The notes beneath the pieces are model-generated. The model had not been told where the DNA came from and ran no database searches. It saw only the letters and a list, made by a program, of their open reading frames with translations. Below, piece after piece: positions 1 to 64,000 of a DNA stretch of 64,000 nucleotides. Source of the DNA: an uncultured candidate division WWE3 bacterium (GTDB taxonomy: Bacteria; Patescibacteriota; WWE3; UBA101185; UBA10185); contig CALKWN010000065.1 in assembly GCA_938004185.1 (NCBI GenBank), positions 315,111 to 379,110 on the forward strand. The letters run 5' to 3'. Made by a program: the position numbers and the translations under genes. The first letter of the stretch is position 1, and each line of letters opens with the position of its first letter.

Positions 1-12
1 AAAAATAGTCTG

Positions 13-59
13 AGCAAAGAAAACGGGGCAATGTAGTTTATAAACTTTTACATTACCCC
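13..59 (-). terminator. Intrinsic terminator after the 81-aa gene: GGGGTAATGTA/TACATTGCCCC stem followed by a U-rich tract on the minus strand
   Basis: Inverted repeat at 25-35 / 49-59 with one mismatch. The minus-strand RNA continues with GUUUUCUUUGCU. Confidence 0.5.
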
Positions 60-66
60 TTTAGTA

Positions 67-312
67 CTACTCCTTCTCAACCTTAGGGTGCTTATTCAAG
101 AGAATTTCACGGGACACCTCGTTAATGTCTCTGTGACGGTCTCTGTAGCTCCCACAAAAACAGCTTTTTGTACAATATGGGCCCGGAACGTGAGGTAAAA
201 CCCTTTCACTTTCCGCCCGGGAAAGACGTACAGCACTATCGGTAGGCTTACATCTTCCCTTACCGGCTCTTGCCTGGGCTACTATGGCGTCAACAATTTC
301 TTTTACGTCCAT
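67..312 (-). CDS. Small Cys-rich hypothetical protein (81 aa)
   Basis: ORF preceded by GGAGGTG 5 nt upstream of the ATG. Has four Cys (C21, C47, C51, C53), a possible metal-binding arrangement. No family recognised. Confidence 0.5.
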   Translation of the reverse strand: MDVKEIVDAIVAQARAGKGRCKPTDSAVRLSRAESERVLPHVPGPYCTKSCFCGSYRDRHRDINEVSREILLNKHPKVEKE

Positions 313-496
313 CGCACACCTCCGATCAATCGAATCGTTTCTGATTACAACCGGGTTTACTAACCCTTTTAACAGACCTCCGCGGAAAAATTTGTACCTT
401 CAATTGCTCTCCTTTTTTAAGTTTAAAAAAAACGACCCCCTGGAAGAAATCTTCGTTTAGTTGGCCGTTACAATATTTAATTGAGCAAATCGTAGC

Positions 497-529
497 AAAA
501 AAAAGTTCCGGAGTCAAACGCTCCGGAAC
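497..529 (-). terminator. Intrinsic terminator downstream of rplS
   Basis: Minus-strand RNA: GUUCCGGAGCGUUUGACUCCGGAAC followed by U8. Perfect 9-bp stem. Confidence 0.65.
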
Positions 530-559
530 AAATAAGTCCGTGTTAAATAAAACTAAAAA

Positions 560-1045
560 TTACTTTTTAATCTCTTTAACTCTCATAGCTTCTCTACCTA
601 CTTTATCTCTAAGATAGTAAAGTTTAGCTCTTCTGACATTTCCTCTTTTCATTACTTTTATTTTTTCTATGTTAGGTGAGTGCAAAGGAAAAATTCTTTC
701 AACCCCTACCTGATCGGCGCCTATTCTTCTAACAGTAAATGTTTTGGATACATCAGACCCTCTGAAAGATATCACAATACCCTCAAAAGGCTGTATTCTC
801 ATTTTGTCGCCTTCGATTATTTTGTAAAAAACTCTTACGGTGTCCCCGGCTCTGAATTCAGGAAGTTTTTCCTCTGTCTGATCGGTAGAATCGTCTTCAA
901 CACTCTCTTCGTCGACAGTAGTTTCTTCCGTTACTTCAACGTTTTCTTGTTCGGCAATCTCTTCTGCGGGTGTCTCGTCAGCAACTACAGGAGTATCCTG
1001 CTGGTCGGTGTCTTGTTTTGTTGTATCTTTAATATTATCGGTCAT
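560..1045 (-). CDS. rplS: 50S ribosomal protein L19 with an acidic N-terminal extension
   Basis: C-terminal 110 aa carry L19 signatures ([30 protein letters not shown]). The N-terminal ~50 aa are D/E/T-rich. Confidence 0.9.
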
Positions 1046-1093
1046 AGACTGTGATAGGATAGCAAATTAATACCGAGATTTCAATAATTTCAA

Positions 1094-3205
1094 TTATTTC
1101 TTTCTCGAACCCACTTTTGCAGGTTTTCCGACGGAAATATCCAAACCGCCCGAGCCTGAAATATTTATTGTAAGGGAGTCTCCCTCAGAGATTTCACCAG
1201 CAATAATCTTGCTGGAAACGACGTTCTCAACCTCTTTTTGTATAAGTCTTCTTAAAGGTCTTGCTCCGTATTCATCGCTGTACCCGTTTTCTACCAAGTA
1301 ATCAACTGCCTTAGGTGTTATTTCCAAATTTATCTGCTGTTCTTTTAACATTTTTTTGGTTTTCTCAAGCATACGTAAAGTAATCTCTTTAATATCTTCT
1401 CTGCCCAAGCTTGTAAAAACAACAATCTCATCAATTCTATTCAAAAATTCCGGTTTAAAAGAGTCTTTCAAAATACCGAATATTCTTTTGTCTGCGGACC
1501 TTTCCGCCTCATCGTGACTCTTTTTCATATCTTCGTTAAAACCTATATCTTTTCTTCGTAAAAGTTCCGATCCGACATTTGATGTGAGTATTAAAATTGT
1601 GTTTTTAAAGTCTACCGTTCTACCTTTGCTATCCGTTAACCTTCCGTCTTCCATAATCTGAAGGAGTGTATTAAAAGTATCGGGATGGGCTTTTTCTATC
1701 TCATCCAACAAAATAACTGAAAAAGGCTTTCTTCTTACAACATCGGTTAACTGACCGCCCTGGTCATAACCGATATATCCGGGAGGGGCACCTATCATTT
1801 TGCTTACAGAGTGCTTCTCCATGTACTCACTCATATCGAGCCTTATAATCATATCCTCGTCACCGTATAAGGCTTCGGCAAGAGTCTTAGCTAATTCGGT
1901 TTTACCTACACCTGTAGGACCTAAAAATAAGAAAGAGCCAATCGGCCTTTTTGGATCTTTTAATCCTGCTCTTGCTCTCCTTATAGCTTCCGATAAAACG
2001 CTTATAGCTTTGTCCTGCCCCACTACTCTATTTTTAATTGTTTCTTCAAGTTTTAATAATCGTTCTCGTTCAACAACATTCAGTTTCTCAAGAGGAATGC
2101 CTGTAGCCCTCGAGACCACTTTTATAACCGCGTCTTCGGTAACATCCGGAATTTCTTCGAGTTTTGTTTTAGTCCAAATTTCCACCAATTCGGATTTTAT
2201 CTTTTCGAGCTCTTCGAGTTTCTTTTTAACTTCATTTTTCTCTTCATCCGAAATTTTATTTTTTCTTCCCTGCGATTTTAAGTTTGAAATTTCTTCTTCT
2301 ACTTTTTTCAAATTTTCGGGCTCTTTAACCTGTGAGAGTCTGACCATAGCACAAGCTTCATCTATAAGATCTATTGCCTTATCCGGCAAAAACCTGTCGG
2401 AAATATATCTGTCGCTCATTTTTACAGCCGATATTATTGCGTCATCGGATATTTTTACATTGTGGTGTGACTCGTAGCGTTCACGTAATCCGCGTAAAAT
2501 CTCAACTGTATCTTCAGTAGTCGGCTCATTTACCATAATAGGTTGGAATCTTCTCTCGAGTGCGGCGTCCTTTTCAACATGCTTTCTGTATTCGTCTATC
2601 GTAGTTGCACCTACCATCTGTAACTCACCTCTTGCAAGTGCGGGCTTTAGAATATTTGCCGCATCCATCGAACCTTCAGCACTTCCGGCTCCTATTACCG
2701 TATGAAGCTCATCGACGAACATTATTATCTGACCGTTGGCCGAAATTACCTCCGAAATAATATCTTTTAGCCTTCCTTCAAACATCCCCCTGTGAGATGT
2801 ACCGGCAATAATTGAAGCCAAATCGAGCATAAATACTCTTTTTCCGCGCAGAGGCTCCGGAACCTGCCCGTTTACAATTTTTTGGGCAAGACCCTCAACT
2901 ATGGCGGTCTTACCTACTCCCGGGTCGCCAATTAACACCGGGTTATTTTTTGTTCTTCTGGAAAGGATATGAATAACACGCTCAATTTCGTTCTTTCTAC
3001 CGATTACGGGATCGAGTTTGCCTTCCCTTGCGAGCTGAGTTAGATCACGACCGTATTTATCCAGTTTAGAAGCCGACTGATTTGTTTCTTTTATAACTTC
3101 GGCGTAACAAACCTCACAAAGGGCCATATAAACCTGTTTGCCCTCAATAATCTGATTTATGGGATATTTTGCGGGGCGTTGTCCGCATCTGTGGCAGAGT
3201 ACCAT
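1094..3205 (-). CDS. ClpE/ClpC-type double-AAA+ Clp ATPase with an N-terminal C4 zinc ribbon
   Basis: Two Walker A sites ([16 protein letters not shown]), a coiled-coil middle region, and an N-terminal CxxC...CxxC like ClpE. No ClpC N-repeat domain. Confidence 0.85.
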
Positions 3206-3254
3206 GAAAAGTATATTAGCACTCGATGTTTATGAGTGCAAGAGTTATTTGCGA

Positions 3255-5102
3255 TTAGTGTTCCCAAACATCGCCTACAAAAGGATCGCTTACGACTTTT
3301 ACTTTTTTAATAAACAATTCGGCTGCTCTTACCATTTCTTCAGACTGCACTTTTGCCCAATATTCCGCCTGATCCTCACGAACTTCGGAAACTATCTCAT
3401 CGTGTACGGTCAGCGTAAGCGAACCGTCTATTCCCTCTTTAACTCTCCTATCGTTCAAAAATATAAGTGCGTATTTTATTGCGTCAGCATTAGTGCCCTG
3501 GATGGGATGATTTTTAGCTTCCCTTTCAATTCGCGATGTTTTCTTTCTAAAATCGGGGTCGTTTTTTTCAGGTTTTTCGTACCATCTTTTTCTTCCGAGG
3601 GGGGTTGTACTAAAACCGTCTCTTACAGCTTTTTTGGCTGTCTTATCAAGGTATTCCTTAACACTGGGGTAACTTGCAAAATATCTGTTCACATAATCCT
3701 CGCCTTGTTCTTTAGAAACAGGCTTTCCCGATTCATTTTCAATGCGGCCGGCCAGACCTATCGCACCCATTCCGTACATTAAACCGAACCCTATCGGTTT
3801 TGCAATTTGCCTTAAATCCGGATATTTCTTTTTGAAATCATCACTATAAGGCACGTTAAACATAAGTGATGCGGTATATGAGTGAATATCTAAACCGTCA
3901 TTTAATGCTTTTATCATTTTAGCGTCCCCGGAAAGCTCGGCTAAAATTCTCATTTCAAAGGCCGAATAATCTGCAGTTACTAATTTGTACCCAGGTTCGG
4001 GATTAAAACAGGTTCTAAACGGAGCTTCTTCAGAATTTCTCGGAATTTGCTGAAGGTTAGGGTTATTACAGGAAAATCTTCCTGTAGCAGTGCCCAACTG
4101 ATTAAATTCGGGATGAAGTCTTTTTGTAACCGGATTTATTTTTGACAATAAACTGTCACCAAAAGCCGATAATAGTTTTTCATAACCTCTGTAGTTTCTT
4201 AAAATCTTTACTACCGGATGAGGATTGGTGGCCAAAATAGCGTCACCTGTTGAAGGTAAATTCAGATTCAGCCTTACATTGAAAAGTTCCATCAACTGCT
4301 GCTGACTGTTCATGTTAATCGTGTCGGCGTGGTTCCCGAACAAATCTATCATGTTATGTTGATACAAAGGTCTTATTGCTTCCTGAAACTCCTTTGCCAA
4401 TGCATTTCTTTTTTCCGAAAGTTTTACCATAATATCGCGCCATTTTTGTTCATCGATGTAAATTCCTTTGAGCTCCATTTCTCCGACCGCTCGGGTAGCT
4501 GAAAATTCGAGCTTGGCAACGTTTAAAAGATTTTCTTTTTTTATCTTTACAAGCTGTTCTTCGAATATCGGAAATAAAATTAATGTATCCAGGGCCGAGT
4601 ACTTTAGCTGTTCTACATTTATTTTTGTTTTAGTCGTTACACCTTCAAACGTCTCCCTAACATCCTTTTTCAAATCCATTCCGGTATATTTTTTTGTAAG
4701 GTCTTTCAAGGAATAGTATCCGCGTCCCATACCTGCGTTTAAAATAACTTCAGCCAGCATCGTATCGTACATGTTTGTAGGAGCTGCGCCCACATGTACT
4801 TTCAAATGCCTGTAGTCAAATTTTCCGTTGTGAAAAATTTTTAGTATTTTAGGATTCTCTAAGTACTCTTTAAACCTGGCGATATTTTTTAAATCTAAGG
4901 CTCGGGCATCAAAAATGTAACTTTTATCTTCGACTCCTATTTGAACCAATAAAAGAGTTGAAGTGTAAGGATCCAATCCCGTACCTTCGATATCTACCCC
5001 GACAACTTTGGCTTTTTCTAAAAAATCTAAAGCCTCGTTAAGCTTATCTTTTTCTTTTATGTATTCGTAAGAAGGATTCTCCGGATCAAATTTAAGTTCC
5101 AT
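3255..5102 (-). CDS. polA: DNA polymerase I, Klenow-like (3'-5' exo + polymerase, no 5'-3' exo domain)
   Basis: N-terminal DEDD exo motif VGVDIEGTGLD. Family A polymerase motifs RQIAKPIGFGLMYG and HDEIV. Confidence 0.85.
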   Translation of the reverse strand: MELKFDPENPSYEYIKEKDKLNEALDFLEKAKVVGVDIEGTGLDPYTSTLLLVQIGVEDKSYIFDARALDLKNIARFKEYLENPKILKIFHNGKFDYRHLKVHVGAAPTNMYDTMLAEVILNAGMGRGYYSLKDLTKKYTGMDLKKDVRETFEGVTTKTKINVEQLKYSALDTLILFPIFEEQLVKIKKENLLNVAKLEFSATRAVGEMELKGIYIDEQKWRDIMVKLSEKRNALAKEFQEAIRPLYQHNMIDLFGNHADTINMNSQQQLMELFNVRLNLNLPSTGDAILATNPHPVVKILRNYRGYEKLLSAFGDSLLSKINPVTKRLHPEFNQLGTATGRFSCNNPNLQQIPRNSEEAPFRTCFNPEPGYKLVTADYSAFEMRILAELSGDAKMIKALNDGLDIHSYTASLMFNVPYSDDFKKKYPDLRQIAKPIGFGLMYGMGAIGLAGRIENESGKPVSKEQGEDYVNRYFASYPSVKEYLDKTAKKAVRDGFSTTPLGRKRWYEKPEKNDPDFRKKTSRIEREAKNHPIQGTNADAIKYALIFLNDRRVKEGIDGSLTLTVHDEIVSEVREDQAEYWAKVQSEEMVRAAELFIKKVKVVSDPFVGDVWEH

Positions 5103-5216
5103 TTCAAGTATGATATTACCCGATTGAGCCTTAAGATGAAATACCCGAACTTGACTCGAACAAACTATTTACCTAGAATTCGGTACAAACAAAAAACACT
5201 AACAGAGAGGAGAGTC

Positions 5217-5528
5217 ATGAGAGAGCTAAGTCAGGAAAACTTACGAAAAGTTGAGGCAAGTTTTAGAGGAAAATACAATAGAGAGGTCTGGTTGATACCC
5301 AAGTATGAATACGGAACCGGACGCAACATGTGGCGTGTGCTTGAAGATATGGGTTTTGAAGTCAGAAATTACCTGAAAGTCGGCATACTTTTAATTGTTA
5401 CTCCGCCCAGAAGCTGGAAAAGGCAGGTAATCGGGCACTGGACGTACATCAAAAACAGTCGCGGGAAAATTAAGCTGTTTGCATACTACAGAGACATACA
5501 AGATTGCTATCTGAAACTACCGAAATAG
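5217..5528 (+). CDS. Hypothetical protein (~103 aa), orphan plus-strand gene
   Basis: GAGAGGAGAG RBS 3 nt upstream of the ATG at 5217 (the ORF track starts earlier at 5124). Followed by a hairpin terminator. No family recognised. Confidence 0.45.
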   Translation: MRELSQENLRKVEASFRGKYNREVWLIPKYEYGTGRNMWRVLEDMGFEVRNYLKVGILLIVTPPRSWKRQVIGHWTYIKNSRGKIKLFAYYRDIQDCYLKLPK

Positions 5529-5555
5529 CATTGTTTCCGGATATCAGCAAAACAA

Positions 5556-5598
5556 AGCCGTAATTAGAACCAACAATTCTTTTTACGGCTATTTTTTT
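5556..5598. terminator. Bidirectional hairpin terminator between convergent genes (5217..5528 and gatB)
   Basis: AGCCGUAA...UUACGGCU stem flanked by T7 on the plus strand and a U-rich run on the minus strand. The loop is long (19 nt). Confidence 0.45.
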
Positions 5599-6898
5599 AA
5601 ACAGACTCTTTTATGATTCGGAGAGTTGTAGCGGGATCAGCTTTACCCTTCATTTCCCTCATAACACCGCCCAGCAAAAACTGCAGTGCACTTTCTTTTC
5701 CGTTTTTAAAATCCTGGACGGCAGCAGGGTTATTTTGTAAGACGGTTTCTACTGCTTTTCTAATCTCATCGCTATTTGAAACTTTTTCGCCTTCATTTTT
5801 TACCCTCAACAAAATTTCGGATGCTGAAAGCTCCGACAAATCTTTGCGGTTAATTAAAATGTTAGCTGCTTTTGTAGACTCCAGCCCACCTGAAGTTAAA
5901 TCATGAAGTTTTTGAACCGCTTCTCTTCCCATAACTTCAACGAGGATTCGGCTTTGCTCTTTGCTTAAACCGTCTTTTTCCAGTTGAATACGCAGTGCAG
6001 AGGGCAATTCACCAACCAATAAGCCCAATTCCTCGATATACTTATCATCAAAAACCATGGGCGGTATATCGGGTTCCGGAAAATATCTGTAATCAGAAGC
6101 TTCTTCTTTGGTTCTTTGAGGAACAGTAATATTTTTAACATCGTTGTACCCTCTATTTTCTTGTTTCGGTGTTGAACCTGATTCCAAAATTTCGGTTTGT
6201 CTGGTTATTTCCGCGCGTACCGCTTTTTCCATAAACTTAAATGAGTTAATATTTTTGACTTCGACTTTGTAAGAAGGCAGTTCACCCTTTTTCTCCATCT
6301 CGGGCGTCCTTAAAGAAATATTTGCCTCGAGCCTCATCTGACCTTTTTCCATATCCCCCTCGCTTATTCCTAAATACCTGCAAATTACCTGAAGCTTTTT
6401 GCAGTAATCAACCGCGTCCTCGATAGAAGAAAAACACGGTCTTGTAACTATTTCTATCAAAGGCAATCCTGATTTGTTAAAGTCGACTAAAGTTTTTCCG
6501 TTTTGGTGAAATGACTTTGCAACATCTTCTTCGAGATGGACTCGCTCAATATCGGCCGTGTTTCCGCTTTCCAGAATTAAAGAACCGTTTTCGCATAAAG
6601 GCTGTTTGTACTGACTAATTTGGTAACCTTTCGGGAGATCGGGGTAAAAATAATGCTTTCTGTCGAATCTTGAATCTTTATTTAAAGTGCATCCTAAGGC
6701 TAGGCCAAGTAACTGTGCCTTTTTCACGCCTTCCGGATTGGGAACAGGCAAAGCACCGGGCAATCCTAAACATGTGGGGCACGTATGTGTATTAGGCTCA
6801 GCTTTCCATATATCCGCACTGCAACCGCAGAACATTTTCAGTTCTGTTTTAGGCTGAATATGAAATTCCATTCCCAGTACTAATTTAAATTCGCTCAT
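5597..6898 (-). CDS. gatB: Asp/Glu-tRNA(Asn/Gln) amidotransferase subunit B
   Basis: Typical GatB N-terminus (LGMEFHIQ...) and a C-terminal GatB/YqeY domain. Part of the gat operon. Confidence 0.92.
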   Translation of the reverse strand: MSEFKLVLGMEFHIQPKTELKMFCGCSADIWKAEPNTHTCPTCLGLPGALPVPNPEGVKKAQLLGLALGCTLNKDSRFDRKHYFYPDLPKGYQISQYKQPLCENGSLILESGNTADIERVHLEEDVAKSFHQNGKTLVDFNKSGLPLIEIVTRPCFSSIEDAVDYCKKLQVICRYLGISEGDMEKGQMRLEANISLRTPEMEKKGELPSYKVEVKNINSFKFMEKAVRAEITRQTEILESGSTPKQENRGYNDVKNITVPQRTKEEASDYRYFPEPDIPPMVFDDKYIEELGLLVGELPSALRIQLEKDGLSKEQSRILVEVMGREAVQKLHDLTSGGLESTKAANILINRKDLSELSASEILLRVKNEGEKVSNSDEIRKAVETVLQNNPAAVQDFKNGKESALQFLLGGVMREMKGKADPATTLRIIKESV

Positions 6899-7290
6899 AC
6901 GCGCACTCCTAATTTATATAAACCTTCTTTTAGATTTGCTACTGCTTCATTAATTACAAAGTAGGGCGGCTCGAATCCGGCCTCATGAACTAAGCTATTT
7001 CTTAATTTGTGAGCATCCCAAATTCTTCCGTAAGTCACTCTGTCAAACTTTTCTTTTGAGTTTTTTAATCTTTCACCCATTGTTTCTCCGGGAACAACAT
7101 CTTTTAAAGCGGCGTCCAAAGTTTTGTCGGCAGTAATTAATGCCTGTTTTAACTGAGCCGGACTTTTCTGTTTTAATAAGATAGCTATATTGTCCCAGTC
7201 GGAAGTTATTTTTCTCACAGTGTCCTGAGATACTGTGCCGTAAGAATATGAGGCTGTATTTTTTCCGAATATTGTTTCAAAAAATCCCAT
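6895..7290 (-). CDS. Hypothetical protein with an Rx4H (HEPN-like) motif, embedded between gatA and gatB
   Basis: ORF tightly packed: 2 nt after the gatA stop and a 4-nt overlap with the gatB start. Contains AHKLRNSLVHE, i.e. RNxxxH. Confidence 0.5.
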   Translation of the reverse strand: MGFFETIFGKNTASYSYGTVSQDTVRKITSDWDNIAILLKQKSPAQLKQALITADKTLDAALKDVVPGETMGERLKNSKEKFDRVTYGRIWDAHKLRNSLVHEAGFEPPYFVINEAVANLKEGLYKLGVRV

Positions 7291-7292
7291 AT

Positions 7293-8732
7293 CTATTCCT
7301 TTATAAGTGTGGGCTTCTCGTTATGAAAACCCGTCTCTCTTTGATAAGAGCACAAAGCTCCGAAAATTTTTGACTCCTCATTCATTCTTGCCATTATCTG
7401 CACACCTACCGGAAGTCCGTTATAAAAACCGCAGGGGACGCTAACTCCCGGAACTCCTGCAATACAGCTGGGTTCGTTTAGTACATCCATCATTTCACCG
7501 AACATTGCAGAATTAGAACTTTCTCCGACATCTAAAGCCACGCAAGGCATTGATGGTGCTACAAGAAGATCCACTTTTTCAAAAGCCTTATCAAAACTGT
7601 CTTTTATTAAAGTTCTTACTTTTTGAGCTTTCGAATAGTAAGCGTCGTAGTATCCCGAGCTTAAAGTATACGTACCCAGCATTATTCTTTTTTTAGCTTC
7701 GAAGCCGAAAGAATTTCGGTCATTTCCGTATCTTATTCCGTCAAGACGCGCCAAATTAGAAGATACCTCGGATCTTTGTAAAATTGTATAGACCGCGATC
7801 GAGTATTTAGGGCTTAACATATCAACATCGATTATCTCGGCGCCCAAAGATTTGAATACTTCTATCGCTTCATCAACTTTTTTTCTTGTTCCCTCTTCAA
7901 GATCCATTTCAAAGTAGGACACCGGCCTTCCGATTTTAACTCCTTTCAAATCGTATTTACCTGCCTCCGACAAATAATCTTCAACAGCTGCGGGAGAGGA
8001 AGTTGCATCAAGAGGATCTTTCCCGGCCATAACCGAAAGAACTAACGCTCCGTCTTCGGCAGTTTTTGTAAGAGGTCCCGGGCTGTCCGTAGAAGAAGCC
8101 ATTGCAATAATTCCGTACCTGCTAACTCTTCCGTAAGACGGTTTGACTCCGGTTACTCCGCACCAAGAAGCAGGACCCCTAGTACTACCCCCGGTCTCAC
8201 TTCCTGTCGCAAAAAGGCACATGTGTGCTGAAACAGCTGCTGCCGAACCTCCGGATGAACCTCCCGGAACTTTTGTTAAATCCCAAGGATTGAAAGTTGT
8301 TCCATAATCGGAAGTTTCGGTTGAAGAACCATGAGCCAGCGCGTCGAGATTTGTTTTTCCGAGCAACACAGCACCGGCGTCGTTAAGTTTTTGTATCGCA
8401 GTAGCGTCAAAGGGAGGCTCGTATCCTTCAAGAATTTTTGAAGCCGCTGTTGTTTCAATATTTTTCGTTGAATAGTTATCTTTTGCTGCGTAGGGAATGC
8501 CTAACAAAGGTTTATCTTCAAAAGCTTTTTCTCCTTTTTCGGAAATTAAATTATCAGCTTCCTTTGCTCTTTCCATAGCAATATCTTTGGTCACTCTTAA
8601 AAAGGCTTTAATTTTCGGGTCAAATTTCTCGATCTGATCCAAACATGCAACGGTAAGGTCGGTTGATGAGATATCTCCTTTTTTTAGGTCCTTTAAGGCC
8701 TCTACAACTGTAAGTTCGTTCAAATTATTCAC
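7293..8732 (-). CDS. gatA: Glutamyl-tRNA(Gln) amidotransferase subunit A (amidase signature)
   Basis: GGSSGGSAAAV amidase signature. Matches GatA in length and context. Confidence 0.92.
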   Translation of the reverse strand: MNNLNELTVVEALKDLKKGDISSTDLTVACLDQIEKFDPKIKAFLRVTKDIAMERAKEADNLISEKGEKAFEDKPLLGIPYAAKDNYSTKNIETTAASKILEGYEPPFDATAIQKLNDAGAVLLGKTNLDALAHGSSTETSDYGTTFNPWDLTKVPGGSSGGSAAAVSAHMCLFATGSETGGSTRGPASWCGVTGVKPSYGRVSRYGIIAMASSTDSPGPLTKTAEDGALVLSVMAGKDPLDATSSPAAVEDYLSEAGKYDLKGVKIGRPVSYFEMDLEEGTRKKVDEAIEVFKSLGAEIIDVDMLSPKYSIAVYTILQRSEVSSNLARLDGIRYGNDRNSFGFEAKKRIMLGTYTLSSGYYDAYYSKAQKVRTLIKDSFDKAFEKVDLLVAPSMPCVALDVGESSNSAMFGEMMDVLNEPSCIAGVPGVSVPCGFYNGLPVGVQIMARMNEESKIFGALCSYQRETGFHNEKPTLIKE

Positions 8733-9015
8733 GATCGAAAACTCCTTTCGTGACCACCAAATCTTTCTCTTTATTTTTTACGTTCTTCAGCGCCTCTTCT
8801 TTGGAGAGAGTAACAGTCCGAGAACCGTCCTGAAAAACATTTTTTAATCCTGTTACCTGAAAGGTTTCCTCAACTTTAGAAGTATCTAGCTCGTCTAAAA
8901 TTTTCACGTAATCCAGGGTATCGCTAAGTAGTTTTGAAAACTTCCCCTCATTGCCGGAAATATCTAGTTTAGACATTTCAGCTATTTTTTTTACCTCATC
9001 TATAGATATGCTCAT
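8725..9015 (-). CDS. gatC: Amidotransferase subunit C
   Basis: 96 aa with the GatC-like opening (MSISIDEVKKIAEMSKLDIS...). Overlaps the gatA start. Confidence 0.85.
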   Translation of the reverse strand: MSISIDEVKKIAEMSKLDISGNEGKFSKLLSDTLDYVKILDELDTSKVEETFQVTGLKNVFQDGSRTVTLSKEEALKNVKNKEKDLVVTKGVFDRE

Positions 9016-9106
9016 ACAAAGGTATTAAAGCAAATTTTTGTTCATATTTAAAGCAAAAGAAATGCCCGTCAAAAAATTTTTAGTTTTTAAGACGGGCGTG
9101 GATAAA

Positions 9107-9664
9107 CTAGATGACTAGTTCTTCCTGCTCAAAATCTTGCGTAATATCTTCCATGTCCTCATAAAATAGTTCCGCAATTTGCCTACCCAAAGGACCTGAA
9201 AAATAGAATCCCATGGTTTCCAAACTGCTTTTAGGAAAAACAACGTCAACTCTGAGCAAGGGAATTTTTATCACACCGAATGGTTTATAGTACAACATAC
9301 AAGTACTGCCTTTACCTGAATCGAATTTTATTTGGGACTCATGCGTTACTACATGCCCCATATAAATAAGATTCGGCTCGACCTGGGATACAATAACATG
9401 CAGCGAGCATACAGCTCTATTCAACTCGCAACCTCGATGAACAACCGCACGGGTGTCAGGAGATTTGTCGTACATCAGCATGCTATCCAGCTCTTCGAAG
9501 CAAATAGGCGGTATTAAACCGAAATCGATGTAACTTTTTGATCTTTCCCTAGTTATCTCGGATAAAGTTGGGGTGACATAGTCCTTTTGCTTTCTGAATA
9601 TTGTAAACAAAAGGCATGCACCAAGAACCACCATCACGGTCCAAAAACACTGATCTTCCGTCAT
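9107..9664 (-). CDS. Hypothetical membrane-anchored protein (185 aa, one N-terminal TM)
   Basis: Hydrophobic N-terminus then a soluble domain. Followed by a possible hairpin/U-rich terminator at 9064-9097. No family recognised. Confidence 0.5.
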   Translation of the reverse strand: MTEDQCFWTVMVVLGACLLFTIFRKQKDYVTPTLSEITRERSKSYIDFGLIPPICFEELDSMLMYDKSPDTRAVVHRGCELNRAVCSLHVIVSQVEPNLIYMGHVVTHESQIKFDSGKGSTCMLYYKPFGVIKIPLLRVDVVFPKSSLETMGFYFSGPLGRQIAELFYEDMEDITQDFEQEELVI

Positions 9665-9753
9665 CTCTCCTCCTTAATATATGATTTTTATTAAAATCCG
9701 CGATAACGCATTATATTTTTGAGCGGGAAATTAGTCAACAAATCCTGATTTGT

Positions 9754-10653
9754 CTACATCTGTTGAAGACGTCTTATTCTTTCTTCTATAGGAGGGTGGG
9801 TTGAAAACCAACCCGAAACTTTTTTTTCAAAATTTTTAACGGGGCTTACGATAAATAAATGTGCGGTAGCGCCGTTGGCAGCTTCCAAAATATCGCTGTC
9901 TGATGCAAGTTTAGCTAAAGCATCCGCAAGTCCCTTCGGGTGTCTTGTTATGGATGCGGCTGTAGCATCAGCTAAGTATTCACGATTTCTGCTGATCGCG
10001 AGCTTAATCAATGTAGCAATAATAGGAGAAAGTATTAAAAATAATATTCCGATCAAAAATATTAACCCGCTTCCCGAGCCTGAGCTGGAATTCCTTCTTC
10101 TTGATCCGCCGTATAAAGCACCTCTTGTAAACCAATCCGAAATCAAAACTATTGTCCCGACCAGAATACTTACTATAGACATCAACCTTATATCGTAATT
10201 TCCTATATGAGACATTTCGTGGGCAATAACTCCCTCAAGCTCTCTTTTTTCAAGGCGCTGGAGTATGCCGGTTGTGAAACACACAACTGAATGGTTAGGA
10301 TCTCTTCCTGTAGCGAAAGCGTTCATTGAAGAATCTTGGATTATGTAAATTCGGGGTTTCGGTATTCCCGACGCTATGCTCATGTTTTCTACGAGTTTGT
10401 GTAAATCGGGGGCGTCCTCAAATTTTACTTCTCTGGCGTTAGAAATACTTAAAACGATTTTGTCAGAATTGTAATATGAAAAAACTCCCGACAACCCCGA
10501 AAAAATTAAAGCAAAACCCATAAGGGAAAATCCGCTGCCTTCAAAATAATACTCACCCAAAAACCATCCAATTGCTGAAATTACGGCAATAAAAAGCACA
10601 ATAATTACGGCTGTATCTCTTTTATTTTTACTTATCTGCTGGTACATGTTCAT
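9754..10653 (-). CDS. htpX: Zinc metalloprotease HtpX (M48 family)
   Basis: HEMSH zinc motif, multiple TM segments, C-terminal PPIEERIRRL. Start set at the MNMYQQ ATG, which abuts the upstream NUDIX stop. Confidence 0.8.
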   Translation of the reverse strand: MNMYQQISKNKRDTAVIIVLFIAVISAIGWFLGEYYFEGSGFSLMGFALIFSGLSGVFSYYNSDKIVLSISNAREVKFEDAPDLHKLVENMSIASGIPKPRIYIIQDSSMNAFATGRDPNHSVVCFTTGILQRLEKRELEGVIAHEMSHIGNYDIRLMSIVSILVGTIVLISDWFTRGALYGGSRRRNSSSGSGSGLIFLIGILFLILSPIIATLIKLAISRNREYLADATAASITRHPKGLADALAKLASDSDILEAANGATAHLFIVSPVKNFEKKVSGWFSTHPPIEERIRRLQQM

Positions 10654-11117
10654 ACACGATCTTTTTCTTCTTCCTTCCAGCCGAAACTGGAATACTTTAC
10701 ACCTTTTAGCATTTCGTCCATTCCGAATCGAACAATAGGAATAGTGTTTTCTGGGAGAGATTCTATATTGAACCATCCAATCTCATCACATTTTTCAGGC
10801 TCGGTGTTGTGGGGGGAACCTTCCCATTTCCTAACTTTGTAGTAAATAAAAACCCTATCCATATCTGAAATCCGAGAAGAAAGCTGCAAAAGATTACCGA
10901 ATTCTAAATCGTCCTCTAAGATCTTAACTCCAGCCTCTTCTGCTACTTCACGGCACAGAGCCTGCGTAAAAGATTCACCCTGCTCAGCATGGCCTGACAC
11001 AAAACCATACCAGCCGTCACGCCAACCAGTGTTTTTTCTTTTTTGAAGTAAAATCTTACCGTCCTTTTCAAAATATGCCAACACAGCAATTTTGAGCTGA
11101 ACTACGTGCTTATCCAT
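10650..11117 (-). CDS. NUDIX hydrolase
   Basis: Nudix box GHAEQGESFTQALCREVAEEAGV. Confidence 0.8.
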   Translation of the reverse strand: MDKHVVQLKIAVLAYFEKDGKILLQKRKNTGWRDGWYGFVSGHAEQGESFTQALCREVAEEAGVKILEDDLEFGNLLQLSSRISDMDRVFIYYKVRKWEGSPHNTEPEKCDEIGWFNIESLPENTIPIVRFGMDEMLKGVKYSSFGWKEEEKDRV

Positions 11118-11122
11118 TTTTC

Positions 11123-11674
11123 TTAGAACTGAACTTTAACCGGTTCTTTATCCGCTTCTTCGGTTTCAAAAAAAGCTTCTTGTTTAAAACCAAACATTCC
11201 TGCAATTAAATTTGACGGGAACGCGACAATTTTTTCGTTGTACTGCCTTACCACGCTGTTAAAAAACTGTCGTGAGTAAGCGACTTTATCTTCTGTATCG
11301 GAAAGTTCTTTCTGAAGATTAATAAAACCTTCCTGCGCTTTTAATTCGGGATAAGCTTCTGCTACGGCAAAAAGACTCTTAAGAGCTGAGGTTAACTGTA
11401 CATCAGCCTCACCTGCTGCTTTAGGATCACCGGCACTCATTAAAGCCGTACGGGCCTGAGTAACTTTCTCAAAAACTTCTTTCTCGTGCGATGCATATCC
11501 TTTTACCGATTCAACCAAATTAGGAATAAGGTCTATCCTTCTTTTCAGTTGAACATCTATTTGACTCCACGCTTCCTTAATTTTTACTCTAAGGGTAGCC
11601 AAAGAGTTATATACGGATACCAGGAAAGTTCCTGCAACCGCGATTATTGCCAAAATAATAATTTCCATAAACAC
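11123..11674 (-). CDS. lemA: LemA family protein
   Basis: N-terminal TM then the LemA-like conserved region. Often precedes htpX. Confidence 0.8.
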   Translation of the reverse strand: MFMEIIILAIIAVAGTFLVSVYNSLATLRVKIKEAWSQIDVQLKRRIDLIPNLVESVKGYASHEKEVFEKVTQARTALMSAGDPKAAGEADVQLTSALKSLFAVAEAYPELKAQEGFINLQKELSDTEDKVAYSRQFFNSVVRQYNEKIVAFPSNLIAGMFGFKQEAFFETEEADKEPVKVQF

Positions 11675-11722
11675 CTCCTAAAATAATTAACTGCGTATAT
11701 TATATATGTTTTGGGGAATATT

Positions 11723-13480
11723 TCACTTAAGCCTAAGGTTTGCTTCTTTTACAAAATCTTCAAAATCCAGAGTATTCACGATATCTTGTTTCTCCGCCCA
11801 ACCTCTTCGAGCGTTGTAAATACCGTACCTTAGATAATTGAATTGTTCGGTAGAATGTGCGTCGGCATTTATTATCATCTTCACTCCCCATTGTTTTGCT
11901 TCTTTAACTAAGTCGTCTGTGAGATCCAGACGGTTCGGCTGAGAATTAATTTCTAAAATTTTATTGTTATCGCGCGCCGCCAAAAACACCTTGTTCCAAT
12001 CGGGATCTGCGGGATCGCGCCCGTTTATAATCCTTCCTGACGGATGCCCGATTATGTTGATATAAGGGTTTTCCAGTGCTGCTGTAAGGCGATCCGTCAA
12101 CTGCTCCTTGTCCTGATCAAAAGAGGTATGAATAGAAGCGACAGCGTAATCTAGCTCAGAAAGAATATCATCAGGCAATCCAAGAGTGGCGTCGGCTAAT
12201 ATATTAACCTCGTAGCCGAAAAAGACCTTAATAATATCCTGCTTCGAATTTATTTTATTTATAACCTCTCTTTTCTTTTTAATAATATCCGATACTTCTT
12301 TATATCCTCTGGAAGTTACACTTGGAGCATGATCTGAAATTCCAAGATACTTATAACCCATTGAGATTGCCGCTTCCACCATCTCCTCAATAGTGTTAAC
12401 TCCGTCAGAATCAACTGTGTGGCAGTGCACGTCACCTTTTATATCTTCTAAAGTTATTAACTCAGGCAAAGAATATGAAACCGCAGCTTCTATTTCATTA
12501 GACCCGTTTCTAAGTTCAGGCTCAATGTATGGTAGTCCTATAAATTTGTAAAAAGACGGTTCATCTTTAAATTCGTAAAGTTTTTCTCCTTTTTTTATAC
12601 CGTATTCAGACAAAGACATCTTTTTAGAGAGTGAGAAGTTTCTTAAAATAATGTTATGCTGTTTCGAGCCGGTAAAGTATTGGAGCATGGCACCGTAAGC
12701 TTCGGGAGTTGAAACTCTCAAATCCACTTGTAAATCGTTTTTGAGAACAACACTACATTTTTTATCACCTTGAGCTAAAACATCGGATATCTCGGGAAAT
12801 GCCATAAAATGTTTGATTACTTTTTCTGCATTTGTTGTTGCTACGGGTAAATCAATGTCACCGACTGTGGCGTTTTTACGCCTAAAAGATCCGGCCGCCT
12901 CCATGTGGGTAATACAATCGAGCGTATTCATGTAATCGTAGATTCTCTCAACAACCTCCTCAGCTTTCGAATACAACAACCTCTCCTTTTCATTTTTCGT
13001 CATTTTCAACTGGCTTATAGCTTCTAAAATATCTGATTCGGATTTTTCGCCAAAGCCTTCAAGATTTCTTATCTCACCTTTTTCAGCGTGCTCTTTAAGT
13101 TTTTCTACGGCCGTTTCACGTTTATTTAATTTAAAGGCCGCCGAAAGTTTAAACGCTTTCCTTGCACCTATTCCCCTGATACCTATTAATTCGAACATTC
13201 CGTCTGGAAGGTCCTTTTTTATCTCGTGAAATTCTTTTACAGAGCCGGTGGTGAAAAGTTCATCCAGGTGTGAATAAATTCCTGCACCTATGCCGGGAAT
13301 TTCTTTTAGTCGTTTATTTTCCCAAAGATCGTAAATTGAAACCGTGAGGTTGTCTAAAATCGAAATTGCGTTTTGATAGGCTCTGACACGGAAAGTGTTG
13401 AAATTTTTAACATCCATTGCGGCGAGAACTTCCTTAAGCTGTAAAATAACCTCTTTGTTGGGAATTCGCCTGTCTTTCAT
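11723..13480 (-). CDS. Family X DNA polymerase with a C-terminal PHP phosphoesterase domain (PolX)
   Basis: N-terminal HhH/pol-beta-like region (GIGARKA, nucleotidyltransferase GDID). C-terminal PHP His motifs (HCHT, SDH). Confidence 0.85.
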   Translation of the reverse strand: MKDRRIPNKEVILQLKEVLAAMDVKNFNTFRVRAYQNAISILDNLTVSIYDLWENKRLKEIPGIGAGIYSHLDELFTTGSVKEFHEIKKDLPDGMFELIGIRGIGARKAFKLSAAFKLNKRETAVEKLKEHAEKGEIRNLEGFGEKSESDILEAISQLKMTKNEKERLLYSKAEEVVERIYDYMNTLDCITHMEAAGSFRRKNATVGDIDLPVATTNAEKVIKHFMAFPEISDVLAQGDKKCSVVLKNDLQVDLRVSTPEAYGAMLQYFTGSKQHNIILRNFSLSKKMSLSEYGIKKGEKLYEFKDEPSFYKFIGLPYIEPELRNGSNEIEAAVSYSLPELITLEDIKGDVHCHTVDSDGVNTIEEMVEAAISMGYKYLGISDHAPSVTSRGYKEVSDIIKKKREVINKINSKQDIIKVFFGYEVNILADATLGLPDDILSELDYAVASIHTSFDQDKEQLTDRLTAALENPYINIIGHPSGRIINGRDPADPDWNKVFLAARDNNKILEINSQPNRLDLTDDLVKEAKQWGVKMIINADAHSTEQFNYLRYGIYNARRGWAEKQDIVNTLDFEDFVKEANLRLK

Positions 13481-13497
13481 AATATCTATGATAGCAG

Positions 13498-13546
13498 AAA
13501 AAAATGCGGTTCCAGAAGCTTAGTTGTACAGCTTAAGAAACCGCAG
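13498..13546 (-). terminator. Intrinsic terminator after ORF 13556..13837
   Basis: Minus-strand RNA: CUGCGGUUUCUUAAGCUGUACAACUAAGCUUCUGGAACCGCA followed by U7. Confidence 0.55.
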
Positions 13547-13555
13547 GTATAAAAA

Positions 13556-13837
13556 TTACGCAACTTGTTTACCTACTTTGATGTGCATTGTTGATCCTAT
13601 ATGTCTCTCCAGAAAAACATAACTCGGTCTTCCTTTCATGGCTGCACATATTTCTTCAACAAGCCAAAGAGGCATTTGATTGAGATTCCCCAAATCGTAG
13701 GAATACTCATTTATGTCGGAAGGGATGTGGGTTTTATTGTCCGTATCTTTACAACACTCCACCATGAAACCCTTAGCTCCCTGCTCTCGCATAAGCTTTT
13801 CCATTTCCTTAACCGGATTAACACGAAAAAACGACAT
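13556..13837 (-). CDS. Hypothetical protein (93 aa)
   Basis: Good RBS (AAAAGGAGGG, 5-nt spacer). Own terminator. No family recognised. Confidence 0.5.
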   Translation of the reverse strand: MSFFRVNPVKEMEKLMREQGAKGFMVECCKDTDNKTHIPSDINEYSYDLGNLNQMPLWLVEEICAAMKGRPSYVFLERHIGSTMHIKVGKQVA

Positions 13838-13912
13838 AGTACCCTCCTTTTATTATTTTAGGGGATTTTATCACCGACCGGCGTTTTTAACAAAAAAAAT
13901 ACCCGAATTTAT

Positions 13913-13940
13913 TGACCTCACAACAACAAATTGCTAGTAT
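13913..13940 (+). promoter_or_regulatory. Sigma70-like promoter for tRNA-Asp (TTGACC -16- TAGTAT)
   Basis: Hexamers about 14 nt upstream of the mature tRNA 5' end. Confidence 0.4.
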
Positions 13941-13954
13941 AACACCAGCATTAT

Positions 13955-14031
13955 GGGGTCGTAGCTCAGTCGGTTAGAGCGCCGCACTGTCACTGCGGAG
14001 GCCGCGGGTTCGAGTCCCGTCGATCCCGCCA
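13955..14031 (+). tRNA. tRNA-Asp (anticodon GTC), CCA encoded
   Basis: Hand-folded cloverleaf: acceptor GGGGTCG/CGATCCC, anticodon loop CTGTCAC, T-loop TTCGAGT, discriminator G. Confidence 0.9.
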
Positions 14032-14071
14032 TGTATAAATGTTTTCTGCCCCCGAATCAGGAGGTTTTTTA

Positions 14072-14542
14072 ATGTCCACAAACAAACAGGAAAGTACAAA
14101 TGAGAGAGACGGTTTAGCCTTAATTATTGGGGGGCTATTTATAGTAGCATTGGTTTTTGCCGCTTATAACTATTTCAATAAAAGTTCTGAAGAGTTCGAC
14201 AGGGCTCAAAACGATAACGTATTTCAGGAAGAAAATGGTACAGGAGGGGAAGAAATGCAGGGTGATTTAAACGGAGATGCTGTTACAGACTCAAACGTTA
14301 CTTCAGAAACACCCTCATTCATTGCGGCAGAGTGGGTTGCCAACAACTACAACGAAGGCGACATTCAGGGAACATCGTACACCGTAGTTTCGGGCGACAC
14401 CCTTTGGGAAATAGCTGAAGGAGCTTATGGCGACGGAACTCAGTGGACAAAAATACTGGAGGCAAATAAAGCTGACGTAGGGTTTTTAGTGAACGGTCAG
14501 CAAGCACTTATCGTACCCGGACAGGTTTTAGTACTGCCCTAA
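14072..14542 (+). CDS. LysM domain-containing membrane protein
   Basis: AGGAGG RBS 8 nt before the ATG at 14072. N-terminal TM. C-terminal LysM (YTVVSGDTLWEIA...WTKILEAN). Confidence 0.75.
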   Translation: MSTNKQESTNERDGLALIIGGLFIVALVFAAYNYFNKSSEEFDRAQNDNVFQEENGTGGEEMQGDLNGDAVTDSNVTSETPSFIAAEWVANNYNEGDIQGTSYTVVSGDTLWEIAEGAYGDGTQWTKILEANKADVGFLVNGQQALIVPGQVLVLP

Positions 14543-14569
14543 TTTCGATTCATTTGCAAAAAAAGAAAA

Positions 14570-14596
14570 CGCTCCCTACGGGGAGTGTTTTTTATT
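14570..14596 (+). terminator. Intrinsic terminator after the LysM gene
   Basis: CGCUCCC-UACG-GGGAGUG hairpin (UNCG tetraloop) followed by U6AUU. Confidence 0.6.
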
Positions 14597-14627
14597 GTCT
14601 TTCGTACTGATATAATCGTGAAGTATT

Positions 14628-14702
14628 GCGGGTGTAGCTTAGTGGTAAAGCGTCTGCTTCCCAAGCAGAAGACCGCGGGTTCGAGCCCCGTCACCCGCTC
14701 CA
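14628..14702 (+). tRNA. tRNA-Gly (anticodon CCC), CCA encoded
   Basis: Hand-folded cloverleaf: acceptor GCGGGTG/CACCCGC, anticodon loop TTCCCAA, discriminator U. TATAAT at 14611-14616 upstream. Confidence 0.9.
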
Positions 14703-14852
14703 GAAAGGTGGTGTGAGCACCGCAAGGTGCTTAGCAGCTTTCTGGGATGGCGGGGCGAGAATGCCGGAAGGAGCATTAGCGACTGAGGCGGGGTCTCGAG
14801 CTTTACAGATTGTTTGAGCGTTAGCGAAATACAATGTGTTAAGACTTGTGAC

Positions 14853-14873
14853 CGAGCCCCGTCACCCGCTCCA
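14853..14873 (+). repeat. 21-bp exact direct repeat of the tRNA-Gly 3' end (copy of 14682..14702), att-site-like
   Basis: CGAGCCCCGTCACCCGCTCCA occurs at 14682-14702 (T-arm/acceptor/CCA of tRNA-Gly) and again at 14853-14873. The 150-bp spacer contains a GAGCACC-GCAA-GGUGCUU GNRA hairpin. Confidence 0.7.
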
Positions 14874-14983
14874 AATAGACTAACAGAATCCTTTATCCTA
14901 ACAACATGCCTGAGCTGACGACAGTGACTAACTAAAGAGGATACAACCCATCGTGCACTGACCACAAACTTTGCTTAATTTGT

Positions 14984-15385
14984 TTAACACATATTATTTT
15001 TTGCTGACTTTTGTAAATAATTTATGTAATCTTCCTTTTTCTCATGCTCCATCGAATTTGCCTCGGGGTGCTTCAAGTGAGTAATTTCGTGCTCTATAGT
15101 ACCCACCAAACCGCCTGGTGCCCTATGAATATCTATGGGGCATATAGAAATACAGCTATCCTCGGGGTGATACATACCCCAAGGGCCGAAAGATCTTATG
15201 TAACATTCAACGTCTCCTTTAATTTCTGGAAACCCTTCTGCTACTATTTCTAAAACCTTTTTTTTGTTCTCCTCAGTGGGTTCGAAATAAACAATGTTAC
15301 GCTGTGCACAGAAATCTTTTAACCCTGGGAGAAAATTACTCATAAGGTTACTATTAACTTTTTCTGAGTATATTATTTTTACCAT
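14984..15385 (-). CDS. Small HExxH zinc-metallopeptidase-like protein (133 aa)
   Basis: HEITHLKH motif preceded by a conserved-looking stretch (WGMYHPEDSC...). No SD at the annotated start, so the start is uncertain. Confidence 0.5.
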   Translation of the reverse strand: MVKIIYSEKVNSNLMSNFLPGLKDFCAQRNIVYFEPTEENKKKVLEIVAEGFPEIKGDVECYIRSFGPWGMYHPEDSCISICPIDIHRAPGGLVGTIEHEITHLKHPEANSMEHEKKEDYINYLQKSAKNNMC

Positions 15386-15417
15386 TCTTTAATTTTACTA
15401 TGTACAGAAAAACTAAA

Positions 15418-15462
15418 GAATGGGAGGGAAAGAAGTTTTTTTAAACTTTTTCCCTCCGATGT
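15418..15462 (-). other. Long A/U-rich hairpin with GGAGGG/CCCUCC ends in the 5' region of the HExxH gene (terminator or attenuator candidate)
   Basis: Minus-strand RNA: GGAGGGAAAAAGUUU-AAAAAAA-CUUCUUUCCCUCC followed by a U-rich stretch. It lies 175 nt downstream of the EamA stop and 33 nt upstream of the HExxH ATG. Confidence 0.3.
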
Positions 15463-15634
15463 ACTACTTGATGTCCGATCGAGTCTATTAATCTCGGCAA
15501 TTGCAGTAGCAGTTACAAATGAATTTAATTTAAAGATCTGGGTGTTGAGTTAATGGTATCCGTGTTATTTTTCATTTCTTGGCAGATAGTAATGTAAAAC
15601 AAACTTCTCCAAGCTACCCCATGCCTGGAATTAG

Positions 15635-16051
15635 CTAAAAAGCAATCAAAATAGCACCGGCAGTCATCAAAACACTTCCCAAAACTACGTGCAATGTAAT
15701 CTTTTCACTTAAAAACAATGCTCCGAACAAAACCGCTAAAACAAGACTTAATTTATCTATAGGAACAACCTTTGAAACACTTCCAAGCTGTAAAGCTCTA
15801 AAATAGAAAAGCCAAGAAATACCTGTGGTTAATCCGGATAAAATTAAAAATATTAAAGTATGTTTAGAAACAGTAGAAAGATTGCGAAAAGTACCCTGAA
15901 AAAACACTATTCCCCAAGCAAATAAAGTTATAACGATAGTTCTAATTGCTGTAGCCAGATTGGAGTTGATGTTTGTAACACCGATTTTTGCCAAAATTGC
16001 GGTTATAGCAGCAAATAGTGCGGATAAAAGAGCAAATATAAACCACGTCAT
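15635..16051 (-). CDS. EamA/DMT-superfamily small membrane transporter-like protein (4 TM, 138 aa)
   Basis: Four hydrophobic helices. C-terminal half resembles EamA-domain proteins. Confidence 0.65.
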   Translation of the reverse strand: MTWFIFALLSALFAAITAILAKIGVTNINSNLATAIRTIVITLFAWGIVFFQGTFRNLSTVSKHTLIFLILSGLTTGISWLFYFRALQLGSVSKVVPIDKLSLVLAVLFGALFLSEKITLHVVLGSVLMTAGAILIAF

Positions 16052-16096
16052 ACAAATATTCTATCACTACACATATCTGGTAGAATAGTTTAACCG

Positions 16097-16172
16097 GCCG
16101 GTATAGCTCAGCTGGCAGAGCAGTCCCTTCGTAAGGGAAAGATCACAGGTTCGAATCCTGTTACCGGCTCCA
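16097..16172 (+). tRNA. tRNA-Thr (anticodon CGT), CCA encoded
   Basis: Hand-folded cloverleaf: acceptor GCCGGTA/TACCGGC, anticodon loop TTCGTAA, T-loop TTCGAAT. Extended -10 TGgTAGAAT at 16078-16086 upstream. Confidence 0.9.
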
Positions 16173-16189
16173 TTTAAACTCAGCCAAAC

Positions 16190-16218
16190 TAGACAAATCT
16201 TGTACTATAGGGTATAAT
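16190..16218 (+). promoter_or_regulatory. Sigma70-like promoter (TAGACA -17- TATAAT) for the small ORF/galU transcript
   Basis: Near-consensus hexamers with a 17-nt spacer, followed by AGGAGG and an ATG. Confidence 0.45.
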
Positions 16219-16246
16219 TCACCTATTCCAAAATTAGGAGGTTACA

Positions 16247-16462
16247 ATGAAATTTTTCTGGTGGTTGCTTTCCCTGGTGGTTGTGGTTTTTTTGTCATGG
16301 ACGCTTTTAAGCTCGGGTAATACTAGCGATTTGTCCATTTTTATCGGATTGCCGATAATTTGGGCTTTTTATCTAGTCTATACTTTCGGAATCATATTTT
16401 CCAAAAAAGAAAAACCCGAAGTAATCCAAATGGCAAAACCGATGAAACCTAAAAAAAAGTAA
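16247..16462 (+). CDS. Small membrane protein (71 aa, 2 TM, Lys-rich tail)
   Basis: Strong RBS AGGAGG 5 nt upstream. Two hydrophobic helices. Confidence 0.5.
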   Translation: MKFFWWLLSLVVVVFLSWTLLSSGNTSDLSIFIGLPIIWAFYLVYTFGIIFSKKEKPEVIQMAKPMKPKKK

Positions 16463-16472
16463 CCAAAACCCG

Positions 16473-16527
16473 GAGCAGACAAGTCCCCGCTGTAAATAAA
16501 CACAGCGCACTTCTCTGCTCTTTTTTT
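16473..16527 (+). terminator. Nested hairpin + U7 between the small ORF and galU (terminator/attenuator)
   Basis: GAGCAGA...UCUGCUC outer stem enclosing CGCUGU-aaauaaa-ACAGCG, followed by UUUUUUU. Confidence 0.45.
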
Positions 16528-16540
16528 GTGCTAAAATTTA

Positions 16541-17440
16541 ATGTATATGAAACAATACTCCAAAGTAAAAAAGGCCGTTATTGCAGCTGCAGGTTACGGC
16601 ACTAGATTTCTTCCGGCGACAAAAAACCAACCGAAAGAAATGCTCCCGATAATAGACAAACCCATTATTCACTATCTTGTTGAAGAAGCCGTAAATTCGG
16701 GAATTGAAGAGATAATACTGGTGACAAGAGCAGGTAACCACATAATGGAAGATTACTTTGATAACAGATCCGAGCTTGAAACATCTCTAGAAAAAAACGG
16801 CAAACTCAAATATCTAGAAATAGTGCAATCCATTCCTCAAATGGCTAATTTTGTTTATGTCAGACAAAAAAATCACCTTCCCTACGGAAACGGCTCACCA
16901 TTAATAACAGTAAAAGAATTAATAGACGACAACGAAGCCTTCGTTTACATGTTCGGTGACGACCTTACCCTATCAAAAACGCCGGTAACCAAGCAACTCA
17001 TAGATGTTTACCACGAGCAAAACGCCACTGCGGTACTAGCAGTACAGGAAGTACCTTGGTCTGAAGTAGACAGGTACGCCACAATAAAATACAAAGAAAA
17101 TGCTCCCTATGAATTTACTATGGAAAAGGGCTTTGAAAAACTTCCAAAAGATCGGGCACCGTCAAACAAAGTTCAGTTCGGGCGTTTTGTCTTTTCCTAC
17201 GCAGTTATAGAAGAAGCCCTAAACACTCCTACAGGTAAGGACGACGAGCTTTGGCTCATAGACATCCTTAACAGGCTTGCCGAATCTGGAAAAAATGTCA
17301 TTGCCCAGCCTATAGAGGGGGAATGGCTTACGACCGGCGACCCATTAAGATATCTTAAGACTACCCTAAAATTCGCGATGGAAAGAGACGATTTGAGAGA
17401 TGACCTGAAATCGTTTATAAAAGAAGAAATAATAAAGTAA
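16541..17440 (+). CDS. galU: UTP--glucose-1-phosphate uridylyltransferase
   Basis: N-terminal AAAGYGTRFLPATKNQPKEMLPI nucleotidyl-transferase motif. ~300 aa. Confidence 0.85.
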   Translation: MYMKQYSKVKKAVIAAAGYGTRFLPATKNQPKEMLPIIDKPIIHYLVEEAVNSGIEEIILVTRAGNHIMEDYFDNRSELETSLEKNGKLKYLEIVQSIPQMANFVYVRQKNHLPYGNGSPLITVKELIDDNEAFVYMFGDDLTLSKTPVTKQLIDVYHEQNATAVLAVQEVPWSEVDRYATIKYKENAPYEFTMEKGFEKLPKDRAPSNKVQFGRFVFSYAVIEEALNTPTGKDDELWLIDILNRLAESGKNVIAQPIEGEWLTTGDPLRYLKTTLKFAMERDDLRDDLKSFIKEEIIK

Positions 17441-17442
17441 AT

Positions 17443-18180
17443 ATGGCAAAACCCAAATATAAATACAGAGGAAGAAGATACGGACAAAGCGAAGAAGAAC
17501 TGTCAAAGAAATTTATCAAAACGATGACGGCTATAATTGCTATATTTATCTTCGTTATCCTTTCTTTATTTGTGTTCGCGCCTTTCTTCGGATCGGCTTT
17601 CGGTTTGCTATCTAAAAACCGAAATAAAGATGACGGGGTGATAACTGTCAGGGTCAGGCCTCCGACGCTTTCCAATGTCCCGAATTCTACTAAAGAAAAT
17701 AAAGTGGATTTGACAGGCTTTGCGAACGAAGGTGAGACAATAAAGCTATTTGTAAACGGCCCCGAAGTTGCTCAAACAACCACCGGATCCGATGGAATTT
17801 TCAATTTTGCTGCAATTGAACTAATTAATGGTAGAAACACGGTATTTGCAAAAGCCATTAACCAGAAAAACGAAGAAAGCGGGCCAAGTGAGGTTTATAC
17901 GATAATTGTAGATACGGAAAATCCTGAAATAGAAGTAGTATCTCCTGAAGACGGTGATACCGTGCGAAACCTCGATAGAAGAATAACAATCACCGGAAAA
18001 ATAAATGAGAAAGCAACGATAAAGATAAACGACAGAATAGTAGCCCAAAAACCTGATCTTTCCTTTGAATACACTCTCGGAGTAAAGTCAGGGGAAGTTG
18101 AAATAAAAATCGTTGCAACTGATGAAGCCGGAAATTCATCAGAAGAAGAATTAAAAGTCAGATATCAAGAGTCGAGCTGA
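17443..18180 (+). CDS. Membrane-anchored extracellular protein with Ig-like beta-sandwich repeats
   Basis: N-terminal TM after a basic start, then beta-rich segments (ITVRVRPPT.., TIKLFVNGPEV.., ITITGKINEKATIKIND.., VEIKIVATDEAGN). Confidence 0.55.
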   Translation: MAKPKYKYRGRRYGQSEEELSKKFIKTMTAIIAIFIFVILSLFVFAPFFGSAFGLLSKNRNKDDGVITVRVRPPTLSNVPNSTKENKVDLTGFANEGETIKLFVNGPEVAQTTTGSDGIFNFAAIELINGRNTVFAKAINQKNEESGPSEVYTIIVDTENPEIEVVSPEDGDTVRNLDRRITITGKINEKATIKINDRIVAQKPDLSFEYTLGVKSGEVEIKIVATDEAGNSSEEELKVRYQESS

Positions 18181-19324
18181 ACAAAGTCACAAATAACACA
18201 AACATTATTTGCGGATAAAACAATGAGTTTATAAAGGACGCCTCCACTATTAAAGCCGGTATCAGACTTATTAAAATTAACCTTCTTTTATTTTTCGATA
18301 GTAAGTTATCGAAAAAAGGAAAAAACCACGCCACCGAATATATTATTGCACCGAAAATTCCCGTAGTTGCCAGAACAAATAGAAAACTGGAATCGGACCC
18401 GGCTCCGGAGCGCGACGAAATATTATCTATGTTCAAAAAACCATATTCTTTTTGGGCGTACCTGTAAGAATTAAAACCCACACCTGTCAATAAATTGTCT
18501 TTTGAAATCTCAAGCGCGTTTTGCCAGGAAACGAGACGGAATCTGGCAGAATCAGCAGGATCTGTAATTCCAGATATTCTTGTCTGCACTCTTGGAACTA
18601 AAAAGTACGCCAAAAATGCGATAAAAATTCCAAGCAACAAAAATTTGGGATATCTGAATATTCCAAACATAAAAATTATTACAGCTGTCATTGCCCAAGC
18701 ACTTCTAGAAAAAGTGAGAAATATAAAAATCGAAATTGTAGCAGCCGAGTAAATATAGATCCTTTGTTTATTCCCAGCAGATATGCGGTATAAAATCCAC
18801 ACTAAAACAGTTGCCAAATACGCACCCAAAAAGTTGGGATCAAAAAACGTTCCGGCAGCACGGCTTTTGTGGGGATCCCAACCAAGCGATGGATCAAGTA
18901 CAGAAAAATCCGGCAAAAATACAAGCTGTAAGGCTGAAGCTGCGCATAGAAAAAGGGCGGACAGGATTAGGGTTTTTTCCAACAACCGTCCTTTCAAATA
19001 ATTTAAGTTTAATAGGTTGTAAACCACAATGGCAGCAAAAATGTAAACCCCTAAACGTAGGAGGTAGGCTAAGGATATATAAATCTCGCTACTCTCGTAC
19101 TTATAGATATTTACGAAAAATGATGCGGCTGCCCAAACAAAAAAGATTAAAAATAGAATCGAGTATTTAGGAAGGCTAAATCTTTTTTTAATTAAGAGAA
19201 ATATTAAACCCGAAAACGCAAAAATAGCCGCAGCTAGATCAAAAATGTAATAGTTACCGAATCTGGCAAACTGACCTAAACTCAAAGTTGCTGTCAATAA
19301 AATTAAAAGGTATTTAAGCACCAT
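18158..19324 (-). CDS. O-antigen ligase/polymerase family (Wzy_C domain) membrane protein
   Basis: ~10 TM, conserved FSRSAW..periplasmic loop region. Its 3' end overlaps the preceding plus-strand gene by 23 nt. Confidence 0.75.
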   Translation of the reverse strand: MVLKYLLILLTATLSLGQFARFGNYYIFDLAAAIFAFSGLIFLLIKKRFSLPKYSILFLIFFVWAAASFFVNIYKYESSEIYISLAYLLRLGVYIFAAIVVYNLLNLNYLKGRLLEKTLILSALFLCAASALQLVFLPDFSVLDPSLGWDPHKSRAAGTFFDPNFLGAYLATVLVWILYRISAGNKQRIYIYSAATISIFIFLTFSRSAWAMTAVIIFMFGIFRYPKFLLLGIFIAFLAYFLVPRVQTRISGITDPADSARFRLVSWQNALEISKDNLLTGVGFNSYRYAQKEYGFLNIDNISSRSGAGSDSSFLFVLATTGIFGAIIYSVAWFFPFFDNLLSKNKRRLILISLIPALIVEASFINSLFYPQIMFVLFVTLFSSTLDI

Positions 19325-20591
19325 AGCTTTTTTTCCATACCTTTCGAACAGTAAAAATGAGCAATATTAGAATCAAAAACTCGGATATATGAGTTACGAC
19401 AGCAGAACCGTAAAATGAGTATTTCGGTATAACCACATAGTTAGCTGTAAAATTAAAGATGGCGCTGACAAGATATATATAAGGAAGGTAGCGCTGGTAG
19501 CCGAGAGTCACTATTAGCCAAGCCAATGGCTGGGTGAGACTATAAAGTACAAGACCTGCAAGAAGTATTCTCAAAGCCGGTACTGAGTTAGTAAATTCAG
19601 CACCCCCGAGAATACGAACGGCCAGGGGTGAGAATATATAACCAAGAACCGAAAAAGCCAAAGCCGCCCAAAATAAAAACTTAAGTGATTGAGTTAGGGT
19701 TTCTTTTAATTTGTCCTTTCCCTGAGTCATGTGTACAACCATGATCGGGTAAACCGAATTCATAAAAAAGGTAGGAAGGACGAGAGCCACTTCAAACACC
19801 TTGTATGGTAAGGCGTAAAGACCTACGGCTTCGTTATTGCTAATTCCCAAAAAGGACGGGACGGGAAGAACTGACAGTAACAGCGAGTCTGCTTTAAAAT
19901 TAACCTGGCTAAAAACAAACATTAACCCCAGCGGAAGTGATGATGCTAAAAGGTATTTCCAGACCTCTTTATCGGGCTTAAATTCGGGCTCAACCCCAAG
20001 TGATTTTATAAAGAAATAGTTTACGGTAAATGTTACGAGTCCTCCTAAAACATAGCTGAAACTTAACCACATCACACCTGCGTTTTGAGATGAAAGTAAA
20101 AATACCAACGCCAGAATTAGTAAATATCCTGAGAGATATCCTATTGTCGACAAATCATATCTTAGTTTTGCCTGAAATATTATGTTTGTTGTTGTAAAAA
20201 GAGCTTGTGTAAAAATTAAAAATAAACTTAAAATTATTCCCAACTTTAAACTATAGGAGTATGGAAAAAACTTTAATGCGGCTAATAACAGTAAAATAAG
20301 AAACAACGAGAAAAACATTCTTATAACTAAAATGTTTCCGAAATATTTTCCTGCCTTACTCCAATCTTTAGAAATTTCTCTAGTGGCTATGGCATTTAAT
20401 CCAAAGTCGACTATCACGAAAAACAGCGCCGGCCACGCCTGCATCAAGCTAAACTGACCGTACATTTCACGTCCGTAAGTCCTGGTGATTATTACTGTGG
20501 CTAAAACCGTGATACAAAGACTAAAAATTTTACCGAAAAGTTGGTACACGGTGTTAGCAGCAATTTTTTTGTGAGTTATGGTAAGGTTCAT
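19314..20591 (-). CDS. Polysaccharide flippase (Wzx/MOP-type)
   Basis: 12-14 TM. N-terminal region typical of Wzx-like polysaccharide biosynthesis proteins. Confidence 0.75.
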   Translation of the reverse strand: MNLTITHKKIAANTVYQLFGKIFSLCITVLATVIITRTYGREMYGQFSLMQAWPALFFVIVDFGLNAIATREISKDWSKAGKYFGNILVIRMFFSLFLILLLLAALKFFPYSYSLKLGIILSLFLIFTQALFTTTNIIFQAKLRYDLSTIGYLSGYLLILALVFLLSSQNAGVMWLSFSYVLGGLVTFTVNYFFIKSLGVEPEFKPDKEVWKYLLASSLPLGLMFVFSQVNFKADSLLLSVLPVPSFLGISNNEAVGLYALPYKVFEVALVLPTFFMNSVYPIMVVHMTQGKDKLKETLTQSLKFLFWAALAFSVLGYIFSPLAVRILGGAEFTNSVPALRILLAGLVLYSLTQPLAWLIVTLGYQRYLPYIYLVSAIFNFTANYVVIPKYSFYGSAVVTHISEFLILILLIFTVRKVWKKSYGA

Positions 20592-21808
20592 TAGTCACAA
20601 TCTCCGATTCTCATTTGATTTATTATAAAGGCAGGCGGTTTGCCGGAAATTTTCTTCATATCTCTTATCGTATCGAAATGTTTGTAAGGAACGTTATCTC
20701 CATTCAACCAGGAAAAGTGATCGAAAGGAGGCTCATATTTTATTGTAAAGGGCATCACGGCTCTCACTCTATCATCCTTCAACCACACGTCTTCAAAAGC
20801 TTTTTTAGTGTATTCTGCAACTGTTTCTACAGGAAGGTAGCTCGGGTTGTAATTTACGCCTTCAGCGTGTGCCCAACCTGTTTCCGTTATAAATACCGGT
20901 AATTCTTTTTCCACTTTAAGAACTACTTCAAGAAAACTTAGTTCGGTTTCGTAAGCTTTTATGCTCCATCTACCTTCGTTATAGGGACTTCCGGAGAAAT
21001 TGGGTTGGGGATAGGGGTGTGAAGCCCAGCCGTCTAATTTTGAGAATATTCCCGGAACAGCGATTTCCATTCTTCTCATATACTCAAGAGAATCTAAATG
21101 GTTAGAGTCTGTTGGCGCAGAAACATTGAATGCGCCGTTTAGCATAAAGAAGTCCGCATTTTCCTGTTTGAAGGTATCGATAGTGAAATTTAAAATTTCA
21201 GCGTACTCGTCAGGATCTACCCGACCGTACCAGAAATTTTTATCGTTAGGCTCGTTGTACACACTAACATATCTGTATCTTATCGGCCAAACAAATCTGT
21301 TAAGAAACTCTGCGGCCTTTACCGTCTGTTCCTTATAGTTATCCGTATCAACATCCCAAAGCTGTATTACAGGGATTAAATGTTTTTCGCGTAATTTTCT
21401 AAAAACCCCGTCCCATTTTTCGAAAGCGGTGTCCTTTACATTGTATGGAATCAAAACATATCCCCAGTCTCCTTTTCCGGTGTTAACAAGTTCCTCGGCA
21501 CGATCAAAAAACTCGTCTTCTTCCGCGTATATATAAATCCCGAACTTATTGTTTTCTTCCCACAATGGATCGCTTCCGGTGTATGTATAAAACTCAACCT
21601 CTTCTACCTGATTGCACTCATCGTTGTTTTCTGCAACCCTCATCCTATCGACGTAAACCTGCCTTTTTTGATCATCCGACAACCTCTCTTCTTCGAGATA
21701 CTTAGCGTATTCTCTATAAAAAATCATAGCTGTAACTACCGCTACGCTTAAAAAAACAAATAGCAGAATTGTACGAAAACGGTATTTTCTAATTTTTAGT
21801 ACCGGCAC
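20591..21808 (-). CDS. Membrane-anchored glycoside hydrolase, GH5-like (clan GH-A)
   Basis: N-terminal TM. NEP acid/base motif (VYNEPND), H-x-Y (SHPY) and nucleophile motif ITETGW at GH5-consistent spacing. Confidence 0.65.
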   Translation of the reverse strand: MPVLKIRKYRFRTILLFVFLSVAVVTAMIFYREYAKYLEEERLSDDQKRQVYVDRMRVAENNDECNQVEEVEFYTYTGSDPLWEENNKFGIYIYAEEDEFFDRAEELVNTGKGDWGYVLIPYNVKDTAFEKWDGVFRKLREKHLIPVIQLWDVDTDNYKEQTVKAAEFLNRFVWPIRYRYVSVYNEPNDKNFWYGRVDPDEYAEILNFTIDTFKQENADFFMLNGAFNVSAPTDSNHLDSLEYMRRMEIAVPGIFSKLDGWASHPYPQPNFSGSPYNEGRWSIKAYETELSFLEVVLKVEKELPVFITETGWAHAEGVNYNPSYLPVETVAEYTKKAFEDVWLKDDRVRAVMPFTIKYEPPFDHFSWLNGDNVPYKHFDTIRDMKKISGKPPAFIINQMRIGDCD

Positions 21809-21888
21809 TACCCCATTCTATCATTTATAAGCCAACACATTGAAAAATTCGGCTGTATTTATCGGCCCAATTACCTTAAAATTACAAG

Positions 21889-23124
21889 GTGAGGTCCGAA
21901 GTAAAAGTTATCGTAATACTATTCTCAATCGTACTGGTTCTCGGCGGGCTTAGTCTTTATATCAGTAAAGTCGATTACAAGTATCGCCCGCTAACACCGT
22001 TTTCTAATTCATTTGATATTCTTTCGCTTTTTAAGGAAAGGAAAAAACCTTCTTATAGAATTTACGGTTACCTTCCGTACTGGACATTAGGTAGCATGGA
22101 ATATCTTCAATTAGACAGACTCACTGATATCGCATACTTCGGTTTATATATAAACGGAAAAGGTGAGTTTGTTAAAACCGTCGAAGGGGAAGATGGGAGT
22201 TTAATAACAGAGCCTGGCTATAGAAATTGGAAACAGGAAGAGAAAATTAAACAGTTAATTGAAGCGTGTAAAAAATATGGTGTAAATTTTGCACTTACTG
22301 TTATAGCTCACAGAGACACCGACAATGATGCATTTTTAACATGCAGAGAGTGCTGGGACACACTTTTGAATAACGTGATCACAGAGCTTGATGAAAAGGG
22401 AATCACGGATGTAAATCTGAACTTTGAGTATGCTGAATATACCGATATTGAAATAGCGGTGAAATTTACCGAATTTACAGAATATATGAATAGGAAGCTA
22501 GACGAAAGATACGGCAATTCAAATGTTGTGGTGTCAGCTTTTGCTGATTCAGCTGTTAAAAATAGGGTTAGCTCTGATTTAGAAAATTTAGCAAAACAAA
22601 GCGACGGAATATTTATTATGGGATATGATTTCCACCGCCCTACTTCGGATAAAGCAGGACCTGTCTCACCTATAGGAGGTAAGGGGGTTCATGCCGAATA
22701 CGACATAGAAACTATGATGAAAGACTATCTCTCGGTCGTTCCTCCCAATAAAATAATTCTGGGTGTTCCGTATTACGGCTATAACTGGGTTGTGGGGCAA
22801 AATGAAAAATATGCTGAAAGAATTGACGGAAGCGAAGAAATTGGTTTTTCACAATCACAAACCTTTGAGGCTGTTATGGACACATTAATAGATGTTAAGC
22901 CCAATGTTTTGTGGGACGAGCTGGGACAAGTTCCTTACTTCAGCTATGTTAGCCCCGAAACAGGTCAGCAAAGACAGGTTTTTTACGAAAACGAAAAATC
23001 TCTGAGAATAAAATATCAAATGGCTAAAAATAATAATTTAATGGGTGTAGGAATATGGGCACTAGGCTACGACGGCGGCTATACCGAACTTTGGAATCTT
23101 TTGTACGATGAATTTATTGACTAG
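21889..23124 (+). CDS. Membrane-anchored GH18 (chitinase-like) family protein, catalytic motif variant D-x-N-x-N-x-E
   Basis: N-terminal TM. GH18 hallmarks MGYDFH and GVPYYGYNW. DVNLNFEY sits in place of DxxDxDxE. Apparent GTG start. Confidence 0.7.
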   Translation: MRSEVKVIVILFSIVLVLGGLSLYISKVDYKYRPLTPFSNSFDILSLFKERKKPSYRIYGYLPYWTLGSMEYLQLDRLTDIAYFGLYINGKGEFVKTVEGEDGSLITEPGYRNWKQEEKIKQLIEACKKYGVNFALTVIAHRDTDNDAFLTCRECWDTLLNNVITELDEKGITDVNLNFEYAEYTDIEIAVKFTEFTEYMNRKLDERYGNSNVVVSAFADSAVKNRVSSDLENLAKQSDGIFIMGYDFHRPTSDKAGPVSPIGGKGVHAEYDIETMMKDYLSVVPPNKIILGVPYYGYNWVVGQNEKYAERIDGSEEIGFSQSQTFEAVMDTLIDVKPNVLWDELGQVPYFSYVSPETGQQRQVFYENEKSLRIKYQMAKNNNLMGVGIWALGYDGGYTELWNLLYDEFID

Positions 23125-23152
23125 AGGATATAATTAACTTTTAATTATTAGG

Positions 23153-24193
23153 ATGGAAAATTCTGACCGGTCAAATTCAACAGCACAGAACGGAAACGGC
23201 ACACCTCTGCCTAAAAAGGTAGCTATTGTATACAGTGAAATAAAAAGAGAATACTTTCCTACGGAAGAACAATACATAACGGAAGCGGATGCATTTGAGG
23301 ATGCACAACTTATTTCGAAATATGTTGAAAGACTGGGTGTTGAATGTTCAATACTACCCGGAGATGCAAACCTTAGCGAAGAATTAAAAAAATTTAAGCC
23401 TGAGATGGTTTTTAATCTTGCGGATTCCATAAAGGGCAATGAGTATTTGTCTTCCGCTGTCCCAGGCATTTTAGAGTCACTTGAAATACCATATACCGGT
23501 GCAGACATTTTAGGACTTGCCCTATGCTACAACAAATTTTTAGTTAAAAAACTTTTACATCAATTTAAAATTCCGGTTCCTAACTTTCAATTATTTACTT
23601 CTGCCGTAGATCCTATTGATCCTCACCTAAGATTTCCTCTTATTACAAAGCTAAACGAGATACACGGCGGTGTAGAAATAACCCAAGATTCAGTTGTAGA
23701 AAATGAAAAAGCTCTGAGAGCAAGAATAAAATATTTAAATGAGGTGTATAAACAGCCTATTTTAGTTGAAGAGTTTATCGTAGGAAAAGAGATTACCGCT
23801 TACGTTCTTGAGGGACTTAACAGAAAAGTGTACATGGCTGAAAAAGTCTTCAACAAACCTGACGATAAGTATGTTTTTTTAACTTTTGAAGATCAGTGGA
23901 TAAATAAAGAGGAGACGTTCAAATACGAAAAATTTGAAAACTCTTATCTGAAAGATTTGGTAATAAGCGCTTTCGACGCAATAAAAATGATGGATTACGG
24001 AAAATTTGATATTAGACAGGACGGTTCTGGTAGATATTTCTTTATAGACGCAAACGCCAACCCGGCTTTCGGTCCAAAAGAGAGCAAAACTGCAATGGGG
24101 TTAATACTGGAAGATCTATATAAAATACCATTTATCGACATTTTGAAAAGACTGATGCTTAATACTCTTAGAGGGCCGCTTAAGGATTTTTAA
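23153..24193 (+). CDS. ATP-grasp ligase, D-alanine--D-alanine ligase-like
   Basis: Ddl-like N-domain and ATP-grasp C-terminal motifs (..IRQDGSGRYFFIDANANPAFGP). Confidence 0.7.
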   Translation: MENSDRSNSTAQNGNGTPLPKKVAIVYSEIKREYFPTEEQYITEADAFEDAQLISKYVERLGVECSILPGDANLSEELKKFKPEMVFNLADSIKGNEYLSSAVPGILESLEIPYTGADILGLALCYNKFLVKKLLHQFKIPVPNFQLFTSAVDPIDPHLRFPLITKLNEIHGGVEITQDSVVENEKALRARIKYLNEVYKQPILVEEFIVGKEITAYVLEGLNRKVYMAEKVFNKPDDKYVFLTFEDQWINKEETFKYEKFENSYLKDLVISAFDAIKMMDYGKFDIRQDGSGRYFFIDANANPAFGPKESKTAMGLILEDLYKIPFIDILKRLMLNTLRGPLKDF

Positions 24194-24226
24194 TCATCAT
24201 CACAACGAATATGCTTGTGATACTTT

Positions 24227-24302
24227 TGGTGGGCCCGCCTGGGATCGAACCAGGGACCTCTCGGATGTGAACCGAGCGCTCTAACCACTGAGCCACGGAC
24301 CC
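24227..24302 (-). tRNA. tRNA-Val (anticodon CAC), CCA encoded
   Basis: Reverse complement folds as acceptor GGGTCCG/CGGGCCC, anticodon loop TTCACAT, T-loop TTCGATC. Confidence 0.88.
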
Positions 24303-24374
24303 TCGCGCCCATATTTTACAGTATTTTACACATCCCTCCTAGTTATTTAACCCGGTCTGATATAAAATTACCCT

Positions 24375-24929
24375 ATGGCAAGAAAATTTAGTGTTAGAAA
24401 CGCCGTCGCCGACGTACTGGAAATATTTCTTATAGGTATAACCGTTTTTCTGTTGGTATACATACTTGTAGGTCAGTTTCTGGAAGTTTCCGGCGACTCC
24501 ATGCACCCATATTTAAAAGATAAAGAGCAGATTATTGCCGAAAAACTTTCAATAAAATTCGACCCAATCCAAAGAAATGAGGTTATTATATTCTGGCATC
24601 CTGTTTCCAAATCAGAATTACTTGTAAAAAGAGTTGTTGCTTTGCCCGGAGAAACAATAAAAATTCAAAACGGTTTTGTATATGTGAACGGACAAAAGCT
24701 TGAAGAAACTTATCTCGCCCCAACAGTTGTTACCGAGGGTGACGAATTTTTAACGGAAGGAAAAGACTACAAAGTATCTGAGGACTATTTTATTGTAATG
24801 GGGGATAACAGAGGGGAAAGCACAGATTCAAGATACTGGGGACCTGTTCACAAAGATGCGGTCATAGGACGCGCATTGGCAGTTTTTTACCCAACAGACA
24901 GCATAAGATTGGTAAATAAAGAAAAATGA
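24375..24929 (+). CDS. lepB: Signal peptidase I
   Basis: Catalytic Ser box GDSMHP, Lys box VKRVVALPGE, box E GDNRGESTDSRYWG. Confidence 0.88.
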   Translation: MARKFSVRNAVADVLEIFLIGITVFLLVYILVGQFLEVSGDSMHPYLKDKEQIIAEKLSIKFDPIQRNEVIIFWHPVSKSELLVKRVVALPGETIKIQNGFVYVNGQKLEETYLAPTVVTEGDEFLTEGKDYKVSEDYFIVMGDNRGESTDSRYWGPVHKDAVIGRALAVFYPTDSIRLVNKEK

Positions 24930-24966
24930 TTGGAAACTCTTAAGTGTGGGCTTAAATCGAAAATTG

Positions 24967-25227
24967 TTACTTAACCTCTACAACCTCGATTTGTTTCTTC
25001 TTCTTAGTTAACCAGGAAAATTTAACAATTCCGTTAACTTTGCTGAATATTGAGAAGTCCTTAGCCATGTCGGTATTTTTTCCGGCTACAAAAGTTCTAC
25101 CTCTTTGTCTGACGATGATTCCCCCGGGTTTTACAACTGATCCTCCGAAGACTTTTACACCAAGCCTTTTTCCCGATACATTTCCGCCCTGTCTGGCTTT
25201 TGAGCCTCCCGCTTTTTTATGTGCCAT
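24967..25227 (-). CDS. rpmA: 50S ribosomal protein L27
   Basis: MAHKKAGGS..GNVSGKRLGVK..G.I.VRQRG signature. Confidence 0.92.
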   Translation of the reverse strand: MAHKKAGGSKARQGGNVSGKRLGVKVFGGSVVKPGGIIVRQRGRTFVAGKNTDMAKDFSIFSKVNGIVKFSWLTKKKKQIEVVEVK

Positions 25228-25230
25228 ATA

Positions 25231-25701
25231 TTACTTAGCCTCCTTTTTTACCGGTTTTTTAGCTTTTATTGCGGGTTTTTTAGTTACCGGTTTTTTATCC
25301 CCAGCTACTTTCTTCACCGACTGTTTTTCTTTCTTTTCCGTTACAGGCGCACTTTCCGCTTTAACCACAGGCTTTTGTTCTTTTCCCGATGAAATCTCTA
25401 TTTTTTCGACTAAAACTTCAGATATTTCGTCCCTGTAACCTCTAGTTTTTCTATATCTGGATTTTGACTTAAATCTTGAAACAACAACTTTTCTACCTCT
25501 TTTTTCTCCTGTTATTTTAAGTTTAACCGAAACACCTTTTACTAAAGGATCTCCGATTACGGTTTCCCTTCCGTCAGAAAAAAGGAGCACATCGGCTGAA
25601 ATATCGCCGTTCTGCTTGTTTACAAAAAGGGTGTCACCCTCGTGTACTTTATATTGAGACGATCCTATTTTTATTACCGCGTATTTATCCATAGAAAACA
25701 T
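25231..25701 (-). CDS. rplU: 50S ribosomal protein L21 with a Lys-rich C-terminal extension
   Basis: YAVIKIGSSQYKV..GD.L.V motif. Operon with rpmA. Confidence 0.9.
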   Translation of the reverse strand: MFSMDKYAVIKIGSSQYKVHEGDTLFVNKQNGDISADVLLFSDGRETVIGDPLVKGVSVKLKITGEKRGRKVVVSRFKSKSRYRKTRGYRDEISEVLVEKIEISSGKEQKPVVKAESAPVTEKKEKQSVKKVAGDKKPVTKKPAIKAKKPVKKEAK

Positions 25702-25769
25702 TGGAATATTACACTAAATTTAGGGATTGAGCAAGAATTCCAACATAAATAGTGTAAATTGCAAAAACC

Positions 25770-27107
25770 TTACAACTCTGTCGTAGTTCCCGCTATTATA
25801 AGCAAATCGTAATCTTCCCCGTCATCCAACGAATCCTCCACAATTATGTTAGGAAATGCATCCTTTAAATCTTCCTCGAGCAAGGCCTTGTAAGCAATAC
25901 TGTCTTTTTTAAATCTCAATAAAGTATCTTCTCTCACTTCGTCGGCGGTGTCTATATCAAATACTTTGTAACCTTTATCCTCAAGGAGAGTTTTGGTTCT
26001 GGCTGCCAAACCATTAACTCCGGCACCGTTAAGAACCATAACATCCAACTCCTCTTTTTTAAGATCGGGGGATGGCGCTTCCTCTCTCGGAGCCTCAACC
26101 TGCTCACTCAAAACATTTTCCTGCTGAGTAGTATCAACTGCCATTTGTGAAGAATCACCGGACTTGTTTTTATTAAAGAATAAGAAAAAGGATAAAATTC
26201 CGGCAAATATTAAAACTGCGGAAGCTCCAACATAAACAATACTTTTGTTACTTTTTACCTCAACCGGTAGGGGCATTAGATTAAGAAGGTTGTTTTGGGA
26301 AAACAATATGTCAGGATCTGCTTCAACTACATATTCTACAAGAATATTCAGTTTAAACTGCTCATCGTACTCAACATCAACTGGAGGCATTCCGATCTCG
26401 GCTACTTCATATCCTGCAACATCTAAACTCTGATAGTTTAAAGTGTAAGCTCTCTTTACTGGTGTTTTTTTCTTGTAAAAAGACAGCTCGGAAACAAATT
26501 TTTCGATCTGATCTGAGGTAATTTCTTTGTTACTTACACCGCTGTAAAAAATGCCATTAAGCTCGGATAAGGCCATTGCATGGCTGCCGTCAATTCTTGC
26601 AATAAATACCGCAGGATCGTTTGTACCGACATACTTAGGAAGCAGAAGTAACCACGGAACCACACTTTTAAGTGAGATTCCAACTGCATTCGAAACTTCC
26701 AAAAGTTTCTCCATATAATCCTTTTTTACACCGACAAATTGGTATAAAAAGGGAGCAATTTTTTGATAGGAAAAGAACAAATCTTCAAGAGGCACTTCCG
26801 TTACCTTTGCTTTTATATCGTTTAAAAGCTGCTCCTGCTTTTCACCGTCCCTTTTGTTTATCGTGATAAATCTAAGGATAGTGTCCTCGGGCTCAGTTAC
26901 AACGTTTAACGTCAGTTTTGAAAGTGAGGACTCTGTTACTTGGGAAATGGCGTTTTTAACTTCCTCAGCATATTTTGAAGTGTCTAAAATTTTTGTGTCG
27001 TTTACTACTTCGGGAGATACGGTATTTGAGTAAGATCTTAAACCGTCCTTTCCAAACAATGTGACTCTTAGAATGTTGTTATTTAAAGACAGGTAGATAT
27101 CTTGCAT
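25770..27107 (-). CDS. Membrane protein: unknown ~290-aa cytoplasmic N-domain, TM, extracellular LytR_C-like domain
   Basis: C-terminal ~90 aa (VMVLNGAGVNGLAARTKTLLEDKGYKV...DYDLLIIAGT) resembles the LytR C-terminal domain. Single TM near residue 300. Confidence 0.5.
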   Translation of the reverse strand: MQDIYLSLNNNILRVTLFGKDGLRSYSNTVSPEVVNDTKILDTSKYAEEVKNAISQVTESSLSKLTLNVVTEPEDTILRFITINKRDGEKQEQLLNDIKAKVTEVPLEDLFFSYQKIAPFLYQFVGVKKDYMEKLLEVSNAVGISLKSVVPWLLLLPKYVGTNDPAVFIARIDGSHAMALSELNGIFYSGVSNKEITSDQIEKFVSELSFYKKKTPVKRAYTLNYQSLDVAGYEVAEIGMPPVDVEYDEQFKLNILVEYVVEADPDILFSQNNLLNLMPLPVEVKSNKSIVYVGASAVLIFAGILSFFLFFNKNKSGDSSQMAVDTTQQENVLSEQVEAPREEAPSPDLKKEELDVMVLNGAGVNGLAARTKTLLEDKGYKVFDIDTADEVREDTLLRFKKDSIAYKALLEEDLKDAFPNIIVEDSLDDGEDYDLLIIAGTTTEL

Positions 27108-27126
27108 ATGTATAACTATAACATAA

Positions 27127-30000
27127 TTAACCTACTTTTCGGATCGAAAAATCTTCTCCGGCCTCTATGGATTTGGCCTGGATTTTTTTAGAAATGTCGT
27201 CGTAGAAAAGCTCGATTACCTTCTCCGTATCGTCATCTTTTTCGTAAGTAACTTCGATCGTATCTCCCACTACAAGACCCATTTCTTTTCTTTTTTCCTG
27301 CACTTTTCTTACAAACTCGCGAGCCATTCCTTCCATTTTTAACTGTTCGTTTATGTTTAAATCCAATCCTACTGTAACATTTGAAAAGGACACCGAAGCG
27401 AGGTCGCCTGATACCGAATCAACGTACTGCACATCCTTAACATTCACCTCATCTTGCACAAGCAAGGAAAGCTCAGGATGGGACACGCTCAATCCCGCTA
27501 CCACAATTTTTGATAAGGGCTGACGAACCGAAATTTTTCGGTCGCTTCTTATTGAAAGACCGTATGAAACCAGTTCTCTGACATTTTTCATCTCATCTAT
27601 AAGAGACCTGTTTAACTCGACAAAAGCAGGATCGTGATCGGGATATTTTTCAAGGTGAACTGATTCTTCTCTTAGGTTTGGAGAAAACTTTTTCAAAAGC
27701 TGGTAAATGCTTTCAGTCATAAACGGTATTACCGGAGCCGCCGCTTCACAAAAATTTCTTAAAACATAGAAAAGCGTGCCTATTGCTTCCTCGTCTCCTG
27801 CTGAAATTCTTTCTCTAGATCTTCGCACATACCACCTGGACAGGTCGTCGACAAATTCTTCAACTGCCCTTGCCGATTGAGGAATATAGTATGTCTCCAA
27901 ACTTTCAGATATTGTTTTTACAACTTCGTGCAACCTCGCCGTTATCCAAATATCCAAAATGTTCTCGGATTTGAACTCACCTTTATCTTTCCAGTCGAAT
28001 GCCGATGCGTAGGTTTCGAAATACTTTGCCGAATTCCACAATGGATTCATTACATTTCTGAGTTTAGTCCTTAACTCGGCCTCTTCGAAATTTGCATTTT
28101 CACCAACCATGAGAGGCGAACCCATCAGATAAAGTCTGAGAGAATCTCCTCCGTAGGTTTCGATTACTACCTTGGGATCGGTATAGTTGTTAAATGTCTT
28201 GCTCATTTTTCTTCCGTCAGAACCTGCCATAACTCCTGTTGAGATAACATTTTTAAATGAGTTACTATCGAACACCGCGGTTGAAAGTATGTGCATAACA
28301 TTAAACCACGCTCTTACTTGAGCAATATATTCGACAATGTAATCTCCGGGAAAGTTAGCTTCAAATTTTTCCTTATTTTCAAAAGGGTAATGAATTTGGC
28401 ACCATGGCATAGAACCTGCATCCAGCCATGAATCTAAAACCTCAGTTCTTCTTTTAAATTCTTTTCCGTCTTTTTTTATAACAATTCTATCGATAAAAGG
28501 CCTGTGTAAATCCTCAACCTTCTGGCCCGATAATTCTTCCAATTCTTTTACTGAAGAAATTACTATTCTCTCACCGTCTTCTGCCTCCCAAACCGGCATG
28601 GGAGTAGCCCAATATCTGTTTCTTGATATACACCAATCAGGTTGCTGAACAATGTTCTGTCCGAACCTGCCGTTTTTTAAATGATTTGGAATCCAATTTA
28701 TCTCCTCGTTTAGCTCGGACATTCTTTCTTTTAAAGAGGCTACATTTACAAACCAGCTGTGTTGGGCTCTTTGTATAAGTAGAGTGTCGCATCTGTCGTG
28801 ATATGGGAATCTGTGAGTTACTTTTTCGTTTTTGAATAGCAATCCTGCAGATTCAAGATCGGTTATTAGGGAGGGGTCGGCGTCTTTGTAAAACATTCCG
28901 CTATAAGGATTGGTTTCACCGTCACCCGGAATAAATTTTCCCTCATCGTCTATTGTTAGCATTAGTGTAAGACCGAAGTGTTTTCCCATTTCCGAGTCTA
29001 TTTCACCGAAGCCAGGGGCACTGTGAACAATTCCGGTTCCTTCGTCCATAGTCGCCATTCCGTCATAGTGGTAAATTTCAAATTCCCCTTCCTTACCTTT
29101 GTAATATTTAAAAGGCGGATCGTATTTTAGTCCGACAAGATCGCTGCCCTTTACTGTTTTTAGTACTTTGTATTCTTTTTCTACAAAAACTTCAGCTAAA
29201 CGGAGGTTTGCCGCTACATACTTTTCTTTTTCACATTCAACAAGAGAGTAATCGGCATCTTTATCTAGCACCAATGCCCTATTTGACGGAACAGTCCATG
29301 GGGTGGTTGTCCAGGCCAAAACAAAAACATCTTTAAATTCTCCCTCGCTTAAAATTTTAAATTTTACGGTTATGGCAGGATCTTCAACGTCCTTATACGA
29401 GTTATCCATCGCAACTTCAAAGTTAGACACCGGAGTTCCGCATTTAGTACAAAATAGTGACGTTCTTATACCTTCGTAAACCAATCCCTTATCGTAAAGC
29501 TGTTTGAAAGTCCACATAACGGATTCCATATATTCTTTGTTCGTTGTCCTATAGGCATTTTTTATATCGACCCACCTTCCTATTTTATTAACATACCAGT
29601 CCCACTCGGCTGAAACATCACGCGTATAGTTGTAGCATTCTTCGGCAAATCTTTGTAAACCGAACTTTTCAATATCGCGTCTGTTTTTTATCCCGAACTT
29701 TTTTTGAACCTTATTTTCGACTGTCAGACCGTGGGCATCCCAACCCCAAACTCTTTCGACTCTTTTTCCTTTCATTGTCTGAAACCTGGGAATTACATCT
29801 TTGGCAATAGACCCGAGCAAATGTCCGTAATGCGGAAGTCCTGAGATAAAGGGCGGACCGTCATAAAAAACGTACAAGTTTTCTTTAGGATTTTTTTCTA
29901 CAGACTTTTCAAAAATTTTGTTATCAAGCCAAAAACTCAAAACCTGTTCTTCCATTTGGGGAATTGTTAAGTTTTCTTTTTTATCACGATCTTTGGTCAT
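27127..30000 (-). CDS. ileS: Isoleucine--tRNA ligase
   Basis: HIGH-type motif (PHYGHLLG), KMSKT (GRKMSKTFNNY), CP1 editing region. 957 aa. Confidence 0.93.
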   Translation of the reverse strand: MTKDRDKKENLTIPQMEEQVLSFWLDNKIFEKSVEKNPKENLYVFYDGPPFISGLPHYGHLLGSIAKDVIPRFQTMKGKRVERVWGWDAHGLTVENKVQKKFGIKNRRDIEKFGLQRFAEECYNYTRDVSAEWDWYVNKIGRWVDIKNAYRTTNKEYMESVMWTFKQLYDKGLVYEGIRTSLFCTKCGTPVSNFEVAMDNSYKDVEDPAITVKFKILSEGEFKDVFVLAWTTTPWTVPSNRALVLDKDADYSLVECEKEKYVAANLRLAEVFVEKEYKVLKTVKGSDLVGLKYDPPFKYYKGKEGEFEIYHYDGMATMDEGTGIVHSAPGFGEIDSEMGKHFGLTLMLTIDDEGKFIPGDGETNPYSGMFYKDADPSLITDLESAGLLFKNEKVTHRFPYHDRCDTLLIQRAQHSWFVNVASLKERMSELNEEINWIPNHLKNGRFGQNIVQQPDWCISRNRYWATPMPVWEAEDGERIVISSVKELEELSGQKVEDLHRPFIDRIVIKKDGKEFKRRTEVLDSWLDAGSMPWCQIHYPFENKEKFEANFPGDYIVEYIAQVRAWFNVMHILSTAVFDSNSFKNVISTGVMAGSDGRKMSKTFNNYTDPKVVIETYGGDSLRLYLMGSPLMVGENANFEEAELRTKLRNVMNPLWNSAKYFETYASAFDWKDKGEFKSENILDIWITARLHEVVKTISESLETYYIPQSARAVEEFVDDLSRWYVRRSRERISAGDEEAIGTLFYVLRNFCEAAAPVIPFMTESIYQLLKKFSPNLREESVHLEKYPDHDPAFVELNRSLIDEMKNVRELVSYGLSIRSDRKISVRQPLSKIVVAGLSVSHPELSLLVQDEVNVKDVQYVDSVSGDLASVSFSNVTVGLDLNINEQLKMEGMAREFVRKVQEKRKEMGLVVGDTIEVTYEKDDDTEKVIELFYDDISKKIQAKSIEAGEDFSIRKVG

Positions 30001-30015
30001 AACAAAGAAATTTTA

Positions 30016-30150
30016 TCAAATTTGGGGCGCTTCGTTACCAATCTGCTCGGAAAAATAAATGTCGTTTACGTGGGCACGGTGCACAAGAAGACCTATCAAA
30101 CCTGACATTATTAAAATTAGCAATAAAAGTAGTAGGTAGGTTTTTTTCAT
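30016..30150 (-). CDS. Candidate 44-aa hydrophobic peptide translationally coupled to the PduO-like gene (ATGA overlap)
   Basis: Hand-translated: MKKTYLLLLLLILIMSGLIGLLVHRAHVNDIYFSEQIGNEAPQI. Its ATG overlaps the TGA stop of the upstream gene. Below the ORF-track size cut-off. Confidence 0.3.
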   Translation of the reverse strand: MKKTYLLLLLLILIMSGLIGLLVHRAHVNDIYFSEQIGNEAPQI

Positions 30151-30698
30151 TTTATTGGTTTCCAAAGTCTTTCCTCTCTAGAAAGTTCCATATTCACGTA
30201 TCTTGCCAAAACAAACAACAGGTCTGAAAGTCTGTTTATGTAAGGAAGAAGAAACCTCAATGATTTCTTTCCACCCTTGTTTATGTATGAAACAAAAGTT
30301 CTTTCAAGAGATCTCACCTTTACACGCGCCAGGTGAATCTGCGAAGCGGCCTCCGATCCTCCGGGTATTATAAAGGACTTGATTTCAGGCAACTGTCTTT
30401 GAAAGATGTCTATCTGGTCTTCTAAGTACCGTGTTTTCTTTTCCCATTCTCCGGCAGCTTCCTTTTTTAGCTTTAATCCTGCGATATACGCCCCGATCAT
30501 AAACAAATCTTCCTGCGTAGCTTCTAAAACCGGCACCGTTCGGCTTTTCTTTAGTGAAGACAACGCACACCCTAGTATCGCGTTTATTTCATCTGCGGTG
30601 CCAAGAAGCTCAAAAACCGGCTTTGATTTGAGTATCCGCTTTTTTGTTCCTAACAGGGATGACTTACCGGCGTCGCCATCTTTTGTGTATATCTGCAT
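30147..30698 (-). CDS. PduO-type ATP:cob(I)alamin adenosyltransferase
   Basis: N-terminal IYTKDGDAGKSSL and a helical-bundle family length (183 aa). Immediately downstream of nrdJ. Confidence 0.8.
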   Translation of the reverse strand: MQIYTKDGDAGKSSLLGTKKRILKSKPVFELLGTADEINAILGCALSSLKKSRTVPVLEATQEDLFMIGAYIAGLKLKKEAAGEWEKKTRYLEDQIDIFQRQLPEIKSFIIPGGSEAASQIHLARVKVRSLERTFVSYINKGGKKSLRFLLPYINRLSDLLFVLARYVNMELSREERLWKPIK

Positions 30699-30713
30699 AC
30701 TATGATGATACCA

Positions 30714-33242
30714 CTAACACCTGCTATATCCGCACTGGTAGCACTTAGCGCAACCTTCTTCCAGGACAAGTGTATAATTTCCGCATTCCGGGCACATATC
30801 GGTGTTGGAGAATACCTGCGATGGGGACTGCTGCCTATCCTCTACTGTTGTACCCCCGTTTCCGCCCTCATTTCCTCCTTCATCACCGTTCTTACTGCCG
30901 TTTTCCTTTACGGTAAAACCAAATTCTTCGGCTAAAACCTTCGCGACGGCGTCCGGTAAAGAACTGACTCTATTTTTACCGAATCCGATGGATTTTGACC
31001 CACCTATTCCTGCTAGTTGAACTATTATTTCGCGAACAATTTCAAGATTGAAGTGGGGCATTCTGAGCCAACCGGACAAAAGACGACCTAATCCTTCGGC
31101 TAAGGCGGCAACATCACTACCTGCTTTCCCGACGTTTAAAAATACCTCAAGAGGTCTGCCTGAATCATCTTTATTGATTGTAATAAAAGCGTTTCCCTGA
31201 GGTGTTTTTACCTTATATGTTGTTCCGCTAAGCTTATATCCCCTGGTAATAAGTATCTCTTCTATAGATTTATCCTGGCTGGATAAATGTATCTCTTTAT
31301 TAATCGGTTCTGATGGCGTTTCTTTTGAATCCTTGGTCTCTTTCTGATCTTTTGTTGATTTTGTCTCCAATACTACTTCCTGCCTACTGCCTGTAACGTA
31401 AACTGTTAAACCCTTACATCCGGTCTGCCATCCCAGCATATAAACCTTGGCGACATCTTCTTTTGTGGCACCTTCCGGAAAGTTGCATGTCTTGGATATT
31501 GAATTATCAACAAAAGCCTGAATTGAAGCCTGTGTAAGTATGTGTTCTTCCGGGGTAACCTCGGCAGAAACGACAAAAGTATTTCGTACACTCTCCGGCA
31601 ACTCTAAGATGCCTCTGCATGTTCCGGTTTCAATTACCCTATCAATTATTGATTTTTTCATTTCTTCGGAAAAGTTCAGTTTATCTAAAGCTTTCTGGAA
31701 AAAGGGGCTCACGTAAGCAAGGGTCATCTTTCCCTCATCTCCGGCGCTCTGGTAAACATTCCTGTAGTAAGCCAAAGCAAAAACCGGTTCACATCCGTAG
31801 CCTTCAACGCCTGCAACAGTAGAAATTGTACCTGTGGGAGCAATGGTGGCCTGAGCACCGTTTCTAATACCGTAGAGCTTTATTCCGTCCAAAATCGAGT
31901 CCCAGTTAATCCAGGGTCGGCCGAAATTCCTTTTATACTCTTTTATCGGTTTTGGGGGTGCCCATTTTAGGTTTTCCGGATCATAAATACTTCCATGGAT
32001 TTTTCTAAACGGCCCCCTTTCTTTTGCTAGCTCAATAGAGGCTCTCATAGAATGGAATCTAATAAATTCCGAAACCTGGGCGGCAAACTCCTGACCTTCT
32101 TCGCTGCCGTATCTTATACCCAAAGAGTACATAGCATCCGCCAAAGCCATAAAACCGAGTCCTATTCTTCTGACGTCCATGGCCGCATCTTTTATCTCCG
32201 GAACAGCAGGTATGTACCTATTGGCTTCTACGACATTATCCAAAAATCTTGTAGCCGATATTACGGTCTTTTCAAGTTCTTCCCAGTTTAGTCTTCCGTC
32301 TTCAGTAAGATGCTCTGCCAGGTTTATGGATCCTAAACAACAGTTTTCGTAAGGTCCCAGCCACTGCTCACCGCAGGGATTTGTTGCTTCTAACTCGTAC
32401 ATGTGCGGAACCGGGTTTTCTTTGTTTGCCGTATCTATAAATAAAACACCGGGCTCTCCGTTTCTGTGCGCGCACTCTACAATCAAGTCAAATATTTCTC
32501 TTGCCCTTGGCGTTTCCGCCACTTTTTTTGTATGAGGATCTATTAATTCATAGGTTGTATCGTTTTTTACGGCCTCCATAAACACATCGGTAAGAGCAAC
32601 TGACAAGTTAAAATTGGATATTGTACCTTCAACTGCTTTTGAGGCAATAAAATCTCTTATATCCGGGTGGTCCACTCTTAAAACACCCATATTTGCCCCT
32701 CTTCTGACACCTCCTTGAGCTATTTCTCCGAAGGCGGCATCATATACCTTTAAAAATCCTACGGGTCCTGTGGCAACACCGTTGCTCGCCGAAACCCTCG
32801 ACCCTTTAGGTCTTAGCCTTGTAAAAGAAAATCCGTTTCCTCCGCCGCTTTGCTGGATTAAAGACGCAACTCTAAGGGTAGAAAAAATACCGTCCTTCTG
32901 CTTTCCCAAATCGTCTGCTATTGGAAGAACGAAGCAGGCAGCTAACTGGCCCAAAGGAGTTCCTGCACCTGTAAAGGTGGGCGAGTTCGGAAAAAATTTT
33001 TTGGTAGAAAGTAAGTTGTAAAATTCTATTTTAGATCTCTCTACATCAGCGTACGGTCTGTCGGGCTCAGCCATAATATTAGAGATGCGTTCAAACATCT
33101 GCTCAGGAGTTTCGCTTACCTGACCATTTTCATCTCGTCTAAGATATCTTTTCTCAAGAATCTTTGCAGCGTTATCAGAAAATTCAATATACTGGTTTTT
33201 GGAGAAAGCAGACGCATCTTCACGGTAGAGAAAACTACTCAT
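30714..33242 (-). CDS. nrdJ: Class II (adenosylcobalamin-dependent) ribonucleotide reductase
   Basis: Monomeric NrdJ-length protein with the conserved N-terminal region. C-terminal CPECG...CAKCYQCGYSRC zinc ribbon. A Gly/Asn-rich low-complexity insert near the C-terminus. Confidence 0.88.
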   Translation of the reverse strand: MSSFLYREDASAFSKNQYIEFSDNAAKILEKRYLRRDENGQVSETPEQMFERISNIMAEPDRPYADVERSKIEFYNLLSTKKFFPNSPTFTGAGTPLGQLAACFVLPIADDLGKQKDGIFSTLRVASLIQQSGGGNGFSFTRLRPKGSRVSASNGVATGPVGFLKVYDAAFGEIAQGGVRRGANMGVLRVDHPDIRDFIASKAVEGTISNFNLSVALTDVFMEAVKNDTTYELIDPHTKKVAETPRAREIFDLIVECAHRNGEPGVLFIDTANKENPVPHMYELEATNPCGEQWLGPYENCCLGSINLAEHLTEDGRLNWEELEKTVISATRFLDNVVEANRYIPAVPEIKDAAMDVRRIGLGFMALADAMYSLGIRYGSEEGQEFAAQVSEFIRFHSMRASIELAKERGPFRKIHGSIYDPENLKWAPPKPIKEYKRNFGRPWINWDSILDGIKLYGIRNGAQATIAPTGTISTVAGVEGYGCEPVFALAYYRNVYQSAGDEGKMTLAYVSPFFQKALDKLNFSEEMKKSIIDRVIETGTCRGILELPESVRNTFVVSAEVTPEEHILTQASIQAFVDNSISKTCNFPEGATKEDVAKVYMLGWQTGCKGLTVYVTGSRQEVVLETKSTKDQKETKDSKETPSEPINKEIHLSSQDKSIEEILITRGYKLSGTTYKVKTPQGNAFITINKDDSGRPLEVFLNVGKAGSDVAALAEGLGRLLSGWLRMPHFNLEIVREIIVQLAGIGGSKSIGFGKNRVSSLPDAVAKVLAEEFGFTVKENGSKNGDEGGNEGGNGGTTVEDRQQSPSQVFSNTDMCPECGNYTLVLEEGCAKCYQCGYSRC

Positions 33243-33551
33243 AATAATTTATGAGTCTCACAAGCCGGCAACCTTTCACTGCCCGAAGCAAAAATTGTCG
33301 GAACGCGAGACTGTATGAACTAAATACTGCTTAGTAAATGAAATCAAAAAAACGGAAAATATACAAGGAAATCTTCGTTAGGATATTAGAACAATCTGTT
33401 GATTTTATAAAGAGAAATTTTTGTGAATGTTGAGATACCGCAATTTTAAAAATTTGGTAGGTCGGGAGATGCTTTTATAAAAATTTTCCGGCAACCGCTG
33501 TGAAAAAGGCTTGGGCTTACTTCTGCCTCAAATTCTATTTCTGTCTCAGAT
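33243..33551 (-). promoter_or_regulatory. Unusually long (~310 nt) leader/intergenic region upstream of nrdJ with a GUCUC...GAGAC-closed structure next to the start codon
   Basis: No ORF. Hairpins sit just 5' of the AUG. No B12 box or NrdR box could be recognised by eye. Confidence 0.3.
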
Positions 33552-34739
33552 TTACTTCTGTCTTAAAAATGTAGGTATATCAAACCCGGTTCCGTAATCT
33601 TCCTCTTCGGCATCATCGGGTTTCCACATATCCGCAGGCAGTTTGGGTTTTTTCTCTTCAGTAACCGGTGTTTCCGGCTTTACTGGCTGCATTATAGGAG
33701 GTTGAACAGGAGTTTCAGGTTTGGGTCTATTCTGTACTTGGCTGTAGTGCTTTTCCACATATCCGGCCACAGAATCATCTTCTTCAGGAACCTCAAAACC
33801 GGTTGCAATTACCGTTATCTTAAGCTGACCTGCAAGTTCATCGTCTATGGATGTACCGAAAATGATATCAGCTTCTTCATTTGCAATACTCCTAATAATA
33901 TTTGCCGCTCTGTCTACTTCTCTCATTGTAAGATCGGGCCCGCCCGAAATATTGAACAATATGCCTTTTGCTCCCTCAACGGATTGCTCCAGCAAAGGAG
34001 AAGATATTGCCGCTCTGGCTGCAACTTCAGCACGATTCTCTCCGGTACCTATACCTATGCCCATTAGTGCAGTCCCGGCGTCCTTCATAATAGTTTTAAC
34101 ATCCGCGAAATCTACATTAATAAGTCCCGGCATGACAATCAAATCAGAAATACCCTGTACACCTTGGTTTAAAACGCTGTCCGACAACCTAAAGGCATCT
34201 ATTATGGACATATCTTCGTCAGCAACTTCTAATAGCTTCTGGTTCGGAATAGTAATAAGAGCATCCACTTCTTTTCTAAGTTCTTCCATGCCTCTGTCGG
34301 CAGCACGCATTCTCTGTATACCTTCGAAATGAAAAGGTTTCGTTACAACCCCTATGGTAAGGGCACCCGACTCTTTGGCGACCTTTGCAACAACAGGAGA
34401 TGCCCCGGTACCTGTACCGCCACCCAAACCTGCAGTTATAAACACCATGTTTGCACCCTCGAGATTATTTTTTATCAGATCCATAGATTCTTCGGCCGCT
34501 TTCTTTCCGATTTCAGGATTAGATCCTGCACCCAGACCCTGTGTAAGTTCTTGACCGATAGGTATTTTTATTACTGCTTTGTTTATGGAAAGATCTTGGG
34601 CGTCTGTGTTAATTGCAACAAACTCAACACCCCTTATCTGATTGGACTCGATCATCGAGTTTATTACGTTTCCGCCGGCACCGCCGACACCGACGACGCG
34701 AATTTTTGCAAATCGTTCTATTTCTGGTTTAACTTGCAT
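33552..34739 (-). CDS. ftsZ: Cell division GTPase FtsZ
   Basis: GGGTGTG tubulin signature. Pro/Glu-rich C-terminal linker. Confidence 0.95.
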
Positions 34740-34845
34740 TGCCTTTACACCGATCGGAAAAATAGTTTCCGAAACGGTACTGACATAATACCAAATTTAT
34801 TTATCAACACTTAATTTTTTAGGGCAGTTAAAAATTCTACTATAC

Positions 34846-34874
34846 AAAAAACCCTAAAAACTTTCTTTTTAGGG
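34846..34874 (-). terminator. Intrinsic terminator/attenuator between ftsA and ftsZ, overlapping the ftsA stop codon
   Basis: Minus-strand RNA: CCCUAAAAA-gaaag-UUUUUAGGG followed by U6. The ftsA UAA lies within the 5' stem. A second CUGCCCUAAAAA copy follows 24 nt downstream. Confidence 0.5.
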
Positions 34875-36125
34875 CAGAAAAGATTTAAGTTTACCGAAAA
34901 TCTTAAAAAAACTTTTGTTCATATTACCCCTCTTGTCATCAAAAGACAATAACTGACTGCCTCTAAAAAGTTTTACGCCGTACAAAACAGCTCCTACTCC
35001 GGCAGAAGAAGAGGGACCCTGAATTTCATCTATTAACCCCGTCACACCTCTCGGAATTCCTAAACGTACGGGCATTTTTAAATTTAACTTGGCATTTCTT
35101 TCTACATTTGCAGTGAGGGCACCGCCCCCCGTAATTACAACACCAGCTGGTAACTTACCTGTCAGATTAACTTTCTGAACTTCCAGAGCAATAAGTCTGA
35201 AAATTTCTTCCAGGCGTGCATCAAGAATCTTGTAAAGCATTTGTCTGGGAAGACGGTCGATCTCGAGACCGAATTCTGAAACATCAAAATCCTCATCTTT
35301 TTTTACGGCATCTGAATTTTTTGAAATTGCGGCTTCGTTGCTGAGCCTTATTTTTATGCGTTCGGCGTCCTCTAAACGGGATCTTAGTCCTATGGCCAAA
35401 TCACTCGTAATAAGCTTTCCGCCTATCGGAAGAACGGCTGAGTGAACCGGACTTCCGTCGAGAAATGCAATCATTGAGGTAGTACCGCCCCCTATATCAA
35501 CCAACAAAGTACCGAGCTCTTTTTCCGTATCAGTCAGTACAGCTTCTGCTGAAGCTACACCCGTGTATACCATTTCTTCGACGTTTACTCCAACCTGATT
35601 AACACATTTCAAAATGTTTCTTAAAGCTATGGAAGCGCCGTGAATAATGTTGGTTTCAACCTCTAACCTTACACCTGACATGCCGACAGGATCTTTTATA
35701 CCTTCCTGAGAATCTATTGAAAAATCTCTTGGAATAACATGGATGATCTCGCGTGTAGAGGGAAGGGAAACCGCCTGTGCCGCCTCAATAACTCTCGTAA
35801 CATCTTCTTTTGATATCTCGCTGGTCTGGCTCGGAGAGACAGCAACAACACCATGCGAATTAAGGGTTTCTATATGGCCTCCGTTTATGGTCACAAAAGC
35901 ACTTGAAACCGAAACGCCGGCCATTCTTTCAGCCTTCTCTATGCTGGCAGCAATAGCCTCAACTGCGCTATCGATATCAACAACATTTCCTTTATTTACA
36001 CCTTTTGAAGGAACTTCGCCCGAAACACCTATTACAGACACCTTCGACTCAGAGACCGATGCGATGGTCGTACCCACCTTAGTGGAGCCGATGTCTATTC
36101 CTGTAATTATCTTTTCTTTGGGCAT
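34869..36125 (-). CDS. ftsA: Cell division protein FtsA
   Basis: Actin-like ATPase motifs (GIDIGSTKV, DIGGGTT). Confidence 0.92.
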   Translation of the reverse strand: MPKEKIITGIDIGSTKVGTTIASVSESKVSVIGVSGEVPSKGVNKGNVVDIDSAVEAIAASIEKAERMAGVSVSSAFVTINGGHIETLNSHGVVAVSPSQTSEISKEDVTRVIEAAQAVSLPSTREIIHVIPRDFSIDSQEGIKDPVGMSGVRLEVETNIIHGASIALRNILKCVNQVGVNVEEMVYTGVASAEAVLTDTEKELGTLLVDIGGGTTSMIAFLDGSPVHSAVLPIGGKLITSDLAIGLRSRLEDAERIKIRLSNEAAISKNSDAVKKDEDFDVSEFGLEIDRLPRQMLYKILDARLEEIFRLIALEVQKVNLTGKLPAGVVITGGGALTANVERNAKLNLKMPVRLGIPRGVTGLIDEIQGPSSSAGVGAVLYGVKLFRGSQLLSFDDKRGNMNKSFFKIFGKLKSFLP

Positions 36126-36139
36126 ATTGCGGTTAAAAC

Positions 36140-36991
36140 CTACTCATATAATACTATTACTTTATCATATCGTAAATCAATTTTAATTACGGATTTTCCC
36201 TCGAGAAGGAGATTTTTATATATCTTTTCCAACTTTTTAACTGACTCTGATACATTTTTCAAATTACTTATGAATATCTCTGTAGGCCCCAAATAAAGCT
36301 TTGAGTACCTTTCGCTGAAACTTACACTACTTACATCAAGCCCGGCCTGACCGGCTTCGGTCAAAATTTCAACACTAACCGGCACTATGTTAGCCTCTAA
36401 AAAAGTACCGACATTAATATCCCCGCTATAGACTATAAGAGGCAGTCCCATGAATTCCTCGGATACTTCTCCTAAAACGTAACCCTCAACATCGATAAGA
36501 TAGTAAGGATTGTCTTTTCCTTTACTGATAATAGCTAATGGCACCCTTTCGTCTATTTTTATTACCAAATTATCCGGATAGTCTACTGATACATCAATAT
36601 TTTTTGCACCGAGAAAATTTGATTTTAATGTTTCTGCAATCTCAGAAGAGTTTAGAAAAAAAATACTGTGCCCTCCCATTTTCTGATAAACCATGCTGTT
36701 AAAATCTTCCACATTTACGAAAGTGCCTCCTCCTATTACCGATATATTTTTAACTGTGAATTTAGGATTTAAATAAATATACTGATACAAAAAGTAGCCT
36801 ATAAACCCAAGTGTTAAAAAAACAATAACTATCTTAATAATAATTCGGTATTTTCTGGCAAGGACACGTGGGTTTCTAATACCTCTTTTTCTTCCTCTTA
36901 TCTTATTTAATAAGATCTGGTTCCCGCTGGTTTGTACAGGATATTTTTTACTGCCCAGATTTTTTCTTGAGCTTAATGGTTTCATTGGCAA
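36140..36991 (-). CDS. ftsQ: Cell division protein FtsQ/DivIB (POTRA)
   Basis: Basic N-terminus, single TM, POTRA-like region. Position between murG and ftsA. Confidence 0.75.
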   Translation of the reverse strand: MPMKPLSSRKNLGSKKYPVQTSGNQILLNKIRGRKRGIRNPRVLARKYRIIIKIVIVFLTLGFIGYFLYQYIYLNPKFTVKNISVIGGGTFVNVEDFNSMVYQKMGGHSIFFLNSSEIAETLKSNFLGAKNIDVSVDYPDNLVIKIDERVPLAIISKGKDNPYYLIDVEGYVLGEVSEEFMGLPLIVYSGDINVGTFLEANIVPVSVEILTEAGQAGLDVSSVSFSERYSKLYLGPTEIFISNLKNVSESVKKLEKIYKNLLLEGKSVIKIDLRYDKVIVLYE

Positions 36992-38063
36992 TTATTCCTG
37001 CGGCATCTAAGCTTATTAATCCGGAAGCCTCTGGATCATTTAGCTTGTAGCTACTTAAAGAAAGTAGCATCTTTTTCACATTTTCAACCAAAATACTCGG
37101 AGTTAAATCCTTTTCTTCGATAATTTCCGCAATTCCATAGTTCTTAAGTATTTCTGCATTTCTCATTTGTTCGTTATGACTTACCCAAGGTATTGGTATT
37201 AAAATTGCGGGTTTTTCCAAGGCAAGTAATTCTGTAACCGTGTGTGCTCCTGACCTACCTACAACTAAAGCTGACTTATTAAACGCTTCGCCTATCTCAT
37301 CATCAAAAATAAATTTTCTTAAAAAATACTTACCATTCGACAAACCTCTGACCTCTTCATACATATCCCTAAGCTGCTCGAAATCATTAAATCTAGAATG
37401 ATCACCACACTGGTGAATTATGTTAGCCAGCGCTAAAAGTTCTGCCAAAGATTCCCTCACCACATCGTTTATCAAATGGGAGCCTGATTTTCCTGCAGTA
37501 ATATAAATGGTTGGTAGATCATTTAGGGTTGAGAACGAATCAGACCCAATTTCAAAAACGGATTTTCGTATCGGTACCCCTGAATAAACTATTTTTTTCG
37601 CAGGAAAGTATTTTTCTGAGTCTTTCCAACCTATGCAAATTTTTTTAACAAAGTTTGCTAAAAGCTTGTTCGCGTAGCCTGTAACTACAGTTTGCTCATG
37701 TGTAATTGAAGGAATTCCCAAAAACCAACCTGAAATGACAGTGGGTACGGCAAGATAACCACCGAAAGACAGTATCACATCGGGTTTTATTTCTCTAAGC
37801 CACTTAAATGACTGAATAAAACCGAGAGGTATTCTAGCCAAACGTATCGGATTGTATGTTTTATAAAATTTTCCGGCTTTAAGATCGTAAAAAGGTATGC
37901 CGAGAGAAGTAATCTCCTTATACTCAAGGCTTTCATTTTTATTACTTGCCGCAGAATATTTATGCCCGAACCAATACATAAGAACATCTGGATATCTGTT
38001 TTTTAAAACATCTATTACTGGTAGTGCAGAACTGTGATGTCCACCCGTGATTACTATTTTCAT
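36948..38063 (-). CDS. murG: Undecaprenyl-PP-MurNAc-pentapeptide GlcNAc transferase
   Basis: GT28 N- and C-domains. G-loop GGHHSSALP. Confidence 0.88.
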   Translation of the reverse strand: MKIVITGGHHSSALPVIDVLKNRYPDVLMYWFGHKYSAASNKNESLEYKEITSLGIPFYDLKAGKFYKTYNPIRLARIPLGFIQSFKWLREIKPDVILSFGGYLAVPTVISGWFLGIPSITHEQTVVTGYANKLLANFVKKICIGWKDSEKYFPAKKIVYSGVPIRKSVFEIGSDSFSTLNDLPTIYITAGKSGSHLINDVVRESLAELLALANIIHQCGDHSRFNDFEQLRDMYEEVRGLSNGKYFLRKFIFDDEIGEAFNKSALVVGRSGAHTVTELLALEKPAILIPIPWVSHNEQMRNAEILKNYGIAEIIEEKDLTPSILVENVKKMLLSLSSYKLNDPEASGLISLDAAGIIANETIKLKKKSGQ

Positions 38064-39229
38064 TTAGAAATCTCCCTTCCTACATTTGCAAGAATTCCGA
38101 GACCCATAAGACTAAAAACCATGCTCGAACCTCCATAGGATATTAAAGGTATTGGGACGCCGGTCAGCGGTAAAATTTGTGTCATTGCACCGATGTTAAC
38201 AAAAAATTGTAATCCTATCCAAGACGTAACACCGGATGCTAACAAACGGCCTCTTAAAGACTTTGCATGCTTTGCAATATCAAATCCCAGATAGATTAAA
38301 TAGGAAAATGCAAAAATTACGACGACCGTACCTGCAAATCCGAATTCTTCACCAATAATCGCAAAAATTGAATCTGATGCTACCTCGGGCAAGTAATAGT
38401 ATTTTTGGCGCGATTGGCCGAATCCTACTCCGAACATGCCGCCGGAACCAAGAGCAATTTGAATTTGCTTTATATGGTAACCTTCACCGCGGTCATCGGC
38501 GTCAAATCCCTTAATTTGAGTCAGCAACCTATCTCTTCTGTATGGAGAAAGGATAATTAGTACCGTTGCCATAATTAAAAGTACCGGAGCAAGCATGAAA
38601 AGGGGTTTTATCGAAGACCCGGAAGCAAAATAAACTACCGTTCCTATTGCCGCAACCATGACCGCAGTAGACATGTTAGGTTGTGCAATTATTAAAACGA
38701 AAAATATACCCGTAATTACGGCATAGAGTTTAAAAGGATTTTTATTATCCTGAAGGACCTTAGGAAGCATTGTAGATAAATACAATATCAATGTAAGTTT
38801 AGTTAACTCGCCGGGTTGAAAACCCACCACACCCAATATAGGAATTTTCGGAAGAGGCGGACCGTTTAAGTAAAGCCATCTGTTCGCTCCGTTTATGCAA
38901 GGTGCAAAAAAAATGTTCCATGAGCAAGGTAGAACTGAAACGATTGCCAGAGCAACAAGAAATATTAATGTTGCTGTAAAAAACAACGCGGCTATCTTGT
39001 CAATTTTTTTATAATCCAGTTTGTAAAAAAAGGTAAATCCTAATAGACCTATAACTACCCAACCTAGCTGAAGAAAAACAAACCTATACGGATCGTTATA
39101 CAGACTATCCGAGTGAATTATTGTGGAATCGGCAATTATAATTATGCCGAAAAGAAGAAACATGAGAACAAGAAAAACGAAAGGCCTGTCTTTTCTTGGC
39201 GATGTTTGGACAGATTTTGATTTAATCAT
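38060..39229 (-). CDS. ftsW: SEDS-family peptidoglycan polymerase FtsW/RodA
   Basis: 10 TM. Conserved C-terminal GGSS...MG region. Confidence 0.85.
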   Translation of the reverse strand: MIKSKSVQTSPRKDRPFVFLVLMFLLFGIIIIADSTIIHSDSLYNDPYRFVFLQLGWVVIGLLGFTFFYKLDYKKIDKIAALFFTATLIFLVALAIVSVLPCSWNIFFAPCINGANRWLYLNGPPLPKIPILGVVGFQPGELTKLTLILYLSTMLPKVLQDNKNPFKLYAVITGIFFVLIIAQPNMSTAVMVAAIGTVVYFASGSSIKPLFMLAPVLLIMATVLIILSPYRRDRLLTQIKGFDADDRGEGYHIKQIQIALGSGGMFGVGFGQSRQKYYYLPEVASDSIFAIIGEEFGFAGTVVVIFAFSYLIYLGFDIAKHAKSLRGRLLASGVTSWIGLQFFVNIGAMTQILPLTGVPIPLISYGGSSMVFSLMGLGILANVGREISK

Positions 39230-39232
39230 AAA

Positions 39233-40336
39233 TTACATGAGCGCAATAAATATTCCGGCAAACGCGCAGAACGCTCCGAAAAGCCAAAATCTAAGAGTTA
39301 CTTTTGTTTCGGGCCAGCCCAAAAGCTCGAAGTGGTGATGAACAGGAGCAAACCTGAATAATCTTTTTTTAGTAATTTTTACGGAAAGCTGCTGAAGCGG
39401 ACTGCTTATTCCGTCAAAAAGAAACACCGCACCAATAATAAGAAACGCAATTTCCCTGTGTAAAAATACGGCCAAAAGCGCCAAGGTCCCCCCTAAAACG
39501 TGGGAACCGACGTTGCCCATAAATATCCTAGCCGGGTAAATATTAAAGTAAAGAAAAGGGAGTATCGCACCGGCAAAGGTAGCACAAAAAATTGCCAACT
39601 GGTTATATCCTAAAACCCTGGAAACAACCCAAAAAGACAAAAATGCTATAAGGGATAAGCCTGCAGCTAAACCGTCTAATCCATCGGTGAAAGCAACGGC
39701 ATTAAGAACAACAATGAAAAGCAAAAATACGAATATCGGATAAAATATTCCGATGTGAACCTCTCCGATTAGCGGGAACCAAATGTAATCCCATCCCAAT
39801 TTGAAATAAACCCAATATGCAACAAAACCCCCGATAAGGCTCTGAATAAGAAACTTAATGTAGGTTTGCATACCGCTGGAATCCGAGCTCCCTACTATTC
39901 GCCAAAATTCTTTAAAAGAACGCCATGGGGAAGATAGGACTCTTAATATACCTCTGGAACCACTTTCTCTTTTTCTATATAGCCAATTGAAATGATATTC
40001 AAAGAATCCCGGAAGACCTGATTTTCTATAAACTTTTGTAAAATCTTCGAATAACCCTAAGAGTCCAGACAACAGGGCTACGAAAATCGGCAAGAGGGTT
40101 TGTGTTCTGGACCTATTAATCAGCAGCGTTAACAACGCTACGACAGAAACAAAAACAAGTCCGCCCATAGTAGGAGTTCCAATTTTTTGAAAGTGACTCT
40201 TTGGTGCGTCACCTCTTACCTCTTCACCCATCTGAAACCTATAAACAAAATTAATCCATATAGGATACACAAGAAATGAAACTATTCCCGCTGCAAATAA
40301 AAATAATAAATCCAACATTATTCCCGCTGATCCCAT
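39233..40336 (-). CDS. mraY: Phospho-N-acetylmuramoyl-pentapeptide transferase
   Basis: GTPTMGG, DG.DGLA and HHHFE motifs. Confidence 0.92.
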   Translation of the reverse strand: MGSAGIMLDLLFLFAAGIVSFLVYPIWINFVYRFQMGEEVRGDAPKSHFQKIGTPTMGGLVFVSVVALLTLLINRSRTQTLLPIFVALLSGLLGLFEDFTKVYRKSGLPGFFEYHFNWLYRKRESGSRGILRVLSSPWRSFKEFWRIVGSSDSSGMQTYIKFLIQSLIGGFVAYWVYFKLGWDYIWFPLIGEVHIGIFYPIFVFLLFIVVLNAVAFTDGLDGLAAGLSLIAFLSFWVVSRVLGYNQLAIFCATFAGAILPFLYFNIYPARIFMGNVGSHVLGGTLALLAVFLHREIAFLIIGAVFLFDGISSPLQQLSVKITKKRLFRFAPVHHHFELLGWPETKVTLRFWLFGAFCAFAGIFIALM

Positions 40337-41649
40337 ATGTTTGCTCCTAAATTTTTTAACTTAATCGAAAAATTCTCAATATACCCGTCGACTATATCAA
40401 TTCCGTCTATGTCACTTCGCCCTTCCGCAACCAGTCCGGCCAAAAGATGAACGGGACCGAACCTGAAATCTGCTATATCAAGCTTTTCTCCCTTTAATTT
40501 TACAGGTCCGTTGGTTTTAGCTACAGTGTACGGCTCTCCTTGCTTTTCGATATCATAGCCATCGTCGCTTATTGCGGGCGCAATACCGACTTCCGAAGGT
40601 CTCAAAAGCTCAATTTTTGCCCCCATCCTGTTTAAGTCCTTTGTGTAGCCGAATCTGTCTGTATAGACAGTGTCGTGAATTAGACTTTCACCGCTGCACT
40701 GTGTTAGAAGAAGCGTAGCCGTCGATTGCCAGTCTGAAATGAAGCCCGGAGTCGGCGCAATTGTAAGATTTGCAGCCTGCAGTTCCTCTCCATGGCGCCA
40801 TATTTTTAAAACATTTTGTGATAACTCGTACCGCGCTCCGATTTTAGTTAAAAAGTTCACAAGAGGAATCATGACGTTTCTATCAATATTTCTAATTTCA
40901 AGATTACCTTTTGTTAATAAAGCTGCCATTGCAAAAATTGCAGCCTCGATCTTATCCGACTGCACACTACATGAAGCGCCTTTAAAAATATTCACTCCCT
41001 TTACTTTAATTACACGTGGTTCGGTTCTCACAACCTCGCCGCCCATTGAATTTATAAGTCCGATTAGATCCTCGATTTCACTTTCTTCGGAAGCATTGTG
41101 TATCTCACTTTCTCCCGCAAGAAAGGACGCGGTCATTATGGCAATATCTGTAGCTAAATGGCTTGGTATTTTAAAGTTAATGTGTGAAGCGGTAGCTGAA
41201 GAGGAAGAAATATAATAGTAACTTTCGTCTTCTTCTACGGTTATACCCAGACTTTTCCAAGCTTCCAGTGTTCTGTTGATATTCGAGATTTCACCTGACA
41301 AAGGTTTAAACTTAGGCAAAGAAGCTTTACCGAATCTAAATAAAAGAGGTGGGACCAACAAAACAGATGTTCTATACTTTGACCCAACATCAAGAGGTAT
41401 TTCATGAGAAGTTATTCCCGACCCATTCAAAATTAATCTACCCGTTCCCGCCCACTCAGCTTTACCTCCAAGTAGTTTAATCATACTGATGTCATCTTCT
41501 ATCGCACCGATTTTCGGAACATTCTGAATAATTACATCATCATTTGAAAACATCGCGGCGGCCATCAATTTTAAGGCTGAGTTTCTTGTGCCGGACACCT
41601 GCACGGTGCCTAACAACGGAGCGCCACCTTCTACGATAACGCCGCTCAT
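40318..41649 (-). CDS. murA: UDP-N-acetylglucosamine 1-carboxyvinyltransferase-like (EPT fold)
   Basis: MurA-like blocks: VSGTRNSALKL, PTPGFISDWQST, TDRF..LNRMGA, IVDGYIENF..LGANI. No Cys is evident in the region that aligns with the E. coli Cys115 loop. Confidence 0.75.
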   Translation of the reverse strand: MSGVIVEGGAPLLGTVQVSGTRNSALKLMAAAMFSNDDVIIQNVPKIGAIEDDISMIKLLGGKAEWAGTGRLILNGSGITSHEIPLDVGSKYRTSVLLVPPLLFRFGKASLPKFKPLSGEISNINRTLEAWKSLGITVEEDESYYYISSSSATASHINFKIPSHLATDIAIMTASFLAGESEIHNASEESEIEDLIGLINSMGGEVVRTEPRVIKVKGVNIFKGASCSVQSDKIEAAIFAMAALLTKGNLEIRNIDRNVMIPLVNFLTKIGARYELSQNVLKIWRHGEELQAANLTIAPTPGFISDWQSTATLLLTQCSGESLIHDTVYTDRFGYTKDLNRMGAKIELLRPSEVGIAPAISDDGYDIEKQGEPYTVAKTNGPVKLKGEKLDIADFRFGPVHLLAGLVAEGRSDIDGIDIVDGYIENFSIKLKNLGANIWDQRE

Positions 41650-41650
41650 A

Positions 41651-41869
41651 TCAGGATAATTTTATTAGGAGAAATGAATTTACTACAAGCAAAACTCCCA
41701 AAACTGCCGTAAGGATAAAAACCGCTTTTTCTACACCCCGCAGTGATCTATAAGCGGTAAATGAGTTCTTTAGACCTGACGACAAACCGGCATTTTTTGT
41801 TTGAATAAGGACCAAAAACACCAACAGTACTGAGATTATTGCCTGTATTATTTTTAAAAAATTAATCAT
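41651..41869 (-). CDS. secG: Preprotein translocase subunit SecG
   Basis: 72 aa, two TM with a Gly-rich loop (NAGLSSGLKNSFTAY). Start taken at the internal MINFLK. Confidence 0.65.
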   Translation of the reverse strand: MINFLKIIQAIISVLLVFLVLIQTKNAGLSSGLKNSFTAYRSLRGVEKAVFILTAVLGVLLVVNSFLLIKLS

Positions 41870-41870
41870 A

Positions 41871-42281
41871 TTATTTCTTCTGCGTACAAAGCCACTCAAA
41901 AAAAGTATATACCATTGAGAGGATAAAGGCAGAAAATAAGGCAGACCAGAAGACCGTAAGGCTTTTTGATGGTAGCATAAAGCCGAAAATAATCAAATCA
42001 GACAAAGTGGTCTCAAGTATTGTAAAACCGGGTAAAAACAGTGTTAAAACATACAAAGAAAGTGTAGACAATATAGTTGCAATAAATAAAAAGCCGATCC
42101 CCTTATGAGGAAGACCGAATGTCATTAAAAGAGGCTTTCCGATAAAAAAAAGAAGAGTAAGGGCTAAAGCCAGTACAACAAAAGCTTTTATATCTTCACC
42201 GTAGTATAAAGAAGATAAAACGTAGTTAGTGCAGTACAAAGATATAAGGACAAAAACAAAAGTTCTTATAACCCTCTTCAT
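41871..42281 (-). CDS. Hypothetical 4-TM membrane protein
   Basis: Four hydrophobic helices. No family recognised. Confidence 0.5.
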   Translation of the reverse strand: MKRVIRTFVFVLISLYCTNYVLSSLYYGEDIKAFVVLALALTLLFFIGKPLLMTFGLPHKGIGFLFIATILSTLSLYVLTLFLPGFTILETTLSDLIIFGFMLPSKSLTVFWSALFSAFILSMVYTFFEWLCTQKK

Positions 42282-42299
42282 ATATAAATTATATCCTGA

Positions 42300-43679
42300 T
42301 TACGGCGCTGTTCCAAAGACCTTCCTGCTTCTTAAAGAATGGTGGTATTTTTGGGCAAATCTGTGACTCTCATCTCTTAAATTAATAAGCAATTTCAATC
42401 CCGGTCTGCTTTTATCAGCCGATATTTCATGAAAACCGTCTTCATAATAAATTACCGTTTCGTCTTTTTTGGCCAGGCCTACCATCGGCACGTCCAGGTT
42501 TAACTTCGTCATAGCACTCATCGCCGAAGACAGCTGCCCCTTACCCCCATCCAAGATGATTAATGACGGCATTCCCCAGCTTTTTCTTTTTCCACCGATC
42601 TCGTGAGCTAAGCGCCTATAAATAACTTCAAATATCATGGCGAAATCATCGGGAGTATTTTTAGTTTTTATTTTAAATTTTTTATACTCACGTTTGTCGA
42701 TTCTTCCGTTTATTGCTGTAACCATTGATCCCACCGCTTCCTTCCCCGAAATGTTCGATATATCGTAGCATTCTATTCTTGTTGGAATTTGTTTCAAAGT
42801 CGGTAATATTTCTACAAGATCTTCGAGAGCTTCTCGCGCAAGATCATCCAGCAAATACGGATTTTCTAAATATTCACCGGGAAGTCTAAATATTTGTCTC
42901 ACATAATTAAAACGGCCTAATACATCCCTTACAGAGGCCGCTTCTTCGTATTTTTTAGCTGTAGAGAGTTTTTTCATGTCTCTTTCGAGCTTTTTTATAA
43001 GCATTGTCGTCTTACCCGATAATATTTTCTTTATGGTTGCTACATTTTTTTTGTTTATTTCTAAAGCTTTTTTACCGTTTACACACGGAGCCGGACAAAG
43101 GTTTATATGACCGTACAAACAAGGACTCTTTAGCTTTCTGTATTTTTCGAATTTTGACACCGAACAATCCCTAAACGGAAAAACTCTTCTCAGCAACCTC
43201 ACAATATTTTTAACCGTAGTCCCGTCTGGATAAGGACCGAAATATGTTTTGTATTTATTGCTACTACCTTTTCTGAATGTTTCAACTGTTTCAATATTTA
43301 CCATCTTACCTTCAACGACAACTTTTTCCGATCTTATCCCAATGTATAAGTAAGATTTATCATCTTTTAAATTAATGTTGAAAACAGGAAGATACTTTTT
43401 AATTAATTCGGCCTCGAGTATGAGTGCTTCCAGCTCACTTTCAACTTCAATGGTTTCAAAAGATGCGATTTTTTCGACAAGTGCGTGTGTTTTAGATCTT
43501 CTATCCAAGTTTATACGGAAATAGGATGATACTCTTGATTTCAGGTTTTTCGCCTTACCCACATAAATCACAGAACCTGAACTGTCCTTATAAATATAGA
43601 CACCCGGCGACTGGGGCAACTTCTTCACTTTTTCTTTTATATTTGAGGAAACCACGAAGTTATTGTAGCATTTACCCAT
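42300..43679 (-). CDS. uvrC: Excinuclease ABC subunit C, short form (no C-terminal HhH2 domain apparent)
   Basis: GIY-YIG (PGVYIYKD..IYVGKAKNLKSRVSSY), UVR domain, RNase H-like endonuclease domain. Only 459 aa. The start may be the internal GTG at 43655. Confidence 0.85.
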   Translation of the reverse strand: MGKCYNNFVVSSNIKEKVKKLPQSPGVYIYKDSSGSVIYVGKAKNLKSRVSSYFRINLDRRSKTHALVEKIASFETIEVESELEALILEAELIKKYLPVFNINLKDDKSYLYIGIRSEKVVVEGKMVNIETVETFRKGSSNKYKTYFGPYPDGTTVKNIVRLLRRVFPFRDCSVSKFEKYRKLKSPCLYGHINLCPAPCVNGKKALEINKKNVATIKKILSGKTTMLIKKLERDMKKLSTAKKYEEAASVRDVLGRFNYVRQIFRLPGEYLENPYLLDDLAREALEDLVEILPTLKQIPTRIECYDISNISGKEAVGSMVTAINGRIDKREYKKFKIKTKNTPDDFAMIFEVIYRRLAHEIGGKRKSWGMPSLIILDGGKGQLSSAMSAMTKLNLDVPMVGLAKKDETVIYYEDGFHEISADKSRPGLKLLINLRDESHRFAQKYHHSLRSRKVFGTAP

Positions 43680-45393
43680 GCTCTTAAAGCGTTTTTATAA
43701 GGTTTTTATTACACTAACCGTTGTTCCATTTTTCTTTATACAGGCAAGAGCGGATGAAAATTTCATAATTAACTACGATATAAGGTACGAGATTCAGGAA
43801 AACGGAGAAACTTTAGTTACACAAAATACCACAATTACCAGTCTTAAAAGCGATGTTGTTCCTACAACTTACACCTTTAAAACAAAATACATGGATGTAT
43901 ACGATATATCGGCCGAAACAAACGGCAAGAAAACCGAAGTTCGTAAAGATACTTCCGGAAATAGTGATGTAACCGTAATTGTGCCGTTTTCTACTTATTC
44001 TATAGGGGAAGGAAAACAAAATACCGTAGAACTCACATACAAAACTAAAGGAATAGCCTCAAAAGTAGGGGATGTTTGGAATATTTATATTCAGGGAATA
44101 GACACGCCCGAAACAACCACAATTTACAATATCGTTTTATCTGTTCCCGAATCAATGGGTCCTAAAATATTTGTTTCACCTGCTCCGGCAAGCGAAAAAT
44201 TTGAGAACGGAAAGAACATATACTATTTCGCAAAAGAGAATTTTACTGCAAAAGGAGTATCCGCAGCGTTCGGAAAACATCAATCACTCAATTTTAGAAT
44301 AAAATATCAGCTTGAAAATAATAGAATATTGGGTTCGGTGTACGAAGTAGCCCTTCCGCCTGACATAAAAAATGTGCAGCAAGTCAAATATGACTCAATA
44401 GACCCCAAGCCCAGAAAAATAAGACTGGATAAAGACGGTAACGCTCTGGCGCTTTTTTGGGTGGGTCCTAAGAAAAAACTAGAAGTAACACTTACAGGAC
44501 AAGCAAAAATTCTCGGCAGACAAATAAACCCCGACCTCGGAGGAAAGTTTGAGTCACTGCCTAAGGATCTGATCAGAACTTACACAAAACAGCAAAAATT
44601 TTGGGAAGTAAATAATAAAGAAATACAAAATTTTTCCTCATCTCTTTTCGACTCCGGTCTCAATGTCTCTCAAAACACAAAAAGAATTTACGATTACATT
44701 ACCGCTAATATTTCTTACGATCATTCGGCCGCAGAAAAAAATGTTGTCGAGAGAAAAGGTGCTTTAGCTGCATTAACACAAAGAGGCTCTTTCACGTGTA
44801 TGGAATTTACGGATCTGTTTGTAGCCACGGCAAGGGCTATGGGTATACCGGCCAGGGAAATTAACGGGTACGCCTTTACAAACGACGACATTGAAAAGCC
44901 CATCTCTATAAGCCTCAAAGGAGGGGACACCCTTCACGCCTGGGCAGAATATTACGATCCGTTCTACGGTTGGGTGCAGGTAGATCCGACATGGGGAACA
45001 ACTTCTGGAACTGATTATTTTACAAAACTCGACACTAATCATGTTGCTTTTGCAATAAAAGGTAAAAGTTCGGAATATCCTTATCCTGCCGGAGCATATA
45101 CTTTTAGTGATAATCAAAAATTGGTTGATATAGATTTTTCAGAATCCGGAAATAATTCAACTGACTTTGAACCGGTATTAAAAGTAGTAAAAACCCACAA
45201 TATAAACCCGATAAAAATAATTCTGGGTTATAAAAAATACATAATAGACAATACAAGCGGGTATTTTATTTACGATGTCCAGGGAAAAACTCTGGCTCCG
45301 GGACAAAAGACCTCGGTGTACTTGAGTCCTGAAGAAGATTCAATAAATATCAAGGACTTCAGAGATAAAAATTATTCAATAAAAATTCTTTAA
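43678..45393 (+). CDS. Secreted transglutaminase-like cysteine protease-fold protein
   Basis: Signal peptide. Beta-rich N-domain. Cys-His-Asp core (GSFTCMEF, HAWAEYYD, VQVDPTWG). Confidence 0.8.
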   Translation: MLLKRFYKVFITLTVVPFFFIQARADENFIINYDIRYEIQENGETLVTQNTTITSLKSDVVPTTYTFKTKYMDVYDISAETNGKKTEVRKDTSGNSDVTVIVPFSTYSIGEGKQNTVELTYKTKGIASKVGDVWNIYIQGIDTPETTTIYNIVLSVPESMGPKIFVSPAPASEKFENGKNIYYFAKENFTAKGVSAAFGKHQSLNFRIKYQLENNRILGSVYEVALPPDIKNVQQVKYDSIDPKPRKIRLDKDGNALALFWVGPKKKLEVTLTGQAKILGRQINPDLGGKFESLPKDLIRTYTKQQKFWEVNNKEIQNFSSSLFDSGLNVSQNTKRIYDYITANISYDHSAAEKNVVERKGALAALTQRGSFTCMEFTDLFVATARAMGIPAREINGYAFTNDDIEKPISISLKGGDTLHAWAEYYDPFYGWVQVDPTWGTTSGTDYFTKLDTNHVAFAIKGKSSEYPYPAGAYTFSDNQKLVDIDFSESGNNSTDFEPVLKVVKTHNINPIKIILGYKKYIIDNTSGYFIYDVQGKTLAPGQKTSVYLSPEEDSINIKDFRDKNYSIKIL

Positions 45394-48300
45394 TTACGTT
45401 TTTTTGACGAACCGGTTCCCGCCAAGTTTTTATAATAGTCTCTAAGTGCCTCGGAAGTATATGAAGTTTTGTGGTCTTTTAATTCATCCAAGGATCCTGC
45501 GAAAATTACTTCTCCTCCCGCGTCGCCCCCATCGGGACCGAGGTCGATAACATAATCGCAATTTGAAATAACGTCTAGATTGTGCTCGATAACAACAACC
45601 GTATTTCCTCTGGATGTCAGTCTTTTAAAAATAGCAATAAGGTTTTCAAGATCTGCAAAATGCAGGCCTGTTGTAGGCTCGTCCAGTATATAAAAGGTAC
45701 TTCCTGTGGCCCGTTTTGAAAGCTCTAAAGCCAATTTAACACGCTGAGCCTCTCCTCCGGATAAAGTAGGGGCGGGCTGACCGAGTTTTATATACCCCAA
45801 ACCCACATCGTATAAGGTTTCGATTCGGCGTCTGATCTGAGGAATATTTTCAAAAAACGAAAGAGCTTCTCCTACAGTCATATCCAAAACGTCGGCAATA
45901 TTTTTGCCTTTATAAAAAATTTCCAAAGCTTCTCTGTTGTATCTTTTTCCCTGACAAACTTCACAGTTAACATAAACGTCCGGCATAAATTGCATTTCTA
46001 TCTTTATCTGTCCCTCACCTCCGCAAGCCTCGCATCTTCCACCCTTAACATTAAAGCTAAACCGACCGGGACTGTATCCCCTAATCTTAGCCTCTTGAGT
46101 TTTTGAGAAAAGATCTCTTATGTGGTCAAATACTTTTGTGTAGGTAGCGGGATTGGACTTAGGCGTCCTACCAATAGGACTCTGATCGATGGCAATAATA
46201 TTTGTCAAATTCTCAGCGCCTTCCAAGGACTTAAAAGGTTCCGGCTTTTGTTCAAGCTTCATACCAAAATTCTGGCGAAGACCTTGGTATAAGGTATCCA
46301 TAATTAGTGTGGATTTGCCTGACCCTGAAACACCTGTAACACAAATGAATTTTCCCAGAGGAACAGAAACATTTATTTTTTTTAAATTTCTTCCTGAAGC
46401 CCCTTTTAATTCGAGTTTTTTGCCGTTGATAGCTTTGGGTTCTCTTAAACCACCTTCTAAATCGGTGAATATGTCCTTTTTATTGTTTTTGCCTACAACC
46501 AGCTTTCCGGAAAGATATTTTCCGGTAAGAGAGTTCGGGTTGTTCATTATTTCTTCAGGAGATCCCTCAGCTACGACCTTTCCGCCTTCCTCTCCGGCGC
46601 CGGGACCGAAATCGAATATATAGTCACTTTTAAACATAGTTTCGGAATCGTGCTCAACAACTAAAACCGTATTTCCCAGGTCGCGAAGTTGGTGAAGAGT
46701 TCTTATAAGTTTACCCTGATCTTTTTGATGCAGTCCTATAGAAGGTTCATCTAAAACGTAAAGGACGCCCGACAAACCGGAGCCAATTTGAGACGCGAGC
46801 CTAATTCTCTGTGCTTCTCCACCCGAAAGTTGCGAAGAGGAACGTGATAGCGTCAGATAATCCAAACCTACGTCTTTTAGAAAGTTTAACCTGTAAGAAA
46901 TTTCTTTTAAGATATTTCCGGCAATTTTGTGCTCACGTTCCGTAAGCACAGTTTCAAGTTTTTTTACCCACTCAACGGTGTCCTTAATTGAAAGAGAAGT
47001 TATTTCGGTAATATTTTTTGAGTCTATTACTACGGATAAAGATTCTTTTTTTAAGCGTGACCCGCCGCATAAAGGACAATTTTCGTTAATCATGTATTTT
47101 TCAATTTCATTTCTTATGTACTCGGATTGGGTTTCTTTATGTCTTCTCATTAGGTTAGGTATAACGCCTTCGTAAGCTGCATCGTAAGAATGCTCTCCGC
47201 CGTGCTGAGTCTTGTAAGTTACTCTGAATCTTTTTCCTTCTACTCCGTATAAAAGAATGTTTTTTGCTTCTTTAGACAAATCTGTTATGGGAACATCAAG
47301 CGAAAATTTATACACTTCGGCGACTTTTTTTACAACATTTCTTGTCCATGTTTGATGCTCGAAAAGCCGTTGCCACGGCAAAATACCGCCTTCGGCAACC
47401 GATAACCTGGGGTTGACCACAGCATCCTCGTTTACTCTCAGCTGAGTTCCCAAACCGTCACAAACAGGACATGCGCCGTGAGGTGAGTTGAAAGAAAAAG
47501 TCCTTGGTTCTATTTCCGGCAATGAGATATTACAGACAGGACACGCGAAATTTTCTGAGAGAAGATGATCTTCGGTGTCTTGAGGGTTCTCAGGAAAATC
47601 AAAGCTTTTGTCTTTTATTATTGTTAAGATCACAGTTCCATTGCTCAAGCGAAGAGCTGTTTCTACCGATTGAAATAATTCGGAAAAAGTTTGTTTAGCT
47701 TCCGGGCTGTCGCCGGTCTTTTTACTGTTTACCGAATGCCTCGAAATCATCGCATCTATCGAATGCTTATTTGTCTTTATCAATTCAAATTTTTCTTTAA
47801 GACTCATTATGTTTCCATCCACACGGGCTCTAATAATTCCTTGCTTCCTCAAATTTTCGAAAAGTGATGAATACTCCCCTTTCCTGTCTTTTACTATCGG
47901 AGAAAAAATAAAAAACCTTACACCTTTTTCTGACTTAAAATCCTTGTTCTCGGAAGCAATTTTTATGATCGACTGCGTAATTTCAGTAGAACTCTGTCTT
48001 TGAATCTCTCTTCCGCATTCAGGACAGTGAGGATGACCTACTCTTGCAAAAAGCAATCTTAGATAATCGTAAATTTCCGTTATTGTTCCGACTGTAGATC
48101 TTGGGTTTTTAGAGGTTGTTTTCTGGTCAATTGCTATTGCGGGAGAAAGACCGTCAATTCTATCGACATCGGGCTTGTCCATAACTCCTAAAAATTGTCG
48201 CGCATAGGCCGATAAACTCTCCACGTATCTTCTTTGACCTTCCGCATATATTGTATCCATGGCCAAAGATGACTTACCGGATCCTGATACACCGGTTAGG

Positions 48301-48398
48301 ACAACCATCTTATTTTTCGGAATATCCAGATTTATATCTTTGAGGTTATGCTGTCTGGCTCCTCTAATTATGATGTGGGAAAGAGACGTATTTTCCAT
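45390..48398 (-). CDS. uvrA: Excinuclease ABC subunit A
   Basis: Two ABC ATPase modules with zinc fingers. 1002 aa. Confidence 0.95.
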   Translation of the reverse strand: MENTSLSHIIIRGARQHNLKDINLDIPKNKMVVLTGVSGSGKSSLAMDTIYAEGQRRYVESLSAYARQFLGVMDKPDVDRIDGLSPAIAIDQKTTSKNPRSTVGTITEIYDYLRLLFARVGHPHCPECGREIQRQSSTEITQSIIKIASENKDFKSEKGVRFFIFSPIVKDRKGEYSSLFENLRKQGIIRARVDGNIMSLKEKFELIKTNKHSIDAMISRHSVNSKKTGDSPEAKQTFSELFQSVETALRLSNGTVILTIIKDKSFDFPENPQDTEDHLLSENFACPVCNISLPEIEPRTFSFNSPHGACPVCDGLGTQLRVNEDAVVNPRLSVAEGGILPWQRLFEHQTWTRNVVKKVAEVYKFSLDVPITDLSKEAKNILLYGVEGKRFRVTYKTQHGGEHSYDAAYEGVIPNLMRRHKETQSEYIRNEIEKYMINENCPLCGGSRLKKESLSVVIDSKNITEITSLSIKDTVEWVKKLETVLTEREHKIAGNILKEISYRLNFLKDVGLDYLTLSRSSSQLSGGEAQRIRLASQIGSGLSGVLYVLDEPSIGLHQKDQGKLIRTLHQLRDLGNTVLVVEHDSETMFKSDYIFDFGPGAGEEGGKVVAEGSPEEIMNNPNSLTGKYLSGKLVVGKNNKKDIFTDLEGGLREPKAINGKKLELKGASGRNLKKINVSVPLGKFICVTGVSGSGKSTLIMDTLYQGLRQNFGMKLEQKPEPFKSLEGAENLTNIIAIDQSPIGRTPKSNPATYTKVFDHIRDLFSKTQEAKIRGYSPGRFSFNVKGGRCEACGGEGQIKIEMQFMPDVYVNCEVCQGKRYNREALEIFYKGKNIADVLDMTVGEALSFFENIPQIRRRIETLYDVGLGYIKLGQPAPTLSGGEAQRVKLALELSKRATGSTFYILDEPTTGLHFADLENLIAIFKRLTSRGNTVVVIEHNLDVISNCDYVIDLGPDGGDAGGEVIFAGSLDELKDHKTSYTSEALRDYYKNLAGTGSSKKRN

Positions 48399-48440
48399 AA
48401 CCAGATGATTTTACGGGAAAAGTTCGGGTTTGTGAAGACC

Positions 48441-50663
48441 TCAATCATTCTCTACTTCATCTTTTTTATCGATGGAAGGACACAAACTCTTAGGAACATT
48501 AGAACCCTTCACAAACACCTCCGACCTACCACAACTCTCATCTGTTTTAACAAAAACACCCGAGGGGACTTCAAACAAATCCTTTTCCTTATCGAGCAAA
48601 ACTTCAGACATTATGCGGTTCCAAATAGGAGCGGCCCCGGTTAATCCTGAAGCCATGTACCTGTTCATGGGTGTGTTGTCATTATTTCCCACCCAAACTC
48701 CGACAACGTAGGAAGGGGTGTAACCCAACGTCCAATTGTCCTTTATTAAATTTGTCGTGCCTGTTTTAACTGCGACATTATGCCCGGGAATTGTTAAATA
48801 ATTTCTTGTTCCAAACGCCGGCAGTCTTGCGTTGGCATCAGATAAAATGTTTGAAATTATGTAAGAAACTTCTTCGGATATCACCTGTTTGGGATAAAGC
48901 TGTCTTTTGGAAAAAATTTCGTATCCCCTGCCGTCTCTGATTGATAATATATAGGACGGTTCGGCATAAGCTCCCTTTCTAGAAAGAGTCGCGTAAACAT
49001 TCGCTAAATCCAACAACCTTACCTCTTTGCCTCCTAAAGTTACAGCCAGACCGTAAGTTCCGTCCACCTCCCAATTTGTAAGACCCATGTCCTTACCGAG
49101 AGAAACTATGTTGTCCGGCCCGACCTCGTTGGCCACTTTAACCGCAGGTATATTGTAGGAATTTGCTAAAGCTGCTCTTAAAGTTACATTGCCGTGATAC
49201 CTACCATCGTAATTTACAGGTTTGTATGGATCGGATCCCGCAAAATTATACACAACCGGGGAATCGTTAATCATCGTAGCTGCCGTAAAATCACCGGCTA
49301 AAGCCAATGAATAAGTCACGGGCTTGATAGAAGAACCCGGTTGTCTTAACGAGGTAACAACATCAAAGGCTCCCCAGACCGGCGCAAAATAATTGGAAGA
49401 ACCAACATAAGCCAGTATTTCAGCGTTCTTAACATCCAAAACAACAGCTGCACCGTTTGAGAACCCATATACTGCCCCCTTTTGAACCTCATCAAAGACT
49501 ATTTCCTCTGCCTTTTGCTGTAAAGAATAATCAAGAGAAGTGGTAACTCTTAGCCCTCCCCTATTCACAAAATTGCTACCATACATATCTTCCAGTTTTT
49601 TTCTAACAAAATTAACAAAGTGGGGAGCTGCTATGTAGTCTTTTTGGGGAACGAAAATTATATTTTCGACATAAGCCTCCTCTGCCTGCTCTTTATCTAT
49701 GTAATTAAGCAAGATCATTCTATCTAAAACATACTTCTGTCTTTCTTTTGCAATTTCCAAATCATTAAGCGGGGAGTAACGTGATGGTGAGGATGGCAGT
49801 CCCGCTAACATGGAGCTTTCCGCCAAATCCAGCTCCCAGACATTTTTTCCGTAATATTTTTGAGCTGCCGATTGAACTCCCCAGGCGTTTCCTCCGTACG
49901 CGATGTTGTTTAGATACATTTCCAGAATTTCTTCTTTCGAATATTTTGCTTCAACCATCACGGACAAAACCGCCTCTTTAATTTTCCTAGAAAAAGTTCG
50001 CTCGGGAGTCAAAAGCACATTTTTTACAAGCTGCTGTGTGATAGTGGACCCACCCTGCTTGTCTCCATTTAGAAATGTTTTTCTGAATGCTCTTAGAATG
50101 CTATCGGGACGTAATCCTCCGTGAAGATAAAACAAAGAATCCTCGACCGCTATAGTTGCGTTTATCAAGTTATCGGGAATTTTGTTCAACTCGACAGGCT
50201 CATACTTTTTATCGGCGTATATTTCATAAAGTAAGACACCGTTCCTGTCCAAAATCTTTGTAGAACCGTATTTTTCCGCCATCACAAGCATATCGGGGCT
50301 CGGTAGTTCTCTAAACCAAGTGTGGACCATGTAAGGTATAAGAATTAAAACTACGGCAAATACTAGGCCTGCAACAAATAACCTAAATTCCTTTAAAAGA
50401 ATTTTTACTCTGCTTAAAAAATACAGCGGGATGTTTAAACAACTTTTTATGGCTTCGATAGGAAATGAAACATTAAGTCTCTTCTTAATTTTTTGCGGCT
50501 TATTTTTACGTCTCACCTTTCCCTTATTTATAAAGGCGTTTATCTTGCTGTTTAATTTTTTAGCCTGTCGGAATAGACCGTCGTAGATAGAAAGTATGAG
50601 GTAGCCGATTTTTTTAAGAAGTTTAATGAATAATTCCCAAATTTTGATTGGAATATTTAGCAT
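48441..50663 (-). CDS. Class A penicillin-binding protein (GT51 transglycosylase + transpeptidase)
   Basis: N-terminal TM. GT51 motifs (ATIAVEDSLFYLHGG, GGSTITQQLVKN). Transpeptidase SxxK/SxN/KTG. Confidence 0.9.
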   Translation of the reverse strand: MLNIPIKIWELFIKLLKKIGYLILSIYDGLFRQAKKLNSKINAFINKGKVRRKNKPQKIKKRLNVSFPIEAIKSCLNIPLYFLSRVKILLKEFRLFVAGLVFAVVLILIPYMVHTWFRELPSPDMLVMAEKYGSTKILDRNGVLLYEIYADKKYEPVELNKIPDNLINATIAVEDSLFYLHGGLRPDSILRAFRKTFLNGDKQGGSTITQQLVKNVLLTPERTFSRKIKEAVLSVMVEAKYSKEEILEMYLNNIAYGGNAWGVQSAAQKYYGKNVWELDLAESSMLAGLPSSPSRYSPLNDLEIAKERQKYVLDRMILLNYIDKEQAEEAYVENIIFVPQKDYIAAPHFVNFVRKKLEDMYGSNFVNRGGLRVTTSLDYSLQQKAEEIVFDEVQKGAVYGFSNGAAVVLDVKNAEILAYVGSSNYFAPVWGAFDVVTSLRQPGSSIKPVTYSLALAGDFTAATMINDSPVVYNFAGSDPYKPVNYDGRYHGNVTLRAALANSYNIPAVKVANEVGPDNIVSLGKDMGLTNWEVDGTYGLAVTLGGKEVRLLDLANVYATLSRKGAYAEPSYILSIRDGRGYEIFSKRQLYPKQVISEEVSYIISNILSDANARLPAFGTRNYLTIPGHNVAVKTGTTNLIKDNWTLGYTPSYVVGVWVGNNDNTPMNRYMASGLTGAAPIWNRIMSEVLLDKEKDLFEVPSGVFVKTDESCGRSEVFVKGSNVPKSLCPSIDKKDEVEND

Positions 50664-50713
50664 CTATTTAATCGGATTTTAATTTAAGGTTGGGGGTAGG
50701 TCAATGAATATTT

Positions 50714-52711
50714 CTAGTTAAGCATCTTTTTCATCTCTCTTACTCTATCGCGTAAAACGGCAGCTCTTTCAAAATTCAGCATTTCAGCTTCGTATAACAT
50801 TTCCTTTTCAATATTTTTAATTTCCCTGCTAAGTTCTTTGGGAGGCAACTGTCTGTAATCAACTTCTTTTCCTAAAGATTTCCCGCTTTTCTTACTCTGA
50901 AGTGTTTCTTCAAGTTCTTGGTCAATGAGTTTTTCGCGTATAGGTTTGGATATTTTTTGAGGTTTAACATTATTTTTTTCGTTGTATTCCAATTGTATTT
51001 GACGCCTTCTCTCAACCTCATGTATGGCTCTTTTCATGCTGCCGGTCATATTATCCGCATACATCAATACTTCACCGGATATGTGACGCGCCGCTCTCCC
51101 CATTGTCTGAATAAGCGAAGTTTCCGACCTTAAAAATCCTTCTTTATCTGCGTCCAGAATAGCAACCAAAGACACTTCGGGTAAATCTAAACCCTCTCTT
51201 AACAAGTTGATCCCCACCAAAACGTCGTATTTACCGTTACGCAGGTTATCCAAAATGTCGGTTCTCTCCAAAGTATGTACATCTGAATGCAGGTAGGTGA
51301 CTTTTATCCCTTTTTCAAGCAAATATTCCGACATTTCCTCTGCCATTCTTTTCGTCAATGTGGTTACTAAAACTCTTTCTTTTCTCTCGATCCTATCTTT
51401 AACTTTTTCAAGTAAATCCTCGATCTGATTTTTTGTCGGCAGAACGGTCACTTTCGGATCCACAATTCCGGTTGGACGTATAAGTATTTCTGCGGAAGTG
51501 CCGTCCGATCTATCCAGCTCCCATTGGTCGGGGGTGGCGCTTACATAAATTGTCTGATTAACCCTTTCTAAAAATTCGTCGAAATTAAGAGGTCTGTTAT
51601 CCATAGCGGAAGGGAGTCTGAAACCGTAATCCACTAAGACCTGCTTTCTTGATCTGTCTCCGTTGTACATTCCCCTGATTTGAGGAACAGTTATGTGAGA
51701 TTCGTCTATGATTAATAAATAATCCTTGGGAAAATATTCCAGTAAGGCGTGGGGGGCATCTCCCGGGTTTCTTCCGTCAAAATATCTCGAATAGTTTTCT
51801 ATTCCTTTGCAGTAGCCTAACTCTTTTATCATCTCAAGATCATAATTGGTTCTTTGCTCTAATCTGTAAGCTTCTAGTTGTTTTCCGGTTTTTTTCAACT
51901 CTTTAAGACGTATTTCGAGGTCGGTTTCTATTTGCTTCAAAGCAACCTGACGGGTTTCTTCGGGAGCTACGTAGTGTTTCGCAGGATAAACTACGGCTAG
52001 ATCCGAGTAAGGCTTGGTTATGTAATTTCCGGTAAGGGGTTCAAAAAAATTCATATCAACTAAAACATCATCCGATATTTCCAGTCTCAACCCTTCGTCC
52101 TCGTAAGCCAGATACACATCAATAACATCTCCGGTTACTCTGAAGGTTCCTCTATGAAAATCATATTCTGAACGCTCGTAGTAAATCTGAGATAATCTTT
52201 TTAAAAGGTCGGATTTTCGAATTTTCATACCCGTCCTAAGCTCCAGGGCAACTTTTGAATATTCTGCCGGACTTCCTAGGTTGTATATGCAGGAAACCGA
52301 TGATACAACTATGACGTCCTTTCTAGTCATTAAAGATGTTGTGGCTGAAAGTCTTAACTTATCGATCTTTTCGTTAATCGCGGAATCTTTTTCAATGTAA
52401 GTATCGGTTGAGGGTATATAACTTTCGGGCTGGTAATAATCGTAATAGCTCACAAAATACTCAACCGCATTTTCGGGAAAAAAGTCCCTGAATTCCTGAT
52501 ACAGCTGTGCCGCCAACGTTTTATTGTGAGAAATTACTAAAGTAGGCTTTTGTACTTTTTCAATAACGTTCGCAACAGCAAATGTTTTTCCGCTTCCTGT
52601 CACGCCCAACAGAACCTGATCTTTTTTTCCAGATTCCAGTCCTAAAGTTAATTTATTGATAGCGTCAGGCTGATCACCCGTCGGTTTAAATGGAGAAACA
52701 AGCTTAAACAT
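50714..52711 (-). CDS. uvrB: Excinuclease ABC subunit B
   Basis: FKLVSPFKPTGDQP N-terminus, helicase motifs, C-terminal UVR domain. The ORF track start (GTG at 52729) is 6 codons upstream of the ATG chosen here. Confidence 0.92.
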   Translation of the reverse strand: MFKLVSPFKPTGDQPDAINKLTLGLESGKKDQVLLGVTGSGKTFAVANVIEKVQKPTLVISHNKTLAAQLYQEFRDFFPENAVEYFVSYYDYYQPESYIPSTDTYIEKDSAINEKIDKLRLSATTSLMTRKDVIVVSSVSCIYNLGSPAEYSKVALELRTGMKIRKSDLLKRLSQIYYERSEYDFHRGTFRVTGDVIDVYLAYEDEGLRLEISDDVLVDMNFFEPLTGNYITKPYSDLAVVYPAKHYVAPEETRQVALKQIETDLEIRLKELKKTGKQLEAYRLEQRTNYDLEMIKELGYCKGIENYSRYFDGRNPGDAPHALLEYFPKDYLLIIDESHITVPQIRGMYNGDRSRKQVLVDYGFRLPSAMDNRPLNFDEFLERVNQTIYVSATPDQWELDRSDGTSAEILIRPTGIVDPKVTVLPTKNQIEDLLEKVKDRIERKERVLVTTLTKRMAEEMSEYLLEKGIKVTYLHSDVHTLERTDILDNLRNGKYDVLVGINLLREGLDLPEVSLVAILDADKEGFLRSETSLIQTMGRAARHISGEVLMYADNMTGSMKRAIHEVERRRQIQLEYNEKNNVKPQKISKPIREKLIDQELEETLQSKKSGKSLGKEVDYRQLPPKELSREIKNIEKEMLYEAEMLNFERAAVLRDRVREMKKMLN

Positions 52712-52755
52712 CAAAAATGATTTTAACACAATTTTGGGTTTTGTTTGGATAATAG

Positions 52756-52783
52756 TTGCATTAATTTTTTAATTGAATATAAT
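52756..52783 (+). promoter_or_regulatory. Sigma70-like promoter (TTGCAT -16- TATAAT) reading into the uvrB-lexA intergenic RNA
   Basis: Near-consensus hexamers. Divergent from uvrB. Confidence 0.4.
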
Positions 52784-52788
52784 TTGTG

Positions 52789-53087
52789 CTGATCCCGAAA
52801 GGGGAGACGGAGATTTCGCCGAAAGGCGACATAGCGGGGAAAAAATAAACCCCAAGTTGCATGAGACGGGAATGTTCTTGACGCAGGATATGTTTAACAA
52901 AGCGCATTAAAAATTTGTGCTTCCAACTATCCTCTGAGCAGCGCGTCAGGATTTCCTTCATGCTTTTGAAACTAAATACATCTGCCGGGTTAAACCCTCC
53001 TTTTTATTGTGAAACAGATCGGCGACCCCACCCAACCCGGCGACAAGAATGCCGTGATTCCTAAATAGTCTCACGGCATTTTTCCTT
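52789..53087 (+). ncRNA. Candidate ~300-nt structured non-coding RNA (unclassified) between uvrB and lexA
   Basis: Segment is GC-richer than the surrounding intergenic DNA. Consecutive GNRA hairpins (UCCC-GAAA-GGGA, UCGCC-GAAA-GGCGA), GGGG-N10-CCCC, an 8-bp GCCGGGUU/AACCCGGC pairing, and a 3' intrinsic terminator. No convincing ORF with an RBS. Confidence 0.4.
53049..53087 (+). terminator. Intrinsic terminator (AUGCCGUGA...UCACGGCAU + U5) just upstream of the lexA promoter
   Basis: 9-bp perfect stem, 13-nt loop, UUUUUCCUU tail. Confidence 0.6.
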
Positions 53088-53088
53088 A

Positions 53089-53136
53089 TTGACATCTTCG
53101 TATAATATTCGGTAGTATGAACATGGTTAAAAACCA
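53089..53136 (+). promoter_or_regulatory. lexA promoter (TTGACA -18- TAGTAT) followed by a perfect 13-bp palindrome TGGTTAAAAACCA (candidate operator)
   Basis: Hexamers at 53089-53094 and 53113-53118. Palindrome at 53124-53136 near the predicted +1. Confidence 0.35.
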
Positions 53137-53175
53137 AAGAAAAACCGTAAATAATTATAAGGAGATTTCTTTATT

Positions 53176-53811
53176 ATGAGCCCCGTAACCCTATACAAAA
53201 GGCAAAAACAAATTTTAGATTTTATTTCACAATATATTCAAGTAAACGGGCATTCTCCAACTCTTCAGGAAATTGCGGACTCCATGAATCTTTCCTCGCT
53301 TGCTACGGTACACGAACATATCCAGGCTCTCGAAAAGAAAGGTTTAATAAAGAAATATGAAGGTTCTGTAAGAGGCATAGAAATTCTGGATAAATCCTTT
53401 AACTCATCTTTAATGGCTGTCGAACTTCCTCTCGTAGGTTACATCGCTGCCGGTGAGCCTATAGAAGCTATAGAAAATTCTCTTGCTACAGTAACTGTCA
53501 GCGCAGACATAGTTTCAAAAACCAAAAGATGTTTTGTTTTACAGGTAAAAGGTGACTCGATGATAGATATGGGAATTTTCGACGGCGACCACGTTGTAAT
53601 ACAACAGCAAAATACAGCGAGAGATGGTCAGATAGTAGTCGCCCTAATAGATAACGAATTTGCGACATTAAAATCAATATTCCATGAGAAAAACGGTAAG
53701 ATAAGACTCCAACCGGCAAACACTAAAATGGATCCTATATTTGTAGATCCCGCAAGCCTTAGTATCCAGGGAGTTGTCACCGGAGTAATTAGAAGATTCC
53801 AAAACAACTAA
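53176..53811 (+). CDS. lexA: LexA repressor
   Basis: N-terminal wHTH, AAG cleavage site (VGYIAAGEP), S24 peptidase Ser/Lys (GDSM..., K in LKS). GGAG RBS. Confidence 0.9.
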   Translation: MSPVTLYKRQKQILDFISQYIQVNGHSPTLQEIADSMNLSSLATVHEHIQALEKKGLIKKYEGSVRGIEILDKSFNSSLMAVELPLVGYIAAGEPIEAIENSLATVTVSADIVSKTKRCFVLQVKGDSMIDMGIFDGDHVVIQQQNTARDGQIVVALIDNEFATLKSIFHEKNGKIRLQPANTKMDPIFVDPASLSIQGVVTGVIRRFQNN

Positions 53812-53832
53812 ATATCGGTGTCCATTCAAAAA

Positions 53833-54486
53833 TTATTCTGTCTTTGGCTTTGCTGAATTTCTTCTGCTCTTAATAAATTCAAAAATCATCGGCAAAACAG
53901 ATATAAAGATTATCGTTATAACTACCAGAGAAAAGTTGTCTTTCACAAAAGGTATATTTCCGAAAAAATATCCTGCGAATATAAACAAAGACACCCAAAC
54001 AAAACCCCCGACAATATTGTAGGTCATGAAATATTTGTATTTCATACCCCCGATACCCGCGACAAAAGGAGCAAACGTTCTGACTATGGGAACAAATCGT
54101 GCCAAAAATATTGTTTTACCCCCGTGTTTATTATAAAAAGCCTGAGTTTTCTCGATATGTTCTTTTTTTATAGGGACTCTTGGATTGCTAATAAGTTTCT
54201 GCCCAAAAAAATGCCCTATCCAGTAATTTGCCGTGTCTCCGAGAAAAGCGGCAAACCACAAAAGAAAAAACAGCAAAACTACATTAAAAGCACCCAGCGA
54301 AGCAAAAGCTCCGGCTGCAAACAAAAGAGAATCTCCCGGCAAAAAAGGGGTAAAAACAAAACCGGTTTCCATAAATACAATAAAAAAAAGTATAAGATAA
54401 GACGCCGTACCGTATTGGCTTATAATCTCACCCAAATGAGTATCTATGTGAAGTATAAAAGAAACGATTCCCATGATTAAATCCAT
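53833..54486 (-). CDS. DedA/VTT-family membrane protein
   Basis: Conserved DedA motif (F.PG.S..FAAGAFAS.., GK..FLARFVP..R). Confidence 0.8.
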   Translation of the reverse strand: MDLIMGIVSFILHIDTHLGEIISQYGTASYLILFFIVFMETGFVFTPFLPGDSLLFAAGAFASLGAFNVVLLFFLLWFAAFLGDTANYWIGHFFGQKLISNPRVPIKKEHIEKTQAFYNKHGGKTIFLARFVPIVRTFAPFVAGIGGMKYKYFMTYNIVGGFVWVSLFIFAGYFFGNIPFVKDNFSLVVITIIFISVLPMIFEFIKSRRNSAKPKTE

Positions 54487-54514
54487 TCCAAGATGATAGC
54501 ATTTATGATAGGAT

Positions 54515-55219
54515 TTGAAAATGATAGACGGTACTCTGCTCGACCAGTACTACGCCAAATACGGCAAAGAAAACGTTGAAAAAGCCTTAGAATATTTAAG
54601 CTATAAAACCGCCGGAACTCTCCCCAAAAATGAAATTGAAGGAAAGCCAATTTTATATATTTTCAGACATGGACAAACTGAAGATAACGCGAATTTTGTA
54701 TTCAGCGGATGGCGTGATTCGCCGATTACCGAAAAAGGTAAAAAACAAGCATTGGAATTAGCAGAAAAAATAAAGGACAAAGATATCGGCATGTTAATCT
54801 CGTCACCTCAAATAAGAGCTGTGGAGACAATGAGAATCGCGTGCTCTTTAAATGAAAAGGCCTCAAAACTAAAAATCGAAACCGAAGAAAGAATAAAAGA
54901 AAGATCATACGGAATATTGCAAGGGAAAAGTAAACTTGAAATCCAGCTCGAAGACCCCGAACTATTGTTAAAAATAAGAAGATCTTTTGATTACCGACCT
55001 GAAAACGGTGAAAGTATAGAGATGGTTTGTAAACGCGTTGCCGAATTTTGCGAAGAAATAGTGCCCCTTATGAAAAAACATAAAATTAATGTTGCTGTTT
55101 CGTGTCACGGAAATTCCATCAGAGGTTTCAGAAGATTTTTTGAAAATTTATCAGACGAAGAAACTGCAACTGTAGAAACACCCCTCGCAAAAGATTACGC
55201 AGCCTACTCTATTGATTGA
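54515..55219 (+). CDS. Histidine phosphatase superfamily (phosphoglycerate-mutase-like) protein
   Basis: RHGQTEDN catalytic motif. C-terminal H in CHGNSIRG. Confidence 0.75.
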   Translation: MKMIDGTLLDQYYAKYGKENVEKALEYLSYKTAGTLPKNEIEGKPILYIFRHGQTEDNANFVFSGWRDSPITEKGKKQALELAEKIKDKDIGMLISSPQIRAVETMRIACSLNEKASKLKIETEERIKERSYGILQGKSKLEIQLEDPELLLKIRRSFDYRPENGESIEMVCKRVAEFCEEIVPLMKKHKINVAVSCHGNSIRGFRRFFENLSDEETATVETPLAKDYAAYSID

Positions 55220-56445
55220 TTCTTTTCATTAAATATTTGTAAAAGACGGTTGTACTTAACCACGCGCTCCCCACGAACAGGTGCGCCGGATTTCATAAAC
55301 TCCGCTCTAACCGCCAACGCAAGGTCAGCTATAAAAGTGTCTTCGCCGGTCTCACCGCTTCTGTGTGATACACAAATCTTCATGCCTGCTTTTTGGGCGG
55401 AATGTACAAACTCAAATGTTTCTGACAGAGTTCCAACCTGATTAGGTTTAACAATTACAGCGTTTGCCAGCTTTTTCTCTATCGCCACACGTAAAAACTT
55501 TGGATTGGTAACAACTAAATCATCGCCGACAACCATAAGCTTTTTTCCTGCGATACCGCTGAAATGCTCCCACGCTTCGTGGTCGTCCTCGTAAAAAGGA
55601 TCTTCAAGATAAATAATCGGGTATTTAGTTAAAATATCGTTATAAAAAGCTGAGAGCTCTCCGCTGTCGTAAGATTTCCCTTCTTCTTTTATCTGGTACC
55701 CGCTTTTTGTATAAAACGATCCGGCGGCTACATCCATACCCATAAAAACCTGCTCTCCCGGCTTAAATTCAGAAGAGGCAGCTTTAGAAATGTAATCTAA
55801 GGCTTTAACAACTGTAAGGCCGTTGGGGGCAAAACCTCCCTCATCACCCACATCAGTATCTAAACCGTCTTTAATTAAGATATCTTTTAGAGAGTGGTAA
55901 ATTTTTGTTCCCATTTCAAGTGCTTCGTTAAAGGGCACCGACGGAGACGGAATAACCATAAACTCCTGAAAAGACAGGTTATTGTGTGAGTGTAAACCTC
56001 CGTTTAGGATATTAAACACAGGAACGGGAAAACTTAACTCCGGTTGTCTTTCCTTACCGTGCCAATAAAGCGAACCCAAATACTCATATAGCTCCATCCC
56101 TAGCGACTCTGCTGAAGCTTTTGCGGCTGCGAGTGATACAGATAAAATACTGTTTCCGCCCAAATGACTTTTGTTCTCGGTTCCGTCCATTTCAAGCAAA
56201 ACACGATCAATCACAAACTGCTCTGTCGGGTCTTCCCCTTCCAAAACATCGCTTATTGCCGTATTTACAATATCAACTGCCCTTTCGGCCGGAATGTCGA
56301 TAGCTTCATTTTCACCTTTTGAAGCACCGCTGGGTATTGCCTGAATTCCCTCAGAACCGTCATCGAGGGTGACTTTTGTTTCTATTGTCCAGTCTCCCCT
56401 GGAGTTGAGAATTTTATGGCAGGTTATGCTTTTAATTTTCGGCAT
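55204..56445 (-). CDS. eno: Enolase
   Basis: Conserved enolase N-terminus and SHRSGETED motif. Start taken at the MPKIKSI ATG, which abuts the upstream stop. Confidence 0.92.
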   Translation of the reverse strand: MPKIKSITCHKILNSRGDWTIETKVTLDDGSEGIQAIPSGASKGENEAIDIPAERAVDIVNTAISDVLEGEDPTEQFVIDRVLLEMDGTENKSHLGGNSILSVSLAAAKASAESLGMELYEYLGSLYWHGKERQPELSFPVPVFNILNGGLHSHNNLSFQEFMVIPSPSVPFNEALEMGTKIYHSLKDILIKDGLDTDVGDEGGFAPNGLTVVKALDYISKAASSEFKPGEQVFMGMDVAAGSFYTKSGYQIKEEGKSYDSGELSAFYNDILTKYPIIYLEDPFYEDDHEAWEHFSGIAGKKLMVVGDDLVVTNPKFLRVAIEKKLANAVIVKPNQVGTLSETFEFVHSAQKAGMKICVSHRSGETGEDTFIADLALAVRAEFMKSGAPVRGERVVKYNRLLQIFNEKNQSIE

Positions 56446-56446
56446 T

Positions 56447-58729
56447 TTATTTTTTCTTTTTGCCGCCGAGCACCTTTTTTTCAGCGTTGTACACAATTTC
56501 TCTGGTCTTTTCTATAACATCCGGGCTAACTGAAACGGATGTAACACCCCAGTCAACCAACATTTCAACCAGTTCTGGGAACACCGAGGGTGCTTGGCCA
56601 CAAACTGAGCAGGTTATCTTTCTTTTTCGGCAGGTTGTAACAATTTTTTCGAGTGAGGCTAAAACAGCCGGGTTCATTTCACTGTAAGTGTCGGCGACCT
56701 TTTCATTGTCTCTGTCAACACCAAGAGTAAGCATTGTTAGATCGTTTGTTCCGATTGAAACTCCATCGATACCTTCGTCAATAAATTCATCGAGTAAAAT
56801 AACGTTAGAGGGAATTTCTACCATCATCCAGAATTTGAACATGCCGCTTCTCCTTAAACCTCCAGCGCTTAACAATTTCTTGACTTCACGAAGTTGATCA
56901 ACCGTCCTTACAAAAGGCATCATCACCCAAAAATTCTTTAGACCTTTTTTATTTCTAACAATTTTTATAGCTTCGATCTCCATTTCGAGAACATCGGGCT
57001 CTTTCAAATAGCGTGAAACTCCGCGGTAACCTATCATCGGGTTGGGCTCTTCCTGTTCGAATTCTTTTCCTCCTACAAGATTTGCGTATTCATTTGATTT
57101 AAAGTCGTTGAATCTGTAGACTACCGGTCTGGGATAAAAAGCCTCGGCGAATTTTTCCATGCCTTCTGCTAATTGATTTATATACTCCTTCTTCTTTTTG
57201 TCCTTTATGAATTTCATGGGGTGTTTGCCGATCTGAGCCATTATAAATTCGGCTCTAAGCAAACCAACACCATCAACATTTCTTTGCGACATTTCGCCGG
57301 CCAATTCGGGTTCGGCAAGATTCATATAAATTTTTGTGGCTGTCTTTATATTTTTAACGTCAATGCTGGATTGTTTTACATCCTTTACCTGCGATATATC
57401 TCCTTCAAATACTTTACCTTCCGCTCCATCGACAGTTATTAGCTCTCCCTTGGTTAGCATTTTTGTTGCGTGACTTGTACCCACAACCGCAGGGATACCT
57501 AATTCGCGGCTTACAATTGCTGCGTGGCTTGTCCTTCCTCCGAGGTCTGTTACTATCGCACTTGCCCTTTTCATGGCAGGTACGTAGTCGGGATTTGTCA
57601 TTTCAGCTACAAGCACGTCGCCCTCTTTTACCAAATTTATTTCTTTCGGACTTTTTATTATCTGAACTTTTCCGACTCCGACACCCGGAGAAGCAGCTAA
57701 ACCTTCAAGTAATACTTTTGCTTTTTTGCTTGAGTCTATACCTAATTCAGTTTCTTTTTGTTGTAATGTTGTTACGGGTCTGGACTGAACGATGTACATT
57801 TTTCCATCTTCAACTCCGTATTCAATATCCTGAGGCCTTCCGTAGTGCTCTTCAATTTTCATACCTAGGTGGGCTAGCTCAACAATTTGTTTATTGGTTA
57901 ATTTTTGAACCTGCTGATATTTTTTTGATATCGGAGTATTTCCGGCAAGTGTCAGTTGCCAGGTTTGTTTTGCAATGTATCTCGAAACTATTTTTCCGGT
58001 TTTTTTATTTACTATGTACTGATCAGGAGTTACCTCTCCTGAAACCACGGGCTGACCTAAACCGAAGGCGGCTTCTATTGAAACCTCTTCTTTGTTATTC
58101 GTTAAAGGATTGACGGTAAACATTATTCCCGAGAAATCGGATTGAACCATGAGCTGAACGGGAACAGCAATTCCTACTTTTAAGTGTGAGTATTTATTTG
58201 TTTCGCGGTAAAAAATAGCTCTTGCTTCAAATAAGGACGCCCAGCATTCCTGAACCTTCTTAACTACCTCTTTCCACCCTTTTATATTAAGGTATGTTTC
58301 CTGTTGTCCGGCAAAGGATGCGTCGGGCAGGTCTTCCGCGGTTGCAGAACTCCTGACGGCAACGTACCTGTCGTTCTCACCGCACAAATGGTGGTAATAC
58401 TCCTTTATTTTTTCTGCAAGATCAGTGGGAAGTTCTGCTGCCATTATGGCCGTCTTTATGCGCTTCGAAGCTTCCTGAAGTTTTTTAGAGTCATCAACGT
58501 CTAAACCTGATAACTCATGCATAATTTTTTCTTTGAGTGAGGTTGCATTTAGGAATTCGTAATAGGCACCGGCAGTTACTACAAATCCGTCGGGAACCGG
58601 GATTTTTGCATTGACCATCTCACCGAGGTTTGCGCCCTTTCCTCCGACCAGACCGATGTCTTTCTTACCAACTTCCTTAAACCATAGTATTGGGGCAGTA
58701 TTTTTATTCATATAGAAATAATATAACAA
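56447..58729 (-). CDS. ppsA: Phosphoenolpyruvate synthase / PEP-utilising dikinase
   Basis: PPDK_N ATP-grasp (LVGGKGANLGEM), phosphohistidine domain (GGRTSHAAIVSRELGIPAVVG), C-terminal PEP-utilising TIM barrel. 760 aa. Confidence 0.85.
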   Translation of the reverse strand: MLYYFYMNKNTAPILWFKEVGKKDIGLVGGKGANLGEMVNAKIPVPDGFVVTAGAYYEFLNATSLKEKIMHELSGLDVDDSKKLQEASKRIKTAIMAAELPTDLAEKIKEYYHHLCGENDRYVAVRSSATAEDLPDASFAGQQETYLNIKGWKEVVKKVQECWASLFEARAIFYRETNKYSHLKVGIAVPVQLMVQSDFSGIMFTVNPLTNNKEEVSIEAAFGLGQPVVSGEVTPDQYIVNKKTGKIVSRYIAKQTWQLTLAGNTPISKKYQQVQKLTNKQIVELAHLGMKIEEHYGRPQDIEYGVEDGKMYIVQSRPVTTLQQKETELGIDSSKKAKVLLEGLAASPGVGVGKVQIIKSPKEINLVKEGDVLVAEMTNPDYVPAMKRASAIVTDLGGRTSHAAIVSRELGIPAVVGTSHATKMLTKGELITVDGAEGKVFEGDISQVKDVKQSSIDVKNIKTATKIYMNLAEPELAGEMSQRNVDGVGLLRAEFIMAQIGKHPMKFIKDKKKKEYINQLAEGMEKFAEAFYPRPVVYRFNDFKSNEYANLVGGKEFEQEEPNPMIGYRGVSRYLKEPDVLEMEIEAIKIVRNKKGLKNFWVMMPFVRTVDQLREVKKLLSAGGLRRSGMFKFWMMVEIPSNVILLDEFIDEGIDGVSIGTNDLTMLTLGVDRDNEKVADTYSEMNPAVLASLEKIVTTCRKRKITCSVCGQAPSVFPELVEMLVDWGVTSVSVSPDVIEKTREIVYNAEKKVLGGKKKK

Positions 58730-58757
58730 AATGGCGGGTTTTGTAACCCAAATGGGG

Positions 58758-60131
58758 CTAAAATTCGAGAGAGTGCGGTTTTAATAACAACCTTACTTCG
58801 TTTTTTACCTTTTCAAGTTCTTCTTCCGAAGCGGCTTCTACACGAATCCCTAAAAACGGAGATGTGTTTTTTGCTCTTATCAAAAACCATGCTGTATCCG
58901 ATATGCTTGCCCTTACACCGTCAACGAAATTTTTCCTTGAGAATTTTTCGGAATTTTTTACTTCTTCTATTATCTTGAAAACAACGGTGAACTTTTCTGT
59001 GTCAGGACAAGGTACTTTTATTTCGGGTGAGCTCGTGCGTTCTGGAAATTCCTGCATTAACCCGCCAATCCCAGATTTTTCTTTATCCATGATTTCCAAG
59101 ACTCTGCAAATAGCGTATATTCCATCGTCGTATCCGAAATACCTATCGCCGAAATAAGTATGGCCTGAAAATTCAACTCCGAAGGTTGCTTCTTTTGATG
59201 TTATCTTTTGTATAAAAAAAGATCTTCCGGTTCTTACAATTTCCGGGTCTCCGCCGTAATTCTTTATTATATCTTCGGCTAAAGAAGTGCATTTAACATC
59301 GTAAGCGATCTTGGAGCCGGGAAAATCTTTAAGAATATATTTGGAAAATAGCAATAGAGCTCTGTCTGTTTCGTATGATTTGCCCTTTTCGTCGACCATT
59401 AAAAAACGATCTCCATCCCCGTCTAATCCGAAACCCGCATCTGCTCCCGAAGCTAAAACCGCAGATGTTGTCTGTTCAACAAAATGCGGCTCTTCCGGAT
59501 CCGGAGTACCATTAGGAAAAGTACCGTCTAATTCAAGGTTTACAGGCACTATCTCTAAACCGAGCTCCGTAAATACTTTTCGGGCTAAATCGCCGGTTGA
59601 GCCGTTGCCCGTGTTTAAAACAATCTTGAATTTTTTGCTAAAAGAAAAACTGTCCTTTACAAATTTTATATATTCGTCTGTAAAATCTTTTTCTTCATAA
59701 GATCCTGTGCCTGTTTCATAATTTTCGGATTCAATTATGTTTGCTATTTCCTGAACTCCCTCGCCGTAAATAGGGGCAGCTTTTGCATATTCAATTTTTA
59801 CGCCGTTGTATTCCTTTGTGTTGTGGCTTGCGGTAATGTATACCCCGCCGTCAAAATCTTTAGTGGTGGTATAAAAATGGATTAGGGGATACGGCAGTGT
59901 GCCCACGAAGGTCACGTCGCACCCGGTGCTTTGCAGACCTTCGGATAATTTTTGAGTGAGCTCGGGAGAACTGGCTCTGTTATCCATTCCCAAAACAATT
60001 TTTGATAAATTTTTCTTTCGATATATTGTACCTACGGCCTTTCCAATATGGTAAAAAAGCTCGCCGTCAATATCTTGTCCGTATATGCCGCGGATGTCAT
60101 ATTCTCTAAAAATCATTCTATTAATTTTCAT
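58758..60131 (-). CDS. Phosphoglucomutase/phosphomannomutase (alpha-D-phosphohexomutase)
   Basis: Active-site TASHN, metal loop GLDGDGDR, sugar-binding GEFSGH-like region. Confidence 0.85.
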   Translation of the reverse strand: MKINRMIFREYDIRGIYGQDIDGELFYHIGKAVGTIYRKKNLSKIVLGMDNRASSPELTQKLSEGLQSTGCDVTFVGTLPYPLIHFYTTTKDFDGGVYITASHNTKEYNGVKIEYAKAAPIYGEGVQEIANIIESENYETGTGSYEEKDFTDEYIKFVKDSFSFSKKFKIVLNTGNGSTGDLARKVFTELGLEIVPVNLELDGTFPNGTPDPEEPHFVEQTTSAVLASGADAGFGLDGDGDRFLMVDEKGKSYETDRALLLFSKYILKDFPGSKIAYDVKCTSLAEDIIKNYGGDPEIVRTGRSFFIQKITSKEATFGVEFSGHTYFGDRYFGYDDGIYAICRVLEIMDKEKSGIGGLMQEFPERTSSPEIKVPCPDTEKFTVVFKIIEEVKNSEKFSRKNFVDGVRASISDTAWFLIRAKNTSPFLGIRVEAASEEELEKVKNEVRLLLKPHSLEF

Positions 60132-60133
60132 TT

Positions 60134-60967
60134 TTATAGGGGCAGTGTGAAGATAAACTTAGTTCCCTGAGGCTTGTTGTCTTCCAACCAAATAGAACCC
60201 TTGTGTGATTCTACTATAGCTTTGACAATAACCAAACCCAACCCGGTGCCTCTTTCTCTTACTTTTGTATGATTTGACGCTTGACTAAACGGCTTGAAAA
60301 GACGTTCTTTGTCTTCATCGGCTATTCCGATACCGGTATCGGCAACTGTTATGCTAGCGTGATGATCATACCTACCGGTAGATATTGTAACTTTACCTCC
60401 CTCTTGGGTAAATTTCATTGCATTAGTAAGAAGATTATTTAAAACCTGTTTTAAACGCAGGGGGTCGAAACTGAAATTTCCAAAGTCTTCGTTAAGATTT
60501 AGTTCCAACTCAATTTTTTTGATTTTCGCGATCGGCTGGAAAGAAGCAACTTCCTCTTTTAAAACATCGTTTATATTTGCATAAACAACATTTATTTCAA
60601 ATTTTCCGCTTCCGATTTTTGAGAAATCTAGTATGTCAGCAACGGTTTTTAACATCGTGTCTGAGTTTTCACGGATTTGAACTAAAAGTTCGTGTATTTG
60701 ATCGGCGTCCATGGAGGCCGCTTCTTTTAAAATAAGGTCAGAGGCTCCTCTGACAACAGACAGTGGGGCTCTCAATTCGTGGATAAAAATGGGGACATAG
60801 TCGGCATTTCCGTCAAAATAAGATTTTTGCTCACCCCGACCGTCTTTTATATCGCCAATTTTACGGTGGAGCTTATTTAACTCTTCGTATTTGTGAAAAA
60901 GTACAGCAACAACTAAAACCAAGATTACTGATTCAGCTATAACGAGCCATATTATATAAGGTTCCAT
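60134..60967 (-). CDS. Sensor histidine kinase (single N-terminal TM, no obvious sensor domain)
   Basis: H-box HELRAPL. HATPase_c N/G1/G2 boxes (NLLTNAMKFT, DTGIGI, GTGLGL). Confidence 0.8.
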   Translation of the reverse strand: MEPYIIWLVIAESVILVLVVAVLFHKYEELNKLHRKIGDIKDGRGEQKSYFDGNADYVPIFIHELRAPLSVVRGASDLILKEAASMDADQIHELLVQIRENSDTMLKTVADILDFSKIGSGKFEINVVYANINDVLKEEVASFQPIAKIKKIELELNLNEDFGNFSFDPLRLKQVLNNLLTNAMKFTQEGGKVTISTGRYDHHASITVADTGIGIADEDKERLFKPFSQASNHTKVRERGTGLGLVIVKAIVESHKGSIWLEDNKPQGTKFIFTLPL

Positions 60968-60974
60968 AGGGCGG

Positions 60975-61376
60975 CTAACCCGTTACTTTTATGCCGGTAT
61001 CGGGCGTTTCCCCCAATAGTATGGCAATTTTCTCGGGCAGTTCTGAAGGTACTACATTATATTTCATGTAGTAGTCTTCGGCTCCGTATTCGACAGCTTT
61101 GTTGACATTCTCGTCGTTTCCGAAGTTTGTTAGCATAACAACCTTTATTTCCTTCGTATCAAGGTTTTCCTTCATTTCTTTGAGAATATCAAGACCGCTC
61201 ATACCCGGTAAAATAATGTCCATAAGGACTAAATCGGGCTTTTCGCGCATGATGGCGTCCATTGCTCTGGAGCCGTCGGCTACGTGGGCTACTTCGTAAC
61301 CCCTCATCTTAAGGGGCACAGAAAATATGTTAAAAAAACTTTCGTCGTCCTCTACGAACATGACTTTCTTTGGCAT
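60975..61376 (-). CDS. Single-domain response regulator (CheY-like receiver)
   Basis: Asp pocket (EDDE..., phospho-acceptor D in LVLMDIILPG), K in MLT..G region. No output domain. Confidence 0.8.
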   Translation of the reverse strand: MPKKVMFVEDDESFFNIFSVPLKMRGYEVAHVADGSRAMDAIMREKPDLVLMDIILPGMSGLDILKEMKENLDTKEIKVVMLTNFGNDENVNKAVEYGAEDYYMKYNVVPSELPEKIAILLGETPDTGIKVTG

Positions 61377-61452
61377 AAGTTAATAGTATAGGAAGAGTGG
61401 GTAGCAATTCAAGTCTTTTTTGCTACCGATTCTTCAACATTTAATATAGGCG

Positions 61453-61722
61453 CTAAAGATAACGGTTAATTTTCTCCAAATCCTTCGATCTTTCCGGTCT
61501 TTCTTGCCCTCTACTCATAATGTGGTAAGCCGCTAAAAGTGCTGCTTCTACACGATCTTTATCCACCTCATCGCCTTTAAAAGGCTCAAAATTACTTAAG
61601 AAATTATTTGCTACTTCGGTTAGGCTGGGTTCTTCAGCAACTGCACTTTTTAAATTTTGCGCGAAATATTCAAACGATTGATCTATACTTTCGTCGTTTG
61701 ATAAGATCTCATTATCTTCCAT
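61453..61722 (-). CDS. Acidic hypothetical protein (89 aa)
   Basis: ORF upstream of the RR/HK pair. No family recognised. Confidence 0.4.
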   Translation of the reverse strand: MEDNEILSNDESIDQSFEYFAQNLKSAVAEEPSLTEVANNFLSNFEPFKGDEVDKDRVEAALLAAYHIMSRGQERPERSKDLEKINRYL

Positions 61723-61864
61723 CTTCTTTATCCTCCCTAAATATATACTCGATTAGATACAGTTTACTACGATAAATAAGTATAAAGCAACAACGCAGGT
61801 ATTTACTATCAAACTTAACTATAGTGACAGCTCCCAACAAGCTGATATATTTAAATAGTTTTCT

Positions 61865-62923
61865 ATGAAAATGATAAAAGACACCTTAATTGTAGTATTC
61901 GCATTAGCATTTGTTCTTGCTGCAGGTTCCTTTTATATAAAATACGGGGATAAACTTAAAAATAATGATTCTACCGCACTTCTTCCGAACCCTGTAAAAG
62001 CTAACACCTCCGATGATAAGCCTTTTTCTTATCCCAGCATTTTCCAAAAAGATCCGCTTATAAATATTCTGTTAATAGGTACTGACACAAGTCTTGAAAG
62101 AAGAAGCAACGGCGTTTATGGTTTTAACACCGACGCTACCATATTGGTAAGTATCGATACCCAAACAAAACAGGTTCTTCTCACATCCGTACCTAGAGAT
62201 CTTTGGGTAAACGGTAATAAGATAAACGCCCTATACATTTTATCCGGGTGGGACGGTCTAAAAAATGCTTACGAAACAATTACCGGGCTTGAAATAGGCG
62301 GGTATATAATGGCCGATTTTGATAGCTTCCGCTGGCTTGTTACTCAAATAGGCGGCGTAAATGTAGAAATAAAAAACAGTTTCACGGATTACTCTTTTCC
62401 GAACTACCAGGATACAGACATAGAGCAGGTTTCATTCACTGAGGGCTCGGAATTGATGACAGCGGACCGCGCTCTTACCTACGCCAGGTCAAGAAAAGGC
62501 ACAAACGGAGAAGGAAGTGATTTGATGAGGGCAAAAAGGCAACATCTCATACTACAGGGAATTGTAAATTCTTTTGATAATCCCTTAAATACTATGGCTA
62601 AAATGGACATAAAAGAAGTATTTGAAATATTAACGAAACACATGAGTACCAGTCTTACGGTAGATGATGCAATATATCTTTGGGATTTTTACGCTTACAG
62701 AAATGAGTACAATGTAAGATCTTTTGTTCTTGATGATAAATATCTTTATCACCCGGGTGTATATCCAGAAAGTACTTATACGGCGTGGGTTTTTCTTCCT
62801 AGAAATCCCACATACCAAGACATTCACGATGCGATAAAACTTCAACTTGAGGGAAAAGATATTACCGAGCCTGATATTTCAAATCCTTCGACTGAACAGG
62901 GAACGGAAACTATTACGGAATAG
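61865..62923 (+). CDS. LytR-CpsA-Psr (LCP) family cell-envelope phosphotransferase
   Basis: N-terminal TM. LCP core (LLIGTDTS..R..G..TDATILVSID, LTSVPRDLWV). Confidence 0.8.
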   Translation: MKMIKDTLIVVFALAFVLAAGSFYIKYGDKLKNNDSTALLPNPVKANTSDDKPFSYPSIFQKDPLINILLIGTDTSLERRSNGVYGFNTDATILVSIDTQTKQVLLTSVPRDLWVNGNKINALYILSGWDGLKNAYETITGLEIGGYIMADFDSFRWLVTQIGGVNVEIKNSFTDYSFPNYQDTDIEQVSFTEGSELMTADRALTYARSRKGTNGEGSDLMRAKRQHLILQGIVNSFDNPLNTMAKMDIKEVFEILTKHMSTSLTVDDAIYLWDFYAYRNEYNVRSFVLDDKYLYHPGVYPESTYTAWVFLPRNPTYQDIHDAIKLQLEGKDITEPDISNPSTEQGTETITE

Positions 62924-63272
62924 AAATATTTTTGTAGTGTTTTAATAAATAGGCTGAACCGTCCTTTACAATTCCTACAAAATCAAAGCGCCAATCGGCT
63001 CCCAACAAACGATGTCTTAACAAAAAATAATTAGAGGTGTGATACCACTTAAGCCTTTTTCTTCTCGTCAGCATAACCGAAGGATCTTCCTGCAAATTTT
63101 TTGACAATGTTTTAACCTCGACAAAAATTAGTTTTTCTTTGTAGGCAATTATGTCCAGCTCTCCGGCGTAACAATACCAATTTCTTTTAATAATTTTGTA
63201 CCCCTTTGATTTCAGGTATTTTTCGGCAATAATTTCGCCTTTTCGTCCTGTCTGAATATTTGGTAAGGACAC
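62913..63272 (-). CDS. YraN/UPF0102 family endonuclease-like protein
   Basis: GRKGEIIAEKYLKSKGYKI...GELDIIA..LIFVEVK motif. Confidence 0.7.
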   Translation of the reverse strand: MSLPNIQTGRKGEIIAEKYLKSKGYKIIKRNWYCYAGELDIIAYKEKLIFVEVKTLSKNLQEDPSVMLTRRKRLKWYHTSNYFLLRHRLLGADWRFDFVGIVKDGSAYLLKHYKNISIP

Positions 63273-63324
63273 CCATCTAAATTACACTCACAAAATAAAA
63301 TCGTGAATATCCGAAATTCTAATG

Positions 63325-64000
63325 TTATTGGGAAACAGATGCGGGAATTTTATCGGGCGCGATTCCGTAATATTTTACCAATTCATTTAGAATATCCATC
63401 CATAATGGAACGGATGTAAGAGCGGCGTAAACCGAAGATTTAGGCTCCTCGAGTTTTACTATCATGGAAATGCGTTTGTTACCTGAAAGAAAACCCACAA
63501 AGGTGGCGTTTGTTTTATCATCGGCATATCCACCGGCCTCAGGAACCTGAGCGGTACCAGTTTTCCCGGCGATTTTGTAATCTTTTATTACGTAATACTT
63601 TGCCTCACCACTTTCTGCGGCGCTTTCAAGCATTTTAACCATTTCCTTAGAGGTCTCTTCGCTTATTACCCTTCTTATAGGTTTGGGATTTATTTGAAGT
63701 AATTTTGTACCATCGTTTATACCGGAAATAATGTTGGGTTGATACAAAGTCCCCCCGTTTGCGATAACATTGAAAGCATTGAGAACCTGCAGAGGAGTGG
63801 CTGAAATACCCTGACCAAATGAAATATTTGCCAAACCTACATCCGACCAGGTTGAAGCTTCATGCAGAGTACCGGTATCTTCTCCCTGTAGCTCTATTCC
63901 CGTTATTGTACCGAAACCGAAATTGCTCAAATAAGATCTCAGTTTTTCTGCACCCACCTTATGACCCACCCACGAAGCTCCAATATTGTTAGACAGTTCG
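63325..64000 (-). CDS. Class B penicillin-binding protein transpeptidase domain, 5'-truncated by the window edge (PBP2/FtsI-like)
   Basis: C-terminal transpeptidase motifs (KTGTAQV, SFGQGIS). The reading frame stays open to the window end. Confidence 0.7.
   Translation of the reverse strand, partial: ELSNNIGASWVGHKVGAEKLRSYLSNFGFGTITGIELQGEDTGTLHEASTWSDVGLANISFGQGISATPLQVLNAFNVIANGGTLYQPNIISGINDGTKLLQINPKPIRRVISEETSKEMVKMLESAAESGEAKYYVIKDYKIAGKTGTAQVPEAGGYADDKTNATFVGFLSGNKRISMIVKLEEPKSSVYAALTSVPLWMDILNELVKYYGIAPDKIPASVSQ

Follow-up and report, generated by a model that had tools for sequence, protein, structure and literature searches.

A conserved RNA hairpin of 57 nt precedes the start codon of nrdJ in the tiny genome of a candidate division WWE3 (Patescibacteria) bacterium, where nrdJ belongs to a gene module for deoxyribonucleotide synthesis. 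The module lies on the minus strand of the 64-kb stretch of DNA that was analysed (the window), in the order ftsZ, a 309-nt gap, nrdJ, a 15-nt spacer, a gene for a PduO-type adenosyltransferase, an open reading frame (ORF) of 44 aa and ileS. The hairpin is a conserved structured RNA, formed on a single strand and fixed in its position relative to nrdJ, and from its pattern of conservation we read it as a clade-specific cis-regulatory RNA for nrdJ. As an overall explanation, we consider it rather probable that NrdJ, PduO and the micro-protein constitute one module, in which nrdJ is under the control of a putative leader hairpin recognised through its loop.

Gene content of the locus

The genes behind the leader and the elements between them are the following:

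30714..33242, minus strand: nrdJ, class II ribonucleotide reductase (RNR), 842 aa, TSCPD domain, CxxC...CxxC tail at the C-terminus
30705..30713, minus strand: element TGGTATCAT in the nrdJ-pduO spacer, extended -10-like, 6 nt 5' of the pduO ATG
30147..30698, minus strand: PduO-type ATP:cob(I)alamin adenosyltransferase of 183 aa (PF01923, TIGR00636 and PDB matches)
30016..30150, minus strand: micro-protein gene, 44 aa, with an ATG overlapping the pduO TGA as ATGA
30010..30018, minus strand: element TGATAAAAT, extended -10-like, 9 nt 5' of the ileS ATG and including the micro-ORF stop codon

By its domain composition, the nrdJ product is predicted to be a class II, adenosylcobalamin-dependent RNR. 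It matches the Pfam families RNR lgN (PF00317), RNR lgC (PF02867, 7e-123) and TSCPD (PF12637, residues 675-772), and in NCBIfam it scores above the cut-off of TIGR02504 NrdJ_Z (637 bits, cut-off 399.95) and below that of the class I model TIGR02506 (321 bits, cut-off 341). Its C-terminal end, CPECGNYTLVLEEGCAKCYQCGYSRC, is a cysteine-rich tail as is typical of the NrdJ subfamily with a zinc-finger tail. Its nearest counterparts in WWE3, RAAC2_WWE3_1 among them, are 83-84% identical. The adjacent gene product matches PF01923 (Cob_adeno_trans; 3e-44, 151.5 bits, cut-off 24) and TIGR00636 (141.6 bits, cut-off 108.45) as well as PduO/MMAB chains in the PDB, among them 3ci1 (L. reuteri PduO) and 2idx (human MMAB), with E values of 1e-20 to 1e-26. 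Its N-terminal YTKDGDAGKSS fits the ATP-binding motif, with residues 5-13 (TKDGDAGKS) satisfying T(K/R)xGDxGx(T/S), and this motif aligns with its counterpart in 2ah6. The protein is thus predicted with confidence to be a PduO-type adenosyltransferase that converts imported corrinoid into AdoCbl. The identities given to both genes in the initial annotation are therefore correct, and pduO does directly follow nrdJ, but the spacer measures 15 nt instead of 16 nt.

Domain scans of about 50 ORFs in the window revealed neither another RNR class nor domains of cobalamin biosynthesis or transport, so that the earlier statement that the window lacks cobalamin biosynthesis genes and a second RNR holds for the ORFs scanned. 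Genes for ECF, BtuCDF or BtuM systems were not found within the 64 kb either.

The gene order ftsA-ftsZ-nrdJ-pduO-micro-ileS recurs in more than 15 related WWE3 loci. The nrdJ-pduO spacer is kept in eight loci despite saturated synonymous sites, and TGGTATCAT may be an internal promoter giving rise to a leaderless pduO-micro mRNA. The near group and L006 both retain TGATAAAAT. A TGnTANNNT-N6-10-start layout was found at no fewer than 9 of 45 window genes, and pduO-micro and ileS would each have an additional leaderless-type promoter of their own.

The ftsZ-nrdJ intergenic region

33243..33551, minus strand: ftsZ-nrdJ intergenic region, 309 nt (ftsZ stop at 33552, nrdJ ATG at 33242)
33517..33567, strand not assigned: tandem repeat with a unit of 18 nt in 2.9 copies, running across the ftsZ stop codon (TRF)
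33361..33371, minus strand: conserved upstream DNA block TTTCCTTGTAT (alignment of the near group and L006)
33321..33347, minus strand: putative promoter-like element, TTGATT (33342-33347), 15-nt spacer, TATTTA (33321-33326)
33255..33311, minus strand: 57-nt RNA hairpin in the nrdJ 5' leader, ending 12 nt before the AUG
33277..33289, minus strand: apical loop GCUUCGGGCAGUG with a GGCAGUG core, a conserved loop on covarying stems
33243..33254, minus strand: A/U-rich 12-nt spacer between hairpin and AUG, without a Shine-Dalgarno sequence

The region upstream of nrdJ had been described as an untranslated region of 310 nt, a description that does not stand. The gap is 309 nt long, its fold shows no excess structure over shuffled sequences when taken as a whole (z = 0.29), and its 5' part is unconserved and opens with the 18-nt repeat, in which the 3' end of ftsZ is copied in tandem. 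In relatives the gap ranges from 158 to 380 nt, and only the 3' part of about 130 nt is conserved in the alignment, the rest being spacer. Part of the length variation is due to varying numbers of tandem ftsZ-end copies; in L005 and L011, three to six copies of a unit of about 24 nt are found where this repeat sits. The transcribed nrdJ leader is probably only about 80-90 nt long.

Three blocks are conserved upstream of the hairpin. In TTTCCTTGTAT, 10 of 11 positions are kept in at least seven of the eight sequences of the near group and L006, and eight positions are invariant; L100 has the block too. Some relatives contain an imperfect inverted repeat, TACAAnG-N9-CnTTGTA, of which the block is the right arm. 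The block may bind a factor or act as an UP-like element. The other two blocks are TTGATT (-35-like) and TATTTA (-10-like), the counterparts of the latter reading TATAAA in L006 and L089. TTGATT-N15-TATTTA is weakly assigned as the nrdJ promoter: a promoter consensus scan made no call at this site, and TATTTA lacks the final T. If this is the promoter, about 10-20 nt 5' of the hairpin, transcription would begin a few nt ahead of the hairpin, and the hairpin would form the 5' end of a leader of about 85 nt.

The spacing between hairpin and AUG is 10-16 nt in 15 of 15 loci. Shine-Dalgarno sequences are scarce among the genes of the window, many of which look leaderless. L018 and L064 have an nrdJ with a consensus leaderless-type promoter and without the hairpin.

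Structure and conservation of the leader hairpin

The earlier suggestion of stem-loops abutting the nrdJ AUG is borne out by a single hairpin at 33255-33311 that is supported by covariation. Its outer helix P1 comprises 8 bp (33304-33311 with 33255-33262) and is followed by a 2x2 internal loop and by P2, which consists of 3+8 bp with one A.C mismatch (33290-33301 with 33265-33276). The minimum free energy is -23.4 kcal/mol with a z score of -2.6 (-2.3 to -4.9 across sequences), and independent predictions for 12-15 relatives give this structure again. In an alignment of 15 distinct sequences (A9), 94.5% of the cells pair, and compensatory changes are found at 14 of the 19 base pairs. None of 500 shuffles reached this covariation, and control alignments slid along the sequence pair at 37-57.5%. 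The loop shows the opposite pattern from the covarying stems: at its G, A and U positions at least 90% of the sequences agree, and 12 of 15 sequences carry the GGCAG core, with GGUUG (L008), GGCAA (L089) and GCAAG (L100) as variants.

About 21% of the paired cells are G.U by hand count, and covariance models R1 and R2 score 33-88 bits on the sense strand versus 14-26 bits on the antisense strand; for these two reasons, the structure is assigned to the nrdJ sense strand only. Both models find the hairpin once in the 64-kb window, as their single match. Its distance to the AUG is fixed while that to ftsZ varies.

Comparison with known control elements

The initial annotation proposed that the leader could hold a cobalamin riboswitch or an NrdR operator. 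Either element would let nrdJ respond to B12 or to dATP/ATP by known mechanisms, and either is very improbable here. The position upstream of a B12-dependent RNR is suggestive of such an element, and the cobalamin riboswitch RF00174 and its AdoCbl variant RF01689 are likewise leader RNAs at B12-related genes. However, an Rfam cmscan of the leader with 4227 families returned nothing at gathering score, and at E<=10 the stretch 33150-33650 gave just two chance-level matches to unrelated families (E 4 and 7.1). RF00174 and RF01689 matched nowhere in the window at gathering score and nowhere in 33150-33650 at E<=10, so that the proposed cobalamin or AdoCbl-variant riboswitch was not recovered. The conserved element is moreover one hairpin of about 57 nt, with neither the multi-way junction and multiple helices of a cobalamin aptamer nor a B12 box. 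The usual targets of repression by known B12 riboswitches are transporters or B12-independent isozymes, not nrdJ.

The NrdR box is reportedly a 16-bp palindrome with the consensus acaCwAtATaTwGtgt (Rodionov and Gelfand 2005). All 16-mers of 15 WWE3-type leaders and of control loci carrying nrdR were scored against this consensus. No site with 12 or more of 16 matches was present in the 15 WWE3-type leaders, whereas boxes with 13-14 of 16 matches were found in the controls L045 (two, 31 bp apart), L074, L069, L075 and L078; the motif search thus does not support the proposed operator. The nrdR gene is absent from the 64-kb window and from the 5 kb on either side of nrdJ in all WWE3 loci, and no nrdR remnant was found in the WWE3 leaders.

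In other phyla, nrdR often takes the place of the hairpin. It lies directly upstream of nrdJ in 28 of the 80 NrdJ loci fetched, some of them with NrdR boxes, and in none of those that have the hairpin. The nrdR-nrdJ arrangement is known from Streptomyces nrdRJ. Related NrdJ loci of Anaerolineales, Dehalococcoidales, Levybacteria and DPANN archaea encode the same NrdJ subfamily with TSCPD domain and C-terminal Zn-finger tail; they have nrdR at the position of the hairpin and lack the hairpin itself. The WWE3 NrdJ is 52-58% identical to that of Anaerolineales, and the ftsA-ftsZ synteny upstream matches. In contrast to these loci, the WWE3 loci carry a structured RNA leader directly before nrdJ, but no adjacent nrdR and no NrdR boxes. 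Phylogeny confounds this association between the hairpin and the absence of nrdR, since the loci with the hairpin belong essentially to a single clade.

Single stable stem-loops near the 5' end or the start codon, with a sequence-specific loop, are known as operators or stabilisers of mRNAs, for example the IRE/IRP system, the coat-protein operator of phage MS2, the RNase III hairpins in the leaders of rnc and pnp, and the 5' stem-loop of ompA. The WWE3 hairpin resembles these in layout, but no similarity in sequence or model was found, and the likeness of its loop motif CAGUG to the IRE loop is one of letters only, because the flanking pairing that an IRE requires is absent. An RNR mRNA with a leader that affects expression is also described for P. 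aeruginosa, where the long 5' UTR of nrdAB reportedly modulates mRNA level and stability (PMC12528414).

Possible function of the hairpin

In the mechanism that we favour, a trans-acting factor would recognise the loop and thereby set the stability of the nrdJ mRNA, the initiation of its translation, or both. The most likely factor would be a protein, for which NrdJ itself is one candidate; a small molecule is less likely. In a simpler explanation, which we regard as rather unlikely, the hairpin would sense nothing and would either protect the nrdJ mRNA passively at its 5' terminus or serve in its maturation as a site for RNase III or other processing. This explanation would agree with a long, nearly continuous helix of about 19 bp, probably located at the very 5' end of the transcript, and with the lack of a conserved expression platform: neither a terminator nor sequestration of a Shine-Dalgarno sequence is conserved across the clade, a terminator scan of the leader was negative, with only L007 carrying a U6 run after the hairpin, and the accessibility of the start region is unremarkable. 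Against it, the GGCAGUG loop is kept across lineages whose stems have been completely rewritten, which disfavours a pure stabiliser because a stabiliser would not need a conserved loop sequence; the geometry of the internal loop and the distance to the AUG are conserved as well. The inverted repeat might also act at the DNA level, as the operator of a dimeric repressor, given that it is close to the start codon and that its arm TTGCCGG resembles a -35 hexamer. This is highly unlikely, since G.U pairs make up about one fifth of the paired cells and would turn into A.C mismatches on the opposite strand or in a DNA palindrome, and since the reverse strand scores so poorly with the covariance models. 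Furthermore, pairing of the stems is kept between lineages but their sequences are not, which argues for an RNA structure and not for a protein-DNA site.

A bolder reading is that the hairpin is a previously undescribed sensor RNA that replaced a lost nrdR, either as an autoregulatory operator or as a very small riboswitch. We regard this as speculative and, on balance, unlikely. If it were true, the hairpin would have taken over the feedback on dNTP synthesis in WWE3 after the loss of nrdR from an ftsZ-nrdR-nrdJ arrangement, and as an operator it could be bound by NrdJ or a different protein, whereas as a riboswitch it could respond to a corrinoid or a deoxynucleotide. In L006, L009 and L094 the loop sequence GGCAG can pair with a CUGCC located 2-3 nt before the AUG; under the sensor reading, this pairing would represent the OFF conformer.

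The micro-protein

The overlap of the 44-aa ORF with the adenosyltransferase stop codon as ATGA was confirmed. The initial annotation had made conservation in relatives the test of this ORF, and the ORF is indeed conserved, with dN/dS values of 0.02-0.41 (dS saturated) that indicate purifying selection. The family comprises 17 clusters at 90% identity and at least 34 representative clusters at 50% identity, all homologues being hypothetical proteins. The architecture consists of MKK, a single transmembrane helix and a juxtamembrane motif (Y/H)RAxxxDxxF. Judged from these features, the micro-ORF is a genuine, stand-alone gene for a single-pass membrane protein that is translationally coupled to pduO. 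The protein would adopt an N-in/C-out topology, and by the positive-inside rule its conserved motif is probably outside the cell.

No Pfam or NCBIfam family matched the micro-protein. By sequence family it does not match the known components of BtuCDF, BtuM, ECF-CbrT or CbiMNQO either, and the homologues found are only hypothetical proteins of 34-61 aa. A class II RNR, a PduO and membrane components are likewise encoded together in the nrdJ-cbrS-cbrT-pduO cluster of Lactobacillus delbrueckii, where ECF-CbrT mediates B12 uptake in a B12 auxotroph (PMC5997447). Both loci would share the logic of importing corrinoid, adenosylating it and feeding it to NrdJ, but the sole membrane gene of the WWE3 locus is the 44-aa single-pass protein, which has no similarity to CbrT or an ECF S-component.

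The proposal that the micro-protein tethers PduO to the membrane is weakened because the micro-protein occurs without an adjacent pduO. Its link with PduO is not exclusive: L094 and L095 have the order nrdJ-micro-ileS without pduO, and in L010 (tRNA-micro-ileS-rodA-nrdJ-pduO) the gene lies away from pduO and has its own promoter-like element. A role in corrinoid uptake or hand-off is one possibility, and a role in the envelope or in cell division is another. These loci also favour an alternative that we hold at somewhat less than even confidence: the micro-protein would have nothing to do with B12 or PduO, and its gene, a small envelope or cell-division gene or one linked to ileS, would simply have stayed in an ancestral neighbourhood. 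Its neighbours ftsA, ftsZ, rodA and a gene for a LytR_C protein fit this alternative, as do a charge distribution suggesting that the conserved motif lies outside the membrane and the lack of Rosetta-stone fusions, which follows from the length of 34-61 aa in all 34 clusters. On the other hand, in most loci the micro-ORF starts in overlap with the pduO stop or almost directly next to it, and nrdJ, pduO or both are located within a few kb on every contig with more than about 1 kb 5' of the micro-ORF. The linkage between the micro-ORF and ileS is itself broken in L008 and L092/L093, where rodA takes the place of ileS and the micro gene still follows pduO.

Gene content of the nrdJ cluster

Patescibacteria are ultrasmall, largely uncultured bacteria. 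DNA precursors are made only by way of ribonucleotide reductase (RNR), whose control is thus central to the growth of these cells. In the window, RNR is encoded in the following gene order, which includes a micro-ORF for a 44-aa membrane protein.

34869-36125, minus strand: ftsA
33552-34739, minus strand: ftsZ, followed by a 309-nt gap (the leader) before nrdJ
30714-33242, minus strand: nrdJ, 842 aa, with RNR lgN, lgC and TSCPD domains
30147-30698, minus strand: pduO, 183 aa, after a 15-nt spacer behind nrdJ
30016-30150, minus strand: micro-ORF, 44 aa, its ATG overlapping the pduO TGA as ATGA
27127-30000, minus strand: ileS, directly after the micro-ORF in gene order

This layout agrees with the initial annotation except for two counts, the spacer being 15 and not 16 nt and the gap 309 and not 310 nt long. 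With 637 bits for the NrdJ_Z model TIGR02504 (cut-off 400 bits) and a score below the cut-off for the class I model, the 842-aa protein is identified by profile as a class II RNR. The 183-aa protein exceeds the cut-offs of PF01923 and TIGR00636, also matches the structures of L. reuteri PduO and human MMAB, and is classified on these matches as a PduO-type adenosyltransferase. The analysis took in a 64-kb stretch of the genome and the 5-kb flanks of related nrdJ genes on both sides. A domain scan within the 64-kb window found neither a second RNR nor domains for corrinoid synthesis or transport, in line with the earlier remark that cobalamin biosynthesis genes are absent from it; the remainder consists of housekeeping genes (dcw cluster, uvrABC, lexA, gatAB, glycolysis and four tRNAs).

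For an organism that salvages corrinoids, the genes of the cluster are nothing unusual. The pairing of nrdJ and pduO has a counterpart in L. delbrueckii, a B12 auxotroph with an nrdJ-cbrS-cbrT-pduO cluster (PMC5997447); it therefore represents a known kind of corrinoid-salvage module, and it supports the view of cells living on scavenged corrinoids. In the WWE3 genome paper (PMC3812714), biosynthesis is described as sparse, and RNR and B12 are not discussed.

Conservation of gene order in relatives

NrdJ is 83-84% identical to NrdJ proteins of candidate division WWE3, including that of the complete RAAC2_WWE3_1 chromosome. The order ftsA-ftsZ-nrdJ-pduO-micro-ORF-ileS recurs in the WWE3 loci L002-L007, L009, L011 and L022 (handles denote fetched loci of relatives) and on the further contigs L089, L096/97 and L100/101, while L090 and L091 contain the portion from nrdJ to ileS. 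In the single WWE3 lineage of L096 (4000-4335, minus strand) and L097 (2757-3092), a 111-aa opposite-strand ORF without a Pfam match lies between nrdJ and pduO. In two deeper WWE3-like loci (L018, 4250-4777; L064, 4170-4778), pduO occupies the interval from ftsZ to nrdJ, where it is encoded on the other strand and diverges from nrdJ. There, nrdJ has a consensus promoter of the leaderless type, TTGACA-N16/17-TAGGAT or TACGAT, 6-8 nt from its start, and neither the leader hairpin described below nor the micro-ORF is found.

Outside the WWE3 and Patescibacteria loci, the most similar NrdJ proteins are those of Anaerolineales (Chloroflexota; 52-58% identity), in which the order is ftsA-ftsZ-nrdR-nrdJ (L015, L017, L019, L024-L026, L030 and L044; about 1650-7460). 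The gene nrdR lies immediately 5' of nrdJ in 28 of the 80 fetched NrdJ loci. The WWE3 loci retain ftsA-ftsZ-nrdJ but have no nrdR, NrdR boxes or detectable nrdR remnant at this position, and a search for NrdR homologs aimed at WWE3 returned Levybacteria-like clusters only. The block shared by Anaerolineales and WWE3 is compatible with either shared ancestry or inter-phylum transfer.

A conserved hairpin in front of nrdJ

The initial annotation regarded the leader as an unusually long untranslated region with stem-loops next to the AUG, which could contain a cobalamin riboswitch, an NrdR operator or another regulatory RNA. As the fold of the whole 309 nt is no better than that of shuffled sequences (z = 0.29), the leader is not a long structured UTR. 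Its length varies from 158 to 380 nt across relatives, its 5' part is unconserved, and conservation is confined to its last ~130 nt. A cobalamin riboswitch was not detected: Rfam models gave no match at gathering thresholds, and at E<=10 only chance matches to mir-2002 and STnc350. The operator fared no better, with no site in WWE3 leaders reaching 12 of 16 matches to the NrdR box; the same scan recovered boxes with 13-14 of 16 matches in nrdR-carrying loci, including a pair 31 bp apart in L045. A tblastn search of the leaders for an nrdR pseudogene remnant (E<=50, word size 2) yielded only noise in inconsistent frames. The leader features are as follows.

33517-33567: 18-nt tandem repeat spanning the ftsZ stop
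33361-33371, minus strand: conserved block TTTCCTTGTAT, ~14 nt 5' of the promoter-like element
33321-33347, minus strand: promoter-like element TTGATT-N15-TATTTA (TATAAA in L006 and L089)
33255-33311, minus strand: 57-nt hairpin ending 12 nt before the nrdJ AUG

The earlier suggestion that structure abuts the nrdJ AUG is borne out by a conserved hairpin, which consists of an outer 8-bp stem (P1), a 2x2 internal loop, an inner stem (P2) of ~11 bp interrupted by a single mismatch, and an apical loop of 13 nt. Fifteen distinct sequences each fold independently into this architecture, with z-scores from -2.3 to -4.9. In their alignment (also built in a 12-sequence version; the divergent L010 and L013 were left out), pairing covers 94.5% of the cells, and compensatory double changes are seen at 14 of the 19 pairs. 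None of 500 shuffles reaches any of the covariation measures, and slid partner columns pair in only 37-57%. The stems are wholly rewritten among lineages, as in P1 with UCUCGUG/CGUGAGA in L003 versus GUGAGUUA/UAACUCAC in L089, while the loop core GGCAGUG persists. Because about a fifth of the paired cells are G.U and covariance models built from the hairpin score only 14-26 bits on the antisense strand versus 33-88 bits on the sense strand, the element is, as judged from these comparisons, an RNA structure of the nrdJ sense strand and not a DNA palindrome. Its assignment to nrdJ follows from the distance to the AUG, which is fixed at 10-16 nt, whereas that to ftsZ is variable. The spacer is A/U-rich without a Shine-Dalgarno sequence, and the accessibility of the start region is 0.27-0.59 with the hairpin formed. 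Scans of the window and of ~90 other loci with the covariance models turned up no second copy; a 22-bit match in L069 was an unrelated hairpin without the loop motif.

Several conventional readings of the leader were rejected. A terminator or attenuator is ruled out, with a U-run present only in L007 and an empty terminator scan. Translation of the hairpin as an N-terminal extension of NrdJ or as a leader peptide is contradicted by an in-frame TAA 9 nt 5' of the ATG and by loop indels that are not multiples of three. An IRE-like reading of the CAGUG loop fails on the flanking pairs that an IRE loop requires, which are missing.

In L006 (4990-4998), L009 (4913-4920) and L094 (1613-1620), the loop GGCAG has its complement in a CUGCC sequence 2-3 nt 5' of the nrdJ AUG, and in longer context the minimum free energy fold of L006 takes this pairing in place of the hairpin. 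The pairing is missing from the window's own clade; a general loop-to-start pseudoknot was dismissed, as it is limited to these three loci and the tail is not long enough for it to form alongside the full helix. In the more distant Patescibacteria L010 (4900-4976) and L013 (4900-4973), same-position hairpins with the loops UUGGCAGUG and UUGGGCAA were seen by eye; neither covariance model (R1, R2) scores them and MAFFT misaligned both. The L010 loop CAGUGCGAG may resemble an in-vitro-selected vitamin B12 aptamer, a possible likeness that was not used as evidence. A second hairpin in L010 sequesters a GGGGG Shine-Dalgarno sequence, and its 5' arm AUCCC has a possible alternative partner in GGGAU, at the foot of the first hairpin. 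Together with the CUGCC loci, it hints at alternative conformers, which the window's clade lacks.

Of the 11 positions of the block TTTCCTTGTAT, ten are conserved in at least 7 of 8 aligned sequences, and eight do not vary at all. The block serves in some relatives as the right-hand arm of TACAAnG-N9-CnTTGTA, an imperfect inverted repeat, and it may be a DNA-binding site. Further upstream, the leader opens with 2.9 tandem copies of the 18-nt unit, which is the duplicated ftsZ 3' end. In relatives, ftsZ is followed by a ~24-nt unit, CATCTGAGTACAGAAGTGATTACG, in 3-6 copies (L005, 4653-4730; L011, 4624-4770), and a kindred ~23-nt unit, GTACAGAAGTGGTAGTCATCTGA, occurs beyond the micro-ORF stop in L011 (8180-8250) and L022. 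These repeats, made of gene 3' ends that were duplicated, look like a dispersed mini-repeat family of WWE3 intergenic regions.

Proposed role of the leader

The clade-specific structured leader occupies the place that other lineages give to nrdR. This anticorrelation amounts to a single evolutionary event, since the loci with the hairpin essentially form one clade. Beyond the observed structure, conservation, strand and position of the hairpin and the absence of known elements, we infer a transcription start, an effector and a regulatory outcome: transcription of nrdJ would begin just 5' of the hairpin, and the hairpin would act in cis, its conserved loop being read by a trans-factor for which a protein is the simplest candidate and NrdJ itself a conceivable one. 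Reading of the loop would control mRNA stability or access of the 30S subunit to the adjacent start, and pduO with the micro-ORF, and ileS, could additionally be expressed from leaderless-type promoters of their own. The main rival explanation, in which the hairpin is a passive stabilizer or an RNase III site, is regarded as rather unlikely, as the conservation of the loop speaks against it. We know of no characterized native riboregulator in Patescibacteria, about whose gene regulation almost nothing is known to us. The nrdJ leader with its proposed cis-acting role offers a tangible case in which RNA-level control in a reduced genome can be put to the test, and a 57-nt RNA is small enough for direct biochemistry.

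A lineage-specific membrane micro-protein

Conservation of the 44-aa ORF in relatives, named at the outset as a test of it, was found: the frame is open in all of these syntenic loci, even where PduO identity falls to 41-43%. In pairwise comparisons, dN/dS ranges from 0.02 to 0.41 for the whole ORF and from 0.02 to 0.25 for the core of helix and motif, with synonymous sites saturated. A word-indexed search returned 17 clusters, all annotated as "hypothetical" and from WWE3 or Patescibacteria, and an HMM run exhaustively against 1.84 billion representatives returned 34. As all 34 measure 34-61 aa, fusions are absent. The consensus consists of M-K-K-Y-Y-L-L, a hydrophobic helix of ~20 residues and (Y)-R-A-x-x-x-D-x-(Y/F)-F. 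A metagenome scan with a pattern for the micro-protein found 8 near-identical loci only. From the open frame, the low dN/dS and the family of uniformly short clusters, the micro-ORF is judged to be a real gene for a lineage-specific, single-pass membrane protein. Gene callers often overlook micro-ORFs of this family, and that on the source contig was left uncalled. The hairpin lies outside all Rfam families, the micro-protein matches no Pfam or NCBIfam family, and no description of either was found in the literature; both are genuine, undescribed, lineage-specific additions, the micro-protein family adding a conserved, unannotated membrane component to these cells.

The proposed coupling to pduO is supported by the ATGA overlap, and in most loci the micro-ORF start overlaps or almost abuts the pduO stop; the partner is less clear, however, as L094/L095 and L010 break the linkage. 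In L094/L095 the order is nrdJ-micro-ORF-ileS, with pduO missing in between, and in L010, with the order tRNA-micro-ORF-ileS-rodA-nrdJ-pduO, the micro-ORF is preceded by a promoter-like element. In L008 and L092/93 a RodA-family gene replaces ileS and the micro-ORF is still located behind pduO. Across the compared gene orders, the constant of the micro-ORF is its neighborhood and not any single neighbor gene. Under the positive-inside rule, the N-terminal KK together with the R/D and acidic tail that follows the helix probably places the conserved motif on the outer side, which is a poor fit with the suggested tethering of a cytoplasmic PduO.

Putative leaderless-type promoters

A Shine-Dalgarno-like sequence precedes only 9 of 45 window genes. 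In a survey of ~45 genes (examples of gene starts: 1094-3205, 11723-13480, 20591-21808, 25770-27107, 27127-30000, 30147-30698 and 53833-54486), at least 9 window genes have an extended -10-like TGnTANNNT that ends 6-10 nt short of the start codon. Upstream of pduO it takes the form TGGTATCAT-N6-ATG, with a spacer conserved in 8 loci. This pattern suggests frequent use, in this WWE3 genome, of mRNAs that are leaderless or have a very short leader, a background against which the ~85-nt structured nrdJ leader stands out. The apparent prevalence of such promoters helps the annotation of start codons in these genomes. The gene call on the source contig starts ileS 15 codons after the first ATG, giving 942 aa versus 957 aa for 27127-30000; the conserved TGnTANNNT-type element upstream, TGATAAAAT-N9-ATG, favors the 957-aa form.

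Follow-up and report, generated by a model that had tools for sequence, protein, structure and literature searches.

The spacer between uvrB and lexA in the window, which is the whole stretch of 64,000 nucleotides (64 kb) that was analysed, holds a real non-coding unit with clear boundaries and an unusually good fold, either a candidate small RNA (sRNA) or a case of gene turnover. The reading that we favour, with a probability of roughly 45%, is a lineage-specific functional non-coding RNA, occupying a slot whose content changes between coding and non-coding. In a sister clade the same position is taken by a gene for a small, presumably membrane-anchored peptide, of which the unit in the window is the positional orthologue.

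The source organism belongs to candidate division WWE3 (Patescibacteria/CPR) and has a genome of ~0.85 Mb; proteins named from WWE3 genomes match its LexA at 90% or full identity. The genes uvrB (minus strand) and lexA (plus strand, 53176-53811) form a divergent pair. Measured from the GTG start given by the ORF caller, the spacer between them is 446 nt long. It is 464 nt long if uvrB starts at ATG 52711, the start used by its homologues, the alignments of which begin at MFKLVS. The earlier note on this DNA took the spacer for the longest non-coding stretch in the window. This is roughly correct, apart from two longer stretches without a 90-aa ORF, whose contents are a tRNA or an 89-aa ORF.

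For comparison, 184 lexA loci were gathered. The divergent uvrB-lexA order is common in WWE3 and Microgenomates and its spacer is hypervariable: among 84 distinct spacers, 29 measure at most 140 nt, 13 measure 141-300 nt, 13 measure 301-500 nt and 29 are longer than 500 nt. Inside the longer spacers, assorted lineage-specific ORFs were found.

Boundaries, folding and coding capacity of the unit

Features of the spacer are listed in Table 1. On re-reading, the coordinates reported earlier for the promoter-like site, the hairpins, the 8-bp GC helix and the terminator proved exact. The promoter had been described as near-consensus, which is true of the perfect -10 hexamer and not of the -35 hexamer, as TTGCAT matches TTGACA in only 3/6 positions; for this reason the site was not listed by the consensus scan. 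Sister loci carry TTGCnT-N17-TATAMT at the same position, and in the second haplotype described below the -35 reads TTGATT. Transcription of the element would start near 52790.

Table 1. Features of the uvrB-lexA spacer, in window coordinates.
Feature	Positions	Strand	Description
Putative extended -10 of uvrB and 8-nt gap	52712-52728	-	TGtTAAAAT at 52728-52720, followed by ATG 52711
Candidate LexA operator	52733-52748		TTTGGGTTTTGTTTGG; direct-repeat TTYG-N7-TTYGG
Promoter-like site of the element	52756-52783	+	TTGCAT (52756-52761), 16-nt spacer, TATAAT (52778-52783)
H1	52793-52805	+	loop GAAAG/GAAA; includes RBS-like GGGGAG
Middle segment	52807-52972	+	species-specific; 166 nt, at the place and of the length of the sister peptide ORF
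H2	52816-52829	+	GAAA loop
H3	52836-52853	+	GGGG-N10-CCCC, A-rich loop
H4	52859-52963	+	long irregular hairpin; 105 nt, ~36 bp
H5	52984-53041	+	8-bp helix GCCGGGUU/AACCCGGC (52984-91 / 53034-41), 42-nt loop
Intrinsic terminator	53047-53083	+	9-11-bp stem, 13-nt loop, U5
lexA promoter (outside the element)	53089-53118	+	TTGACA-18-TAGTAT
Operator-like motif (outside the element)	53097-53112	+	TTCGTATAATATTCGG; in the lexA promoter

In the terminator stem, ATGCCGTGA (53049-57) pairs with TCACGGCAT (53071-79), giving a fold of -15.5 kcal/mol (z -5.1). The terminator is real, as had been claimed, in that a GC-rich stem-loop directly precedes the U5 tract on the transcribed strand; it was missed by the scan only because its 13-nt loop exceeds the scan's range of 3-8 nt. 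Its end lies 5 nt upstream of the lexA -35. From these boundaries we infer an independent plus-strand transcription unit of ~295 nt, reaching from ~52790 to 53083. The proposal of a discrete plus-strand unit, with a promoter-like site at one end and a real terminator at the other, was upheld.

All of the local structure that had been described (both GAAA-capped hairpins, GGGG-N10-CCCC and the 8-bp helix) is present. Hairpins H1 to H3 (52790-52856) fold at -21.2 kcal/mol with a z-score of -2.8. For H4, which carries a 9-nt bulge (CUGAGCAGC) and a terminal loop (UUAAAAAUU), the values are -37.7 kcal/mol and z -4.4, the minimum free energy (MFE) structure representing 21% of the ensemble. This hairpin is absent from the first description of the element. 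The loop of H5 is pyrimidine- and C-rich and contains CCCUCCUUUUU (52995-53005) and CCCCACCC (53026-33).

Folding scores were calibrated on 672 non-overlapping 190-nt windows, taken from both strands of the 64 kb (mean z -0.22, sd 1.15). By fold z-score among these equal-size windows, the plus-strand core ranked 4/672. This 190-nt core, taken without the terminator, has a z-score of -3.7 on the plus strand, with an MFE structure equal to the centroid, versus -1.5 on the minus strand; for the whole element the scores are -3.5 and -1.3, respectively. The plus-strand fold is significantly better than chance, in line with the rich structure reported earlier. Likewise, the element is GC-richer than the other intergenic DNA, at 46% versus 37%. 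Corresponding values are 19-27% for the promoter DNA on either side, 39.8% for coding sequence and 36.6% for third codon positions.

A second haplotype, represented by loci L092, L093, L095, L096 and L002 of the same species, differs from the window by 14 substitutions and 6 indel positions. It folds at -95 kcal/mol, versus -94 kcal/mol for the window, and random mutants of the same mutational spectrum average -85 kcal/mol. Random mutants folding as well made up 4% in one direction and 8.5% in the other, which is a marginal result (p about 0.04-0.09). In the H4 stem, all three haplotype substitutions keep the pairing (C-G/U-G to U-G/C-G and U-A to U-G). The H2 loop changes from GAAA to GGAA and is still a GNRA loop, and H3 is altered only by loop indels and a stem shift. 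Over the whole core, the two haplotypes show 0 double changes and 4 wobble-compatible single changes, and 98% of the cells are paired. Core divergence between the haplotypes amounts to 4.2-4.6% plus indels. At the third codon positions of neighbouring genes, which form a recombination mosaic, it ranges from 0.5 to 14%; since the core lies within this range, purifying selection on it is not demonstrated.

Protein coding was considered and rejected after reading all six frames. The minus-strand ORF of 66 aa that had been pointed out (52761-52961) does exist, but it is frameshifted in the second haplotype, and plus-strand ORFs of 45 and 49 aa are similarly broken. Haplotype indels frameshift all ORFs of at least 40 aa on both strands, so that the element is without a conserved ORF, in line with the earlier non-coding reading.

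The sister-clade gene and the shared 3' module

The sister clade (loci L003, L097, L101, L103, L104, L147, L102, L183 and L184) has a LexA ~90% identical to that of the window and a uvrB-lexA spacer of 430-460 nt, the same size as in the window. These spacers hold a plus-strand ORF of 52-55 codons behind a good ribosome-binding site (RBS), for example MDETRWARYEAEARRAAVMVFWGEVFKILGTLLTSWVTYVAALIIWGLTKIF. In all pairs, dN/dS of this ORF lies between 0.13 and 0.37, with dS saturating at values up to >2, which indicates that it is a real gene under purifying selection. The product is an orphan of 52-55 aa with a hydrophobic C-terminal half and is predicted to be a tail-anchored membrane peptide. 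No Pfam family was found for it. In 5.8 billion proteins the peptide family forms ten clusters, all 'hypothetical' proteins of WWE3, and an exhaustive HMM search of 1.84 billion proteins yielded one representative. The L180 clade has another 52-aa peptide, for which homology to the sister peptide was not demonstrable.

A DNA profile of the sister spacers was searched against the window using nhmmer. It aligns to 52714-52806, covering the uvrB-side motif and the promoter up to the RBS-like GAAAGGGGAG, and again to 52973-53170, starting just past the sister stop codon and taking in the GC helix and terminator as well as the promoter and leader of lexA. The unaligned middle (52807-52972) is 166 nt long and the sister ORF 159-168 nt. 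Between these two, no similarity was detected by blastn (word size 7), nhmmer --max, tblastn or hmmsearch. Following the RBS-like tract, the middle segment contains no ATG, GTG or TTG start codon, and stops occur in every frame. Because the flanks align and the middle is of the same length, without similarity or start codon, the window unit is identified as the positional orthologue of the sister peptide transcription unit. Its coding part would have been replaced by, or turned into, the hairpin array. The window is not counted as a member of the peptide family: its flanks are homologous, but it has no intact or homologous ORF. The middle segment is the best-folding part of the element, whereas the fold of the coding segment in the sisters is at chance level (z -0.27).

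The earlier note had missed this positional counterpart; the promoter, RBS-like purine tract, GC helix and terminator that it described are the 5' and 3' parts of the sister gene.

The ORF may have been lost in this species or may have arisen in the sisters: the peptide family is limited to their clade, and the unit is absent from the outgroups.

The 3' module was aligned over 9 sequences, namely the window, haplotype 2 and 7 sisters. In the GC helix and the terminator, 152/152 pair cells are standard, versus only 31-42% of the cells in slid-partner controls. Three pairs have changed on both sides and are compensatory. In the GC helix two pairs change from U-A/U-A to C-G/G-C, and another runs through G-C, G-U and A-U; the terminator has one compensatory change from U-A to C-G, in L003 and L101. 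The H5 loops of the sisters keep a U-run, GAUC and CCCCACC. The comparison points to a genuine conserved structure. That the module might be a widespread terminator element was dismissed, its covariance model matching only this species and the sister clade. Similarly, a repeated or mobile element was rejected: searches of the 64 kb and of the 184 related loci turned up neither a second copy nor a homologue of the core, and no exact 23-24-mers of the element occur in IMG/VR viral contigs.

Proposed functional RNA and competing readings

Several observations argue for a functional RNA. The core is among the best-folding segments and is so on one strand only, and the sister coding segment behaves like random sequence. 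GC content is 46% although neutral sites are saturated in the sister clade, and sequence that had long been neutral should drift AT-rich. Length was kept where many relatives emptied their spacer. Haplotype 2 keeps the fold, the H4 stem and the GNRA loop. Finally, pairing in the 3' helices is complete (100%), the promoter sits at a conserved position, and its -10 matches TATAAT perfectly. Counted against this reading were the occurrence of the core in only two haplotypes, without compensatory covariation or a homologue, the weak -35, the lack of an Rfam family, the unremarkable loop targets (see below), the marginal mutant test, a divergence between haplotypes within the third-codon range of the neighbouring genes, and the RBS-like tract, which would suit an mRNA origin. 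A more demanding version, in which one orthologous unit exists in two selected states, as the mRNA of an orphan 52-aa membrane peptide and as a structured non-coding RNA, is proposed tentatively and with less confidence.

In the main rival reading, the unit is a decaying relic (pseudogene) of a membrane-peptide gene of the sister type, with its ORF lost and its RNA inert. Promoter and terminator would then persist because they are recent, or because the terminator shields lexA. We regard this as somewhat unlikely. Its architecture and length do match the sister gene, and the RBS-like GGGGAG aligns to the sister RBS, a retained tract that fits a former mRNA. A start codon is absent and stops are found in all frames, the haplotypes differ by indels, their divergence is near the third-codon level, and the core is confined to one species. 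A neutral remnant, however, is not expected to rank in the top 0.6% of windows by folding, with a good fold on only one strand, nor is 46% GC expected where third codon positions have 36.6%. Retention of the exact length is equally unexpected in a streamlined genome, most relatives having spacers of 76-140 nt, and the differences between the haplotypes disturb the fold less than random mutations do. In addition, the peptide family is limited to the sister clade, so an ancestral ORF is unproven.

It is improbable that the unit acts only in cis as an insulator, such that transcription and termination just upstream of lexA, or read-through into it, would matter and not the RNA product. The position of the terminator, ending 5 nt before the lexA -35, would suit this role, and a hairpin just before the lexA -35 is also present in L026, L144 and L180, whatever the cargo of the slot. 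Yet relatives with spacers of 76-140 nt do without such a unit, and the well-folded 5' two-thirds and the covarying GC helix would be left unexplained.

A long leader attenuating lexA, or the 5' untranslated region (UTR) of uvrB on the minus strand, had also been put forward. Only the position between both genes speaks for either, and both are very unlikely. Directly after the terminator follows the lexA promoter (TTGACA at 53089-94), which is also found in relatives with spacers of 76-130 nt; past the terminator, lexA has its own TTGACA-N17/18-TAnnAT promoter in essentially all relatives, and no antiterminator alternative to the terminator was seen. On the other side, a conserved putative extended -10 (TGtTAAAAT) ends 8 nt before the uvrB ATG and is kept in short-spacer relatives, an equivalent TGnTAnnAT being found in those with spacers of 76-100 nt. 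From this distance, uvrB is probably transcribed from beside its start codon. The minus strand, moreover, folds no better than chance.

Still less probable is a micro-peptide made from a non-canonical start. An AUU codon at 52813, situated 6 nt past GGGGAG, opens a frame of 11 codons (ISPKGDIAGKK) ending at TAA 52846-52848. A 3-nt deletion between the haplotypes leaves this frame open in both; they differ by K to E, I to V, a single synonymous change and the loss of one K. AUU starts are very rare, though, H1 sequesters the SD-like tract, the frame coincides with H2 and H3, the peptide shows no similarity to the sister peptide, and two sequences are too few to judge the frame.

For practical purposes, the suggestion of a housekeeping RNA (RNase P RNA, 6S RNA, SRP RNA or tmRNA) is refuted: its ~300-nt size, its GC-rich structure and the lack of those genes from the 64-kb window were all that favoured it, the last being meaningless for a genome of ~0.85 Mb, whereas neither the Rfam covariance models nor ARAGORN gave a match and the sisters, in which conservation would be expected, carry a peptide gene in place of the core. 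At gathering score, Rfam found four tRNAs only in the 64-kb window. The Rfam scan that had been proposed was run at E<=10 on 52650-53250 and returned no family; the best matches (E 1.4 upward) were to eukaryotic snoRNA and miRNA families, at chance level. No tmRNA gene was detected by ARAGORN in 52600-53300.

Possible activity, known systems and SOS context

If the unit is a functional RNA, it would be transcribed from its own promoter, starting near 52790 and ending at the U-tract at 53083. The conserved 3' module would be the working part, and the 5' hairpins would stabilise the transcript. The exposed loop, with CCCUCCUUUUU and CCCCACCC, is anti-Shine-Dalgarno (anti-SD)-like, and pairing with G-rich ribosome-binding regions, or protein binding, would be the most likely activity. 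As candidate targets, lexA and uvrB were not preferred in a search of the C-rich loop against 53 translation-initiation regions in the window. Only strong-SD genes were picked, the best duplex having -24.9 kcal/mol; those with lexA (-12.4) and uvrB (-7.9) are unremarkable (mean -13.3, sd 4.7).

RsaE/RoxS-type sRNAs of Firmicutes have C-rich loops. The element resembles them in its exposed C-rich, anti-SD-like loop motifs beside an intrinsic terminator. It differs in that its loop is 42 nt long and is not a conserved CCCC hairpin loop, in that there is no Rfam match, and in that the predicted targets are merely strong-SD genes. In dual-function sRNAs (SgrS/SgrT, RNAIII/hld, SR1/SR1P), the small ORF is lost in some lineages. 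The resemblance here is that coding and non-coding versions in relatives share a conserved non-coding module. Unlike those RNAs, to which it has no sequence or Rfam relationship, the element is a candidate from sequence alone.

The SOS-linked loci tisB/istR-1 and dinQ/agrB encode type I toxin-antitoxin systems. The sister locus is similar to them in combining a gene for a small hydrophobic peptide, a putative SOS context and a structured RNA. In contrast to them, no promoter for an antisense or overlapping sRNA was seen, the sister mRNA has no more structure than usual (z -0.27) and the window is without the peptide. When the window unit itself was inspected for such a system, no peptide ORF was found, nor any minus-strand promoter-like site in 52786-53090.

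YneA, SosA, ChiZ and DivS of Gram-positive bacteria are small single-pass membrane proteins that are induced in the SOS response and inhibit division; they diverge fast and are typically co-located with lexA (PMC6851548). The sister peptide, known from sequence alone, is like them in size, hydrophobicity, adjacency to lexA and the presence of an operator-like motif nearby. Differences are that its gene lies in tandem upstream of lexA and not divergently, that its hydrophobic part is C-terminal, without a LysM or extracellular domain, and that the window lacks the ORF.

Genomes of CPR bacteria are so compact that a retained, GC-rich and well-folded non-coding unit of 300 nt stands out. To our knowledge, almost nothing is known about regulatory RNAs of CPR/Patescibacteria. 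If expressed, the RNA would be a concrete and experimentally tractable sRNA candidate beside the SOS regulator. With the sister species as its counterpart, it would also form a clean natural pair for the interconversion of a micro-protein gene and a non-coding RNA. If the proposal of two selected states is correct, a switch between coding and non-coding has been caught in the act, be it the de novo birth of a micro-protein from an sRNA or the conversion of a peptide gene into a riboregulator, and the RNA would be among the first candidate trans-acting sRNAs in Patescibacteria. Should the unit be only a relic, it would document how quickly the slot between uvrB and lexA turns over its small accessory genes.

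A link of the element to the SOS response is suggested only by its position between the promoters of uvrB and lexA with their candidate operators. The candidate LexA operator at 52733-52748 overlaps the spacer and -35 region of the uvrB promoter and not the promoter of the element, ending 8 nt upstream of the -35 of the latter. In the window TTYG-N7-TTYGG is not over-represented (5 found, 4.6 expected), and the assignment as an operator therefore rests on cross-species conservation only. The operator-like motif beside uvrB is conserved in 36/65 WWE3-like loci, and 64/83 loci carry a similar motif between the -35 and -10 of lexA.

Cargo of the uvrB-lexA spacer

The divergent uvrB-lexA spacer is hypervariable, ranging from 76 nt to ~2.5 kb in 84 distinct versions (related lexA loci L003-L184). 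Its cargo consists of lineage-specific ORFs that are unrelated to one another, and in the spacers read (e.g. those of L026, L144 and L180) a hairpin lies immediately 5' of the lexA -35.

In the sister clade of the window species, the spacer carries an orphan peptide of 52-55 aa, charged in its N-terminal half and hydrophobic in its C-terminal half. Its dN/dS was 0.13-0.37. The peptide is confined to a single narrow clade of WWE3, where it forms 10 clusters at 90% identity; a set of 1.84 billion proteins contained one representative. As its gene adjoins lexA, it is a candidate SOS-linked membrane peptide. In the clade of locus L180 (LexA 82% identical), this slot holds a 99-aa ORF and a 52-aa peptide distinct from the first but likewise charged and then hydrophobic; no homology between the two peptides could be demonstrated (0.6 bits).

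Within the element of the window itself, an 11-codon frame (ISPKGDIAGKK) begins with AUU, 6 nt 3' of the RBS-like tract GGGGAG. A 3-nt deletion notwithstanding, the frame is uninterrupted in both haplotypes, probably by coincidence, because it overlaps the short hairpins H2 and H3.

Features of the spacer, the lexA leader and the strongest fold (L-numbers, related lexA loci)
Feature	Locus	Position	Also in
Sister-clade peptide ORF	L003	2656-2814	L097, L101, L103, L104, L147, L102, L183, L184
99-aa ORF and different 52-aa peptide	L180	637-1163	L181, L182
AUU-started frame (+)	window	52813-52848	
uvrB ATG, start of homologues (-)	window	52711	
uvrB GTG, chosen by ORF caller	window	52729	
Direct repeat, uvrB side	window	52733-52748	
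Direct repeat, lexA side	window	53097-53112	
lexA-leader insertion region	window	53118-53135	
Extra lexA-leader DNA	L017	2735-3000	
Extra lexA-leader DNA	L020	2815-3000	
Extra lexA-leader DNA	L024	2776-3000	
Extra lexA-leader DNA	L028	2255-2420	
Top folding signal (both strands)	window	15356-15545	
Hairpin within this signal	window	~15422-15458	

Promoters, putative operator and lexA leader

A direct repeat with a period of 11, TTYG-N7-TTYGG, was found within the lexA -35/-10 interval of 64/83 distinct WWE3-like loci. A similar motif, TTTGGGTTTTnTTTGG, adjoins uvrB in 36 of 65 loci. Elsewhere in the window the repeat was not enriched (5 found, 4.6 expected). The repeat is a candidate direct-repeat LexA operator.

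Homologues of uvrB start with MFKLVS. On the minus strand, the extended -10 TGtTAAAAT ends 8 nt 5' of the corresponding ATG, which suggests that the uvrB mRNA is leaderless or nearly so. Relatives whose spacers measure 76-100 nt have equivalent sites.

In some other WWE3 lineages, extra spacer DNA lies 3' of the lexA promoter, within the lexA 5' leader. The insert of L020 is GC-rich and self-complementary (GGGCTTTTGCG...CGCAAAAGCCC), and these inserts may be lineage-specific leader structures. Compared with the sister clade, the window species has an 8-9-nt leader insertion (GAACATGGTT region) between TTCGGTA and ACCAAAG, in many relatives the half-sites of an inverted repeat. This region also differs between the two haplotypes of the window species.

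Haplotype divergence and strongest fold

Window positions 51979-55011 were compared with L092, L093 and L095. Third-codon differences in lexA were 10-14% against L092 and L095 and 0.5% against L093; in neighbouring genes, they ranged from 0 to 6.6%. Divergence among haplotypes is mosaic, which indicates within-population recombination around lexA.

The top folding signal of the whole window (z = -6.0 and -5.2 on the two strands) corresponds to a long hairpin with near-perfect pairing, GGGAGGGAAAGAAGTTT...AAACTTTTTCCCTCC. The intergenic gap around it measures 249 nt, and the hairpin resembles a bidirectional terminator.
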